DNA of 63,212 nt, counting the filler, from Asterionella formosa (taxonomy: Eukaryota), in assembly GCA_002256025.1 (NCBI GenBank). It is 24 parts of 24 records of this genome, joined end to end, with 100 filler letters (N's around TTAATTAATTAA, not from the genome) between each part and the next. Parts side by side here need not be neighbours in the genome. Positions count along the whole stretch, not along the records: positions 1 to 18,133 come from NKIB01004162.1; 23 more parts are not named here. One strand, written 5' to 3'. Shown here in pieces: positions 1 through 63,212 of this stretch. The notes under the pieces were generated by a model. That model had not been told where the DNA came from. It ran no database searches and was given only the letters and a program-made list of their open reading frames with translations. Within the stretch, counting starts at the first letter, position 1. Every line of letters starts with the position of its first letter. Made by a program: the position numbers and the translations under genes.

Positions 1-54
1 AAAATGCGTGTTGTGAATGTATTAGCCTCAAGAGCAGGATCTTAGTTGAACTTT

Positions 55-306
55 CAAATGAATTATTTGAAACATCAACTAATTCAGTCTCGCGTTCAAA
101 ATTCATTGTGAAAACTTCACATGAAACAGTTAAAACTTCACATGAAACCGTTAAAACTTCACATGAAACCGTTAAAAGTAACCTTTTTACGTGAAGAGTG
201 GCATTAATGCATGTGAAGTACATAATTAACACTTGTACGTAGACGAAATTTCGAAAAGTCAAATGAATTATTTGAAAAATCAACTAATTCAGTCTCGCGT
301 TCAAAA
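55..306 (-). repeat. Tandem ~190-205 bp unit with internal 21-bp subrepeats (subterminal part of the CATCTAAG-ended element)
   Basis: CAAATGAATTATTTGAAA..TCAACTAATTCAGTCTCGCGTTCAAAA occurs at 55 and 260. AAAACTTCACATGAAAC(A/C)GTT x3 at 111-173. Near-identical reverse complement at 62993-63212. Confidence 0.85.
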
Positions 307-825
307 AATAAGGAGCAGCAGCCATGACAATACCAAGGAAACCATTGGCACCACCACCACTGGTACAGTGGACAGAGCGAGCGTTGGCAAAGAGTTCCTT
401 GCTAAGGCGGGTTACAGTGAAGGCTGTAGGTTTGCCCTCGATCGGCGTCAAGAGCGGATGAGGGAATGGGAAAACAGCGGAAACGATTGGAGTCGTCATG
501 GTGGTAGAAGGCCTGAGAGACAGGGACAGCGAATGGGACAGCGAACGGGCAAGCGGTGCTGGACGGTTGATTGTTGAGACCAGTGCAGGTTTGCACTGTC
601 GACAAGAGCCGCAACGTCGCAGGTGCAGACAAGAGAGAAAGAACAGATATTGTAGTTCTGTTGAGGGGAACCTTGTCATGAATAAAGGTGAACTACAATA
701 TTATGACTATTCTATTGCTGTTCCAAGTACATCGTTGTTAGCACTCACGCATGTACCTAATCTGGTGGCTGCTCCGGTTTGGTTCGTACGGCGCATGTAT
801 GGAGCATCATATGCAGATATTAACA
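307..825 (-). mobile_element. 5' end of diatom CoDi-type Ty1/Copia element (5' LTR, leader, truncated gag)
   Basis: ATG at 499 gives MTTPIVSAVFPFPHPLLTPIEGKPT..KELFANARSVHCTSGGGANGFLG, a CoDi gag N-terminus. The LTR at 659-825 matches the LTR that follows a Copia RNase H at 23680-23846. Confidence 0.85.
659..825 (-). repeat. 167-bp 5' LTR (TGTTA...TCAACA)
   Basis: TGTT/AACA termini; reverse complement of 23680-23846 with only a few substitutions. Confidence 0.9.
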
Positions 826-869
826 ATAGTACCTGTAGCAATCATTTGGGGATGGCAAACCGGTCCTGT

Positions 870-1152
870 AAGAGGTACCAGGTGCTACTTACCGGTAGTA
901 GGAGTACCTGGTCCTGGTACCTAGCGGTAGTACCAGGTACCACACTAAGTATGATTCAACCGGGAGTAGACAATTACTGTATATTGTGTGGGTTTACTGT
1001 ACCTGGTACCTGGTACTCCATGTTTCAATAATATTATGTACTGGTACATATGTGTGTGCAACACTGCTGACTTTGAAGACATCAAAGCCCCATCATTACT
1101 ATGATGTCGTATTCGAGTGCTACCTGGAACCTGGTACCAGGGTACCTGGTAC
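870..1152. repeat. GGTACC / (CCAGGTA)n-(TACCTGG)n heptamer-rich tract
   Basis: For example ACCTGGTACCTGGTACT at 1001 and TACCTGGAACCTGGTACCAGGGTACCTGGTACT at 1121. Confidence 0.8.
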
Positions 1153-1304
1153 TAAGTCAACAAAAGCACTCTTCGATCGAACTCTATTTTGAGCAGTTCG
1201 ACCCTGGATGAGACGAGCACGAAGGGCACAACATACATGGTATGGGTAAATGTTTGATCATTATGGGATTTTTTTAAACGGAGCTCAGCTTTTGCCGGAC
1301 TAGT

Positions 1305-2320
1305 TCCAATTAAATCTGTAAGTGGTCCAAGAACATGAGATCGTCTAGGAAACATGTCTCGATAGTACATAATAGCACCAAGAAATGATCTGACTTGTTT
1401 AAGATTGGTAGGTGAAGACATATTAATCAATGCTCGGACCTTTTTAGACCAAGGTTTCAGTCCATTATTAGGAGTTAACCAATAGCCTAACCAATCTGTC
1501 TCTTGGACTGCCCATTCACACTTATATGGATTAATTGTAAAACCATTTGCCTGTAAACGATGTAAAATGGTGTCCAATAGATGAGGAATGTGATCCGAAA
1601 AATTCATTGAAACACAACCCACATCATCAATATAAATTTCCACATCATCTAAATCACTAAGAATCTGTTCCATAGTTTCTTGTGCAATATCAGATGATTT
1701 TTTCACCCCAATAGGGAGACGTAAATATTTATATAAACCAAATGGAGTGGAAATAACGCACAAATTTTGACTCTCCACATCTAATGCGAAAGTATAGTAT
1801 TGCATAGTAGAAACATCCAATTTGGTGAAAAATACATATCCAGCACGTTTAGTGAGAATAGTTTGTATTCGAGGCAAAGGAGATATCTTGCGATTGATGA
1901 CTTTATTGAGTTCACAAAAATCTGATACCCATCGGACACTTCCATCCTTTTTAGGAATAATAAAAGTGGGAGACGCCCATTTAGAAGCACCACATTTTTG
2001 TAGGACTCCAATATCACACAACCGTTGTAATTCGGTTTTGAAAACTTCTAAATGAATATGAACGATCGGATATGCTCGTTGATGACGAGGGATGGCATTT
2101 GATAATAATTCCAAATGAATATAAGCGATTGGATATGCTCGTTGATGACAAGGGATGGCATTTGATAATAATTCCAAATGTACCTGTTTATGAGGATAAA
2201 CTTTTAATATTCCATCAAATAATGTTTGATATTTAACCAATATAGTTCGCAAACATGAACGTTGCATTGTGTTAAATGCATCTGTTTATTCAGCACTGTA
2301 TCAATATTCACATAATTATA
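1305..2320 (-). pseudogene. Ty3/Gypsy reverse transcriptase fragment
   Basis: WASPTFIIPKKDGSVRWVSDF, FTKLDVS, TPFGLYKYLRLPIG, YIDD and KQVRSFLG motifs. Truncated at both ends; carries a 63-bp in-frame duplication (2068/2131). Confidence 0.92.
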
Positions 2321-2391
2321 TAGCACACTACCTTTCACTACGGACATAAAAGGTTGCACTGGGGGTTGAATTTTTTGCATGTACCACCCTG
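2321..2391 (-). repeat. Dispersed repeat, probable DNA-transposon terminus (CAGGGTGGTACATG, hAT-like)
   Basis: ~70 bp shared with 56514-56585; both end at CACCCTG followed by GTAG. Confidence 0.55.
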
Positions 2392-2408
2392 GTAGTACCT
2401 GGACCAGG

Positions 2409-2588
2409 TGAAGTATCTAACTAGAAGTAGTAGTATTTGTTGAATATATGAGCTAATTAATCTTATGTACAACTTGTTTCCCAAGTTGACATCAAAGTAT
2501 ACAATAAACATAGGTGTTAGTCGAGTTCTGATATATTTGATATAACCCTTTCCCTATATACATCTGTATCGATGTGCAGGATCGCTCA
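2409..2588 (-). repeat. Gypsy 3' LTR
   Basis: Direct repeat of 5066-5245, preceded by a PPT at 2589-2600. Confidence 0.92.
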
Positions 2589-2614
2589 CTCTCCCACACT
2601 TAAGGGAAAACCTT

Positions 2615-4308
2615 TTACCTATGAAAAGGTTTGATACGACGAATATTAATTCGTTCTGTAATATGCATAGTGCGTTGAAAAGTAACTGTACCATTGGCAT
2701 GTACTTGAATAATAGAATAAGGACCTTGTCCACGATCATCCAAAGTACTATGAGCATTATCCAATAGTATTAAAATCTCATCACCCACTTTGTAATCATA
2801 AGATCGACAACGGAAATTAACACGACGTAAATGTTTGTCGATTATCACTTGTCGACATTGATGTATCAATTGTAAATCTGTGATCAAAGAAATATTTAAA
2901 ATCATATCACGTTGAAAAACCCATGCACCTGGTGAAATACGTAATGTACTATGAATAGTACTTCGAGCTGCATATGATGCAGCTGCACAACATGTATCCA
3001 CAATATTTTGGGCTTGAAATTCATTCATTGGAAGATGAGCCTTTAACATAACTCGTAGACTATTACTGATAGATTGATTTAAACGTTCACAGATAGCATT
3101 TGTTTGTGGATTCTTGACTGTAGTAGTCACATCTTTAATTCCATTCAACACTAATATGTGTATGAAAGGAATACCAGTAAATTCACCTCCATGGTCATGT
3201 ACTATACAATGTTCTGGACTGGGATATCTGGCTAACCAATCATCTTTAAATTTCATTGCAATATATTCTGATGGTTTTTATTGATATGTGACATTTCTGC
3301 CAAATTGGTGACCGTATCAATGCAAGTTAGAGCGCGAAATTCAATCGCTTCAGTAGCCACTGCTATCTTCCATGGACCAATTAAGTCTACTGCGACTTCT
3401 GACCATGGTAATAACAATGCATTCCTTGGTGGAAGTTCACCAAAACCAGTACCAGGTAATTTTGTACGTTGACATGCTTCACATATGCTTACAATATGTT
3501 CCACTCTTGCTTTTAATGTATGGTGATCAAAATGTGTAGCAATTGTAGCATTTAATCTTGTCATACCCACATGAGATAACATCTGATGATACCAATTGAT
3601 AACAGGCTCCAATAGTGATGTAGGAATAGCAATACGCCAAGTATCTCCTGGATTCTTCACAAAACATATTAAAAATATATCATGAAAATTGATAGAAGGA
3701 AATTTTAATGGATGTGTTTGTTGATTGAGAATGAGATGTGTTGTTTGATTGAGAATCAATTGTTTACCCAGAAATTTTCTATCATGTCTTGAATTATAAT
3801 CCAGAGGAAATTGAATATTGTCTGCCAAGATTGGATGATTGAGGAAACAGGTAAACAGAGGTTTATCATTCCTTGGTGGAAGTTCACCAAAACCAGTACC
3901 AGGTAATTTTGTACGTTGACATGCTTCACATATGCTTACAATATGTTCCACTCTTGCTTTTAATGTAGGGTGATAAAAATGTGTAGCAATTGTAGCATTT
4001 AATCTTGTCATACCCACATGAGATAACATCTGATGATACCAATTAGTAATAGGATCCAATAATGATGTAGGAATAGCACTGCACCAAGTATCTTCTGGAT
4101 TCTTCACAAAACATTTTAAAAATATATCTTGAAAATTGATAGAGGGAAATTTTAACGGATGTGTTTGTTGATTGAGAATCAATTGTATATCCAGCAATTG
4201 TCTATCATGTATTAAATTATAATCCAGAGGATATTGAAAATTGTCTGTCAAGATTGGATGAGTATTGTGAACCCATGTATTTAACATACGAGCATGTGGA
4301 GCAGACAC
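2615..4308 (-). pseudogene. Gypsy integrase with duplicated H2C2 zinc-binding domain and one frameshift near 3255
   Basis: WYHQMLSHVG..CEACQ occurs twice. D-D-E core in VAVDLIG / HDHGGEF / NAICER; GPY-containing C-terminus; no chromodomain seen. Confidence 0.92.
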
Positions 4309-4379
4309 AGGGTTAGCAGTGTCAGTATGGTTTCTTTACGTAGGATTACTCTGTGAACCGCCTCCATGACCACCAAAAT

Positions 4380-5027
4380 GTCCTCGTCTAACGAAGCTGG
4401 AATGCCCACGTCCATTATGACGACCAGTCATGCGACCTGCTCGACCACCTTGAGTACAAGGATTCTGAAAACAATTGCCCCAAGTATGTGTACCTTCAGG
4501 ATGTACCGGGGGCAAGGGCCACGATGATCATGGTACGTACGACTGGCTTGTAGAGCTTGATGACAAACAGTCGCCTGACGATCCCATGTGCGACCGGCTG
4601 CATCATCAATAGCATGCGCTCTTCCACGACCACTTGGAGTAAAATCATTGTTGTAGAATTGACGACTGACACGCTCGTTTTCTTGAAACATCACACGATT
4701 GCCTTCAGCAATACAAAAACGATTTTGTGTGATTGTTTGAAAACTGTTCTTGGGAAGGTGCTTGTTTCGATCCTTAAACGATTGTTGACCATCGAAGTAA
4801 GCGAGAACCGAACGAATCGATTGGTCTGAAGTTTTAAAAAGCATGATTCAATTCAAACTCTTATTGCCATTCATCGGGCATAGAACGGATAATGATAATC
4901 CGCATATCTTCTTTTGACAATCCAACTTGATCTTCTGGATGAGGCATTAGTTGAAGTAGCCTGTTTAAAGTTTTAATACGAGCTCCGAAATCCATTACCA
5001 GCAGGAACCCTTGAATACATTGCCATG
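4380..5027 (-). pseudogene. Degenerate Gypsy gag
   Basis: Lies downstream of the 5' LTR. Frameshifted CP-VHPEGTHTWGNCFQNP Cys/His knuckle at ~4460-4516; multiple stops. Confidence 0.65.
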
Positions 5028-5065
5028 TTCGTTTTCTTCTAATTGGACTCTTTTTGAATTCAAAG

Positions 5066-5245
5066 TGAAGTATCTAACTAGAAGAAGTAGTATTTGTTGA
5101 ATATATGGGCTAATTAATCTTATGTACAACTTGTTTCCCAAGTGGACATCAAAGTATACAATAGGTGTTACTGGTAGTCGAGTTTTGATATATTTGATTT
5201 AACCCTAACCCTGTTTACATCTGTATCGATGTGCAGGATCGCTCA
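5066..5245 (-). repeat. Gypsy 5' LTR
   Basis: Direct repeat of 2409-2588 with several substitutions and small indels. Confidence 0.92.
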
Positions 5246-5473
5246 CCAGGTACCAGGTACCTGGTACCATATTCTTGACACTGCTATGAACCCATGCCAT
5301 ACGCAAAAAGAAGCATCAATAATAAAATATTTGAAATGGGACAATTCATCATGGGCACTATTGCTCTTCAATCCTGCTCGCATATGTATATATTATATAG
5401 ATAATAAGCACATGGATCGACACATGTGACACCGTCCCGTAGAAGCAAAGAGTAGAACCACAATCTCAAGAAA

Positions 5474-7279
5474 ATGGCTCGATCAAGTAAAGATGCCGTC
5501 GTCTTCCTCGTTGATTCCTCGCCTTCCATGAACGTCCAGTATCCAAGCAATTCGACGACCAGTACTCGGCTCTCTGCGGCCAAGACTGCTCTGGAGGGTA
5601 TGCTGAGCAATTTAATGATTCAAAGTAGCGCTCATGAAGTAGCCGTGATTGTCCTCAAAACGAAAGCAACTGCACATCACCTTGACAACGAAGACTTTCC
5701 GAACCTTTCTGTGCTTGGAAGCAGAACCGTCACGAGACCGACTGTCGAGCTCCTGAGAGAAGTCAGCAAAATTGAATCAACTTTGAAGAAGGAAGATATG
5801 AGAGAAACCCGGGGCGATGTATGCGATGGCATTATTGTGGCAGCCGATGTGTTGCGGAAACGAACGATCGGGAGGAAGTACAACAGGAGGATTGTCATTT
5901 TTACTGACGCAGCCCATGCGCTGGTGATTGATCAAGAACAAATATTACTTGTAATTGACTCTCTAAGGGAAATGGAATGTCAGCTTACAGTCATTGGTCT
6001 CGATTTTACCGAGTCTGCTGAGTTTGAGAGTCCCCTCCCAGTCAAGGAGGAATGCTTCGATGGGGTAGAAACTATGGAAGAAGCCGGAAGCGAAAATGAT
6101 AACGACAACGAGGCCGGAAGCGACATCGAGGATAACGACGACAATGACAATGATCCCTCACCAGAAAAAATTAAGCGTGAGACGGAAAGGTTTCTAGTTG
6201 GGGTGGCTCGACTGACCGGCGGGTCTGTGCAAGCAGCCACAACAATGCAATCGCTCTTGGACTCAACACTTGGAAAGAGGATACCAAAATCGACGCGACG
6301 CAAGTTTGAATTTCACATTGCGCCCGACATCGTTTTGGAGTGTCGATTCTCTTTACTCTTGTCTCGGGCTAATCTTCCATCTCTCAAAAAAGAGGTTATA
6401 TTATTTGACGAAAGCAAGAAGCCAATGAAAAACGGTATAGGCGAACTGATGACAAGTGAAATCAAGATTTCAACCGAGCATTTCGATCCAGACAATCTAG
6501 ATATAGGCCTACCTGAAACATATCGAACAAAAGCCTTCAAGTTTGGGGACGACTTGGTACCGATTGGGACATTTGACTTGGACGCGCTAATGCATCGATC
6601 ACGAGTTTGTATCAAGGTTCTTGGATACGCAGAGCAAGGTGCGATTCCCCTTTCATTGATGATTGGACCACCCTATGGCATATCGGGAGCCACGTCGCAA
6701 CGATCTTGTACAGGAATTTCTGCATTATCTCACGCTATGCACGAGCTGAAGCTAGCTGCAATTTGTACATTTGTCAAGACGAAGGATTCTGATCCGCTTC
6801 TTGGAGTCCTCTTTCCTTGGATTGAAGTTGGAACCAACTACCCCTCTCGTTTAGTCTTCATCCAACTCCCTTTTGCTGGGGATGTACAACGAATTACTAC
6901 AGCTCCACTTGATGAATTTTGTGACGAAGACAAGTTGAAGCTATGTGACGACTTGATTGACGCCATGATGCTTCCTAGTGGAATCCTCGAAAGTACGATG
7001 ATTGCGAATCCATCACTGCGGTCGTTTCGTCGTACTGTAGTGAGAAAAGCCATTGTCCCAGATGCATCAGTTGTGACGGCGCGTCTCGCGCCAATGGAAG
7101 ATCCCATGACTACACCAGCCGACATTCTTGAGCGCGCCAAGCCACTGTTGAGCTCATTTACAAAGATGTTTTCGCTGGAAAGGATAAGTGTTGCTGAAGG
7201 GCGAGGTGAAAACAAAAGAAAGGGCAAGTATTGGGACAACTTCGAAGGCAATGTTTTGGGTCAAGACGAAATCACTTAG
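5474..7279 (+). CDS. KU80: Ku80 (XRCC5), NHEJ DNA end-binding subunit, 601 aa, intronless
   Basis: vWA N-terminus (AVVFLVDSSPSM, GDVCDGIIVAAD, RIVIFTDA); beta-barrel core (KAFKFGDDLVP, LVFIQLPFAGDV); C-terminal arm (IANPSLRSF). Confidence 0.9.
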   Translation: MARSSKDAVVFLVDSSPSMNVQYPSNSTTSTRLSAAKTALEGMLSNLMIQSSAHEVAVIVLKTKATAHHLDNEDFPNLSVLGSRTVTRPTVELLREVSKIESTLKKEDMRETRGDVCDGIIVAADVLRKRTIGRKYNRRIVIFTDAAHALVIDQEQILLVIDSLREMECQLTVIGLDFTESAEFESPLPVKEECFDGVETMEEAGSENDNDNEAGSDIEDNDDNDNDPSPEKIKRETERFLVGVARLTGGSVQAATTMQSLLDSTLGKRIPKSTRRKFEFHIAPDIVLECRFSLLLSRANLPSLKKEVILFDESKKPMKNGIGELMTSEIKISTEHFDPDNLDIGLPETYRTKAFKFGDDLVPIGTFDLDALMHRSRVCIKVLGYAEQGAIPLSLMIGPPYGISGATSQRSCTGISALSHAMHELKLAAICTFVKTKDSDPLLGVLFPWIEVGTNYPSRLVFIQLPFAGDVQRITTAPLDEFCDEDKLKLCDDLIDAMMLPSGILESTMIANPSLRSFRRTVVRKAIVPDASVVTARLAPMEDPMTTPADILERAKPLLSSFTKMFSLERISVAEGRGENKRKGKYWDNFEGNVLGQDEIT

Positions 7280-7380
7280 AGAAGTGGCACTGCGTCATTA
7301 ATGTAACCCATCTGGTAAAACTTAGAGAATTTAATTTATTTCAATGCAACAATAAATTCATCGGCGAAGTATCAAGTTGG

Positions 7381-7874
7381 TTACTTGAATTCACAATAAA
7401 ACTTCGGTGTTCGTCGTTCTTTTTTTACAGGAGTTGCCCCTTCTTTTTTGGGCTTGGATTTTAGCTTTCGTTTGGAGCCATATCGCATGCCGGTCTTCTT
7501 CGGAAGAACTTTATTTTCTCCCTTATTCCACAAGGCATCAGCAAGAGGGAGTTGTGATATGGAGTCATCTACCATATCTTCTCTTTCGTCGTCCTTTTGT
7601 GTGTCTAACAATGAAGAGAGGCGAGCGAAGGAATCCATGGATCCCTTGTCCTGGGCCTCCTTCAATTTAGACTGTACCACCTGCATACTCTTTTGAGCAG
7701 CTGCCTGTAGAAGAATTGGATCATGGTTGCATTAGTTTCAAAGCACAAGTTGATAGCAAAAACCCATTCATGAGGCATTTTTAACAAACATTCACGATAA
7801 CGCACTTCTCCTACAGTTCGCCGAAACTCGGAGCGATGCTGTCTCTTGATTTTGCTTCTGATTGACTTGGCCAT
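7381..7874 (-). CDS. LLPH: LLP homolog / LAP18 family protein; exons 7874-7806 and 7704-7381, 130 aa
   Basis: Characteristic MAKSIRSKIKR N-terminus. A 101-bp GTGCG...CTACAG intron joins in frame to a Lys-rich exon 2. Confidence 0.8.
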
Positions 7875-8500
7875 TATTTCAGTTCTAAGTTGGAGAATGT
7901 AATTTGTGATGGGAATGCTCAAGCGTATTATTTTATGAAAATGTTTGGTAACGAGCATAATGCTGGATTTGTATAATGCTCTTTCCCTGAGCCGTAAAAA
8001 AATTAATTTACCTGTATACTATATCATAGAAAAACTCTATGTATGATATGTACTAGTATTCCACTTCACATGTTCGTACATTATACCATCTCCTGCTGTC
8101 AGAAAACATTTTCTTTGCCTTTCCCGACGATGGGTGTTTCTCGAGTACGTTACCAGGGTACGATAGTATAGTATAAATGATGGCAGAAATTACGACTCAT
8201 GTCCCAACATAGGTGGCCCAGGTACTACAACATAAGAGTAAAACCGGGAGATAGTTTTTACGGGATACTACATACCGGTATATGTTTTACCTGGTACCAA
8301 ATGCTACCAGGTACCGATATTCTATTCACTCTGTACATAGAATGGTGTAGCCGTATTAAAAGCACGTTTGCTGTGATGAATGTTTCACATTCCTTTATTT
8401 CCACCGGCCGGTAAACCTGTAAAAAATTGGTTGGTTTTGATCAATACGCTCATATTCCAAGTCCGTCCCTGTGTTCCCCCACCATGCTGTCGCTGATCAG

Positions 8501-8574
8501 CAAGTTGCAGCCATTTTGCTTCAATAAAAAATCTAATCTGGGATAAAGAAAGCTAAATCTTTAGCCGCAACTTG
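8501..8574. mobile_element. Copy of ~88-bp palindromic mini-MITE (internally shortened)
   Basis: CAAGTTGC...GCAACTTG ends and a TAATCTGGGATAAAGA.AGCTAAAT core shared with 36369-36456. Confidence 0.65.
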
Positions 8575-11500
8575 CAGGTCATAGGTAGTGATGGTACCAA
8601 AGAAGGTCCCAAGGTTAAATAATTAGCTTAGTGTTGTCAGGAATACTTCAATACATGGAGCAGTCCTCGTCGTGGAGCAATGGAAATTTTGCACCGTTAT
8701 GTTGTCTATCGGAACATCATAGAGGTCAATCAATGGCTATTTGAGGAATTTTTTATTTTCATTTCTTCACTTTCTTCTATAGTCGAATAATTTAACTTTC
8801 ATGATCTCCTTTCAATGGCGGAACCTCCCAAGTTGGTGGTTCAGGTATGACCTGCATGCCATCATGGTGACTTGCAAGCCAGTTTGTTGCAACAAATTGA
8901 TAGGTCTGTCCCATCATGGTTGTTCTTGCTGATGATAATAATACAACTATTGTTGTGAATCGAGGTGAAGCAGATGCATTGATTAGCACCATAAAGTCTA
9001 TATTTGTTAATTCCATTTCTATGGACATAAAGAATGCATAGCTTGTCATCCTAATACTGAATGGTGACGTCAGAAGATTGTTGGATATGGCTAGACACCT
9101 CATGGGACTGCGGGCGCATTCTCTTCCAAGTGTATCCACCTGCACCTAGCAACCTCCTTTTCTTATAGCAAACCCAAATTGCTCCAGTCAGTGAACATGA
9201 TGATGGATCAAAAATCATCTCAATACCCAAGACTCGCTCCATTGCTGATATATTTCCTCATCATGCCTACTACTGTATGTCTTCATGATACACTTGTTCT
9301 CTATTTAGAATCGCAAACTATGCCTACTTCAGGAAGTTTTGTGAAAGAAGACGGATCATTAGAGGACATTCCAGCAATGATATTTGACAATCAACCATGA
9401 TGGCACCAAGGATCATGACAACTTTGACACCAGCCGCAATGGTGGGCCTTCTCCTCCATCAGCCATCGTTGCCTCTCTGACAAACAGATTATTAGCTATC
9501 TATTCAGACTCTACCATAGTAAGAATAGATGGAGTGGGTAAGGCGTGTTGGGATAACAAGCTGCGACGATTTTTGTTTTTGTTGCTTGATGATGATGTAG
9601 CAGAAATGAATTTGCGCTGGGTGTCTCTCACGCATACATGGAGGTGATCAGGCAAGAGTATGATTGATGCCAATGATTTTGAGTATGATGGTGGTTTGCA
9701 TATGATAGGCTAGTAAAAAGTTAAAAAGAAATTACTTTAGGCAAAGAATTGCCCATATGTGATGATGACATTTTCGAAACGTTGCACCGACCAGCCATAT
9801 GTTCTAACTTTTGTAATAGTTACGATAACTGCTAACCACTTCTTGCAATATGAGGTCTGACTCGCAAAAAACACAACCTCTTGGAATGGATACCAATCAA
9901 TGTCATTTTCCAGAAGTGAAAATTGTGCAGTTGGTAACTGAGAGGTGATTTTCCCTTTGCATGATGGAGTAGGAAAGAAACTATTTATTTAGCCGTATTT
10001 AGTTATGTATTGCAGCATTTACAATGCTATTGCCCTGGAATTCGAAGGTCCATTTCCTTCGTTGCACAAAAGTGTCCGAAAATGCCAATGATTTAGTTAG
10101 TCAAGGGAGCACCTCTTTTGACAAAATGTCTAGCAAATAATAATTATTTCTATCAATGACAATAAATTTTCTTAACATAACTGATCGCTTTTTGTAAAAA
10201 AAAAGTATAAAAATACAAAAAAAAATTGTATTATCATTGAAGTCGTCTAAATCTGGGTTGGTTTCATGACATACTGGTCCTCCCTGCATTATGATGTCAT
10301 ACCTAAGTGCTGTTACTGTGCTTAGTCAATGCTGAATGCATGCATGTTGTACTTAGATACTATCGGATGATGGGTGGCACAGCACTAGTAGGTACCGGTA
10401 TGTAGTGCATCTCAACCCTTGCATGGTAGCTCAGATACTGGTTTCATATCCATATGTAGGACTAACTTTTGATTATATGAGTATATATTTACCAAAATAT
10501 TATATATATGTTGCATAGTACATAAGTGAATTTGATTTTGTACAGTTTTTTCATGTAGGTTGATGATTAACCATCTCTGTGTTAACCATGACAAACTTAT
10601 TGGAACGAATATCTCAACAAAATTGACAATGAACTAGTATTGCTATTTCGTACATATAACTAGCCTAACATAGATGAAATTATCTTTCAATAATGATAAA
10701 ATTTGCATAAGCTAGAATGGATTTTGGTTGTCGCTTGCTTAGTTTTAAAATATGACCAAAGCAGAGACTTAACTGATTCCACAGTGACCCATTTGATAGC
10801 TTATGTTCTTAGATAATTATTTCTATCTATTGTACAAATAGATGAGACAACTTGAAGCAACAAAATCTCGTAAATGGTGCAACAGCTCAAGATGCTAGGA
10901 AATACCTCAACCTATTTTTTGTACTGATTATCCATGAATGTACTAATGTTATTTTGAAGGAGGTAAATGCAGACATACTTGTAGACATTAAAAACGCGAC
11001 TAGAAAATTCGTATCGCGTGAATAGCCATGAATTCCCCTGACTAACTCATTGTGCATTTTTGGAAACTTTTGTGAAACAAAGGTACTCAGCATCCTATCC
11101 ATAACGAAAGTTGTTCCAATACCCTTCTCTTCCTTGGTGTTCCTCGCCCTGCGTTTGAACTTGAACATGCATTGTTTGATATGGAATGTATTACATTGTT
11201 GTTGTTCTTTTTGTTGTTGCTCTGCATCGTCGTTTTCTTCGTCTTGTGTTTGTAACTTTGTTTGATTGTAGCGCAGTTCCTTTACCTCCATTTCGTTCTT
11301 CCTCTTGCTTGTGCCGTTTGGAATTGGAACAGTAGTCAGTCATGAACTTACTCTGCAAACCTTGTTCTTTTCCTACAGACAATCAATCAGTTTTTGGCAG
11401 GACAGGGTTGAACCTTGGGAATAATGAAATGCGTGGTTCTCTATGTAAGGAAGGCTATCCTGTGTCAGGCAAGCCGTCAATCATTTGTTATTCGCATTGT

Positions 11501-14279
11501 TGAAAGGATTCCTCTGGTGCAAAGGGGACGAATATATACATGTTAAGCAAGTGCAATTTTTTCTTGGCTTCTGCTGATATTGTTTGCTGTTGCTTGTTGT
11601 GGTGGCTCTACCTTCGTATTTGTTCGGAATTGTTAGCGCATGCATTGCTTTTTGTCATGAATTAGAAGAAGGGCTTGATTGTGTGCTTTTTACTTGTTGA
11701 TCACAAACTTACTCTACCCACGCTGTTCTTTGTCTAAAAACAATCTATCTGGTGAGCAAGGGTTTGTTGGGAATCAGGTGGCATGGTAAGCACAACGGAT
11801 ACAATGCCTTTGTTACAATTTTTTGTTCATGAACTCACTCTGCGACTGTTGTTCACTGATTGCAGACAATCAATTTGATGAGGGCTGGGTTGGCCATTGG
11901 GGAACAAGGTACTAAAGAGCACAACAGAACCGAAATCATGGCTTCGCAACTTTTGCTTTCTCATCAACTCACTCTGCAAATGTTGCCCTCTTTCTACAAC
12001 AGACAATCAATCTGAACAATGAGAATGAGCAGCCGGCTCATTTGCTATGAAATGATCTGCTGGTAGTAGTAACAGGGACTCCTGCAAGTATGAGTAGCCA
12101 AGCAATCTTGCGATTCATGACAGCATCGAGCTGCAAGAATGAACATCCGTTGCTTGTCCTTTGGTTTGATAATCGCGTTCTATAGAAAGTATCAATATAA
12201 ATATATAGAGAAGCGATCGATTTGATTGATTTTGCGATTGTAGAATGAAATTGAAATGTTGATTGGTTACACATAATTATTTGTTTGACTAGCATATATA
12301 TTTGCTCAACCTTGAGGTATTATTGTGATCAAAGTAAAGATAAAATGGGAGCGAAAAAACAGAATTAATGGTAGTCAGAGTGAAGAATATTTGTGAATGG
12401 AAATGTTGCGAATTGTAGAGAAAAGTAGCGTATTATAGAGATTATTACTGAACAAATTTTTCTTCGTGTGGCCAGAAAATATTGTCAGTTGGCCCCAACA
12501 ATTATGTAGGTTTCTAAAATAATTATGGAAGTTGTAGAAACTAGTTTAGTTCACTCCGTTCATATACATTGTATGATGCATCATATTTTTTATGTGATGT
12601 CATACCCATAAATTATGTACGTAGCTAAATTCGTCATATTGGGCCACCCAAATAATTAATTTGGGTGATCATATTTGACTAACTTTTTTCTGGCGGCTGT
12701 ACCAGTAATTGGCGTTGTAGATGTACTGTAATAGGTTGAGTACACTTGAGTACTACCAAACCACGTGCGTAAGTACCACAAGAGGAGCCATAGAACACTA
12801 GCTGTTTGTGAATATACAGGTGGAACGATGTTCTGACAAATGTATAAAATCTAGAGTGCAATCTTGTCCACAGAAGTACTGGTGTGATCACTGGTACCCA
12901 CTAGCTAATAGAGAAGTAGTAGTTCCATGGAACGAAAGAAAAAATGGTTATACCAGGGATGAATGTGTATCTTTTTCCTCTTTGACAGGATATCTTGTCT
13001 CAACAGAAACAACAGAGGAGTATTCTAAGGATGCCTGACTCTGAGGTTGATGTCAAGGAGTTATCACAAGAGAATTGAATGAAAAAATCGAAGGCAAGAA
13101 TGTACACAAGTTGACAGGATGAATTTCAATTGAATAGCAAGAGAATTGCTTGATAATAGCTTGAGCTCATAACCTGCAATGAAGGGGGAACAAAGGAGAT
13201 CGATGATGTTGATGAATGAGGAGAGAAGAAAAGGGGTGAGTCCAATAACTGACACTGTTGGTTTGTTAAAAGAGGTATTAGATTAAGTTAATATAGAAAA
13301 ATGATAAATAGTGAAGATAGGAACTGTCAGACAAACAGACATAGAGTGACATGTCATAAAGTATTGATTCATACCATTCTGATGATATGTACAGGAGCTA
13401 AGGCGGCTAAAAATATCACGAGGATGATAAGCAAAACTAGGCGGCGAGCACAGTGACCATCCTGCTCCCTTTGATAAATTCTTCTGCAGTCTGACTGCAA
13501 TGATTACTCTTTCTAAGAGACAAGCTCAGTGTACTAAAGCCTTCTGTTCTAATCCCACCTCATTGTGAAATTATTTGACCTATCTTGTTATATCGTTCAT
13601 TTAACCTATTATTAATGTTTTCTTCACAAATTTTTATATAGATATTCATTGTGCTGTTAGACATTCAACTCTTAACTGACAACTCAACTCCACTTACAAT
13701 CACCAATATTCAATCTATCTGCATTGCATGTATACCTTGCTTTCCTTCAGTGAAATGTTGCTTGATTACTTAGAACATTCTCCATTCAAATATTTACCTT
13801 AATTTGCTGATATAGTTCTTGGCAATCAAATGCTGTTCAAATTCTCACATCATTTCAATACAGGATTTTTGCTGGAACATTATTCAAGTTTGATTATAGT
13901 TTGACTGAACTAGCTAATATGCGTGCCGTACTTGATTGTGACATCCCTTTTCATAGAGCGAGCTATGATGAATATAATACCGGTAGGAATGTTAGTATAC
14001 TGGTACCTATTCTATATATATGCAATAGTGTGGTATAATAAGAATACTCAATATATCCAGTTATTTTATCATATAGTGATGCACGGTATCTGAATATATT
14101 GCTCAAGGCAATACAAGCCCAAGGTGGTCTCATGCTTGCAAATAAACATGTGTACGAGAAGGCATGTAGCCACTGAGAAGGGTATTGTTGAGGAGGCAAT
14201 TCATAAACTACCTATTGTTGCGCGATTCGATTACCTATTGCCCACTCACTGAGTGTTAATGTCAATTTTAGCTCAATAT

Positions 14280-15177
14280 AGCCCATCATATAAAAGGCTG
14301 TTTCAAAATGAACATCACAAAAGCAAAACGCAAATTGCTCACCTTAAAGGCAGATCACAGGCAAGAGCTTGCAATTAACAAGGTCGACATTGTTGGACTG
14401 GTGAATATGGCATGGGACAATTCCTTTACAAATATTGCACCAAACAGGAAAGCAATTTACGAACAAGGATGGTATCCCTTGCACTATAATGTCTTGCTTC
14501 ACCCTGAAACTCAACTTACCCAACGACAACAACAGAACATCAATGCGCCCACATAGACTGCCACTCTCCCTCCTGATGAGTTAAACCTCCAAACTGGCTT
14601 TGCTTGAACTATTGTTGGAAGAATTTACGAGTGTTGCAAACGTGAGGATGTGCGAAATGAAATCGACCAGGATGCCCAAGCTACAAAGAGAAAGGAGACA
14701 GCGGATTCCCACATTGAGGGACACAAGAAGGGGATAACTGCAGGACTACTGGCCTCTGCACAAACCTTTGCCCTTGGGCCAACTATTCTTGCTGCTACAC
14801 TGGAATGGAAGCGAATTTCGGACATTGTCATTAGTACAAAAGAAACGAAAAGGCAACAAGAATTCAAGAAACTTCGTGGGAAAGTACTTACATTGAAGGA
14901 ACAGAACAAAATGAAAGATCAAATGTCTGTGCCAGAATTGAAATTAACGGTGCGTTGGTACAAACGGTTAGGTGATAAACCAGTTCCACAAACAAGGCAA
15001 GCTCTAATTACAAGATTCGTCAACACCGATCACCGTGATGACCAGCAACTGCCATTCCCTCGCCATAGTACACCTTCTCCTGCTGTGGTTGTTGTTACTG
15101 CACCTACTTTTGTTGCTATTCCCACTCCTGCTAGTATGACTGCTACTGCCGATCCACCATTCCGTGATGAAGTTTGA
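14280..15177 (+). pseudogene. C-terminal part of a pogo/Tc1-mariner-like (DDE_1) transposase, disrupted
   Basis: AWDNSFTNIAPNRKAIYEQGWYPLHYNVLLHPE motif; in-frame stops at ~14556-14607; homologous piece at ~21340-21460. Confidence 0.6.
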
Positions 15178-16842
15178 GACTATGCAAGTAAGCAATTGGA
15201 TGCGAAGCTCATGATTTATGAAATGCTCTGATGATGATCCTGCCCTACGAAAGTGTAAAACGTACGGTAATAAGAAAATAATTTTTGTAGTATAAACGGA
15301 GTAAAAATGAACACCAATGTAGATTTCCTTATAATAACCGAGTAAATCAATATCATCAGTCCATCGATCAGTGAGACCATTTGAAACTGAACTCTTTTCC
15401 CTCACAATTTTTTGATAAGTGCACTGAATTCCCACCAATGTCGACAAAATCAGTAGAATGATGAATATCGTTATTTCCTGCATATCTGGATTGAAACCCA
15501 AATATTTTTGTTGCAATCGGAATTTTCCTTTCAGCACCAAGAAGCAAAAAGGCTTCTGTACTGGCATTGATCAGCGAACCAACAAAACGTGATTGCAATT
15601 CACATTGTGCCCGAAGACTTAGTTGAAATTTGGTCACACCAGATTTTTCTCCTGTTAAAAATGGTTCTCCACAGCTTGTCCTGCCTATAAAATACACTGA
15701 AGCAAGAACGCACATCACGCCAGACTTGGTATCCTTGGCTTCCCCTGTCAATGTCCTTTGACTGCGCAAAACGATAAAGCGTGAACGCCCACCTAATAAA
15801 GTCATCAATAACTATCCATAGTCTGGAAGTTATATTCTGTTAGACCAGCTGGTGTGTCATGAATTATGTTAGCATTTTTAATTCAAACATATTTGATAAG
15901 AATATAATCACCGACTCAAAACATCATGCTGTCAAAGCATCTCCCGCCCTGCAAGAACTTACCTAAGATTCCTTTAAATTGATTATTCAATACATTCTGA
16001 CATTCTCTAGCTCAACTTTTTAATGCACATGCCACCAAATGATGATTTAATATAATCTAAACGTGCCTTGTTGGGACGTTCAATGGTCTGATTCATCGGA
16101 AGTAGTGCATCAGAACCATTCCATATGAAATCGGCAAGCACTGGGTCATTCTCCAGTTCTTTGCCTAACTCCGGTTTCACTGTGTATAGCCGAGTTAGGC
16201 ATGTCAACATTGGGCAAACCAATCCTGTTTGTGATTGGAAATGCCTTTCATACTTCTTTGACCAGATAGACAGGGCGGGATGTTTGATTCTCCTATGGGA
16301 CCAGAAAAAAGCACATTAGAATGATATTCTTCTTTACAGTACCTGCAATTCGCGAACTATAACCTCAAACTTACATGTTCACAGCAAAACTTCTTGGTCT
16401 TGAAAATAAAACTTACAACCTTTGTTACAATTGATGGTTCAATTTTAGCTAAGCGGGAACGACGTTCTGATAAGGCTGCTGAAATTGAAGATTCTTGATA
16501 ACCTTGTATAGAAGAGTTTTGAACCGAATTACGACCTTTGTAGTGATTGAGCTCATTGACCAATTGATAACATCCTTTGGCAAGTGCAAAATGTTTTCCC
16601 CTCAGTTTGTCATGTACTTGTTAGTCCGTGCAATTAGAAAATTTATGAGATGGTAACGTTTTGTCCATCTGCATCTGGGAGTTATTAATGTTATCATCGA
16701 CAGGAGCCATTTTTGTTGTATCAACAATTGAAAAAGAAACGTTATCATCGCTTTCAGTGTCAATTACGGGAGCCTTTGTACTAGTAGCTGATGGTGTCCC
16801 CTTCGACGATGGAGTAGTACCCCCACTAACTCTCTGTCGCTG

Positions 16843-17053
16843 ATTGGGTTCCTTTGGATAGTCGCCTATTCGCTTTTTCTTTGTTAACTCATTTTGGTAC
16901 TTGCTTCTTTGTTCCATACCGGCAGTATTTGCCACATGTTGCTTGTTTCCATGAACCTCTTTATGGTTTTTGAAGACATTGCTTGTACAACTAGATAACT
17001 GTTGTCGTTGTCTTGCTTCCTTAAAGTTCGATGATCTTAAAATCAGGTGTTGC
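16843..17053. repeat. Dispersed repeat shared (inverted) with 29631-29824, next to the Plavaka transposase
   Basis: For example GCAACACCTGATTTTAAGATCAT and GGTTCATGGAAACAAGC.ACATGTGGCAAATACTGCC are present in both copies. Confidence 0.85.
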
Positions 17054-17204
17054 AAGCTGCAATGAAATGAATCATCAGCCACTACATATAATATTTTAGG
17101 CTGTCTAGTTATGATACCAAAAAACATCAGTGCCATTTACATTATCATAAAAAAATCAGATCCGAGTTTGAGTAATAGCATCTCTTGTTTTCAAATATAC
17201 GATT

Positions 17205-17865
17205 ATACAATCCTAAAAATATGATGATTTACTGTCCCGCTGTAGTAGCAGCAGTCATGAACATATGGTGTTCTGTTGCTTGCTTACTACTGCAACTACC
17301 CTCTTTAAATTTTACGATCGTACAATACTAAAACTGTGATGATTTACTGTCCCGCTGTAGTAGCAACAGTCATGAACATATGGTGTTCTGTTGCTTGCTT
17401 ACTACTCCGACTATTCTTTTTCAATTTTATGATCATACGATCCTAAAAATATGATGATTTATTGTCCCACTGCAGTAGCAGCAGTCATGAACATATGGCG
17501 TTTTTTTGCTCGCTTACTACTCCGACTATCCTTTTTCAATTTTATGATCATACTATCCTAAAACTATGATGATTTACTGTCCCTCTGCAGTAGCAACATT
17601 CATGAACATATGGTGTTTTAATGCTCACTAACCACTCCAACTATTCTTTTTCAATTTTATGATCATACAATCCTAAAAATATGATGATTTACTGTCCCGC
17701 TGCAGTAGCAGCAGTCATGAACATATGGTGATCTGTTGCTTGCTCACTACTCCGACTATTCTTTTTCAATTTTATGATCATACGATCCTAAAACTATGAT
17801 GATTTACTGTCCCACTGCAGAAGCAACAGTCATGAACATATGGTGTTCTTTTGCTTGCTTACTAA
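17205..17865. repeat. 115-bp tandem repeat, ~6 copies, with 230-bp dimeric higher-order structure
   Basis: CATGAACATATGG at 17256, 17371, 17486, 17601, 17716 and 17831. Confidence 0.95.
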
Positions 17866-18133
17866 CTGGTACTCTGACTACCTGGTACCCCCAGTATATC
17901 ACTTCCTACCTGCTACTGGTACTCTGTATATATATGATAAAATTTTAGTGTCGTATGATGTACCGGTACACATGACAAACTCCTGCCCCAAAAAAGGGGC
18001 TTAGACAATTTGCTACCAAAATCCTCGCGTATAAATAATGATACAAATGGGTTATGACTTAGTACACCAATTGAATGGTCTAAATAATTAGTGCCAACGG
18101 ATGTAGAAAATATTGATGCAAACAAATTTCAAA

Positions 18134-18233
18134 NNNNNNNNNNNNNNNNNNNNNNNNNNNNNNNNNNNNNNNNNNNNTTAATTAATTAANNNNNNNNNNN
18201 NNNNNNNNNNNNNNNNNNNNNNNNNNNNNNNNN
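18134..18233. other. Artificial contig linker (44N-TTAATTAATTAA-44N), first of 23
   Basis: The same six-frame-stop linker starts at 19359, 20584, 21807, 23031, 24255, 25479, 43658, 44881, 46104, 47327, 48550, 49773, 50996, 52218, 53440, 54662, 55884, 57106, 58328, 59550, 60771 and 61992. Confidence 0.98.
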
Positions 18234-18469
18234 GATTTTAGTTTATTCTACTGTTTTAAACAACACAGGGGACACATGGGGATTTGTTTGCTTATTTACC
18301 CAGGTACTTCGGTCAACTCCAGAGACATGCTGCTTAGTACCAGAAAAGGCAAAGTTCCGCCTCAGAGATTCATTGAGAGATATTTCCTTTCAGTGATTTC
18401 GAATAAATACGCTAGCGTGGTCGGCAGAACAACTTACATCATGGTGCAAAAGGAAAGAAAGATAAAGGT

Positions 18470-19358
18470 TGAAAATATAATCTTAAAGATTTATATACCT
18501 ACGCCGTTCTAGCGCATTCGCTGTCCAAGCTCGTACCCTGTACTATCGCTAGAGCACTCTAACGGCTAGTTAGTGCACTGTACCGTATGACATGGTACGT
18601 GCACCCACGCGCCCACACTGCACTGCAATATTCATTCAGTCCCCTCGAATACATGGGAGGTGAAACCAAACAAATATACCACTAAACATCGACCTGGATT
18701 CGGTGCCACATGTCATTGCGTGCCCAGGAGGTAACCGGTGTCATAGGTTATGACATCGCGATGAACCTTGGCTTCAATCTTCGACCCACTGTGATCCATC
18801 AATACATGAACTTGTCGCACAAATACTCTCGTGTAATTCGGGGTAATGGCTTCGTCAGCACATCAGCCAAATTAGTCTTTCCATCTTCCTTCGTTACCCG
18901 AATCGTCCCTGCCGCCACAGCTTCTCTCGCTCTGTGATACGCTATCGCATTATGTTTCTTTTTCAAAGTCGATTCTGGATAAATCGTGTTCTTTGTCACC
19001 GCCTCGTTGTCGCAGAAAACGTTAGTCGGTCCATCGATTGGGATTCCAAACATTCTCAGCTTATACCTCAATGCCTTGATCAGTTCGACCGAGATCTTCA
19101 ATGCAACAAATTCGCTACCAAACGTCGATGTCTCGACAGTGTTCTGTCGCTTACTGTACCATATAATTGGAGCCCAATTCACAAAAATCAGTATCCCGGT
19201 CTGCGAGCGCCTCGTCACCCGATTCCCCGCATGATCCGCATCCACAAAACAGTGAGTAGTTACAACATTACCTCTGGGCTCGGGTGCGTCCCCTGGAATA
19301 GACTCCTGCGCTCCCCTGTAAAAGTCGTGCCAATCGCATTTAACAAACCTGGATTCGT
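18470..19358 (-). mobile_element. Ty1/Copia 3' end: RNase H (stop at 18799), PPT and probable LTR (starts 18638, other end uncertain)
   Basis: FVDADHAGNRVTRRSQTG, WYSKRQNTVETSTFGSEF, FCDNEAV and NLADVLTK motifs; GAGGGGAC tract followed by TG at 18638. Confidence 0.9.
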
Positions 19359-21339
19359 NNNNNNNNNNNNNNNNNNNNNNNNNNNNNNNNNNNNNNNNNN
19401 NNTTAATTAATTAANNNNNNNNNNNNNNNNNNNNNNNNNNNNNNNNNNNNNNNNNNNNTCATCATCATCAGGAGATGAGATGAAAGTCGACATGGTCAGT
19501 GACCGACGATGATGAATATATAGAACGCATGCATATAATGAACAAGAGGCGGCATAGCATACAAGAGGATGCATCGATATGAAAATTTAACTGTTCAAAA
19601 TTAAAGTTAAAAATATATATAATGTCAGAGAAGTAATCTTAAATATCTCTATTATCAGAGCGCAAGGACGATATTATGTAGCAGATCACCAGAATAATTT
19701 GTGTTATAATACACACATGATATAATAATTTTTTATTATCAGAGCGCGCCCAATGCTTTACTTCATATTTACATCTATCTGACGTGTACATTTTGTCAAT
19801 CTGACACAATTTAGCTGTCAACATGAAGGAGATGATTCTGCTCATGGTTCATCATTATAAAAGGTTCACCCGTTGGGGCTGTTATTTCGCATACTGGTAG
19901 TTAGGTTCTTATTGAAGAATAAACAATACTCTGTTGCTATTATGATTCATTTGCAAGATGAATATAGGAAATTGGTCTTTATGTACCGGTTTATAAAATG
20001 CTACTCTATGATACGACGTCGACATAGATGAATAAACCACCCTTCTGCCCGGTGTACAGTCACACGAATGCATATAAGGGATTCGCTCTATTAGCCAGCA
20101 TTTCACCATGGTGGCAGCCCTTCCAAACAATGATGCCAGGCAAGACACAAGCACTACCAATGCATCAGTGGGAACAACAGCCGCAATTAATTTTGCTATT
20201 ATGATGGTGGATCAAAATGATATATCTCATCTAGCAAAAAAGGCACGTACTGATGCCCACTCCAGTGCGGCTGCCAAAGGCAAAAAGCCATCACTAACTA
20301 TACAGATCAAAGCGGCATTTCAGGAAAATCTTGGAAAGGCAAGAGCAGCAGCCATGGCACACACAGTGACTCTTTGAAAGGCACAGCTGAACAGTGGTGA
20401 AGGAAAATCACTAGTGGAGGAAAACACTCACATATGAAAATACAGCTCAACATCACTCGGGACTACTGGGAGGAAGCAATATGGTGGAAAAGATTGAAAG
20501 CGATGCCAGGGACTCCTGTGATTCCACAAAATCAGCAAACCTTTGAAGCGAAACGATTTTCGACACAACTAGACGTCAAAAGCNNNNNNNNNNNNNNNNN
20601 NNNNNNNNNNNNNNNNNNNNNNNNNNNTTAATTAATTAANNNNNNNNNNNNNNNNNNNNNNNNNNNNNNNNNNNNNNNNNNNNTAATGGTATTACCGGTA
20701 CCAGGTAAAGTAATAGCTACGTAGCGGCATGTGCAGTTTATGATGGTATTGATGATGTGATCTCAAATTTGAAACTCCGCAAATACGAACTAGTACAATG
20801 TTATTAGAATGTAAAAATTATAAATGTGCAGTACTACCGGTAGGGTACCCTGGTACCACCTAAAAACTGAGAGTCATACAAACTTTCAGTTTTGTACTGA
20901 TAGTCATAACAAAACGGGGTAATCACACGGTTTGAGACGAATATTTGTAATATTATAAATCTGTATTAGACAAAGTCCTTCCTGTGCATATAAGGAACAG
21001 CATTGTTCGTACTTGAACACTGCAATCTCGTACCAGTTCTTTAGTTATAGTAGCCCAAAATTGGCTGTCGACGGTTTTTGGTCCAAATCAGTTTTACCCC
21101 ATTGAGCCTGCATGACTTTTTCAACACATAGGAGAAGCTGAAGCTATATAAATAATTAGCTTGTTTCAAGACTTTTCCGCATCATTACTATGGCATGTTT
21201 GCGCCATTGCAATTAAGTTGTGCGCCATAATAACTTGTTTATTTAGAGTTGTTTAAGTGCTGGTGCGCCAATCAATAAATATTATAACCTAGTGGTACCT
21301 GGTACTGGCATGATAGACTACTAGTAGACCAGCACTGCT

Positions 21340-21460
21340 GAAATTAAGATCCTTGTGCGAAGGTTTCGACGCAACGGAGATTTCCCGGTACCACAAACAA
21401 GACAAGCCATACTTACCCGCTTGGGAGAGACCTCACACCGAGGAGACCAGCAGGCGCCAG
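21340..21460 (+). pseudogene. Fragment homologous to the pogo-like transposase tail at ~14940-15060
   Basis: RRFRRNGDFPVPQTRQAILTRLGETSHRGDQQAP vs RWYKRLGDKPVPQTRQALITRFVNTDHRDDQQLP. Confidence 0.65.
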
Positions 21461-22335
21461 CAGAAGAGATCAAAACTGCTGTGGTTCTTGCTGCGAGTCC
21501 AATCCCCCCTATTCTCCCCCCTTGGCCTGGAGTTGACAATTGTGCTGGCACATAAGGGGGAAATTGAAATTCCAGCCGCACTGCCTTGCATGCTTCGGGC
21601 AAGGAAGAATATATGAAGGGTGGCTGGCTGAGAGGAGAAATATGAAGGAAGCGACGAAACAAGGAGGCGGAAGCGGAGCAAGGTGGAGAAGCAAACAAGC
21701 AATCAAACAAAAAATTCTCGCTTGGCTGACATCTGTCATAGTAGTAATACCAAACCAGTAGCCTGATGTAAGCAGAACACTAATTAGTGACAAACGTAAA
21801 TAATCCNNNNNNNNNNNNNNNNNNNNNNNNNNNNNNNNNNNNNNNNNNNNTTAATTAATTAANNNNNNNNNNNNNNNNNNNNNNNNNNNNNNNNNNNNNN
21901 NNNNNNGAGACATGCAATGCTCAACGATGCTCAACAAGTACCAACGGTGCTTTATTTCCAATCTGGCAGGCTATTGTAATCTCTACAATCAACAATGACT
22001 TAATTATGTGTCTACAACATCAACTACTACTACTACGTGTGCTGAATTCTACAGTGTGAATCTTCCTCTTGCATGTGTTATTCTTTGCCAGTTCAGATCA
22101 AAGAAATATGTCGGAGGGGAAAAAATAATAAGTGAATCGGAATTGGCGACTCTTTCGTTCATTATATGGTGAAAGCAGCATAATATTGCGGCAGAGCAGC
22201 ATAATTTCGCTTTTAAACTGTTGCGATGGCTAGTTGGTCAACATATATTGTCACGAACACACATAATTATTGGTGTGATCACATAATTATTCGATAAGTG
22301 AAATAAATTTTTGTTTAACCCGAATAAATTAGGGA

Positions 22336-22465
22336 AAAAGTAGCATAATATTTCAAAAAAGTAACATAATATTTTAGAAAAGTAACATAATATTTTAAAA
22401 AAGTAGCATAAATACGTCACTTTACACATAAATTCGAAAAAGTGCCGTAAACGGCGTCTTAGATG
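22336..22465 (-). mobile_element. Terminus of a diverged CATCTAAG-family element with four 21-bp subterminal repeats
   Basis: GTA(G/A)CATAA at 22340, 22361, 22382 and 22403. The end reads CATCTAAGACGCCGTTTACGGCACTTTTTCGAA on the minus strand, similar to 55838 and 62971. Confidence 0.6.
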
Positions 22466-22835
22466 GATAGACGAGGAAAGTGGTATACCTTACATAGTGT
22501 TGGGGAAAATCTTTGGTTTTGTATTGCTTGGGCCTGAATTTGATTTTACTGATCCACGATTGTGTGCATCACTCCGCAACGAAACAACTGGAATCTTTGC
22601 AATTGTGAACTCATGTAAGGATCCAAGTGAGAGTTTATTTAATAGCCGTCGTTCTAAAATGTTTGAGATAGCTCACCTGATGGGTTATGAATCAGGAAAG
22701 AGAAAACAGCTCATGTTTGTTACAGTCGATTGTATTTCTGCTCCTGCTGTTGTTGTCCCTAATATTGGAGGAATACCTGGGTCGGTATTACAAGTTAAAC
22801 CTCAGCATACTTGGCAATCTTTTTTCTCATTTTGA
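22466..22835 (+). pseudogene. Plavaka-like transposase C-terminal fragment
   Basis: W.DEESGIPYIVLGKIFGF...FVTVDCISAPAVVVPNIGG..VKPQHTW parallels the end of the ORF at 28900-29295 (NWEK..VPAKLLLW..NILSAAFVV..PPRHLW). Confidence 0.5.
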
Positions 22836-23130
22836 GATTCTAGATATGCATGCACACAACACAGCAGTACTAGTTATTTCTATTAATATATATATTAGCT
22901 ACCGGTAGCTATATGTATGAACGTTGTATGCTACACGAAGGCCAAAGCGAGCGCTGGTCAATGTGTACGACAGGGTCTCCAATAAATCAGTTCTCGACCA
23001 TGCCCGGAAGCCTTCCGAAATCAAGAAAATNNNNNNNNNNNNNNNNNNNNNNNNNNNNNNNNNNNNNNNNNNNNTTAATTAATTAANNNNNNNNNNNNNN
23101 NNNNNNNNNNNNNNNNNNNNNNNNNNNNNN

Positions 23131-23846
23131 GCATTCACTTTCTCAGCTGTAAACCCGTGTCTCCACCTAGCCTCACTACATCCATCCCTCCTCTTAACGG
23201 TGCTATTTACGTCCACTGTCAAATTCTTAAGGAGGTTGTATCCAGTGCTGCTGAGGCCGAATTAGCTGCTTTATTCCACAATGGCAAAGAGGCATATGCT
23301 ATTCGCACCATTCTTGCTGAGCTTGGTCATCCCCAACCTTCTACCCGTATTGTCACCGATAATAGCACTGCCAGTGGCATCGCCAATGATACTGTCCGAC
23401 AAAAACGTTCCAAAGCTATGGATATGCGTTATTACTGGGTACGCGATCGGGTTCGCCAAGGCCAATTTCTTGTATACTGGAAAAAAGGTAGTTTGAATCG
23501 TGCTGATTATTTCACTAAACATCATCCCGCTTCCCATCATATGTTGATGCGCCCGCACTACCTCCATTGCCCTCCATCCCTCCCTAGTCCTCCTAACTAT
23601 TATGCGTGCTTGGCTTCCGATGCTGATAGCATCTCCCTCCCCGCTCCTGTTCTCCTGCCTGCATCTGTTGGTGAGGGTGTGTTAATATCTGCATATGATG
23701 CTCCATACATGCGCCGTACGAACCATACCGGCGCAGCCACCAGATTAGGTACATGCGTGAGTGCTGACAACGATGTACTTGGAACAGCAATAGAATAGTC
23801 ATAATATTGTAGTTCACCTTTATTCACGATAAGGTTCCCCTCAACA
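23131..23846 (+). mobile_element. CoDi-type Copia 3' end: RNase H, PPT and 167-bp 3' LTR (23680-23846)
   Basis: SSAAEAELAALF, TDNSTASG, KRSKAMDMRYYWVRDR and NRADYFTKHH motifs; GGTGAGGGTG precedes TGTTAAT. The pol ORF reads into the LTR (stop at 23798). Confidence 0.93.
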
Positions 23847-24354
23847 GTACCGGTACCAGGGTACCTGGTACAGCACATAGCTTCCGGATTCTTTCCGGCT
23901 AGGCTGATTTCAGTCTAATAGACAGGATTCAGTCTGGGTTTTCAATCCCTTGCCCCTACATAGCTCAATTCAATGGATATATTTCATTTCTGAAAAGTCA
24001 ATCTATATCTACAGAGCTGTAGGCTTCTGGAGGTATGCATGGCAATAAGCTTATATATAGAGGTTTAAAAAATTTCAGATACATGAGAAGTCTGTCTGCC
24101 AAAAAAATCTGAAAAATATCTGTGCGGGATGGCGCAAAAACGAAATTTGACAATGGGCAAAGGTGCTGTCATCTCATGCCTTACCAAGTACATTCACCCA
24201 TCACTGTGGGTCCAAAATTATCATGCGAACATTGCAAAAGGTCATCGACTTGAANNNNNNNNNNNNNNNNNNNNNNNNNNNNNNNNNNNNNNNNNNNNTT
24301 AATTAATTAANNNNNNNNNNNNNNNNNNNNNNNNNNNNNNNNNNNNNNNNNNNN

Positions 24355-25478
24355 TCAATCGGAGCATTTGTAGCTGGAGTGCTGGTGCCAACAGGAGCAG
24401 CAGTTGTGGAAACAGGAGCATCAGAAACCGCAACAGGAGTAATAGTTCCAGATCCTGATGGCTGAGATGATGGTGATAGTGTTACTGGAGCTTGAGTAAT
24501 CGGATCCATTGTGGCGACAGGGGCTAATGTAATTGGACTGTTAGTAGCAGGAATCACTGGAGCAGCAGTTGTGGGTACCTCAGTATTTACCACTGGAGGA
24601 TTCACAGGAGTCGCAGAGCTTCCTTGTTCAATCGGAGCATTTGTAGCTGGAGTGCTGGTGCCAACAGGAGCAGCAGTTGCGGAAACAGGAGCATCAGAAA
24701 CCGCAACAGGAGTAATAGTTCCAGATCCTGATGGCTGAGATGAGGGTGATAGTGTTTCTGGAGCTTGAGTAATCGGATCCATTGTGGCGACAGGGGCTAA
24801 TGTAATTGGACTGTTAGTAGCAGGAATCACCGGAGCAGCAGTTGTGGGTACCTCAGTATTTACCACTGGAGGATTCACAGGAGTCGCAGAGCTTCCTTGT
24901 TCAATCGGAGCATTTGTAGCTGGAGTGCTGGTGCCAACAGGAGCAGCATTTGTGGAAACAGGAGCATCAGAAACCGCAACAGGAGTAATAGTTCCAGATC
25001 CTGATGGCTGAGATGAGGGTGATAGTGTTTCTGGAGCTTGAGTAATCGGATCCATTGTGGCGACAGGGGCTAATGTAATTGGACTATTAGTAGCAGGAAT
25101 CACTGGAGCAGCAGTTGTGGGTACCTCAGTATTTACCACTGGAGGATTCACAGGAGTCGCAGAGCTTCCTTGTTCAATCGGAGCATTTGTAGCTGGAGTG
25201 CTGGTGCCAACAGGAGCAGCAGTTGTGGAAACAGGAGCATCAGAAACCGCAACAGGAGTAATAGTTCCAGATCCTGAAATTTGAGATGATGGTGATAGTG
25301 TTACTGGAGCTTGAGTAATCGGATCCATTGTGGCGACAGGGGCTAATGTAATTGGACTGTTAGTAGCAGGAATCACTGGAGCAGCAGTTGTGGGTACCTC
25401 AGTATTTACCACTGGAGGATTCACAGGAGTCGCAGAGCTTCCTTGCTCAATCGGAGCATTTGTAGCTGGAGTGCTGGT
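24355..25478 (-). CDS. Internal fragment of a Pro/Thr/Ser-rich mucin-like protein made of 91-aa (273-bp) tandem repeats
   Basis: Open across the whole contig; ~4.1 near-identical units rich in TxAPV/TxAPI motifs. Confidence 0.85.
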
Positions 25479-25578
25479 NNNNNNNNNNNNNNNNNNNNNN
25501 NNNNNNNNNNNNNNNNNNNNNNTTAATTAATTAANNNNNNNNNNNNNNNNNNNNNNNNNNNNNNNNNNNNNNNNNNNN

Positions 25579-28500
25579 TGCGCACATTGCAATGGTGTTA
25601 TCTGTGTAACTACAAATTTCGGAAGAACAAATCCCCATCTGAGTCTCACAATCGAAATTGTAGCAACCGTGTTTTTTATGCATATGGTCACTGTCGACAT
25701 TGCATACAGGAACATCGAGTTTCTGGAATACATAGTGAAACTATGTATTGCGGTAGTGCATCTAATCATTCAAGGAAAGAAGTTAATGATGGCAGTGTAA
25801 CTGCTGCAGCATTTAGGGAGAGTAGACAACAAGAAGAGATTATGTGTCCTACTATCCTTGAATCAAGTGACCACAATCATCCACTTCATGACGACAGCGA
25901 CGATTCAGTTTATAACAATATTCAGTCACAACAGGACGAACAATTGAGACTTAAAACTCTCCAAGGGTTGAATTCAGAGACCATGCAATATTCAGATTTC
26001 CAAGATCACACCGGCTTTCTCCCTGAAAATGCAATGGAAATGCCCCTTCCTCCTCAATCTCAACTTCCAAGTAAACATTCTCTGAACATGCATCCAATTG
26101 AATTAGAACTCATTTTATTCCTCAACGAGAATTATCTTCCACCAGTTTACTTTGATCATCTAATGAAATGGCTGTCCAAGGCCAAAGCAATGAAATATTT
26201 TGATAGAAGGCAGGTATCAAGCTCCATCCTACCAGACTTTGAAAAAACGCATGGATATTTCATTTCCACCAACATTAGCTGGTGGTCAACTGTTGACCAA
26301 ACAAATAAAGATTGATAACAATTCAAATATGATCATCCCACGCACACTCTATTATTATTTCGAACCAGTACAGCTCATGGCAGGATTGCTACGTGATTCC
26401 GATATCATGCAACATTTTGTATGTCACCCACAAGTGAAAGTTACAACTTGTGGAGAACGCATATATGACGAAGTAACTTCTGCTACTTGGTTTGAAAATG
26501 CATTCAACAATTCTCCTGCATCAGAAAATGGAGTGTTGAAGACAGGGTGTTTATTTGTTGCCCTAGCAGTTTTCAGTGATGGTAAGGGCTCACCCCTATT
26601 GATAAACAAGCAAATGAAACATTCCGAGCATCCGTTTTTGCTGACAATGTTAAACTTAACGTTAGAAGGAAGAAAAAAAGTTGATGGATGGCAATTGGTT
26701 TGCATCTCTTTTGCCAGACATTAAAGTCAGTGATCTGGAGAAGCAAATGAATAATAAGTTATCCGGTGACAACTTGTCCTTATGTAGACTCAAATTATAT
26801 CATTCTGTTACAGGATTTCTATTGTCGAAAGCCTTTCGAAGATCCAAACAAGTCATACGATATTTGGGTTCATGGTCTTGGTACGACAAAAGTTTATTTC
26901 CAGATTAGAATGATCATTGGTGATACAGAAGAACACAATAAAATTTGTGGCTTCAGGGGTGGTAATGGATTATATTGACGATATGTTTGTCGTGATTGCC
27001 TGGTTTCAACTGAGGATGCTGATAATCCTGATATTGGATGTGAACGTCGTAAAGTGTCAGATGTTAAAAAGGTTTTAAACCAATTTCTTGACAAAAATGC
27101 ATATCCCGATGGAAAATTACCATGTATCCCACCTGAGTATTGTGTCTCCCAATCTAATGGCAAATACGCAACAGCAAACGAGTGGTGCCGTGTTATATCG
27201 CATAATCCTATTATGCCCGCACTAATAAATCATTTTTTTGGTGGTAACTTAGAAGGATTATTTGGTGCAACTCCATTTGAGGTTCTTCATCAATTACTAC
27301 TTGGAATATTTAAGTAGCTACATTTTGGAATCTTTGTACAATTATCGGACTATCCCTGAAGAATGGACATGTTTTTTAAAGAAAGAAATTCTCAAGATAT
27401 TCCATAGAAATCTTTATACAATTATCGGACTATCCCTGAAGAATGGACATGTTTTTTAAAGAAAGAAATTCTCCAGATATTCCATAGAAATCTTTATACA
27501 ATTATCGGGACTATCCCTGAAGAATGGACATGTTTTTTTAAGGAAAAAAATCTCCAGATATTCCAGAAAACATCTCCCATCATAAACGTAACACTGAAAC
27601 AACAGACTCTGCTTTTCTTGATCAAGAGCAACCGAAGAAACGGGCAAAAACCAAAAAGGAGCGACAAACGCACCAGTTACCAAAAATATCTACACTGGCA
27701 AAAATCAAGACCCAACACTTGTACCAGCACCAGAAATGTATTTTCGAAACTATACTTCGAACAAAGTGCTAGATATAGCTACTATCAATAGACATTTGGA
27801 AAGGCAAAGCGATCGTGATATTCCAAAATTGTCATACAGATCTGGGATGACAGCTTTGTCGAAAATGTCAGGGCAAGAAATTCCCGGATTATGTCTGTTA
27901 ACCATTTTTTCAATGGGTGGAATGATGGGTTCAGAGAACATGCACGTAGAAAAGGATTTCACATAGCTGTTAAAGTTATGTATATCTATCAGTGACACTT
28001 TATTCATACCACAATATACATCAACATGTATTGATATTTTAGAGGAAAGGGTGAAGAGATTTATGTCAGTTACTAAGATTATGATTGGTCCCCAACGGGA
28101 AATGATATCTCAAATTGGCTTACGAATGGCGAAATTTCATGGAATGAAACATTACGCTCATCTGATTAGGAAGTTCGCTCTGATCTCCTCTTAATTTCTT
28201 TGGTGGATATTTGGAGTCTTTTTTGAAAGACAAATTGAAACGACCCAGTATGCGTGTCAACGGACAATTACATCGATTAAAGCATGACATTTTAACAAGG
28301 TCATATGAAACAAGGCAGTTTGCCTTGGCACGAAAAATTGTTTTTGTAAGTGATTCATTACATACAGAAAACAAACAAAAGAAGATGAGTAGAGAAAATA
28401 ACATCAATGTAAATGAGGGTATTTCAACAGAAATTGATTTCGAAGGAATGATTCCGGATACAATGATGTTGCCTAGTAGGTCGCCTGAAAATTTGGGAGT

Positions 28501-29295
28501 ATCGCCTACCAAAATCCATTCACCAGCCCTTCCTGTTAAAGTTCAATTTTCTGCTTCATCGTCAAATGGTCTATGGACTATAGCAGGTGTCCCTAATAAG
28601 ATTGAGCATGTATCACGGAGTAAGGATGCACCCTTGTCTCAATTGGTTCATCCTGATTTACTGAAGGGGGCCAACTACGTAAAGAGCATTGCGAATTCAG
28701 CAATAGAAATAGCAAGAATAAAAAGTCTTGAAGATGGGGTTGGGCCTGTTTCCATTGTAAGGATTGACTTTTATTATCATGTTCAAATTGAAAGTAATGT
28801 AGCGTTCCCGGCCAAACTACTATTTTCAGATGCCATCCGAACTGGAATAATGATTCAAAGGCAGGAATCTCTGGTCGTGAATGGTTTGACTGGGTTGAAG
28901 TGAACTGGGAGAAGGGAGATGGATCAAGTTCCTACACAGTTCCTGCAAAACTACTTCTTTGGGGAAATGTTATTTTCTCCAACACAACAACCATTCTCTT
29001 AGCGTGTATTCGTTCCTTGAAAAGTTCAACTGAAATGAAAATTCATAAATGTATGTGTTTTGCAAGAGGAGACACCTTATGCAATGATACAACTGAATTG
29101 AGCGTTGTTGAATTTCATAACATACTTTCGGCAGCATTTGTTGTTCGTGCTTTGAAACCACAGGAATCAAGGAAATCTCTGAAACCGCAAGAAGTTTTGG
29201 ATCAGATACGGAAAGATAATTTTTATGTTGCCATGCCTCCACGTCATTTATGGAGATCAATCGGGTGGGACCAAAAACTAACAAGCAAACGTTGA
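25579..29295 (+). pseudogene. Plavaka-type transposase, multiply frameshifted
   Basis: Cys/His-rich N-terminus followed by RIYDEVTSATWF, ALAVFSDG, HPFLLTMLNL, IIGDTEEHNKICG, CRDC, TPFEVLHQLLLG and KMSGQEIPG across shifting frames. Confidence 0.75.
27331..27565 (+). repeat. 80-bp tandem triplication inside the Plavaka ORF
   Basis: TCTTT(G/A)TACAATTATCGG starts at 27331, 27411 and 27491. Confidence 0.95.
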
Positions 29296-30724
29296 TAAAT
29301 ACACAAGAATAAAATAAATGATAATGGTAACAATATAGTTTCGCATACTTAATTGGTTATTATGAGGTTTTCACAAACTGAAATGTCCTGAGGAATGATG
29401 AGATTGGATGATCCCAATGGTCCATTATTTGTTCTTTTTCACTTCCAAAGAACCTAAGATGGTCCTTCTCGTTTCGTCCGAAATTTTGCTTCTCCACTTT
29501 TCAACTGCAGTTCCATATGAGTCTGTAAAATTTTTTAATTTGATTCCAAAAGGGCTATCATCAGGTTCAAAATATTTTTTCTAACTTTTTGTCAATTTTG
29601 ATGCATCCAGAAATTTGGCCAAGAGGTTGTAGCAACACCTGATTTTAAGATCATAGAACTTAAGACAACAGTTATCTAATAGTACAATGTCTTCAAAAAG
29701 CATAAAGAGGTTCATGGAAACAAGCGACATGTGGCAAATACTGCCAGTATAGAACAAAGAAGCAAGTACCAAAATGATTTAACAAAGAAAAAGCGAATCG
29801 ACCATTATCCAAAGGAACCCAATCGCATCACATCTCTGTCTGCATTGATCTTCTTAAATTTGAGGTCTTGATCAAGCGCAGAATTTTTCTTGAATATCTG
29901 TTCTTTTAGAAATGCAATAGTTTCTCTGCTTTCATGATGTTCTGGACAAATAGTGAGATATATTCTTTGGTTTTGCAACTTTTGAACAACCATTCCGACA
30001 TTTCCGCCGGTATTTTCATTCATCGCGTGAATTTGTTCATCGAATGAATGAGAATCACTGAGTTCTTCTTCATGATCAGCGATGTCCGGAGAACGAGCAA
30101 AATACGACACTGGATGGAACTGTGACTCTGTAGGAATAGAGTCTTCTTCCAGGAAGAACAACTGTTTGGGTTTTCTCTTCGAAAGCAATCTTTTCTTCTT
30201 TTCAATCTCTGCCACTATTGAATCGGCATACTTCATTATTTTTCTGGGGTATTATGAATCTGTTCAAATTCATCTGATCTTTGAGTGTATTCAAAGGAAT
30301 CTTCGATTGATTTCATAAGTTTCTTCATCTTCTTTTCCGAAAACATAAAGTCGCGTAGTGTAAATGACGGAATTAAGTCATTTTTCTTGTTTGACTGATC
30401 CTTTCCATAAAAATCCATGAAATGCCATTTGGAAAGTTGTCGAAGGGCCAGAAGACAATGATGTAAAACAGTGGAAGGGAAACACGGAGCTTTTTGCGGC
30501 GCTTGTGGAGGTGCAACTGGTGTGATGGCAACCGAGTGTAGTAATTGTTGAACAGAGCACAGTGTAATATGCATGTTGCGCCAGCGCAATGTTTACACAA
30601 TACATATATGTCTATAACAAGGAAAAAGACACAACGATGAACGTGATGGCTGGTTGTGGAGGATACCGGTATGTGATATGCATCAATCCATATCACAAAA
30701 CATTTTATGGTGATGTGCATATCA

Positions 30725-31440
30725 ACGCATCCATATACTTAGATCCTATTCACAATATAATACTATCATATTAGCTTTTTGCTCTTAGTGTATACAGTTA
30801 AAATCGAATATATATATATAAATTAAGTAATATACTTTATGATTTATTTATTCATTTTCTATGATGTATTGCTGTAATGTACTACACAAGTTGACAGTGT
30901 ACATACACACACGCTAAGCAGGTTTGAGGCTACGGACAGTGCTTCCAACGAGCGAATGACGATATGGGTACCAATTTTTTCAGCAGCAAACCACAATGAT
31001 GAAGGACTCTTGTCTCTCTATTGATGATGACACGGACACCGACTTATCCTGGAGCAAACAACAATGAAGAGAGCCACTTGTCGCTCAATTGATGGTAACA
31101 AAAATGCGGACAAGATCAACAGTGAATACAAGAACAACATACCAATGAAAACAAGTCGACAGTGTCTGTACGCACACGCTAAGCAGGTTTGAGGCAACGG
31201 ACAGTTCCAACAAGCAAATGACGATACGGATATCAAATTTTTCCTGCAGCAAACCACAATGATAATGACAAAGGACATTCGTCCCTCTATTGTTGATGAT
31301 ACAGATACCAGGCGGGTTTTCCATGAGCAAACAACAATGAAAAGAGCCACTTGCTTTTGCTCTCTTGATGGTATCAAAGATGCGGACAAGTTCAATAGTA
31401 AATACAAGTACAGCATGCCAAATGCGGAAACGAGCGATAT
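30725..31440 (+). repeat. Dispersed repeat with internal ~270-bp tandem unit; inverted relative at 52318-53439
   Basis: CACGCTAAGCAGGTTTGAGGC occurs twice (~30910, ~31175) and GAGCAAACAACAATGAA.AGAGCCACTTG twice (31052, 31325); reverse complements lie in 52318-52970. Confidence 0.85.
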
Positions 31441-33133
31441 GAAAATGAAATTTTAATCAGAATCATTCTATAACTATAGCTATGTGGACAGTAGTCTGTT
31501 ACGCACATTTTCGTATCTCCTTCTATGCTGAATCTCAATAGTAGAAGTAGTATTATGTGAGAATTGAAAATGTCAACGAGAACAAGTAGAATGTGTTTGT
31601 TTACGGGTTGATTGGCAAGATTGTAATGCTGGTGGTCGACGAAACGGATTTAGTATGTTCGCTGTGTGCGGAACCATTACAAGTTCGAATGATTTTTTCT
31701 CTGTAAACTCTTAATTGAATGATTATGAACAAAGGTTCACTGCACATGACGATTACTCAAAGATATAATGATCACTTGACCAACAATTGAAGACGTTATC
31801 GCAAACAATCATTCCACTTGTCATCGCTATTATTTCGTTGTTGTTGCAAAAATCGGAGTGATGACGAGCCAAATTACATTTCTTTAGCTGGTATATTATC
31901 TTACCGAGAAATTCAAATACAGGAATCTAATAGAAACAATACTTATAATAATTAAATATATGTAGTCAAAAGGGTTACTATTCAAATTACAAGGGCATTT
32001 ATCAAAATTATTAGATGATACAACGAAAAATTATGATCAGATGATCACAATCCTATGATGCATCATGGGAATGTGATGGTTTTTATTTGCAGATGCAGAT
32101 ACATCAAAGAAAATGCTCTTGTTGTCAAAGGTAAGGAACTAGTACAATGACAAAAGGAAATCTAATGAGACATGAAAATTACAAAACCAGAATCACTCTG
32201 TTACTATCACGCTTTGGTTCCTTCGAACAGAATAGGTGTGGCTGTGGCACCAAGACCAATCAGCGCCACTTGGAGTGCATCTGTGGTTTCCCAGTTTGTT
32301 CTCATGAGGGTTGTGTAGTGGTGACAAAAGGAAACTTGATGGTTGTCTTCATTCACTAAAGCAAATATATTGAACATGGTGTGGTGGACGATTTTCTGAT
32401 GATCTGTGCCTGTAACTGCCTAGTTTATTTTTTTGGCAAAACCGTGATAGACTGTGATAATCTTCAAATTTAGGGTTATCTTGTTCTGAAAGAACTGTTT
32501 TCCATGCTTGGTTTAGAATTATTGTTAAGTAATAGATCTGAATTTTTATCTATAGCCTATAAATTTTTTGCACAGCTTTGGAATTGACTTAGCTAGCTCC
32601 CATGATTGCTATCCTAATCTCAGCTTAAGTCTGCTCCATCTGGGTTTCAAGTGCGCGTTTTGTGCACACACCTGTTTCCCTCCTCTATAATTATTAAGGT
32701 ACCTGGTACCAGGTACCCCCTGGTACTGCATTGCTTACTCCGGAGTATGTAGCTAGAAAGAAGCAATGCCGTACTGAAAGACGCAGTTCATCCTGGCTGC
32801 ACGTTTGTACCATGTAGCTTCTACAGCTGTGTCGTATACAGGTAATACGATTCCCTTCCTGTTGATCAATAAAATTGTGGCCCTGGAAGTGGGCGGATAG
32901 TTTAACCCTACCGCCTGTAGAGTTTGTACTGGCAAGGAGTGGGATTGATTTCCAACCTATTCACGATACTACCAGGTCACAGGTAACTAAAGTAATCGAT
33001 ACTCCACCACAGTACTGTGCAGGCATACGTAGACCTTTTGGGGCAGCAAAGGACCTGCGAGCTAGAACATGCAGGCATCTCCTTGTTCTCACTCGATCAA
33101 TCGATCGAGGCATTGAACCCCGCGATTCATACA

Positions 33134-34516
33134 ATGAGTGCCTTCTTCACCATGATGGGTGACTTTTTCGGAGGTAGAGTGCCTCTACCTCCTCCGCCCG
33201 TCGCTATACAGTCTCCGGAGAGTGCTTCATCGAATTCTGCAAAGAAACGATCCAGAGAAGGACAAGGTAAAATTTCAGGTAGCAGAACGCCAACGCTCGT
33301 ATTTTCACGACAAGATGACGAACGCCCTTGGAAGAAACTTCGTGGTGATCATAATGCTGTTCCTGTTCCATTGCCTGATATAGTCGTAGTGACACACGAG
33401 AGTCAGCTCCAAAGTAGTCTGCTGCGAATGATTCCAGACGAAGTTGTTGGGCACTGCCTATCATTTTTGGGATCAACAGAACATCGTTTCGCCCTTCAAA
33501 CCACCTGTCAACAATTTCATCGAATATCTAACAGTGATGCGATGCTAGTGGGTGTAACACTGGGGGGAGATACGGAAACAGAAAGGAATGGTATTATTCA
33601 AGAGCACGATACTGCTGCCACTGCAGCTGCTGCATTGACGCCTTTCGCGCGGGCCGGCAATCTAGAGGCTGTGTATATGTGAGTACAAAACATACGTAGA
33701 CTGTACCAAAGGACAATTCTTCCTTGCATCGCCATAAAATGTGTCCGCTTTCACAATTTATCATTCAGATGCTTTTGAATGACTCCACAACATGTGCTAT
33801 GGCAGCTCTTCTAAATCAGCTCACTGACTGTTTATGAACACCTTGCATACAGGTTGGGTATGATCAAAAGTTATTGCCATCAGGATGTTGAAAGAGGCAT
33901 CTTTTTACTCAAACTAGCAGCCAAACGCGGATATGTTCGTTCAAGCTACACTCTGGGCCTCATTCTCAGAGATTCCATGCCAGATGAAGCAAGCAGACAC
34001 ATGTCGATTGCTGCCGAAAAAGGATACTTGCCAGCATTACAAGAAATTCTTCCAGCTCGTGAAATGAAAGCCAAGTATGGTGAGCCAAAGGCCATGGAAT
34101 TGAAAAAGTTTTTGGATCCAAGCTGTCTGAACCGACTCCTTGGTCGTCACTATCTTCACTGCTCTCTCTTACGCGAAGTCAATACAAGCCACTGCTGGAA
34201 CCCTTTCTGTGGACGATGGGCTTTCAAAGCCCAAGTTTCTGCAAATGGCACACCACTTCGCCTTCGACGACCATTTAACTTTGCTTATTTTCGGAATGAT
34301 CAAGGCATTCTTGTTGCTCACAACGATTCTACAGTCTGTTTAAATGGAGGTCATTCTATTGGTATGAAAAATTCTCCCATGAACAATCCAATGGATTTGC
34401 GAGTGTCGAGAATGAAAATGTGCAGCAGATGCTGCCGTGCAAAATATTGTAGCAAGCTTTGCCAGGTCTATGATTGGAGATCAGGGCGGCACAAAATGGA
34501 GTGCCAGTTCCTGTAG
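33134..34516 (+). CDS. F-box / Sel1-like / MYND zinc-finger protein; exons 33134-33678 and 33853-34516, ~402 aa
   Basis: F-box-like LLRMIPDEVVGHCLSFL; Sel1-like AGNLEAVYMLGMI..LLKLAAKRGY; split MYND (HCWNPFC...CSRCCRAKYCSKLCQVYDW..RHKMEC). A 174-bp GTGAGT...ACAG intron restores the frame. Confidence 0.88.
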
Positions 34517-34749
34517 TGATCATGTCTTTGGGTGCAGACCATCAGACATCTAAAAGAAAGAAAAGAACAGTACATACGAAATAAGAAGTATCAAATTGGG
34601 ATAACAAAAGGAGCTGATTACAAGCGAAGGAACATGATATAGTAATAAGCATGACTTGAAAGCAATTGTATTTAAATTTCTAACTAATAACTAAGTCTAT
34701 TATTAAATGACGAGTGGAGTTGTTTCAATTTAATGAATGTTAGAGCTGG

Positions 34750-34750
<1 letters not shown>

Positions 34751-34809
<59 letters not shown>

Positions 34810-34875
34810 GGGGGGGCGGNNNNNNNNNNTTTTTATTTAAAATTCTGTTACGCCCGGCCCCCCCCCCCCCCCCCT
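34751..34875. other. Poly-G / 10N / poly-C scaffold junction, probable sequencing artefact
   Basis: A ~58-G run and a C run flank a 10-N gap. Confidence 0.75.
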
Positions 34876-35087
34876 ACACTACTGCCTATGCCTTGCAGCA
34901 TGACTCTCACCTTCTTGCTAACCCTGATATACCAAGAACTATGAGAGATCCCACTAGTTTGGGTATACAAACCTGTATCTCGAGCACTCCTGTGAGACAA
35001 CATTATTATTTTACATCGATGTCAGTATAGTACTCCGAGTAGGCCGCAATGATTTTTGAAGTCTACGCATTGTTATGTTATACTCTT

Positions 35088-35930
35088 TTATGCAGTTTCG
35101 ATGCTGAAGCTCGATCTCACCCTCTTCAAATCGGCGCTGGCTTGCTTCCATTGAAATTTGTCACATTCTACCGCAATCACAAACAAATTTCCATCTATCA
35201 GCGTAGCAGATAACAAATAAATGGAGTCAAAAGGGCAAAATCCAAGCCCTAGATTTTCCGAGCTATCCGAGCAAGTCTTAGGAGCCGCTGCCAAATCGAA
35301 TTCAAAGTACGTTTGTTCTCCTTTATTTCTTCTTCTTCCGCCGATCAGATCCGCGTTTCTTATTGGAAACAGACCATCCGTTACGGCAAGAGCTTTACCG
35401 ACACCAATTGTCGTGGCCCTGTCGAGTTGGCTGGCTTGGACCTTTCCAGATGCTTGATAGACTGTGATGTGAGTACACGCTGTCGCATTAGCAGACGAAT
35501 CCAGGTAGAGCTTGTCTCCAGTGCCCCATTTCGCTGGAACGTTGTAAGACAACTTGAATTGAGAACCTTCCGAACCGGCGGTTGTCACTCCATCAACATT
35601 TACTAACCCTAAATCAGAAGCATCCCATTTGAAGTCGATCACATGCTCCTGGGCTGCTTCGATTCGACCTGCCTTTAACGACCCATCGGCATTGAAGAGC
35701 TCGGTTGTCAAGCTTTGGTCATCATCGGCACTCACGGAACGACGAATAAATAGTGGCGACGATATAATAAAAGCAGCAACGAAACATCTTCGATCAATTA
35801 CATTTTCGCTGGAGTCAAGTAGCTGAAGCAGAGTTCGTTGTCGGAAGTGGAACTTGCTGACCTTGTTCACCGTTAGAAAGCCGAGACAACCAGGCAAAAT
35901 CAACGCGGCCAAGATTGATGGAATCAACAT
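35088..35930 (-). CDS. PsbP-domain-like thylakoid lumen protein with tripartite targeting, 280 aa
   Basis: Signal peptide ending CLG-F, basic transit peptide, twin-arginine DRRCFVAAF; PsbP-like C-terminus (YFEFDL...LKRVRSSFSI). Confidence 0.75.
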   Translation of the reverse strand: MLIPSILAALILPGCLGFLTVNKVSKFHFRQRTLLQLLDSSENVIDRRCFVAAFIISSPLFIRRSVSADDDQSLTTELFNADGSLKAGRIEAAQEHVIDFKWDASDLGLVNVDGVTTAGSEGSQFKLSYNVPAKWGTGDKLYLDSSANATACTHITVYQASGKVQASQLDRATTIGVGKALAVTDGLFPIRNADLIGGRRRNKGEQTYFEFDLAAAPKTCSDSSENLGLGFCPFDSIYLLSATLIDGNLFVIAVECDKFQWKQASADLKRVRSSFSIETA

Positions 35931-36368
35931 CGCGAGGTCAATTTTTTGTTGCAAGATGAAAGGGCAAATGGCCTTTGGATCATGCCTCCACTTTTATCTC
36001 AGCACTGCACATGGAGCACTTCAGCCACATTTCCACACTCGAACAAGCAGATGTCGGGGCAATTACAAAACGTTGTACACTGCAGAATTAAAATATTGTA
36101 TGCTAATCCTCTATTTATTCCTCCCGATTTTGACTCCATCGAGAATGCGGGGGTATATATCATTGACAAAATTGTTGAGTAATTTTCTCTATGAAAAATT
36201 TAGGAAGCATTTCTTCTGCCCCTTCCCCATAACAGCAAGAGGAGCACACCGAGAAATGCCCGCTCCAGTTATCGTGTTGGATTTAGGTTCTATGTAAGTA
36301 CCGGTAATTCGGCACATCGAAGTTCTTTTCGGCGATAATTTTGTACCAGGTATCTGGAAGACTACCTA

Positions 36369-36582
36369 CAAGTTGCGGTCATTTTGCTTAAACTAACAAT
36401 TTAATCTGGGATAAAGATAGCTAAATGTTTAGTTTCAGCAAAATTACCGCAACTTGCTGGTACCCTGCTATCAGTGTACTCAGGTATAACCGTGGAAGTT
36501 GCGTTAATTTTGCTCAAGCTAAACGTTTAGCTATCTTTAACCGATATTTAATTGTTAATTTAAGCAAAATTGCCCCAACTTG
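36369..36582. mobile_element. Two oppositely oriented copies of an ~88-bp mini-MITE (36369-36456, 36496-36582)
   Basis: TIR CAAGTTGCGGTCATTTTGCT / AGCAAAATTACCGCAACTTG (19/20 match); the core is inverted in the second copy. Confidence 0.75.
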
Positions 36583-37703
36583 CTGGTACTCCATCGGTCT
36601 AGTATTAGTTGCATCTACCGTTAAAACTCAAATTTATCTGGGGCCATTACGATTTCTACGATTTTCTCTGGCTCAATTGCCCTATTATGCGGCTAGCTCT
36701 AAACAACGGATTCTTGCATAAAATATATGCATAGAAACATAAAAATTTGCAACTACATTTGAAAAAAAGTTTTTCGGCTTTTTCGGCTTCCACTTTTGTG
36801 CATCTCGAGCGAAATGCAGATGCCTGACCCCCCCTTTTTTCTTGCCACCAGCCACCTCTTCTCTATCAGCTCCCCACATTGAATCAGCCATTATTGTTGA
36901 ATATTGAACGCAGCTTGCAATTATTCACATGCACATGTCTACATCAACATACCTGTAGATATTTTTTTACAGAAATTCTACCAAACATAATAATATGAAC
37001 ATGACATGATAGGAGACGTCCTAAATAGGAGCGAACTATCGGATTTTGTGATGCTGCATTGTATAAGTGTATAAATAAATGTACAATTTTTTGCGTTTTC
37101 GTTGCGTCTGTACCGGTACATTTACAGCAGAGTTTAGTTTCAGCTAGACTTTACAGGGTTCTTACTTAGACTTCCGCTATATCATAAAACTAAAATGGTG
37201 GTTATACACCGAATACCAGTAGTGAGTCAAACACAGTCGTGCGAATGTCGAGCGCTGGCGCAAGGAGAAAATACCTGGTAAGTCGATTTACTATCTAATT
37301 TAGCATGACTGACGAATGCACAACAACAGGACATCTGAATTTTTTTCACTTGCCTGCATTTATTGGTTCTCTAATACTAGCTAGTATAAAATGTGTACCT
37401 ACGATACTCGGAGCACATAATAAAATTGTGCACGGCAGTTGCAGACATCAAAAACTCCCCCGGTGACCTTGCTGTTACAACAAATAAATTTGCCTTTGTT
37501 GAAAACCCTGTCCGGAACCATATGCTTAAGGTAATGAATAGGATCCCAACATTCACTTATTCTCCAGAAGAATTGAGTCTCTCTCATCTGTAAGAAAGTT
37601 TATGAGTAGACTTTCGGTGCGACGGATGAACAACAATTCACGGACTGACGGCTTTCCCTTCGTTCCCCAGGATTGTTAATTTATTTGGTCAGCCTCAGCA
37701 ACA

Positions 37704-40700
37704 ATGCATGATCAGAAACTTGAAGACAAATACGCTGTGAGAGGAAAGGAAGAGATCTTCTGCGACAGAGTTGAATCAATCACAATGGAAGCGAGTTCGT
37801 CGGGCTCCGATACGTCGCAGGCAGATCGGCCAGAGGCCAGCCGTACTTTGAAAGATTCTATGGACGATTCAGAAATTAACCACGAAAGATTAAATGCAAC
37901 CATCCTGCACGCGTCCAGTGTTTTTGGAGGCCAACCAGTAAATTCAGAGCCTGCAAATGGAAACAGGGGATCATATGATAAGAGGCAATCGATTGGGAAC
38001 CCCGCGTCATCTGGAGACGCTCCCGCAACTGCGGCCAAGCGAATGTTCAGTCTAGAACCAACGGCATTGAATGACTTTGCTCATGAAGAAAAGAACAAAT
38101 TTGATAAATCAGCCTTTGTCTTCACGGAACCTTTGACTAAAAAGAAGCACGATGAAGCGGAGCCGATAAAGCAAAAACACATCGACGACGCACAGCACAA
38201 GACGATGGGCATGGGTGGCATGATGCCAACGAGGAATGTTCTTGGTCACACGAAAAGCTCATTCCTTGATTTCGACTCGGAGAGAACTGAATCGTTTCCT
38301 GATAGTGATTCTTGGAACAGTTGCGATAACGGCGATATCTTGATAGACTTTCCGACAAATAGGGAAGAAATCCTTGAGTTAAAGAAAAAGGAGAGAGAAT
38401 CTCGTGTTAGTAGCGTCGATAAAGAAGATCTTAATGTGATCGTAATAGAGGAAAATCAAAGAAAGCCTTGGGCGAGAGTGATACGGCAAATAGAAAATGT
38501 CCAGTCGTCAGACAACGAGGATACCGATGTATCGTATCTTCCATGCCTAGAGAATCAGACGACTAGCAAGCAATCCACGGAAGAACAATTATATATGATT
38601 GGTTTTGATTTTGAAAACTCATATTTTCACGATGGTCGTCATCTTAAGGCAGATTCGATCGATTCTGACATGACGGCCAACGATTCAACAATAACAGAAT
38701 TGAAACATGCTCAGAGGGCACTTGGGTGGCACTATTCCGACGTACGCAGCGAATGTAACGGATCAATCAAACGTAAAGCGAGTGAGAAAAATTCACTAGA
38801 GAGACAATCGTCACCTCTGCAACCGTACAAAAAAGAAACGAATTCGTCTGACAAAGCTGGTTCCTCTCAGTCACTGAAACCAAACAACGAATCTGATTTG
38901 CTGGGCATGTCGAACCAATCACTACAACACCCATATGAAACGCCAAGCTCCTCCAGGTATATCCTGATAAAAGAAATGAACACGTTTGACAACGTTGGCT
39001 CATCTTGTTCACTGCAACCAAAAAATGAATATGAAATCGTGGGCACGCCTATCGAATCACACAGTACGTCGCATTCCGTGGAACAATACCCAATCGACAA
39101 ACAAGGCCCCTCGAGTTCTTTGCTGATACAGGTACCTACGAATTTTTCGACTTGTGCACTATCTGCGACTGTAAAATCTTCGGAAGCAGTTCGAGGCAAC
39201 CCTGTTGGCAGATCAATTTCTCCGAAAACGAGCGAGAGTAGGAGGATTATCAGGAACTTTTCGCAACAAAGTTTCTCAGCTGTCCCATCGGCACTTATCG
39301 CCCCTGACGATTCTAGCCCTCTTGATTTGCAACCGGATGGAAAGAAACGAAATCGCGCTGATATATTTACTGAAAATTCTATCGATGCTCCAGTGCAGGT
39401 TTCAAATAGAATGTTTGATGCTGGATTGGATAATTTCATCGAAATCGCCAGCGAAAACAGGATAGATAAACCACCATCAATGCTTCCATTCACACAGCTA
39501 CAGTCTCAGAAAACTGCCGAAGACGGCGCCTGCGGACAAGTTGATGAGTACCAGGAATGTAACCATGTGGAATCTGAGAATGGACAACTACAACAAGTGA
39601 GCATTGAGAGCAGCGATCAGTTCATTCTTCTGGAAAGGTCAAAACTACCCAATGATCCTGATTTTCTCGAAGTAAAGGAAATAACCGACTTATTTCCGCA
39701 TGCAAAAACAAACTATGAACAGGGAGCTACGCGAAGTAAGGGAAATAGGAATCATAGGCACCGGGGAAGGCTAAGCGAGGGATTCGAGCTTGAGCAAGGC
39801 CATCGTGGTGGAAACAAGGATAGACGGAGACATAACGGCAGACACCGAGAAAACGTTGCTGGAAATGAAGTAGCAACAGGCAAAGAAAATCATCATGAAA
39901 GGAGGCACGGACGAAGACACCGTCATCGGGATGAAATTGCCGAAGGAGTTGACGATAAGAACATACACGAAAAGCGCAGAGGCAGGCGGAGACATCATCA
40001 CAGACACCGAAGCAATATAGACGCAAATAAAGGCGCATCAGGCAAAGAGCATAGCCATGAAAGGAGGCACGGACGACGACACCGTCCTCGGGATGGAAAT
40101 ACCAACGAAGTCGAAGGAGACAATATACAAGAAGAGCACAGAAAGATGAGTATCGATCATCGCCATAGACGAGACGAGACAAGGATCTGGAAAGGAAAAA
40201 ATGAGCTTGCATCGTTTCCAGGAAGAAACGAATGGGGGGACTATAGCCGGGATGAGGAAAAACGCGAAGTAAGTCCTTCCCATATTGTTGAGCATGGCGC
40301 TGCTGAGACCAAAGCGAAGCTTTCCGGAATGATAGTACCCAATGTCATTGTTTCTACTTCTGAGGGAATAGCACCATTCGAAGGAAAAGAGCCCTTAGAC
40401 AAAGAAATCGTTGATTTTGCGAAGTCGAAGAGACCTCTGGATAATTCAATCCTCTCCCAGGGTGGGGCGAACACTCCTTCAGATGATGGGAAAATTCATA
40501 AAACTTCCTCAACGAACAGCAGAATTGAAGTGTTAAGGACAATTATTGGAAAGGACATGCTTAATAGCTGGCGTAGTAGTCTGAGAGGAAACAGCCTTCT
40601 TGTAAGCGGTGGCAAAGGAGAGAGTTTTAATAGTATTTTTGAAAACGACGACGGCGACATCGAAAGTCTGAAGAAGACATCTCGAGTTAAAGATGGCGCA

Positions 40701-42071
40701 TCAACGAAGAATCTAGTCCTACGCATTCAAAGGAAGGTCGGTCCTAATATTTGGGCGATGAAGTGGTACATTTTGGTATTCTTCCTTTTCGTTTTCGTTT
40801 TGACTATTGCCATCGCTCTTTCCACGCGTGACAACAGGAACAGTAGTCCGCCACCAACCATGGCTCCATCGCAATCCCGCACTATAGGATTCAAAGAAGT
40901 GCAAAATTTTTCCGGGACATCCACAAACAATTATGCAGGGGCTTCTGTTTCCTTTTCTGCTGACGGCATGTATGTCGCGATTGGCTACGAGCTTGAGAGC
41001 GGGCGTGTTACAGATAGCGGCGTTGTTCGAATTTTCGAGTCATTCGATACTTCATGGGCGCAATTTGGAACTACCATTGAAGGTCTTGCCACTGGCGACG
41101 CATTCGGATGTGCGCTTTCAATTTCAGACAATGGCCAGCGAATAGCGGTTGGAGCCAAGGACAGCGCCTTGGGAATTGGAGAGGTGAGAGTTTTTGAGTA
41201 TGACATTTCGTCCTCGTCGTGGCAGCAACTAGGAAACACCATTCCAGGTATTGGGTCCAATGGACGTGCAGGTGCAGCTGTTTCACTCTCAGGCAGTGGT
41301 CTGCGTGTAGCTGTTGGTGGTCCACGCTTATCTGACAAAACCGGCTACGTTGCAACTTACGAGCAAAGTGGGAACGCATGGGTACAGCTCGGCTCTGCTT
41401 TGATGGGACAAAGTCCAGGGGAGATGTTTGGCACTTCAATTTCAGTTTCTCAGGCTGGAGACATACTAGCTATCGGGTCATTACGTGCAATGGCAAATGG
41501 GCAGATCAACAGCGGGAAAGTTTCTGTATATCGTTTCAATGCAGTTTCAAGTACGGGACTCTGGACTTTCATCGGATCGGATCTTCCTGGACCAAACTCT
41601 GGTGATCAATTTGGCCAATCTGTTTCGCTCTCATCGGATGGCTCTCGTCTTGCTATTGGAGCAAATGGTCATGACAGAGTCGGATTGAAAAATGTCGGCG
41701 CATGCCGAGTATTTGCATTAATCGATTTCGATTGGACCCAAGTTGGAGGAACTTTGGAAGGCAATCATGATAGAGAGCAAAGCGGCTTTTCTATCGCGTT
41801 GTCTCGGGACGGGAATCATCTGGCCTGTGGTGGTCCCAACAGCTCAGTTGACGGAGAAAAAAGTGGCGTGGTTAGGGTATTCCAGCTCTCATCGATCGAC
41901 GAGAGTTGGCAACAAGTCGGCGAGGATTTGATTGGATCTGAAAAATCTGCGTTTGGATCATCGATCGCGATTTCGCAAGACGGAGGGTATCTAGCTATTG
42001 GCGCCCCAAACTTCACTCTTGGCGATCTTGAACGCGTAGGTATTGCCCTAATTTATAAACGTTTATTGTGA
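37704..42071 (+). CDS. 1455-aa single-pass membrane protein: disordered N-terminus, His/Arg-rich repeats, TM helix, C-terminal FG-GAP beta-propeller
   Basis: TM segment WYILVFFLFVFVLTIAIALS at ~40764-40823, then seven repeats of the form (F/A)G.SVS.S.DG..(L/V)A(I/V)G(A/G)P with WxQxG spacers. Confidence 0.88.
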   Translation: MHDQKLEDKYAVRGKEEIFCDRVESITMEASSSGSDTSQADRPEASRTLKDSMDDSEINHERLNATILHASSVFGGQPVNSEPANGNRGSYDKRQSIGNPASSGDAPATAAKRMFSLEPTALNDFAHEEKNKFDKSAFVFTEPLTKKKHDEAEPIKQKHIDDAQHKTMGMGGMMPTRNVLGHTKSSFLDFDSERTESFPDSDSWNSCDNGDILIDFPTNREEILELKKKERESRVSSVDKEDLNVIVIEENQRKPWARVIRQIENVQSSDNEDTDVSYLPCLENQTTSKQSTEEQLYMIGFDFENSYFHDGRHLKADSIDSDMTANDSTITELKHAQRALGWHYSDVRSECNGSIKRKASEKNSLERQSSPLQPYKKETNSSDKAGSSQSLKPNNESDLLGMSNQSLQHPYETPSSSRYILIKEMNTFDNVGSSCSLQPKNEYEIVGTPIESHSTSHSVEQYPIDKQGPSSSLLIQVPTNFSTCALSATVKSSEAVRGNPVGRSISPKTSESRRIIRNFSQQSFSAVPSALIAPDDSSPLDLQPDGKKRNRADIFTENSIDAPVQVSNRMFDAGLDNFIEIASENRIDKPPSMLPFTQLQSQKTAEDGACGQVDEYQECNHVESENGQLQQVSIESSDQFILLERSKLPNDPDFLEVKEITDLFPHAKTNYEQGATRSKGNRNHRHRGRLSEGFELEQGHRGGNKDRRRHNGRHRENVAGNEVATGKENHHERRHGRRHRHRDEIAEGVDDKNIHEKRRGRRRHHHRHRSNIDANKGASGKEHSHERRHGRRHRPRDGNTNEVEGDNIQEEHRKMSIDHRHRRDETRIWKGKNELASFPGRNEWGDYSRDEEKREVSPSHIVEHGAAETKAKLSGMIVPNVIVSTSEGIAPFEGKEPLDKEIVDFAKSKRPLDNSILSQGGANTPSDDGKIHKTSSTNSRIEVLRTIIGKDMLNSWRSSLRGNSLLVSGGKGESFNSIFENDDGDIESLKKTSRVKDGASTKNLVLRIQRKVGPNIWAMKWYILVFFLFVFVLTIAIALSTRDNRNSSPPPTMAPSQSRTIGFKEVQNFSGTSTNNYAGASVSFSADGMYVAIGYELESGRVTDSGVVRIFESFDTSWAQFGTTIEGLATGDAFGCALSISDNGQRIAVGAKDSALGIGEVRVFEYDISSSSWQQLGNTIPGIGSNGRAGAAVSLSGSGLRVAVGGPRLSDKTGYVATYEQSGNAWVQLGSALMGQSPGEMFGTSISVSQAGDILAIGSLRAMANGQINSGKVSVYRFNAVSSTGLWTFIGSDLPGPNSGDQFGQSVSLSSDGSRLAIGANGHDRVGLKNVGACRVFALIDFDWTQVGGTLEGNHDREQSGFSIALSRDGNHLACGGPNSSVDGEKSGVVRVFQLSSIDESWQQVGEDLIGSEKSAFGSSIAISQDGGYLAIGAPNFTLGDLERVGIALIYKRLL

Positions 42072-42205
42072 AGCATAATTCATCATACAATTGTCATTGA
42101 ATCTGTCGTGGATCGGAGAAAATTTCCAAACGCGCACGATGAGTCGAGGAAAGTTCTGATGTTACCATTGACAAGTAAAATAGAAATAATTCTTCAAATC
42201 ATTCT

Positions 42206-43372
42206 TCAAATCTTAATGGCCCAACCTTCAGGTCCTTCAACTTTGCCATATTGAATACTGGTAATGCTATTCCATATTCGTTTGGTCAACTCCCCGGTAG
42301 CTGGAATCGCAATATCTACCCCCTTGTACTGAATGCAAGAAACCGGCGCCACAACTGCGGCAGTTCCAGCTCCGAAGGCTTCAAGCAAACGACCATCATC
42401 AGCGGCCTGTTTGATCTCAAGCATCGTTGGGAAGCGCTCAGTGACATCAAATTCGTCCCACTTTCGAGCAAGCTCCAAGATTGATCGACGAGTCACACCT
42501 GGCAAGATATCTCCTCTACTCAACGGCGGAGTCACCAGCTCCTTTCGTCCTGTGTCCTTGTTGATCAAAAAGAAAAATATATTCATTGCTCCAACTTCAG
42601 TGATTTGGTCGTTTTCCCCAAACAACCAAAGGACTTGCCCATACCCAGATCGAACAGCTTCTGCCTGGGCTTTCATAGTAGGAGCATAATTGCCTGAGAC
42701 CTTTGAATTTCCAGTTCCTCCTGGCCAAGCACGTACATACGGCGTGTCAGCTGTTAGTCTAACAGGAGCAAATCCGGTCTTGTAGTAAGGCCCCACTGGA
42801 GAGCATATGACAAAAAGGAGCACGCTTGTCGGAGCTGCCACACCCAGGTATTTATGAGTCGCAATAACAGTCGGTCGTATGTAAAGAGAATAACCTTCAC
42901 CACTTGGTATCCAATCTTTGTCTGTTCGAACTAATTCTGCAATACATTTAAGTAGTTCTTTTCGGTCAAAGTCAAAACCGGGGATTTGTAGTCGATCCAT
43001 AGATCTTGAAAGCCGTTCCATATTCAGTTCGGGTCGAAACAGCATTAATTCCTCATTTTCAATACTCTTGTAAGCCTTCATACCCTCGAAACAGGACAAG
43101 CCATAGTGTAGACAGGAGGACGCTGGACTCAAGACTAAGTCGCCATATGGAACGATTTTGGGAGCACTCCACTTGCCGCCCTCCCACTCAATCTTGAGCA
43201 TGTGATCGGAGAAAGTGGTTCCAAATTCCAATTCTTCTTTGGAAGGTCGACTTTCGAAGCGCTCTCTACTGGCAACTCTCTGAACAGTTAGATTAGCGAA
43301 GGAGATGGATCGTTTGGGGGTGTAGAGAGCAACTCGGCAACCCAGCGCCGCGTTGGCAATAATTCGAAACAT
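42206..43372 (-). CDS. BCAT: Branched-chain amino acid aminotransferase, 388 aa, probable mitochondrial presequence
   Basis: FGTTFSDHM, LHYGLSCFEGMKAY, LYIRP, K(VSGNY), EVGAMN, ILPGVTR and FGAGTAA motifs. Confidence 0.96.
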   Translation of the reverse strand: MFRIIANAALGCRVALYTPKRSISFANLTVQRVASRERFESRPSKEELEFGTTFSDHMLKIEWEGGKWSAPKIVPYGDLVLSPASSCLHYGLSCFEGMKAYKSIENEELMLFRPELNMERLSRSMDRLQIPGFDFDRKELLKCIAELVRTDKDWIPSGEGYSLYIRPTVIATHKYLGVAAPTSVLLFVICSPVGPYYKTGFAPVRLTADTPYVRAWPGGTGNSKVSGNYAPTMKAQAEAVRSGYGQVLWLFGENDQITEVGAMNIFFFLINKDTGRKELVTPPLSRGDILPGVTRRSILELARKWDEFDVTERFPTMLEIKQAADDGRLLEAFGAGTAAVVAPVSCIQYKGVDIAIPATGELTKRIWNSITSIQYGKVEGPEGWAIKI

Positions 43373-43469
43373 CTTTGCTTCGTTTTGTAAGCAATACATC
43401 AAATAATGGTGACGATGGCAACAAGAACATTCAGCGGTACCCCCTGGCACTTCGTGTACCGGTACCAGG

Positions 43470-43657
43470 TGAGCGATCTTGCGCATCAATACAGATGTAT
43501 ATAGGGTTAGTGTTATATCATATATGTATCAGAACTCAATAATGAGAGAACTCGACTAACCCTCATTGTATACTTTGGTGTCGACTTGGAGAACGAGTTA
43601 CACACAAGGATTAACAAATAAGCTCATATATTCAACAAATACTACTACTTCTAGTTA
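43470..43657 (+). mobile_element. Gypsy LTR (same family as 2409/5066), cut by contig end
   Basis: Starts TGAGCGATC immediately after GGTACCAGG; near-identical to the reverse complement of 49873-50060. Confidence 0.9.
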
Positions 43658-43849
43658 NNNNNNNNNNNNNNNNNNNNNNNNNNNNNNNNNNNNNNNNNNN
43701 NTTAATTAATTAANNNNNNNNNNNNNNNNNNNNNNNNNNNNNNNNNNNNNNNNNNNNCCATTTCAGAATACCGGTATTCATATATACCGTAATCAATTTG
43801 TTTACCGGTACCTGGTACCATACCAGGTACTAGCCCCTAAACCGGCTAC

Positions 43850-44272
43850 TGTTGACCCCATATGATATGTCAAGAATATTACCCTGAGTCACAAGGATTG
43901 TGGACTCCATTGTAATCCAACGAGTCGAATATTGCATTGCCACGTCAATCAGCTGTGTAACTAGATCAAAGATTGAAGATTTCTAGAAATGTTAAGTGGA
44001 AACTCGAAGAGAGTCTTAGAACGACTTTGCAGGAAGCAAAGATGCATGGAAATGAAACATTTAGTTAAGCTTATAATTTAATTTGAGTTTAGATTATCAA
44101 TTGAGAAAACAGTGTTTTAATTGACAGGAAGGTCAATTAGTCTATCTAGCAGGAAGGCTAGCAGCAGAGAAGAGAGAAATTAAGTGGCACTAGATATTAC
44201 TACGAGCACGTAAGAGTCTAAATGAAGAGAGAGAGACCCAGCCCACGGGAAGGAGTATGGACCTTTTCAACA
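43850..44272 (+). mobile_element. Probable solo LTR (TGTTG...CAACA, 423 bp)
   Basis: Inverted 5-bp termini; the 5' part is homologous to the reverse complement of 53560-53657, which also ends in CAACA. No matching TSD. Confidence 0.55.
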
Positions 44273-44980
44273 ATGATACCGGTAGTATTACGGTAGACTG
44301 GACCAGCTACATTTTATGTACCCTGGTACCAGGTACCTGGTATACAATTCATATCATAGTATCAACTATCAACCATCATTGACAGCAATTCCCGCTCCAG
44401 TTATCGTCTTGCCACTAGTATCATGCTAACATTGCATTTCATAATGAAATTGTGTTGTTGCTGTTTGTTGTGGGCGGTTGTGAAAACAGTCTTGTTCTTG
44501 CTTGATTTCGAAGATGTCATTGCTGTTGCGGCACTCATTATGCCTTGTTTTGGTTCTTGGCTGGCAGTGAGATCATCCGGTATCATTTTCACTTCATTGC
44601 TTGCGTGCTTGTTGTGGGCGCTTGTTGTGGGCGCTTGTTGTCACTTGTGTGTACTGAAAACAGTCCTCTTGTTCTTGATATTGTTGTAGATGTTGTTAGT
44701 TGCTGTTGTGGCGCTTGTGATAGCATTTGATGCTTTAGTGCTGGGTGACATTTGCCCATCATTGTGGCTGGTGTCAGAGTTATCATTTTTCCCAGTGCTT
44801 TCATTGTTGATTGTCAACTGTCATTGCTGGAATGTCCTCTAATGATATGCATGGCTGTCTTCTTTTGTCTTTTAATCAATNNNNNNNNNNNNNNNNNNNN
44901 NNNNNNNNNNNNNNNNNNNNNNNNTTAATTAATTAANNNNNNNNNNNNNNNNNNNNNNNNNNNNNNNNNNNNNNNNNNNN

Positions 44981-45698
44981 GAGTTGCACCTATCGTGTTC
45001 TGGTTGATAAAGATTTCCGCAACACCATCGATGATGCCCTGTCCGCCAGCAGGGACTAATTTTAGCGCATTCCAACTGCAATCTTGATAGACACTTGAAA
45101 GGGTCGCCCCGGCGCCACTGAAGAGACGACTAGACATTGTTGTTGCGTTCAGCGAAACTGAAGCGTCCAAAGATGTCACTCGCAGCGCTAATACCGTGTT
45201 GGTACCAAAGTTCTTTGCAATCAGACGGCGCACTGGTGGACCCGGTAAAATAACCACATCAGAATCACCAGAAACAATGATGATATCATCCGAATCAGGA
45301 CTGCGATATGCTTGAGCCCCCACAATTTGAATAGTTTGTTGAGTTTGCATGTTTTCGGACTCGATTGCGGAAACGATGGATTCAGGAAGAGTATACACCA
45401 TTCCGGATGCTCCATCGTCCTCTTGGGCAGCAGTTGTCAAGCAGTTGTGTATGATTTCTCGACTATCCCCAACATGATTCACTGCCGTGTGTTCTTCATA
45501 CATGACGTGGGCTTCCATCAATTGGCAAACAAGGTAACCGTCTAAAATATCTAACAAACGTTCCGCTTTGTGGTGAAGCTTAGGCTGCTCGTTACTTTTG
45601 CTTTCCTCGGTTTTAGAGACTGGAGACATCGATGAAGCAGGCAGTGTCAACGCGAGGAGGCCGAATACCAACATTTGGGATGCTTTTGATCTCATCAT
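44981..45698 (-). CDS. Secreted protein, 5' fragment; resembles the region preceding diatom gametolysin (M11) peptidase domains
   Basis: Signal peptide; RRL cleavage-like site followed by GTNTVLALRV..TLSSVYQDCSWNALKLVPA..GVAEI. The catalytic HExxH would lie beyond the contig end. Confidence 0.65.
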
Positions 45699-47689
45699 TT
45701 CCTACGCTTACTAGAGCTATAGATCAAAATTTTGACGAAGAATGAGAAGCAAAAGGTAATGCAATTTGTGAGCACAGGTCTTTGTAAGCGATGCTTCACA
45801 GACAAGTTGCGGTTGCGTATGACTGCCCGAAATATGTTCACCCAATATCGACAAACAAATTCAATGTGGATGCTGATAAATAAATCGTTAAGTAACTGTT
45901 GCAACTTTACCTTGTATATTCAATGTTCGGCTTTTGATGATGTTGTTTTTTACGTTTTTGTGAGATTGTTTTGTTTTGTGTGGGGGGAATAAATTCGAAA
46001 CTATTCAGAAATATCATGTGAATCAATTTCAACTTTCGGCCGTTCATTCCCTGCTGCCTAATGATAACAATGAAAATGAAAGGAATAAATCTCTATTGCC
46101 CTTNNNNNNNNNNNNNNNNNNNNNNNNNNNNNNNNNNNNNNNNNNNNTTAATTAATTAANNNNNNNNNNNNNNNNNNNNNNNNNNNNNNNNNNNNNNNNN
46201 NNNCTCCCACTTGGGTACTACCAATCTGTCCCTGTCCAGCTCCCAGCCAATATGGTTTTCAGCAGTCTCTTCATCACCTTCATCCTAAATCACATCTGCC
46301 CTCCTTTTCTTCTATGTCTTCCTACTCTTATTCTATCTTGAGAACAAGATCAATTTAATCAATACGAAAGTAAATTCAATCTGGCACAAGTTTCTGATTC
46401 TGCTAAAAATACTTGTAGGCAGTATGGACCAGTAACTTCCACAAACAAGGAAAGCATGATGAATGCGGTGAATCTACCCTTCCAATCTTTGGTTGGCGCT
46501 ATAACTCTCTTATCAACCTGAAGGCCTAATTTGAAGTGGTTGTGCAGTGTACAGAAAGGCATTGGTGACCTTCATAGCCTCAACAATTTTTTTAAATAGA
46601 TTAGAAGTGGATCTTACAAATTCAGGTCAAAATTGTGTTTTATTCAAGAACATATTCTTCGATTTAGTTGACAGGTGGAATGAAAAAAATGGCAGCTACA
46701 GCACTCCTGTCCAGCATAGCCAAATCAAACTCCCTCAATGAAGGCTGAGTTGACGGCTGTTCCTCCCAGAGTAGATGCATTAGTTGGGTTTGTTGGGTTT
46801 TCAGGGGTTGGAATGTTCTCTGGAGGTGTGTCATTTGATCATTGATTGTGAATTCTGGTAAACAATAATTTTGAGCATCACCTGCCTACTGCTTTGGTGG
46901 GAGGCTTGATACATGAGATTATTTCCATCCCTTCATTCTGTTATTCTGGTGATTACTATCCACCCCCTCCCCTCCTATCTGTGTTGAATAGATGCTCCAA
47001 AGCTCCTTACTCAACTATGATAGCTTCCTTGAAATGAGTAAATTTGAGATCTATCAGCCATCATCACCAAACAGGCTGTGATGCATCCCAATCCATCATT
47101 GAGCTGCTGTTTGCCTTGGGTGCAGTTTCCAATTCTCCCCTGACCTGTCTGCTATATCTATGCAGTTAGTTGATAAGTATTATCCTGCTGTTTTTGGTTT
47201 GGTTTAGGTTTTCAGATAGTACAAGTAGTCTTTGGTGGATGTTGTTGACATGTTTAAGTCAGACATTGCTTTGGAGGGCATCATTTTAGAATCAATCAGG
47301 AATGACTCAATTCAGACCAGAATCAGNNNNNNNNNNNNNNNNNNNNNNNNNNNNNNNNNNNNNNNNNNNNTTAATTAATTAANNNNNNNNNNNNNNNNNN
47401 NNNNNNNNNNNNNNNNNNNNNNNNNNAAAAACACATCAAATACCAACGGGGTCTTTCTAGTTCGACATGCTGATATTAGTCTCCCTTTGTGGCTCGATAT
47501 GAAAACCTTCGCATCTTTTTCCTTTTCCTTTATATACATCGTTGGATAAACTTTTGTCCTGATTATAAGTGGCTATATATGTAAAAGACAAAGAATTGAA
47601 ATTTGAAGTAGTAATATCATTTAGTCATGTGCCAGTAACAACATGAGCGAATAATCACATATCAGTCTGGACTGGAAGGACTCAATACT

Positions 47690-48420
47690 GCTTCCATGGA
47701 ATGATGTAAACAACAATAAACAAAACGATAGAGACCCATGGAGCATATACAACATATCTGAATCTTTTTTTGCAGTCTACACATGTACTTTGGTGGAAGG
47801 AACGACCAGCATCCACAACCTCACTCTGCTGTCCCGAAAAATTTCTTGCCTTTGGGTAGCCGGAAAACTCTGTGCTCAGCATTTTTCGTCAATCTCGACA
47901 ACCTTCTAGGCAACTCGTCTTCTTCTTCTCTCTTCTTTATAATAAGGATTACATACCAATACCTCTGCAAAACGCTTGCAAAAACCGAGCATGCCATCAA
48001 CCTCCTCCTTGCAGAAGTGTTTATGTGCCAGCATGGCATTTACTTCCGTGACTGACAAGATGAATGCGAACACTCTATTTGGCCACCATTTCGTCGCCCA
48101 TACCACCTCCAAACTGATTGGTGGGGAATGCCTCTTTGCATTATGATCGTCAACAGCATGCCAAAACTTGTAGTGGTTGTGGATAACCTCAGTATATGTA
48201 ACCTGTTTTTGGCGCTTTGTTCCTGCTTGTACCACCCAATGTCTCTTTGAAACCTTGCCAATTGGTTCTAAGGTCCCATATGTAGACATTGGAGAAATCA
48301 CTTAATCTGGTTCCATCATGCAATATACATGGAAGGGGATGTTGTCTAGTTTTCCTGGCCAGGCATCTGCAAAGCCACATTTCAAGGCTTTCAAAGCGTA
48401 CCTTGATCGTGGCTGACAAG
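47690..48420 (-). pseudogene. piggyBac-like transposase C-terminal remnant
   Basis: NHYKFWHAVDDHNAKRH..LEVVWATKWWPNRVFAFILSVTEVNA followed by a frameshifted Cys-rich tail. Confidence 0.7.
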
Positions 48421-48649
48421 GAGACAGGTTCCGTTGTACTGTACGGATGAATAAAACCGTTAATAATTGTGTCTATTTATTTGGTCAAGAGTGCGATTAT
48501 TGGATAGCTTTAACATAATATAAGATTTGATTGCCAATTATAATTATATNNNNNNNNNNNNNNNNNNNNNNNNNNNNNNNNNNNNNNNNNNNNTTAATTA
48601 ATTAANNNNNNNNNNNNNNNNNNNNNNNNNNNNNNNNNNNNNNNNNNNN

Positions 48650-49046
48650 ATTAATGGAAGAATGATAATGAATTTTTCTGCTATAGCTGTAATTTTCTAC
48701 ACCTTCCATTGTCAGCATAGATATTTCGCTTTCTTGTGATTCTTCATGCACATCCTCCTCAGCAGGCTGTTTGTCCATGCTGGTAGCTACTGGTGCCACC
48801 AGATAACCTCAATTTCCTTAGAAAGTATTTCACTTTCTGTGTAGTCACCCATGGGACAAGTTCTTCTACATCGTGCACAGCACGAGAAATTGCGCCATAC
48901 GGTAGTTTTCCATTATTGTTTGCTTTCAACACTTCCATATTTGTAGAGATGTTTAATAGGCAATGTTCAATCATCCTGGCTTTGTTTGTGCTGCTAATAG
49001 ACTGAGCCGCCTTGCCCGAAGGCACAGTCGATTTCTTTTTTGCCAT
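48650..49046 (-). pseudogene. Possible N-terminus of a pogo-like transposase
   Basis: NNGKLPYGAISRAV..PWVTTQKVKYFL HTH-like segment; repeated AGTGGGTCACAGC (49425, 49445) upstream, next to a GGTACC site. Confidence 0.4.
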
Positions 49047-49554
49047 AGTTTGGATGCATATTATGAGCTAAAAATTCTATACTGGTTGGTATGTTCACAT
49101 TTCCTTTCAAGTGTATGGGTGAAAGGGCGCTTAAGGATATGACAGGAATCATACAACAAATAAATCGAAGGCGATATTTTTGTATTAAGCTGCGTATATC
49201 ATATAACAGTGAGTCCTCAAAACATGGGGTAATCCGTGTTCTGGCAATATTTTCGTCGATCGCACTTTTCAACCAATATTTTAGGAGAAACCAATTGCTA
49301 TAAACTTATATCTAATGGCATAGCCTTAGAGCGTACATGCTCAGGATTGGGGTCGAAGTTTTAAAATTAACAAATCTGCATTTGGTAGGGTCAAACCGTG
49401 TTTTTCTCCTGTTCAGTGGGTCACAGCGGTTCCAAATTTTTTTTAGTGGGTCACAGCAGTTTTTTACTGGTACCAGTCGGGAGGGTCTTCAGTCAATCTT
49501 GGCTGTATCGTACTATGATAATGCATTTCGGGGGTATGGACAATGCACTGGCTG

Positions 49555-49735
49555 CTGGTACCAGGGGTACCTGCTACCAGGGTACCCTGCTACCAGGTAC
49601 AATGGTACCTGGTACCGGTAATTGTGTGGGCCAGGACAAGCAAGAAGCACCAATGAAAAAACTACGCACCGTTACGACCGGTACTTATCTATGTATCAAT
49701 CAATCATAGTACCAGGTACCAGGTACCAGGTACCG
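49555..49735. repeat. GGTACC / CCAGGTA heptamer tract
   Basis: GTACCAGGTACCAGGTACCAGGTACC at 49709-49734. Confidence 0.85.
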
Positions 49736-49872
49736 ATAATAAGATTAATTACCGTATCATGATATATACCGGNNNNNNNNNNNNNNNNNNNNNNNNNNNN
49801 NNNNNNNNNNNNNNNNTTAATTAATTAANNNNNNNNNNNNNNNNNNNNNNNNNNNNNNNNNNNNNNNNNNNN

Positions 49873-50060
49873 TAACTAGAAGTAGTAGTATTTGTTGAAT
49901 ATATGAGCTTATTTGTTAATCCTTGTGTGTAACTCGTTCTCCAAGTCGACACCAAAGTATACAATGAGGGTTAGTCGAGTTCTCTCATTATTGAGTTCTC
50001 ATACATATATGATATAACACTAACCCTATATACATCTGTATTGATGCGCAAGATCGCTCA
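49873..50060 (-). mobile_element. Gypsy LTR, cut by contig start
   Basis: Ends GATCGCTCA followed by CCAGGTACC; differs from 43470-43657 at one site by eye. Confidence 0.9.
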
Positions 50061-51339
50061 CCAGGTACCGGTAGTTCGCACCATAGCAATTTAGTGATTT
50101 TGTACTGTCAACATAGATGCATCCTGAAATGCTCTCGAGACCATCACAATATACCACATTTTCATTTCTCCGGATCTTACAACTTAGTATAATGAACCGA
50201 AGAAGTGCCAAACCCCGAGCAAGTACAGAGTTATTTGTAAGTCTCTAGATAAGGATTTAGTAAAGCTTGTTCTAAACAACAATGTCAGAGAAGTAGATGC
50301 TAGAAAGGCTAGCGGTAGAGGAGTTGTTTTACCAAGTGGCGCTATTGCTATCTAGATTATTAGTAGCAGACAAAGTTGACACAGTAACGTGGCTAACAAA
50401 AGACATGGTGAAGTACCCTTTGAAGAAATTGAATAATGACAGCAAAGATCTAGTAGTAGGGGGTTTGAATTCTATAGTGCTATTGGATTGTTCCCCAGCA
50501 GAACGAATCGAAACTAGCAGTACACTTACCTTTGGAACCAGAGCCACCACTACTGCATCGTCCACTTTGACACCAGATACATGTAATGCAGATAAACACA
50601 GCAGTGACAGAAACAATAATCTAGCCGATAGACCGGAACAGCATGAGACTCAACAAACACAACTTTCCGGTGAGAAGGGGGGAAACAAATACAAACGAAA
50701 AAAATGTTCAATTGAGACCATGAAACTTGCTCCAGCACCATAAGCATGTGGTGGGCATCAATCTTGATCAGATGGCTTGCCAGTTGGCGCTATTGGCGAT
50801 CGCGCAAAATAAGTGGTTCATGTGGTGGCTGGACGCTTTAAACTGGGAACGGAAGCACTGGACGATATGACTAGGAGAAAAGAAGAGCAGAGTAGAAGGA
50901 GAGTGAGAAAGCGAATAAGAAAGTTATGGATTATAAAGCAACATTGAACGAGGTGCAAGCGATCAGAGCACTCAACAAACGGGCACACAAATGGANNNNN
51001 NNNNNNNNNNNNNNNNNNNNNNNNNNNNNNNNNNNNNNNTTAATTAATTAANNNNNNNNNNNNNNNNNNNNNNNNNNNNNNNNNNNNNNNNNNNNGAAAG
51101 TTCGCCTCCATGTTGAAACAAAATCCCACTCTCGGTAACGTTATAAATTCCACCAGGTCGATGCTGATTGGCATCAGTAGGATGATTAGGATTCAATGGT
51201 GCCATGGTCTCGCTCCCTTCCTGTATATATAGATGTAATACCTGTTGAAGTAATGGGGAGTAGATAATGTTGCTCCTGGATTGTTGTAAAATTAAGTAAT
51301 CATGATGCGGCTTTCGTGGTGTGAACGAATTTCGTGAGG

Positions 51340-51955
51340 AAGTACCAGGTATCTGGTAGTACTGGTCCTTCTTCGCCGTCGCCTACGGTGCTGGTATGCT
51401 TTTGTCATAAAACCATACCTGGTACCTGGTACCTGGTACTGCTAACAACCTTGTTACATGCCGCCTGTGTCCACCATGTACCAGAATACCGGTAATTCAG
51501 CCATAGTAAGTGTAGAAAGTATCTGGTACCGGGTACCTGGTACCTGGTACAGATACCAGCCAGGGGTACGGTAGTTAGTATCATAATTCTCAATCTCAAG
51601 AATCTTTTTACTGATGGCTGTGGCTGGCTGATAGATGATACGTTACAAAAACATCGGTCTGAGCGTCGTCTTTCATTTTTCCAATTTGGCTGGATGATCG
51701 GTATAACGTACAAGCTACCTGGTACCCTGTATACGGAGTACAGCTATACCAGGTACCAGGTACCAGGTACCTGGTACCTGGTGCCTTGCAAGTTCCGGTT
51801 ATTTTGCTGGTACCTGGTACCTGGTACTGTCGTGTTATTAGAATGCTGCCTGGACTACGGTGCCTGGTACCCCGGTACATACACTCACTCACTACATACA
51901 CACGTACATTCATTGCTACTACCGGTACTAATGTACCTGGTACCTGGTACCGTAG
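51340..51955. repeat. Densest (TACCTGG)n/(CCAGGTA)n tract, directly upstream of the eIF2B-gamma start
   Basis: Palindromic TACCAGGTACCAGGTACCAGGTACCTGGTACCTGGT at 51747-51782, plus many short arrays. Confidence 0.9.
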
Positions 51956-52051
51956 CTATGATTCTCTGATTCAACCGGGATGATATCATGGCAATCACCT
52001 TCCAAAAAACAACACCCCCATGTTACAAGCGGCAAACGTACAGTTCATACC

Positions 52052-52217
52052 ATGACTGCCGTCTCCACTGTCTCACTGTCACTGCCACCACCCGAGTTTG
52101 TTGCTGTCATTTTGGCTTCATCCACAGGTGCTCGGCTTTTCCCATTAACATGTCCAGATCATCCCAAACATTTGTTACCAGTGGGCGGAATTCCCATGTT
52201 GGCTCGTCTTCTTCATG
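52052..52217 (+). CDS. EIF2B3: Nucleotidyl-transferase-fold N-terminus, likely eIF2B gamma subunit (5' fragment)
   Basis: EFVAVILASSTGARLFPLT..PKHLLPVGGIPML; the degenerate G-loop favours non-catalytic eIF2B over an active pyrophosphorylase. Confidence 0.6.
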
Positions 52218-52317
52218 NNNNNNNNNNNNNNNNNNNNNNNNNNNNNNNNNNNNNNNNNNNNTTAATTAATTAANNNNNNNNNNNNNNNNNNNNNNNNNNN
52301 NNNNNNNNNNNNNNNNN

Positions 52318-53439
52318 TACCATCAAGAGAGCGAAAGCAAGTGGCTCTTTTCATTGTTGTTTGCTCGTAGGAAGAATTTGATATCTGTATCGTCATTTGC
52401 TTGTTGGAATGGTCCGTTGCCTCAAACTTGCTTGGCGTGTGCGTTCACACACTGTCGACTTGTTTTCAATGGTATGATGTTCTTGTATTCACTGTTGAAC
52501 TTGTCCGCATCAACTTGTTACCAAGACATCATAGAATATAAATCAAGCAATCATAAAGTATGTTAATTAATATATATGTTTGTCGTTTAATGTATACAGT
52601 TTTTGCTTGTTGGAATGGTCCGTTGCCTCAAACTTGCTTGCCGTGTGCGTGCACACACTGTCGACTTGTTTTCATTGGTATGTTGTTCTTGTATTCACTG
52701 TTGAACTTGTCCGCATCTTTGTAAACATCAATAGAGCGACAAGTGGGTCTCTTCATTGTTGTTTGCTCCTGGAAAAGTCTGTGTCCGTGTCTGTGTCCGT
52801 GTCTGTGTCTGTGTCCGTGTCCGTGTCATCCTCATCAATAGAGAGACAAGTTCTTTCGTTGGAAAAATTGGTACCGTATCATCATTCGCTCGTTCGAACC
52901 ACTGTCCGTTGCCTCAAACCTGATTAGCGTTTGAGTACCGGTACCCGGTATGTGCACTGTCGACTTTAGTACATTACAGGCGGAGTGACTTCGCTACTAA
53001 ATTGCGTGATATAATAATATACCCTGTAGCACGATGCAGAATACAGTTGCTTCCCAATCATCTCATCATGATTGATAAGATGATACTGTGATATCATGAT
53101 AAGGTTACATCGATTCATACATCACCAAAGTATGATACGTAATAATGAATAAAGTACATCACAGAACTATGATACACTGATCATAAAATTATGATGATTT
53201 TATAAAATATTTATGATATAATTTTGATCAAAAAATGATTATGTTAAAATAATACAATGATAATAAAATACGATAAAATATGTACGCAAGTGTTACCAAG
53301 ACATCATAGAAAATAAATCAAGCAATCATAAAGTATGTTAATTAATATATGTGTTTGTCGTTTAATGTATACAGTTAAAGTCAACAGTTAATATGATAGT
53401 ATTATACAGTGGATAGGATCTAAGTATACGGATGCATTG
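52318..53439 (-). repeat. Rearranged inverted copy of the 30725-31440 repeat, with a (GTGTCY)n microsatellite
   Basis: Shared blocks as described for 30725-31440; internal duplication 52517-52600 / 53291-53375; GTGTC(C/T) run at ~52777-52827. Confidence 0.8.
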
Positions 53440-53539
53440 NNNNNNNNNNNNNNNNNNNNNNNNNNNNNNNNNNNNNNNNNNNNTTAATTAATTAANNNNN
53501 NNNNNNNNNNNNNNNNNNNNNNNNNNNNNNNNNNNNNNN

Positions 53540-53657
53540 GGTGTTGAATCCTTCTTGACAAGAGTCGACTCATTGGATTACAATCGAGTCCGGAATCCTC
53601 GTGACTCGAGCTACCGTTAATACTACTTGACAAAAATGGTTACGCACCGGTACAACA
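53540..53657 (-). mobile_element. LTR 5' fragment related to 43850-44272
   Basis: Minus strand GAGTCACGAGGATTCCGGACTCGATTGTAATCCAATGAGTCGA vs 43886 GAGTCACAAGGATTGTGGACTCCATTGTAATCCAACGAGTCGA. Confidence 0.55.
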
Positions 53658-53789
53658 TACTGCCATTCATCACATGAGAAATAAATAGCTACCAGTTATA
53701 TAAAATAATAACGGTAGCTGATATATCAAATAATATACCCTTACCAGTATCGGTAGAGCTACGCTTATCATCTCTATGATAATACAATC

Positions 53790-54661
53790 ATGTCGCTTTT
53801 GGCTTGCATCATCCTTTCCATTGGTCTCGTGTATCGATTATGGAAATCCCAATCATCGTGCCTCACCAGCGGATCTCTCCGAAACAATCCAATCTCCCAC
53901 ATCGATCAGCTCGCAGTGCCGGCGAATAAGTGGCCGCCGCAGCAGCAGTCATTCCGCCCTCCACCCTTTCCCTCTGACAATTTCCAAAGAAGCCGTCTAT
54001 CTGCTGTTGTTCTCTTCCGACTGTTCAGCAAAGACGCGCTTCACTTCAATCGCAATGACTTGGACCAGTGGATGACCTACATGTCCTACGCAGGAGTCGA
54101 TCACTTTTATCTTTATGACAATTGCCTTGCTGAATCTGAGTGCCAACGAGATGTAGCCAAACGACCTGATGTCACATATGTCCAGTGGTCTCATACTGAC
54201 TACATGACGTCTCAAACACCTGCCTACAATCATCATTTGCAAGCGCATTACCCACAGGCCAACTTTGAAATAATCATTGATATTGATGAATTTCCCTTTA
54301 AGCCGAATGATACAGACCAAGGGTTCCTTCAACGACATGTTCTGCATCGAAACAAATCGCAATTGCTCCTGCGGACCATTTTCTTTGGAGGACCTGCTAC
54401 TACTACTACTACTGCTAATAATTGCTCAGAAACATCAAACTCCAAGGAATTGTGGAGAGTCAATCGGTACATCCATCGTCGATCTGTGGCCGAAAAGGAA
54501 TCACGGACCAAACCAATCTATCAACCAAGTCAAGTAGATTCACGAGGGAGCACTAATTTGCATGAAATGAAAATGAGATATACGCAAGAGTTGTCTCTTG
54601 CAAATGATCTTCCTATAGATGATCCACAAGTGTCCCCATATGACAAGTATATGGGATTTGA
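53790..54661 (+). CDS. GT92-like (GT-A fold) glycosyltransferase, 3' truncated
   Basis: N-terminal anchor; LDQWMTYMSYAGVDHFYLYDN, QTPAYNH and DIDEF (DxD) motifs. Confidence 0.85.
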
Positions 54662-54761
54662 NNNNNNNNNNNNNNNNNNNNNNNNNNNNNNNNNNNNNNN
54701 NNNNNTTAATTAATTAANNNNNNNNNNNNNNNNNNNNNNNNNNNNNNNNNNNNNNNNNNNN

Positions 54762-55837
54762 TAAGGCCAATGTAACGAGAGCCAGTCCAATCAGTTGTGA
54801 GACGGTATTTGGTACGTAAAGTGGTGAGGAGATGGTCCACATCACTACGTTTGGTGTAACGTACACCAAAATCATCAAAAACAACCGTAAACATGAGATC
54901 ACTGGTGGTATCCATCCATAAGCCAGGGATGACTGGGCAGGGGAGGTAATGATGCAGGAGCAAGAACTGAGCAAGTTGGTCATTGGCAAGTTTACCAGCC
55001 TGAGGCAGCCCATACATGCCACAACGGATTCCGGCATAGATGTGCCCATTAATGATTTTGAGCTAGGTTGTAGAGGATTTGAATGTGTGGGGGGATCATC
55101 CATATAGGGATGTGCACGTATTCATACACGGCAGGTGCAAGATGACTTTCCAGATAAAAATCAGATAAATCCAGAGTCATGAAGCAGCCATTGGGGTTAC
55201 TGATGGTGTTCTTGAACAAAAATTTTTCAGTAGTGAGATCAGCAGTTTTGGTGCTAACATTGCCAGTGTAAATGACATGATCACCCCCAGAGGTCCAACG
55301 AACGTATTGGGGAATGGTTTTTTCGGGTTGATCGGCACACACAATGCGGATGTAAAAGGCGCGTTTTGTGAGGGCGTCTCATGCTTATGAATGAAAAAAC
55401 AGCAATTAGTACCTGTGGGCATGTCAGAATGGGGTCTCAAGCCCTGAAATAACCGGCCAATTTCTATGCCGTTGGTGGTGGCCCACAGGGGAGCAGTGCT
55501 GCAAGTCAATAATTCTCTATATCCAGCAATTTTGCCATTGTCAGGGTTGATAGCGGTGCCATGGAAACAAAAATTAGTGTCCAGGGGAGTAGCACTGTTT
55601 TGAGGAGGGGCGGAAAGAGCACAGTTGGCAAGCAAAGATTGGGTGTGTGGACAGCTGGCATGTGGTGCAGCACGTGGTGTGTTTTTATGGTGACGACAGC
55701 TCTTGGGCACAGTGGTAGTGTCATAAGTGTCCGAAGTGGAAGGTGGTTGGGGACAGGGCATCACAACAGCATCGCGATAGGTGTGAGGGGGTGCTGGAAT
55801 GATCTTGCGGCCAGTGGCAGGAGAGGACCTAGGGGTA
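54762..55837 (-). pseudogene. CoDi-type Copia reverse transcriptase region, frameshifted
   Basis: AINPDNGKIAGYRELL, EIGRLFQG, VRWTSGGD, STKTADLTT, MYGLPQAGKLAND and VFDDFGVRY motifs. Confidence 0.9.
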
Positions 55838-55883
55838 CATCTAAGCCGCGAAATACGCCACTTTTCGAAATTTCGTCTAAGTA
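55838..55883 (+). mobile_element. CATCTAAG-element terminus abutting the CoDi pol
   Basis: Identical to 62971 onward for 42 nt, with a different upstream flank. Confidence 0.8.
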
Positions 55884-56513
55884 NNNNNNNNNNNNNNNNN
55901 NNNNNNNNNNNNNNNNNNNNNNNNNNNTTAATTAATTAANNNNNNNNNNNNNNNNNNNNNNNNNNNNNNNNNNNNNNNNNNNNTGCTACTGGTGTCAGGC
56001 TACTACAGCGATGCGCATGGTTGCAGAAACCAGACCATTGACGCTACATAACGATGTAGGTCAAGATTGGGTTCAGCTTTTCCCTTCTTATTTTGGTCTT
56101 CGATTGTGTGGTGATGGAAAGTCAATGTTGCCTGCTGGTGTGTAAGTACTACAATGATTCACAATGCATACGTCTCCATTGGAACTCTTATTTTTTATTT
56201 TTATCATTTCTAACCCAAAACAATTTTTTCTATTTCTCATTTGATGCTACTTATTACATCGCATTGCATACTTTGGTTGCTCCAAACATCATGTTCAATT
56301 TGCATTGATGTTGCATGTTACAATCATTCTCGTGTGTTTTACGCTTGTTGTACCATCTCCATGCATATTACCGTTATTTTGGTTGTCATGCTAAAATCGG
56401 CAATTTTATTGCCGAAAAATTCGATGTGCCCCATATTGCCCTTAAATAAAAATTACTTAAGAAATTACTTAGAAGTACCCGAATGGCAAGACGATAGCTG
56501 GAGCGGGAATTGC

Positions 56514-56585
56514 TAGTACACTAGCTTTCACTACGGTCTTAAAAGGTTGCACTGGGGGTTGAATTTTTTTTCATGTACCACCCTG
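56514..56585 (-). repeat. Second copy of the hAT-like terminus seen at 2321-2391
   Basis: AAAAGGTTGCACTGGGGGTTGAATTTTTT..CATGTACCACCCTG is shared. Confidence 0.55.
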
Positions 56586-56770
56586 GTAGGTACCGTAAAT
56601 TAGGGTGGGACTGATGTTGAAATCAGTTGGAACCATAAATAATGATAGATACGTCGCAAAAGGGCCACACACCACTCCACTCACCTAAGGTCATTGGCTT
56701 AAAGTGTGACGAGCCATTGCTCTCCTGCTTTCTCGTCTACTGATAGTAGTCTTTCGCTTTGCCAGAAACA

Positions 56771-57105
56771 ATGATGCACCGGAATTGCGTTCTCGTTTGG
56801 TTGGCGTGGCTCGGTACCGAATCCTCTGCCTTCGCGCCACTTCCCCGTTTCTTCAGTCGACACAACCTTGACTCCAAGACTAATACAGCTCTCTCCATGG
56901 GAAAAGGCCTGAACAAGGCGAAAAACTCGCAAGCCGATCTCGCCAAAAAAATGGCGTTGGCGAAACAACAGCGTGATGGCGCCGATCTCTCGGAGCCAGT
57001 CAAATTGGCGGACATAACAACTGCCAAGCTATCGGACGAAGAAATCAAGAAAAGGAACGATATGCTTCGATTCGACCAACTCTTGAAGACTGCTGGATCG
57101 GTTAT
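56771..57105 (+). CDS. Plastid-targeted protein of unknown function (5' fragment)
   Basis: Signal peptide ending ESSA-FAP (ASAFAP motif) plus transit peptide, then MGKGLNKAKNSQADL. Confidence 0.85.
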
Positions 57106-57205
57106 NNNNNNNNNNNNNNNNNNNNNNNNNNNNNNNNNNNNNNNNNNNNTTAATTAATTAANNNNNNNNNNNNNNNNNNNNNNNNNNNNNNNNNNNNNNN
57201 NNNNN

Positions 57206-58327
57206 TCATAGTGCGTTCGATAGAGATCATTCATTGAATAACGAAAGTAATCAATCTTGCGATCACTCTGTCGAGAGGGACAGCGAGCCACTTCCGAGGA
57301 GTGCGGCTGCTGCAAGCGATGCAGCATACTCCCTTGGTAGTTATCGCTCTGACAAGAACGAGAATTCTGCCGATTCCTTCATCGGTCATGATCAGAAGAG
57401 ACCAGAAGGCACATCGGATCGCTCCATTGTCAGCTCGAGGAGCCATTGTTCCGACGACATTTCGATCGACTCCAATGGTGCTCCATTGTCAAGGAGTCCC
57501 ATGGTCACCACCGGTGATCGCTCGGTTTATAGTGGTCATAGTCATCGATCCGATGCGCGCTCATTGGACTCTCGTGGTGAATTGTTACCGAGGAGATCAG
57601 TTGACCCAGACGATCATTCCTATAGCCGCAGCAGCAGCTATCGATCAAATGAGCGCTCCTTGGATCCTTTCAACCAATCATTGCCCAGTAGACGAGACGA
57701 CAGCGGTCATCATTCCTCCTATACAAGGAGCTACCTGTCAGGCGACCATACTATGGATACCAATGGTTCACCACGGACGTTCCGATCAGACTCTGAGAAT
57801 CGCTCTGATTATCGGACCGACCATAGTGGGGGAAATCGATCAAATGTATTGGACGCCTCCGTAGCTTTGACGGATGTTGCAAAGGACCGGGACTCCACAG
57901 GTTCTGTCAGATCCTCGAAATATTCTTCAAACAAAGAGTCATCGCCAGAAAGTAATGCCGGTTCTCGTCATAGTGCGTTCGATAGAGATCATTCATTGAA
58001 TAACGAAAGTAATCAATCTTGCGATCACTCTGTCGAGAGGGACAGCGAGCCACTTCCGAGGAGTGCGGCTGCTGCAAGCGATGCAGCATACTCCCTTGGT
58101 AGTTATCGCTCTGACAAGAACGAGAATTCTGCCGATTCCTTCATCGGTCAAGATCAGAAGAGACCAGAAGGCACATCGGATCGCTCCATTGTCAGCTCGA
58201 GGAGCCATTGTTCCGACGACCTTTCGATCGACTCCAATGGTGCTCCATTGTCAAGGAGTCCCATGGTCACCACCGGTGATCGCTCGGTTTATAGTGGTCA
58301 TAGTCATCGATCCGATGCGCGCTCATT
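57206..58327 (+). CDS. Internal fragment of a Ser/Asp/Arg-rich low-complexity protein with a 762-bp (254-aa) tandem repeat
   Basis: 57206-57565 recurs at 57968-58327 with two substitutions seen; the frame is open throughout. Confidence 0.8.
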
Positions 58328-59376
58328 NNNNNNNNNNNNNNNNNNNNNNNNNNNNNNNNNNNNNNNNNNNNTTAATTAATTAANNNNNNNNNNNNNNNNN
58401 NNNNNNNNNNNNNNNNNNNNNNNNNNNTTGGTTCTTGTGGTTGTTGCTGCTGCGCTGCCAGTCAACCCATAGTTGGTGGTCTGCTGAGCTCGGATCATAG
58501 AATATGATGTGTAATGTTACTGGGAGTACTGGCAGCATCACCATTGGAATGGCAAGACAGCGATATCCATTGCTGCCAAAACATCAACGATTTCAATATA
58601 TAAATAGTGGCTAGTAGAAGTACTACTACTTATTTGATTCCTTAGCTCTATTTCTTACTAAACTTATACAGGTAGTATTTGATTGGATATACTACTACCA
58701 TGAAGAATCCACAAACATGGACTATAGGTCAGCACACAGTGACTGACTAACAGTCTTCCTCTTCCATATCGATGCCATCTGCAATCGTCTCGACTTGCAA
58801 AAGACTGCGCTTCAACTTCTTGCCCAAGGAAGGACGTTGGGGAATTACAATCACACCTGCATGTGCATTTGAATTCGCAAATGCAACTTTTATCCTATTG
58901 GTCTGGTCATTGCTTGTTGTTGTTGTTGTTGCTGCGTTTGTTGTCTTTGTTGATATTTTTGATCCATTCCTGGTGCTACTTTGTTGGGTGGTGGTGAGTT
59001 CACTCCTCCCTGGTAGTACTGGTAGCTTGACTGGTGTAAATAGTTTTGTGGCTTGATGGAGGAGCTGCTATCGTAGTCAAATGTTTGTCTGATTGGGAAC
59101 ACAAAAGATCGCAACAGCTCGATGAGAGAAGCTTGACAATGGTGGCGATCTGTTGATTTCTTGGCGATGAGACATGATGGCCAGTGTCACAGTGACAACC
59201 GCATGGTTGATAAGATACTATCTCAAGACGAATTGGCCTGTTAGTGCCCTGCTGTAATGGTAGATCCAACAAGTTGTGACTTGAGGCTGTTCCAGCAGTA
59301 CTTTTTACTAGGTTAGTATGTATCTACGTAGATGGTACAACCATGTTGTACCAGTGTCAGAGTGTGTCTGTTAGGC

Positions 59377-59548
59377 TGTTGATGTCGACAGGTGTCCGAA
59401 GACTAGGTAATCTGAGGAATGTCTAAACGGAAATAGACAGGATTTATATAGCAGAATAATCTGCAGACGAGCGGCGTGAGAAAGATCTTGACCGGTCATT
59501 CCAGGGCAGTACTGGAGCGCGCTGGAGTAGGCGCCATATATTTCAACA
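59377..59548 (-). mobile_element. Possible short LTR (TGTTGA...TCAACA, 172 bp)
   Basis: 6-bp inverted termini and an internal TATATAAAT on the minus strand; single copy in the window. Confidence 0.35.
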
Positions 59549-59649
59549 TNNNNNNNNNNNNNNNNNNNNNNNNNNNNNNNNNNNNNNNNNNNNTTAATTA
59601 ATTAANNNNNNNNNNNNNNNNNNNNNNNNNNNNNNNNNNNNNNNNNNNN

Positions 59650-60770
59650 AGAATAATACAAGCTCATTCCTCCTAGCTGTCACCCAACTCAACCAGGGAT
59701 CAGAAATCATCAAAGACAACAAAGCCAAGGCAAGACTTGCACAGTTAAACCTGGATGCAGCCAACTGCGTATTGCTAAAGTCGGGGTTCGAGAACGCTAT
59801 CGATTACCTTCAACAAGGTCTAGACTTACTACTCCCTACCCACCGATGGCATGAGCACTACGACGTGACCTTAAAACTCACTTCAACGTTAGCTGAAGTG
59901 AGTTGTAGCAGTGGTGACTTTATTCGATGCAAGCACAACATAGACGAAGTCGTAAGGAATGGTAAGTGTTTTGAAGACAAGTTCAGGATTTATTTCACCA
60001 CGGTACAGTTGCTGGGTTTGCAAAATCGTTTTGAAGAGGCATTTGATATCGGCAAACAGATATTGGATTCATTGGGTGAGAAAATTGTTTCATCGAAACT
60101 TCGACTTATTGCTAATCTCATAAAAGTGCGAAATCGCATTCGGAATGGCTCTATAGACAAGCTAGTCTATTGCCCCTTAATGGTGCAGCGAGAAAAACTT
60201 CAGGCATGCAAAATTCTCCGTTCTCTTGTGACGCTGGCCTGGCAAGCAAATCAGGGAGTCCCTTTGATTCACTTTCAGATGCGTCTCATACAGATTACAA
60301 TCAAAAACGGGGCCTCACCTTATTCTAGTTTTGCGCTCGCGTGTCTCGGGATGGTTTTTGCATCAATGGGCAAAATGTCAGAAGCCTACCATCTCGGAGT
60401 TGTCGCCACCAAAATGGCACAGAAGATGAATCACCAGGGCTGTGACGCCATGACTAGCGCTGTTGTGCACGCTTTTCTGAACTACTTGAAACAGCCGATG
60501 CATGCTAGTATAGACCCCCTTCGTCTCGCACAACAATCTGCTATGGCATCGGGCGACATTGAAGGGGCGCTGTACTCCGCAATAACCTTTATAAATCTTA
60601 TTCGGGATGCTGGAAGAAACCTTGAATTTGTCACTTCTGAAATACAGCGTGTTGCAGAGCTGATACGAGATTACTCCTCTACCCATATGTCTACGCCCCA
60701 GTTACTTATGATGATTTTACCGCAATGGCAATTCGCTCTCAACATTACCGGTAAAGCAAGGGACCCATTA
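59650..60770 (+). CDS. Internal TPR-like region of a multidomain AAA/STAND ATPase-type signalling protein
   Basis: AVTQLNQG..LAQLNLDAA..AIDYLQQGLDLL..WHEHYDVTLKL, NGASPYSSFALACLG and AMASGDIEGA, typical of the helical region after the ATPase in kinase/ATPase/sensor or cyclase proteins. Confidence 0.75.
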
Positions 60771-60870
60771 NNNNNNNNNNNNNNNNNNNNNNNNNNNNNN
60801 NNNNNNNNNNNNNNTTAATTAATTAANNNNNNNNNNNNNNNNNNNNNNNNNNNNNNNNNNNNNNNNNNNN

Positions 60871-61991
60871 ATGATGCTCTCCCAAAAGCAGCGTCGATAC
60901 GCTACAATCACCAATGGATGCAAAGGCTTAAAGTGATAGGCCTCCTTACCCTCACCACGAATCGAATACTTCATGTCGTATCCTATTTCGTCTCCTGTAG
61001 TTGACAAAACACAACAAACAGCAGATTCTGTGATTTGATGAAATTTGAACTTCGTTTTCTCGTTTCGCAATTTTTCAAGAGACTGTCGAATTGAGAGTAA
61101 TTCATGTCTTTCATAGTCGTGAATAGAAAACTTGAAAGAAATCAGATTCCACAGCTGCAAGGGCACCCCACCAGTCACCTCAAAGATTTCGGTACTGTTA
61201 CTCCGTGTTGCCACTTCCTCAAAGGCTGCACATGTTTCCTTAAAATCCATGTTGCAAGGGTGATTGTATTCCTCAAACCCCTCATGACTTTTCTTGTAGG
61301 CATCCTCATTGTCCGCTGAAGCTGAGATGATGGAGACAATGCGGCGGCCTCTTTTCATTATGTTGTTGATGGCACTAAAAGGAAAGGGAAGAGAACCCAC
61401 ATCTTCAGCTTCCTTTAGCTCTGGTCGATAAAATAACTCGTTCACCTGGTCGAAAACGAGGACCCATTTCTTGTCCATACTTTTAAGAATCAAGTCAATG
61501 TTAGCTACAAAAGTATCCAGATTTCCCGATTTATCCAAACTTGAGCCAGCCTTCATCTTGAGAGCCGATAATGAAGTACCGAATGAACTGCAGATTGCAG
61601 TGTACAAATCGTCAACCATCCCCCAATGACGACATTCTGGAATGAAAGTTACGAGGTACTGGCAGCTGCTGTCATATTGCAGCGTACGAACCAAGTTGAC
61701 AAGTGAGTGCGACTTGCCAATTCCATGTGGTCCCTTAATCATGATTCCAGTCGGACTATATTTATTGAAGGAATTGTCAACCATTGTCATGATTTCCTTC
61801 ACAATTTTAGGGCGATATAGGATTCCCCTTCTATTGCAATCATCAAACCGCTTCCATTGGATATTTTCCATCCAGTAAGTATCTTCCGGGGAAAAAGCCG
61901 GTAAAGTAAAATCAGAGTCAGAGTTTTGATTGTTCGAACGAATCTTGTAGATATGCATTTCCTTTTCAACATTCCGCTCCTCCTGCTCCTT
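60871..61991 (-). CDS. P-loop NTPase fragment
   Basis: Walker A GPHGIGKS, Walker B WVLVFDQ and TGGVPL (STAND-like GxP); open at both contig ends. Confidence 0.75.
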
Positions 61992-62970
61992 NNNNNNNNN
62001 NNNNNNNNNNNNNNNNNNNNNNNNNNNNNNNNNNNTTAATTAATTAANNNNNNNNNNNNNNNNNNNNNNNNNNNNNNNNNNNNNNNNNNNNTCATTAACA
62101 AGCCTGCTTGATAAGATGGCGATTACCAGGAGTTAATTTCAGTTTTGACTTTTGTTCAGCCGACTTGACTTTTCGTATCTTGTTCCCAAGCTTGCAACAA
62201 TTATTCGAGTTTCTTGTATATCGACGCACTCTTCGTAAAATCAAAGGGTTTGAAGATCCGTTCCCTGGTAATCTAAAATACTGGTATAGTCTTCAGCACA
62301 TTTACCAGTACATATATAATACAGCGGAACCTCCCAATAACATAATACACTCCCATAGGATATAGCCTGTATATAAGATACACTTTTTCAATTAAGTGTT
62401 CCCAATTTGGATATCCTTCTAAGTGGCCCTCTCTATAAGATGCACCCTCTATTAGAGGCACTTGGATACAGTTAAGCTGGAAAAAGGTTATTCTGAACTC
62501 TGTATAAGATATAGTAGAGAACAAGGATAAGAGCACCACACAGCCAGTCTGCACTCAGTTTGAGCCCTTAATTTTTTCCTTGTTTTCCTTCTTTTAATCT
62601 CAAATCACTGTGGACTGACAATCTTCAGTACCAGTTGCTTACGCATGTAATGGAAACATCAGTGTATGAACCACATCATTGTAGCGATGTGATGTGGTAT
62701 CGCTTGGGATATTATGTGTCAAGAACAGTTTATGTTATAATCTTTAGTTTGTCTTTATATGTACTTAACTGAAAGGAATCTCAATCGTTTCTTGTACATT
62801 TGCTTCCATTCTTTCACTCATACCGATCTCCAAGATTCAGACATTCTCACCATTCTCCTTCATTGGTAAAAGTTGTGAAGAGCATGTCAGAAATAAAGAT
62901 AACATGTTTAAGTGTTTCCATTGATACAAAATAAGCAGCTGTTATGCTTCACGATAAAAGGGATGTTGTA

Positions 62971-63212
62971 CATCTAAGCCGCGAAATACGCCACTTTTCG
63001 AAATTTCGTCTACGTATGAGTGTTAATTATGTGGTACTTCACATGCATTAATGCCACTCTTCACGTAAAAAAGATTACTTTTAACGGTTTCATGTGAAGT
63101 TTTAACTGTTTCATGTGAAGTTTTCACAATGAATTTTGAACGCGAGACTGAATTAGTTGATGTTTCAAATAATTCATTTGACTTTTCGAAATTTCGTCTA
63201 CGTACGAGTGTT
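62971..63212 (+). mobile_element. CATCTAAG terminus followed by 188-bp tandem units with 21-bp subrepeats
   Basis: ACTTTTCGAAATTTCGTCTACGTA at 62993 and 63181; matches 55838 and the reverse complement of 55-306. Confidence 0.85.

Follow-up and report, generated by a model that had tools for sequence, protein, structure and literature searches.

How does a Copia-type element start reverse transcription when the bases after its 5' LTR lack the TGG of a tRNA-type primer-binding site (PBS), and when exactly these bases are complementary to a segment of the LTR itself? This question is raised by a truncated element in a 63,212-nucleotide stretch of DNA from Asterionella formosa (hereafter the window, i.e. 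the whole stretch that was analysed). A preliminary description of this DNA had proposed a self-complementary PBS and priming by the element's own RNA, in the manner of the Tf1 element. The layout that it described was confirmed: on the minus strand, GAACTACAATAT (658-647) comes directly after the LTR, without a TGG, and a perfect 12-nt complement is found at 701-690, 31 nt before the LTR end. Both the exact pairing and its position are thus directly established. Based on the comparison of related sequences presented below, we consider it probable that these 12 nt are a PBS and that the primer is the element's own RNA, i.e. a Tf1-like self-priming.

The 63-kb window is a chain of contigs connected by N44-TTAATTAATTAA-N44 linkers and not a single continuous locus. 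Its pieces comprise 1-18133, seven stretches of about 1124 bp (18234-25478), 25579-34819, 34830-43657 and then more stretches of about 1122 bp. Many of the pieces within 18134-25578 and 43658-62091 are almost exactly 1121-1125 bp long. Distances and orientations across the linkers are meaningless. This matters because the site of interest (647-701) and the second occurrence of the 12-mer (23804-23815) sit on different contig pieces. The preliminary description had counted this second occurrence as conservation in the 3' LTR copy. The 12-mer is indeed there and within an LTR, but it is the LTR of another copy. As this LTR is inverted relative to 659-825, lies on its own 1124-bp piece (23131-24254), is preceded by a Pol C-terminus and by GGTGAGGGTG and is followed by unrelated DNA, we assigned it as the 3' LTR of a different copy. 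Even so, this copy confirms that the 12-mer belongs to the LTR. The Pol reading frame before it extends into the LTR. No further related element was found in the window when it was searched by tblastn with the Pol and Gag pieces. All features are collected in the table.

Features of the two element copies, with coordinates along the window
Feature	Position	Strand	Remarks
Gag N-terminus, 64 codons	308..499	-	98% identical to the first 64 residues of the 362-aa Gag P0123
5' untranslated leader	500..646	-	between PBS and gag ATG (499-497)
PBS (candidate)	647..658	-	GAACTACAATAT, abuts the last LTR base; + strand reads ATATTGTAGTTC
5' LTR of truncated diatom Copia-type element	659..825	-	167 nt, TGTT...AACA; 96% match to the second LTR copy
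Last 11 nt of LTR, TCCCCTCAACA	659..669	-	unpaired in the fold; putative first template copied from the primer
Inner stem-loop ACCTT-N10-AAGGT	670..689	-	predicted in minimum-energy folds, stacked directly on the 12-bp duplex
Candidate self-primer ATATTGTAGTTC, proposed start of R	690..701	-	exact complement of PBS
Pol C-terminus (RNase H end), another copy	23133..23798	+	98% identical to the C-terminus of the 1303-aa polyprotein P0003
Polypurine-tract-like GGTGAGGGTG	23670..23679	+	just 5' of 3' LTR; same motif precedes the LTR in L118, L121 and L123
3' LTR of other copy	23680..23846	+	contains the same 12-mer at 23804-23815

Because the argument depends on where the LTR ends, its edges were defined from several sides. 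On the minus strand (825 to 659) the LTR starts with TGTTAATATC and ends with CCCCTCAACA. Further information came from four RNA runs, all in the form of assembled contigs. Besides the match to the second copy, the outer edge is visible in the depth of run X1, which is 0.35-2.0 million in bins 320-829 and drops to a few thousand at 830 and beyond, and in contigs of runs X6 and X15, which at 825 switch from the window sequence to the Pol-end and polypurine-tract (PPT) sequence of 23650-23679 in reverse complement. Altogether, these three observations fix the edges of the LTR at 659-825.

Next, the length of the self-complementarity was compared to dinucleotide-preserving shuffles of the LTR together with the 12 nt after it. 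In none of 20,000 shuffles did the longest complement, counted from the first post-LTR base, reach 12 nt; the maximum was 10, seen twice. In the window as a whole, the 12-mer with at most one mismatch has 3 matches against 0.44 expected, and 3 or more were found in 1 of 100 shuffles. In terms of predicted RNA structure, the hairpin formed by the two 12-mers is the minimum-energy fold of the 66-nt region, with -14.4 kcal/mol compared to -6.4 +/- 2.1 in shuffled sequences (z -3.7, 1 of 200 shuffles as good), and it is retained when the whole LTR and leader are folded. An outer 7-bp extension of the stem seen in the window (AGAAUAG with CUGUUCU) was dropped, as it has no counterpart in the second family described below.

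A PBS may also be served by a host RNA, e.g. an internal tRNA fragment or a half-tRNA of the copia/Ty5 type, in which case the role of the LTR 12-mer would be that of a decoy or of a regulator that masks the PBS. Half-tRNA priming is indeed known in the Copia lineages Osser, Bryco, Gymco-II and Bianca, according to the available part of PMC6317226. On the other hand, a search of window positions 300-900 against Rfam at E-values up to 1 gave no matches, tRNA included; ARAGORN predicted no tRNA genes over the window. Further evidence on this explanation comes from the related families, and we return to it there.

To place the 12 nt within an element, it is important to consider what lies downstream. 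The Gag N-terminus in the window is homologous to the N-terminus of the Fistulifera solaris polyprotein P0062 and to Gag proteins from metagenomes. The window copy itself (306-825) is a stump, as its gag is broken at around 306 by an unrelated, very deep and high-copy repeat. In contigs of runs X6, X15 and X16 the sequence runs on into gag where the window diverges (loose ends 303/308). With a true leader and Gag downstream, the 12 nt consequently occupy a real PBS position and are not flanking DNA.

The preliminary description had also called the element a Copia element, and this assignment was supported by both relatives and domain order. With the Pol fragment P0001 as query, 853 of 5396 candidates were related at E <= 0.001, with P0003 as the best match. 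A precomputed PF07727 (RVT_2) annotation is carried by many among the best 120 of these 853, and the named relatives among the same 120 come only from the diatoms Fragilaria crotonensis, Nitzschia inconspicua and Fistulifera solaris. In P0003 itself, Pfam placed SH3_retrovirus at 367-423 and RVT_2 at 840-957, both below the cut-off (25.7 vs 27 bits and 20.9 vs 31.6 bits, respectively). The resulting order, i.e. integrase-associated SH3, then RVT_2, then an RNase H-like C-terminus, is that of Copia. Neither the Gypsy order, with RT-RNase H before integrase, nor a Gypsy-type RT was seen in P0003. These sequence features identify the element as a Copia-type element of diatoms.

Full-length copies found in metagenome contigs (L117-L119) are about 5.6 kb long with 167-nt LTRs, and this 167-nt LTR is present in L117, L118, L119, L124 and L125. 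In the full-length copies, a single TGA (L119 1522-1524; also L117 and L118) separates gag (362 codons) from pol, and both share one reading frame, which suggests stop-codon read-through rather than frameshifting for gag/pol. Approximately half of the sampled words of window 306-832 were found in contigs of many freshwater, lake, estuary and marine metagenome or metatranscriptome runs from 17 studies, and this suggests that the element family, or its host, is widespread. In at least one sample (run X1) the family seems to be highly abundant, although depth there does not equal copy number.

If the two 12-mers function as a pair, related elements should be informative. Relatives were collected by a Gag-alignment scan of metagenome contigs, which yielded 10 loci. 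Eight of them have sequence upstream of gag (all except L120 and L126), so that the assessable set consists of nine sequences, namely the window and these eight loci. Pairing between primer and PBS is complete (12/12) in seven of the nine, 11/12 in one (L124) and fails in one (L122). An identical 12/12 pair defines what we call family 1 in the window, L117, L118, L119 and L125. L124 also belongs to this family (Gag 86% identical), and its single lost pair is due to one A>T change in the PBS.

Searches elsewhere were less productive. Genome contigs gave no match to the loop pattern and no relatives by Gag alignment. Viral contigs likewise gave no match to the loop pattern, and no relatives were found in them with the Pol fragment. 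A 14-nt pattern from the LTR end was also tried on the viral contigs and rejected: it gave at least 116 chance matches in unrelated contigs, being too short to be of use.

The related contigs bear directly on the simplest objection, i.e. that the inverted repeat is due to chance or to assembly. The window is a contig chain, and some related contigs are collapsed or wrapped, as in the case of L117, in which PBS and leader come after the 3' LTR. However, the same junction is found in the window and in seven independent contigs from several sources. In L119, L124 and L125 this same LTR/PBS junction is found with unrelated, ordinary 5' flanks, and contigs of runs X6, X15 and X16 contain it too. 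Together with the shuffles, none of which reached a 12-nt match, these independent contigs effectively refute chance or artefact.

Conservation within family 1 was then described at the level of single columns. Among the six family-1 copies, variable columns amount to 11/124 in U3, 0/12 in the primer, 6/31 in the loop, 1/12 in the PBS and 16/60 in the leader (first 60 columns), making the 5' leader the most variable part. Thus, the arms vary at 1 of 24 columns compared to 22 of 91 in loop and leader together; this within-family conservation is a direct observation. In run X1, the only arm variant among those listed is 656 T>C at about 5% of depth, and it turns an A-U pair into a G.U pair.

The most important comparison is that to a second family, consisting of L121 and L123, two independent metagenome contigs from different sources (Gag 52-54% identical). 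In this family the layout is TTTAACTAGCTC, then 31 nt to the LTR end CCCCTCAATA, then GAGCTAGTTAAA, again without a TGG after the LTR and again with 12/12 pairing. The 12-bp duplex lies in the same places as in family 1, with the same 31-nt spacing and with the same unpaired A and C at its borders. Nevertheless the arms themselves are different: 6 of 12 positions differ between the families, and all six are compensated on the other arm. This compensated divergence is plainly observed. In both families the 12-bp hairpin is the minimum-energy structure (z -3.0 to -5.2). The preliminary description had named covariation among related families as a check on its proposal, and with 6/12 positions changed and compensated this check turned out positive, in two families and with L122 as a misfit.

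To express this in numbers, pairs were counted on an ungapped 55-nt alignment (A3) in which the misfit L122 was included. It was used instead of an alignment of a wider region (A2), because there MAFFT opened a 3-column gap in the primer site. In A3, 94.1% of the cells are paired compared to 78.6% in shuffles (reached by 0 of 500), seven pairs are altered on both sides (13 of 500 shuffles), and the covariation score is 0.389 compared to 0.141 in shuffles (reached by 0 of 500); it has to be added that two families are in effect one independent comparison and that the control for related sequences is weak at such depth. When the partner was slid by 1-3 columns as a control, only 31-48% of the cells were paired. 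Between the families, the 31-nt loop in A3 is far better conserved than the 12-nt arms. Within this loop, the five pairs of the inner stem (ACCUU/AAGGU) are invariant in all seven distinct sequences, and its own loop is variable. As these pairs never vary, they say nothing on structure, and there is no covariation either way.

For the host-RNA explanation these results have clear consequences. Two different host RNAs would be needed, and each would have to be exactly mirrored at the same position of the LTR and with the same spacing. Furthermore, the arms differ at half of their positions, and the loop between them is largely conserved. We therefore judge priming by a host RNA to be very improbable. 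The compensated divergence of the two families strongly favours Tf1-like self-priming over a host tRNA primer, as far as can be read from sequence comparison, and the self-complementary PBS of the preliminary description is supported by a second family with a different perfect 12-mer pair at homologous positions.

Two of the contigs deserve a more detailed description. In the case of L122, a third lineage (Gag 52% identical), TTGAGCATAGTC stands before the loop and GTGCGCGTGAGA after the LTR, and between these two sites only 3/12 positions pair as Watson-Crick pairs, or 6/12 when wobble is allowed. The 12 nt at its PBS position pair with the last U5 bases, giving a local hairpin across the LTR end (positions 1-64, -23 kcal/mol, z -4.2). 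The contig begins with TGTTGA, only 14 nt 5' of the loop. Possibly, L122 represents a different priming architecture or a chimeric contig end. In the case of L123, positions 557-933 contain, in this order, the Pol end, the PPT, a first LTR, 15 nt including the PPT-like GATGAGGGTG, a second LTR, the PBS and gag. The two LTRs are 84% identical, and the arrangement is tandem or internally deleted. The upstream LTR contains a third 12-mer, TCTATCTCACTC, whose matching PBS is hidden because the 15 nt and then the next LTR come after it.

Covariation shows selection on the pairing, but not its purpose. The 5' leader could also have conserved this stem as an RNA structure that serves something else, for example in packaging, in dimerisation, to mask the LTR end or to control read-through of the poly(A) signal in the LTR, and reverse transcription would then be primed in some other way. 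The different hairpin that L122 has at the same place would fit such a structure, as would the conserved hairpin of unknown role that is described at the PBS position of fungal GalEa elements in the available part of PMC5445492. Against this speaks the precise location of the duplex: in both families its end coincides with the first post-LTR base, the position that sets the start of minus-strand DNA. In addition, there is no alternative PBS and no TGG in the next bases, and the overall architecture is Tf1-like, with a putative 5' segment that pairs with the PBS across a predicted stem-loop. Taken together, we regard a purely structural stem as unlikely.

Returning to self-priming, a mechanism can be outlined by analogy with Tf1 and with retroviral reverse transcription, from which the start of transcription, the cleavage, the priming and the rewriting of the PBS are inferred. 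Firstly, AUAUUGUAGUUC would form the 5' end of the transcript or lie within a few bases of it, and would fold over the 31-nt loop onto GAACUACAAUAU. The loop would then consist of the small conserved stem-loop and of 11 unpaired U5 bases serving as first template. Tf1 reportedly requires a U5-IR stem-loop, as described by Lin and Levin in 1998. Secondly, the RNase H of the element would cut after the 12th base (C12), and the freed 3'-OH would be extended across U5, so that the first DNA base would be placed exactly at the LTR end. The first strand transfer would make use of up to 31 nt from position 13 onward. Finally, plus-strand synthesis would copy the RNA primer into DNA. Such copying of the RNA primer during plus-strand synthesis is part of the standard retroviral scheme. 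As the PBS of the progeny would thus be rewritten from the primer in each cycle, the arms could stay perfectly complementary while drifting between families.

Regarding the start of transcription, CATAA is conserved immediately 5' of the 12-mer in both families. This is no more than a hint, which would fit transcripts that begin a few bases upstream of 701. TATA-like A/T-rich blocks upstream of the 12-mer were too vague to place a start site and were set aside. It counts against the scheme that, with a start at 701, R and U5 together would be only 43 nt long and the homology for the first strand transfer would be at most 31 nt.

It is helpful to compare this scheme with known systems. Self-priming is proven for Tf1 and widely proposed in the Tf1/sushi group of Gypsy elements (PMC7175516, PMC4600332, each as far as available). 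In Tf1 the PBS pairs with bases 1-11 of the RNA, and the RNase H cleavage falls between bases 11 and 12 (PMC7175516); Tj1 of S. japonicus is proposed to self-prime as Tf1 does (PMC4600332). As in Tf1 and Tf2 of Schizosaccharomyces pombe and in Tj1, the PBS of the diatom element pairs with a segment at the 5' end of its own RNA (11 nt in Tf1, 12 nt at the putative 5' end in the diatom element). Also in common with the Tf1/sushi elements is the PBS that is not of tRNA type. A stem-loop between primer and PBS, as in these elements, is predicted in the folds of the diatom element. The differences are equally clear. The Tf1 group is Gypsy-type, with integrase after RT-RNase H, whereas the diatom element shows the Copia order with a C-terminal RNase H and an RVT_2-type RT. 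Compared to the Tf1 group, its loop of only 31 nt and its LTR of only 167 nt are short. Furthermore, cleavage and priming are experimental in Tf1, whereas in the diatom element they are deduced.

Among Copia elements, the plant Ty1/Copia lineage TAR, including Houba and Osr-1, is described in the available part of PMC6317226 as being without tRNA-type PBS and is predicted there to self-prime. By description, TAR and the diatom element are thus alike in being Copia-type, in the lack of a tRNA-type PBS and in the predicted self-priming. TAR is, however, a lineage of land plants, whereas the named relatives of the diatom element, among the matches listed, are all diatom proteins. The novelty of the idea had been left to a literature check in the preliminary description. 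A full-text search, with most subscription journals outside its scope, found no paper on self-priming in diatom elements, but the prediction for TAR means that self-priming in Copia elements as such had been put forward before.

A further comparison is that to GalEa. In the available part of PMC5445492, these fungal Copia elements are described as lacking a tRNA-type PBS, the hairpin at the PBS position is termed the Conserved Hairpin Site, and GalEa is placed together with the diatom CoDi clades on 'branch 1' of Copia. In GalEa the site consists of a short palindrome to which the last LTR base belongs, and the authors found no complement in the LTR according to the same part of the paper, whereas the diatom PBS has a defined 12-mer partner in the LTR. 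The arrangement in L122 is closer to GalEa than the pairs of families 1 and 2 are. CoDi elements are Copia-like elements of diatoms, 5.2-8.1 kb in length, with LTRs of 153-844 bp and TG..CA ends (Maumus et al. 2009, PMC2806351). With about 5.6 kb and 167-nt LTRs the element described here is within these ranges, and in these features it resembles CoDi. The main text of the CoDi paper, in the part available, makes no mention of a tRNA or a primer-binding site.

These comparisons allow a wider reading, according to which the whole diatom Copia clade might do without host tRNA primers. Each family would then have a private pair of 12-nt primer and PBS, rewritten in each replication cycle and free to drift, and the hairpins of L122 and of the GalEa site would be other states of an ancestral 'branch 1' Copia hairpin-priming. 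We put this forward tentatively and consider it rather doubtful at present. If it were true, it would agree with the idea that in LTR elements hairpin self-priming is older than tRNA priming. Host control directed at PBS sequences of the tRNA type would then miss the elements of this clade, and annotation pipelines requiring a tRNA PBS would drop them.

If self-priming of the present element holds true, it would extend self-primed reverse transcription to diatom Copia-type elements. For this mechanism, proof so far comes only from the Gypsy-type Tf1 group, and a prediction exists for one plant Copia lineage. The diatom example, with its 12 bp, 31-nt loop and 167-nt LTR, is compact and easily testable. 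As primer and PBS have diverged with compensation, the co-evolution of a cis-acting primer pair could be studied here in a natural system. There is also a practical side to it: some annotations of diatom genomes keep LTR candidates only when LTRdigest finds both a PPT and a PBS (PMC7466962, available part). As such annotations demand a PBS, families without a tRNA-type PBS are presumably lost or under-counted.

Finally, some observations were made on the DNA around the element. DNA rich in GGTACC-like units surrounds element copies in the window (833-1150 and 23847-23880) and in the 5' flanks of L124 and L125; it may be a preferred target or a host repeat. The repeat that interrupts the Copia copy at around 306 contains TTCATTGTGAAAACTTCACATGAAAC-like units (window 54-306) and shows extreme depth in run X1. 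Positions 54-156 of this repeat recur, inverted and 100% identical, at the opposite end of the window (63079-63181). On the other side, the Copia LTR is adjoined by Gypsy-type pieces at 1152-5246 on the minus strand, with RVT_1 in 1152-2285, Integrase_H2C2 in 3253-4335 and the integrase upstream of RT. This stretch has internal direct repeats (3420-3719/3867-4166 and 2408-2589/5065-5246) and is a rearranged or nested element. Lastly, tandem arrays with a 115-bp period in 6 copies and a 273-bp period in 4 copies (98-99% alike) are found at window 17073-17947 and 24355-25473.

Follow-up and report, generated by a model that had tools for sequence, protein, structure and literature searches.

The window analysed here is a 63,212-nucleotide stretch of DNA from Asterionella formosa (GCA_002256025.1) that, past 18 kb, consists largely of ~1.1-kb contigs joined with N spacers. 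Its minus strand carries at 2409-5245 an LTR element with 180-bp direct LTRs (TGAGCG...TACTTCA, with TG...CA ends) and the word CCAGG at both flanks. The parts of this element, and two further LTRs of a second subfamily, are as follows, with identities given relative to the pol protein of a metagenome locus (L001) described below.

1297..2321, minus strand: separate reverse transcriptase (RT) fragment of the same Gypsy family, outside the LTRs, 91-94% to L001
2404..2408, no strand: left copy of the target-site duplication, CCAGG, closing a short degenerate array (2388-2408)
2409..2588, minus strand: 3' LTR, subfamily 1, 180 bp
2589..2599, minus strand: polypurine tract, also found ahead of the LTR in 8 of 11 metagenome loci
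2615..3277, minus strand: integrase core and C-terminal domain, 220 aa, 86% to L001 pol
3253..4335, minus strand: integrase N-terminal (H2C2) region, a tandem duplicate, frameshifted relative to the core
4255..4997, minus strand: decayed gag region, directly joined to the integrase region
5050..5065, minus strand: primer-binding-site position, which holds no tRNA-CCA complement but the perfect 12-bp palindrome TTTGAATTCAAA
5066..5245, minus strand: 5' LTR, subfamily 1
5246..5268, no strand: three-unit CCWGGTA run opened by the right copy of the target-site duplication (5246-5250), 224 bp upstream of a Ku70/Ku80-family start codon
43461..43469, plus strand: target half-site GGTACCAGG, 93 bp upstream of the start codon of a divergent class IV aminotransferase gene
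43470..43657, plus strand: LTR, subfamily 2, cut by the contig end
49873..50060, minus strand: LTR, subfamily 2, cut by the contig end
50061..50069, minus strand: target half-site GGTACCTGG

The original prediction described a full element flanked by CCAGG at 2404-2408 and 5246-5250. The duplication is there in exactly those positions and letters; the element is not full but a decayed, internally deleted copy, made of gag remnants and an integrase whose N-terminal part is duplicated, with no protease, RT or RNase H between its LTRs. The integrase reading frame stops right after the SH3-like domain, without a chromodomain. A tRNA-complementary primer-binding site is usual, though not universal, in Ty3/Gypsy elements; the palindrome at this position does not start with TGG, and no complement of at least 7 bases to it lies within the LTR. 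Self-priming of the Tf1 kind finds no support within this element. It should be noted that the matching CCAGG words are no proof of one single insertion event. Under the CCWGG rule set out below two unrelated ends would match half the time, and the 17 differences between the two LTRs (90.6% identity) cluster in part. Moreover, the sequence on the left (2321-2399), next to the RT fragment, is itself repetitive and occurs a second time at 56514-56594.

Junctions in the window and in held-out loci

All three 5' junctions in the window read GGTACCWGG. They are GGTACCTGG|TGAGCG at 5245 (minus strand), GGTACCAGG|TGAGCG at 43470 (plus strand) and GGTACCTGG|TGAGCG at 50060 (minus strand), as had been predicted. 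The sole 3' junction in the window is CCTGG-TCCA and not CCTGG-TACC. The LTRs at 43470 and 50060, which differ from each other at 1 of 188 positions and show 76-78% identity to the first subfamily, are both truncated by contig breaks after LTR base 188. Beyond ~13 bases the three flanks are dissimilar, with 2-3 of 17 distal positions shared, and they therefore represent three separate insertions. Host positions that follow an oriented GGTACCWGG occur at a rate of 5.7e-4, which for 3 of 3 junctions gives p ~2e-10, a value computed on the same set that defined the motif.

The 23-letter pattern used to scan the metagenome collection contained nothing but LTR bases, which kept flanks from biasing the result. 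A total of 11 loci were recovered, with an outer junction visible in 4. In the other 7, only inner junctions are visible (six run from tract through LTR to primer site and one stops a single base past the LTR), and these loci do not enter the junction count. Two outer junctions, GGTACCTGG|TG (L007) and GGTACCAGG|TG (L011), carry a single repeat unit on the visible side, and a third, a 3' junction (L002), reads CCTGG-TGCC. The fourth (L003), TCAACTTGG|TG, has CTTGG, one letter off CCTGG. With no array nearby, this copy sits in a degenerate Copia RT region, recognised from an RVT_2 match (E 2.4e-6) that does not reach the curated cut-off, and it retains A-C-T-T-G-G, or 4 of the 5 core letters; the mismatch could be a tolerated site or later decay. 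Of the held-out junctions, then, 3 of 4 lie at CCWGG (p ~1e-7 for random insertion and ~0.01 for insertion in a perfect array, by hand arithmetic).

Together, the window (4) and the held-out loci (4) provide 8 junctions from 7 insertions that were read letter by letter, with both ends available in one of them only. CCWGG is present at 7 of the 8. Counting back from the LTR, position -6 is A in 8/8, -5 is C in 8/8, -4 is C in 7/8, -3 is W in 8/8, and both -2 and -1 are G in 8/8; all eight junctions thus fit A-C-Y-W-G-G, and the central letter is A in 4 and T in 4. Distal flanks have 0-8 of 17 positions in common across sites, indicating that the sites are independent, and the informative junctions may all come from one species. 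These junctions show a 5-bp duplication in a fixed register on the palindrome A-CCWGG-T. The CCWGG rule is not absolute, given CTTGG at one of the eight junctions and a CGAGG variant site in a contig of one sequencing run.

An alternative origin of the shared flank is that it travels with, or is made by, the element, whether as part of the LTR, through segmental duplication or mis-assembly at a repeat, or as piles of target duplications. The composite nature of the locus and the termination of both subfamily-2 LTRs at contig breaks are compatible with such an origin. Membership of CCWGG in the LTR is excluded by the inner junctions, where the word is absent in the window, both at 2589 (a polypurine tract ending GGGAGAG) and at 5065 (CTTTGAATTC), as originally claimed, and likewise in all 11 metagenome loci. 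Moreover, flanks diverge after 9-13 bases and the junctions come from independent assemblies. Leftover duplications would lie 5 bases apart, and yet among 125 gaps between neighbouring CCWGG sites a spacing of 7 bases occurs 19 times and one of 5 bases once; the arrays are thus not piles of the element's target duplications. With an array also present in a candidate empty allele (below), this origin is very improbable.

Host repeats, sequencing-run contigs and a control family

The host part of the window contains 121 CCWGG sites, about twice the 63 expected from base composition. These sites cover 0.21% of host positions, 0.28% outside long open reading frames (ORFs), and up to 1.4% per base near GGTACC words. 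If the element exerted little choice of sequence and simply inserted into, or survived in, repeat-rich open promoter DNA, this enrichment would make for similar junctions. Such a regional bias would not produce a fixed register, and the oriented 9-mer has a rate of only 0.0075 even in sequence no more than 50 bp from a GGTACC word. For 7 of 8 junctions at CCWGG, random insertion gives p ~1e-17, and insertion anywhere in a perfect heptamer array still gives p 8.5e-6 for the same register; both values include the junctions that suggested the motif and count the two ends of one element separately.

A second, unrelated LTR family offers an internal control. Its 167-bp LTR is present in two window copies (659-825 and 23680-23846, 97% identity), and we take the family to be Copia-like from motifs in the adjoining ORF, which has no supporting Pfam match and for which the atlas gives a weak RVT_2 lead. 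One of its outer junctions, CA|GTACC, lies inside an array, so that such regions do receive other elements; the other is GGTACTAT|TG. Both lie near GGTAC motifs but in other registers, and CCWGG is used at 0 of 2 control junctions, the only two available, versus 7 of 8 for the Gypsy family. The CCWGG register therefore belongs to the Gypsy family, and a purely regional bias, which is largely refuted by these observations, has almost no probability left.

Contigs from four sequencing runs were aligned to positions 700-5700 of the window. One of them, X1, is a deep run that may be the source of the window and hence is not independent of it. A total of 59 X1 contigs align through the LTR 3' end plus 6 bases (to 2403) and then diverge, both from the window and from one another (agreement 0.45), and none of the 6 X1 rows listed breaks exactly at the LTR end. 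Contigs do not equal loci, and a further 1355 loose-end rows lie beyond those listed, so that the 59 contigs support a shared register without yielding a proportion. One of the X1 contigs is the CGAGG variant site. Although the heptamer emerges from the consensus of the X1 loose ends, it also emerges from the sequence that generally precedes CCWGG sites of the host, and the consensus was rejected as separate evidence for array targeting. In run X4, one contig at single-copy depth matches the Ku gene and the array in its promoter as far as 5245, apart from 5 differences, and continues for 20 further letters that are not LTR. This fits an empty allele of the site, the kind of allele that the original prediction had proposed to look for; the candidate includes the array, which would place the array before the element, and extends past 5245 by those 20 letters only. 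Contig joints at 1146-5249 and 1016-5247, whose short side has 18-22 letters, were set aside together with 24 loose ends at 5269, as all of these may be array-to-array matches. Summed read depths over the element are not a copy number, and small word shares in freshwater runs were not taken as evidence of habitat.

The proposal that heptamer arrays serve as the landing pad fared less well than the core word. The junction at 5246 does lie in a real three-unit run, whereas those at 43470 and 50060 have one heptamer beside a TACCGGTA octamer, the copy in the Copia coding region has no array, and two held-out copies show one visible unit each. The host part of the window holds 22 TACCGGTA octamers versus 39 TACCWGGTA words, and no junction uses the octamer as its duplicated core. 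Among host CCWGG sites, 27% have GGTA in front (34% outside ORFs), and a perfect GGTA arm is present at 5 of 7 CCWGG junctions (p 0.02-0.05 against this background). A preference for outer GGTA/TACC arms and for arrays is thus only suggested. Sequence-specific choice of CCWGG, by comparison, is supported by 3 of 4 held-out junctions, the register shared by the 59 contigs and the 0 of 2 in the second LTR family, and it is very probably by DNA sequence that this Gypsy-type element selects where to insert.

Family placement, integrase and proposed mechanism

In the metagenome locus L001, pol is uninterrupted over 1194 residues and encodes protease, RT, RNase H and integrase in the succession typical of Ty3/Gypsy. 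The family also has direct TG...CA LTRs, a polypurine tract and a target duplication of fixed length, and it belongs to the Ty3/Gypsy (Metaviridae-type) LTR retrotransposons of diatoms. It comprises at least two LTR subfamilies, and many of its copies are non-autonomous. Named relatives, at ~52% identity, are from the diatoms Nitzschia inconspicua and Mayamaea pseudoterrestris; GyDi is absent among the named matches listed. No envelope family was matched in the pol proteins scanned. Viral contigs yielded 0 integrase relatives, 0 matches to the LTR 3' end and 3 distant matches (32-35%), while a single related element (L012, 46%), in collapsed form and lacking flanks, came from prokaryote genomes.

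The integrase is compact, comprising an H2C2 zinc-binding domain, a D,D(35)E core (D940, D1003 and E1039, invariant in 40/40) and an SH3-like C-terminal domain, with nothing appended. A chromodomain, the mark of chromoviruses, was not matched in L001 (E 0.1), nor did any of 40 relatives give a match at E 0.01. Of 120 relatives examined, 111 yielded a GP(Y/F) motif, and 110 of these end only 30-49 residues after it. The missing chromodomain to which the original prediction pointed is therefore real, but it is common to all 40 aligned relatives and, being clade-wide, explains nothing about CCWGG targeting. A single-sequence structural model (pLDDT 37) was discarded and replaced by an alignment-based model (pLDDT 88), whose structural matches are foamy-virus, STLV and Ty3 integrases, with foamy virus and Ty3 among the best. 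The modelled protein aligns with foamy-virus integrase to the end of the foamy-virus C-terminal domain, where the diatom chain stops. In the foamy-virus enzyme, Ala188 and Arg329 touch target bases (PMC4005685), and their equivalents by alignment are Gly1006 and Asn1149 of L001. Gly1006, the third residue after the second catalytic Asp, is common to 22/40 relatives, and Asn1149 is in the first loop of the C-terminal domain, which is variable among relatives. Among the 40 relatives, no residue unique to the CCWGG family was found at the candidate contact positions; with no residue singling the family out, contact at these positions is something we infer.

The integrase itself probably reads the symmetric ACCWGGT core. 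A symmetric target is expected for a two-fold symmetric integrase multimer (PMC3276498), and here a two-fold symmetric integrase-DNA complex would be centred on the middle A/T and would make cuts 5 bp apart, on either side of CCWGG. The inner bases could be read through direct contacts and bending by target-contact surfaces of the foamy-virus type, here Gly and Asn, while the outer GG(T)A arms would improve a site without being required. Host CCWGG appears to occur mostly in TACCWGGTA units upstream of genes, so that this preference, together with loss of insertions in coding DNA, would leave most copies in promoter repeats. Such repeats would be pre-existing and would have been exploited, not created, by the element.

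Fixed-register junctions of this kind might also be generated by a host protein bound to the GGTACC/CCWGG repeats of promoters, from which the integrase would be held at a constant distance. Precedents for tethering exist in TFIIIB for Ty3 and in Sap1 and Atf1 for Tf1 (PMC7175516), and a tether that fixes the register would yield similar junctions. Two of the copies in the window sit upstream of start codons, at 224 and 93 bp, GG-N-A or GGA arms are present at all 7 CCWGG junctions (p 2e-4 to 8e-4, for a pattern picked post hoc), and the array junction of the unrelated LTR family indicates that such regions attract or keep insertions. Yet the word on whose symmetry axis the cut is centred is the one that a tethering factor would itself occupy, and the L003 copy keeps A-C-T-T-G-G in coding DNA without an array. 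The absence of a targeting tail after GP(Y/F) in 110 of 111 relatives also speaks against a tether, although one could still bind elsewhere on the integrase. On balance, tethering is unlikely, and direct reading of the core by the integrase is preferred. A more far-reaching version of direct reading is offered tentatively, as a possibility that we rate as rather doubtful. It holds that a GC-rich palindrome of 7 to 13 bp (GGTACCWGGTACC) is read directly by an LTR integrase from outside the insects, with a preference tuned to a host promoter repeat; that sequence alone, with no tether or chromodomain, steers the element to gene-upstream DNA genome-wide; and that target words vary among diatom Gypsy families with the variable loop of the C-terminal domain.

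Choice of target by DNA sequence is rare for Gypsy-type elements. A second case of a strict target, which differs in its word and duplication length and occurs in a distant host, suggests that integrases are able to acquire such specificity repeatedly. How they do so is testable by comparison of natural families combined with simple in vitro assays, because the protein is small, aligns end to end with a foamy-virus integrase of known contacts, and has hundreds of relatives. The element also represents a possible route by which transposons reshape diatom promoters.

Comparison with known systems

No report of a CCWGG-targeting Gypsy element, or of such a target in diatoms, was found in the open-access literature. 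A diatom-specific Gypsy cluster has been described (PMC2806351). GyDi1 and GyDi2 of Thalassiosira pseudonana and related diatom elements share the protease-RT-RNase H-integrase order, and no target specificity for them was found in passages of that paper.

In its features, the closest precedent appears to be the insect errantiviruses. The Drosophila errantiviruses and their two-ORF derivatives (the gypsy, ZAM and Idefix subgroups, including 297, 412 and Tirant) are likewise Ty3/Gypsy elements with sequence-specific palindromic targets. The ends of their LTRs are described as distinctive, with non-canonical letters, whereas the diatom element has canonical TG...CA ends. Errantivirus duplications are 4 bp long (TATA, ATAT, CGCG), in contrast to the 5-bp CCWGG of the diatom element with its GC-rich 7-bp palindromic core. 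Target motifs of errantiviruses have been tabulated (PMC3276498), and in the account given by one review, sequence-specific integration is a property exclusive to errantiviruses among LTR elements (PMC5408687).

Host repeats, or palindromes bounded by C and G, are also targets of SaTar, MuTAnT and Transib/hopper elements (CCANTGG for the latter; PMC3276498), with SaTar described as repeat-targeting DNA transposons (PMC5907723). Unlike the diatom element, all of these are cut-and-paste DNA transposons with terminal inverted repeats and not LTR retrotransposons. Within the Gypsy group, Ty3 and Tf1 of yeasts insert beside promoters, and the precision of Ty3 approaches a single base pair (PMC7175516). 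Although Ty3 integrase is among the structural matches of the diatom integrase model, targeting of Ty3 (TFIIIB) and Tf1 (Sap1/Atf1) is by host proteins and follows no fixed target word, whereas in the diatom element the duplicated bases themselves are fixed and the integrase lacks a C-terminal extension.

Finally, Tos17 and other plant LTR elements as well as vertebrate retroviruses also show a symmetric motif around a 5-bp duplication (PMC6911290; PMC4005685), and for plant LTR elements this is described as a weak palindrome bias only (PMC6911290). The preferences of these plant and retroviral elements are statistical and often lie outside the duplication, whereas in the diatom element 5 of the 6 inner positions are invariant over the 8 junctions.

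Primer-binding-site position of the Gypsy family and RT fragment

The primer-binding-site position of the decayed Gypsy element (2409-5245, minus strand) is occupied by a palindrome that is identical in LTR subfamilies 1 (the LTRs of this element) and 2 (the LTRs at 43470 and 50060).

5050-5065, minus strand: perfect 12-bp palindrome TTTGAATTCAAA, at the primer-binding-site position
1121-2408: region with an RT fragment of the Gypsy family, directly outside the 3' LTR of the 2409-5245 element

The same palindrome site was found among the metagenome loci recovered by an LTR-only pattern (L001, L003, L004, L006, and L008-L011). At 5050-5065, the palindrome presents no tRNA-CCA complement and no complementarity to the LTR; it might serve in priming or in RNA dimerisation. 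The RT fragment is part of what the adjoining element lacks, and the region that carries it has GGTACC arrays near its two ends and is also bounded by an 80-bp repeat with a second copy at 56514-56594. The junction near 1150 recurs in sequencing run X4.

Other repeats and word composition

Across the whole window, CCWGG is enriched twofold and CCSGG is depleted (25 observed versus 45 expected); GGTACC-rich clusters recur in the non-coding DNA. Further features of the window include a second, Copia-like LTR family, in which the sequence just past the minus-strand LTR at 659 shows complementarity to a segment within the Copia-like LTR itself.

659-825 and 23680-23846: Copia-like LTR
17188-17864: 115-bp tandem repeat
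24355-25478: 273-bp coding tandem repeat
34751-34816: run of 66 G bases preceding a gap
37680-42071: 1463-codon ORF with an FG-GAP repeat

The two ends of the window (54-306 and 62993-63212) share a repeat made up of 21-bp units in tandem, in opposite orientations.

Subfamily 2 loci, assembly, and contamination

The LTRs of subfamily 2 are 97-100% alike between samples (L004, L005, and L006); in these three loci the reading frames are broken and no match to RT was detected. Subfamily 2 is probably a non-autonomous lineage that was copied recently. L001, the locus that carries an open pol, links LTRs of subfamilies 1 and 2 and has at both ends letters that we take to be sequencing adapter; because of these two features, it may be an assembly chimera. 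The related element L012 is a diatom-type Gypsy element in a bacterial metagenome bin that holds additional LTR-type ORFs, and L012 and these other ORFs are eukaryotic contamination.
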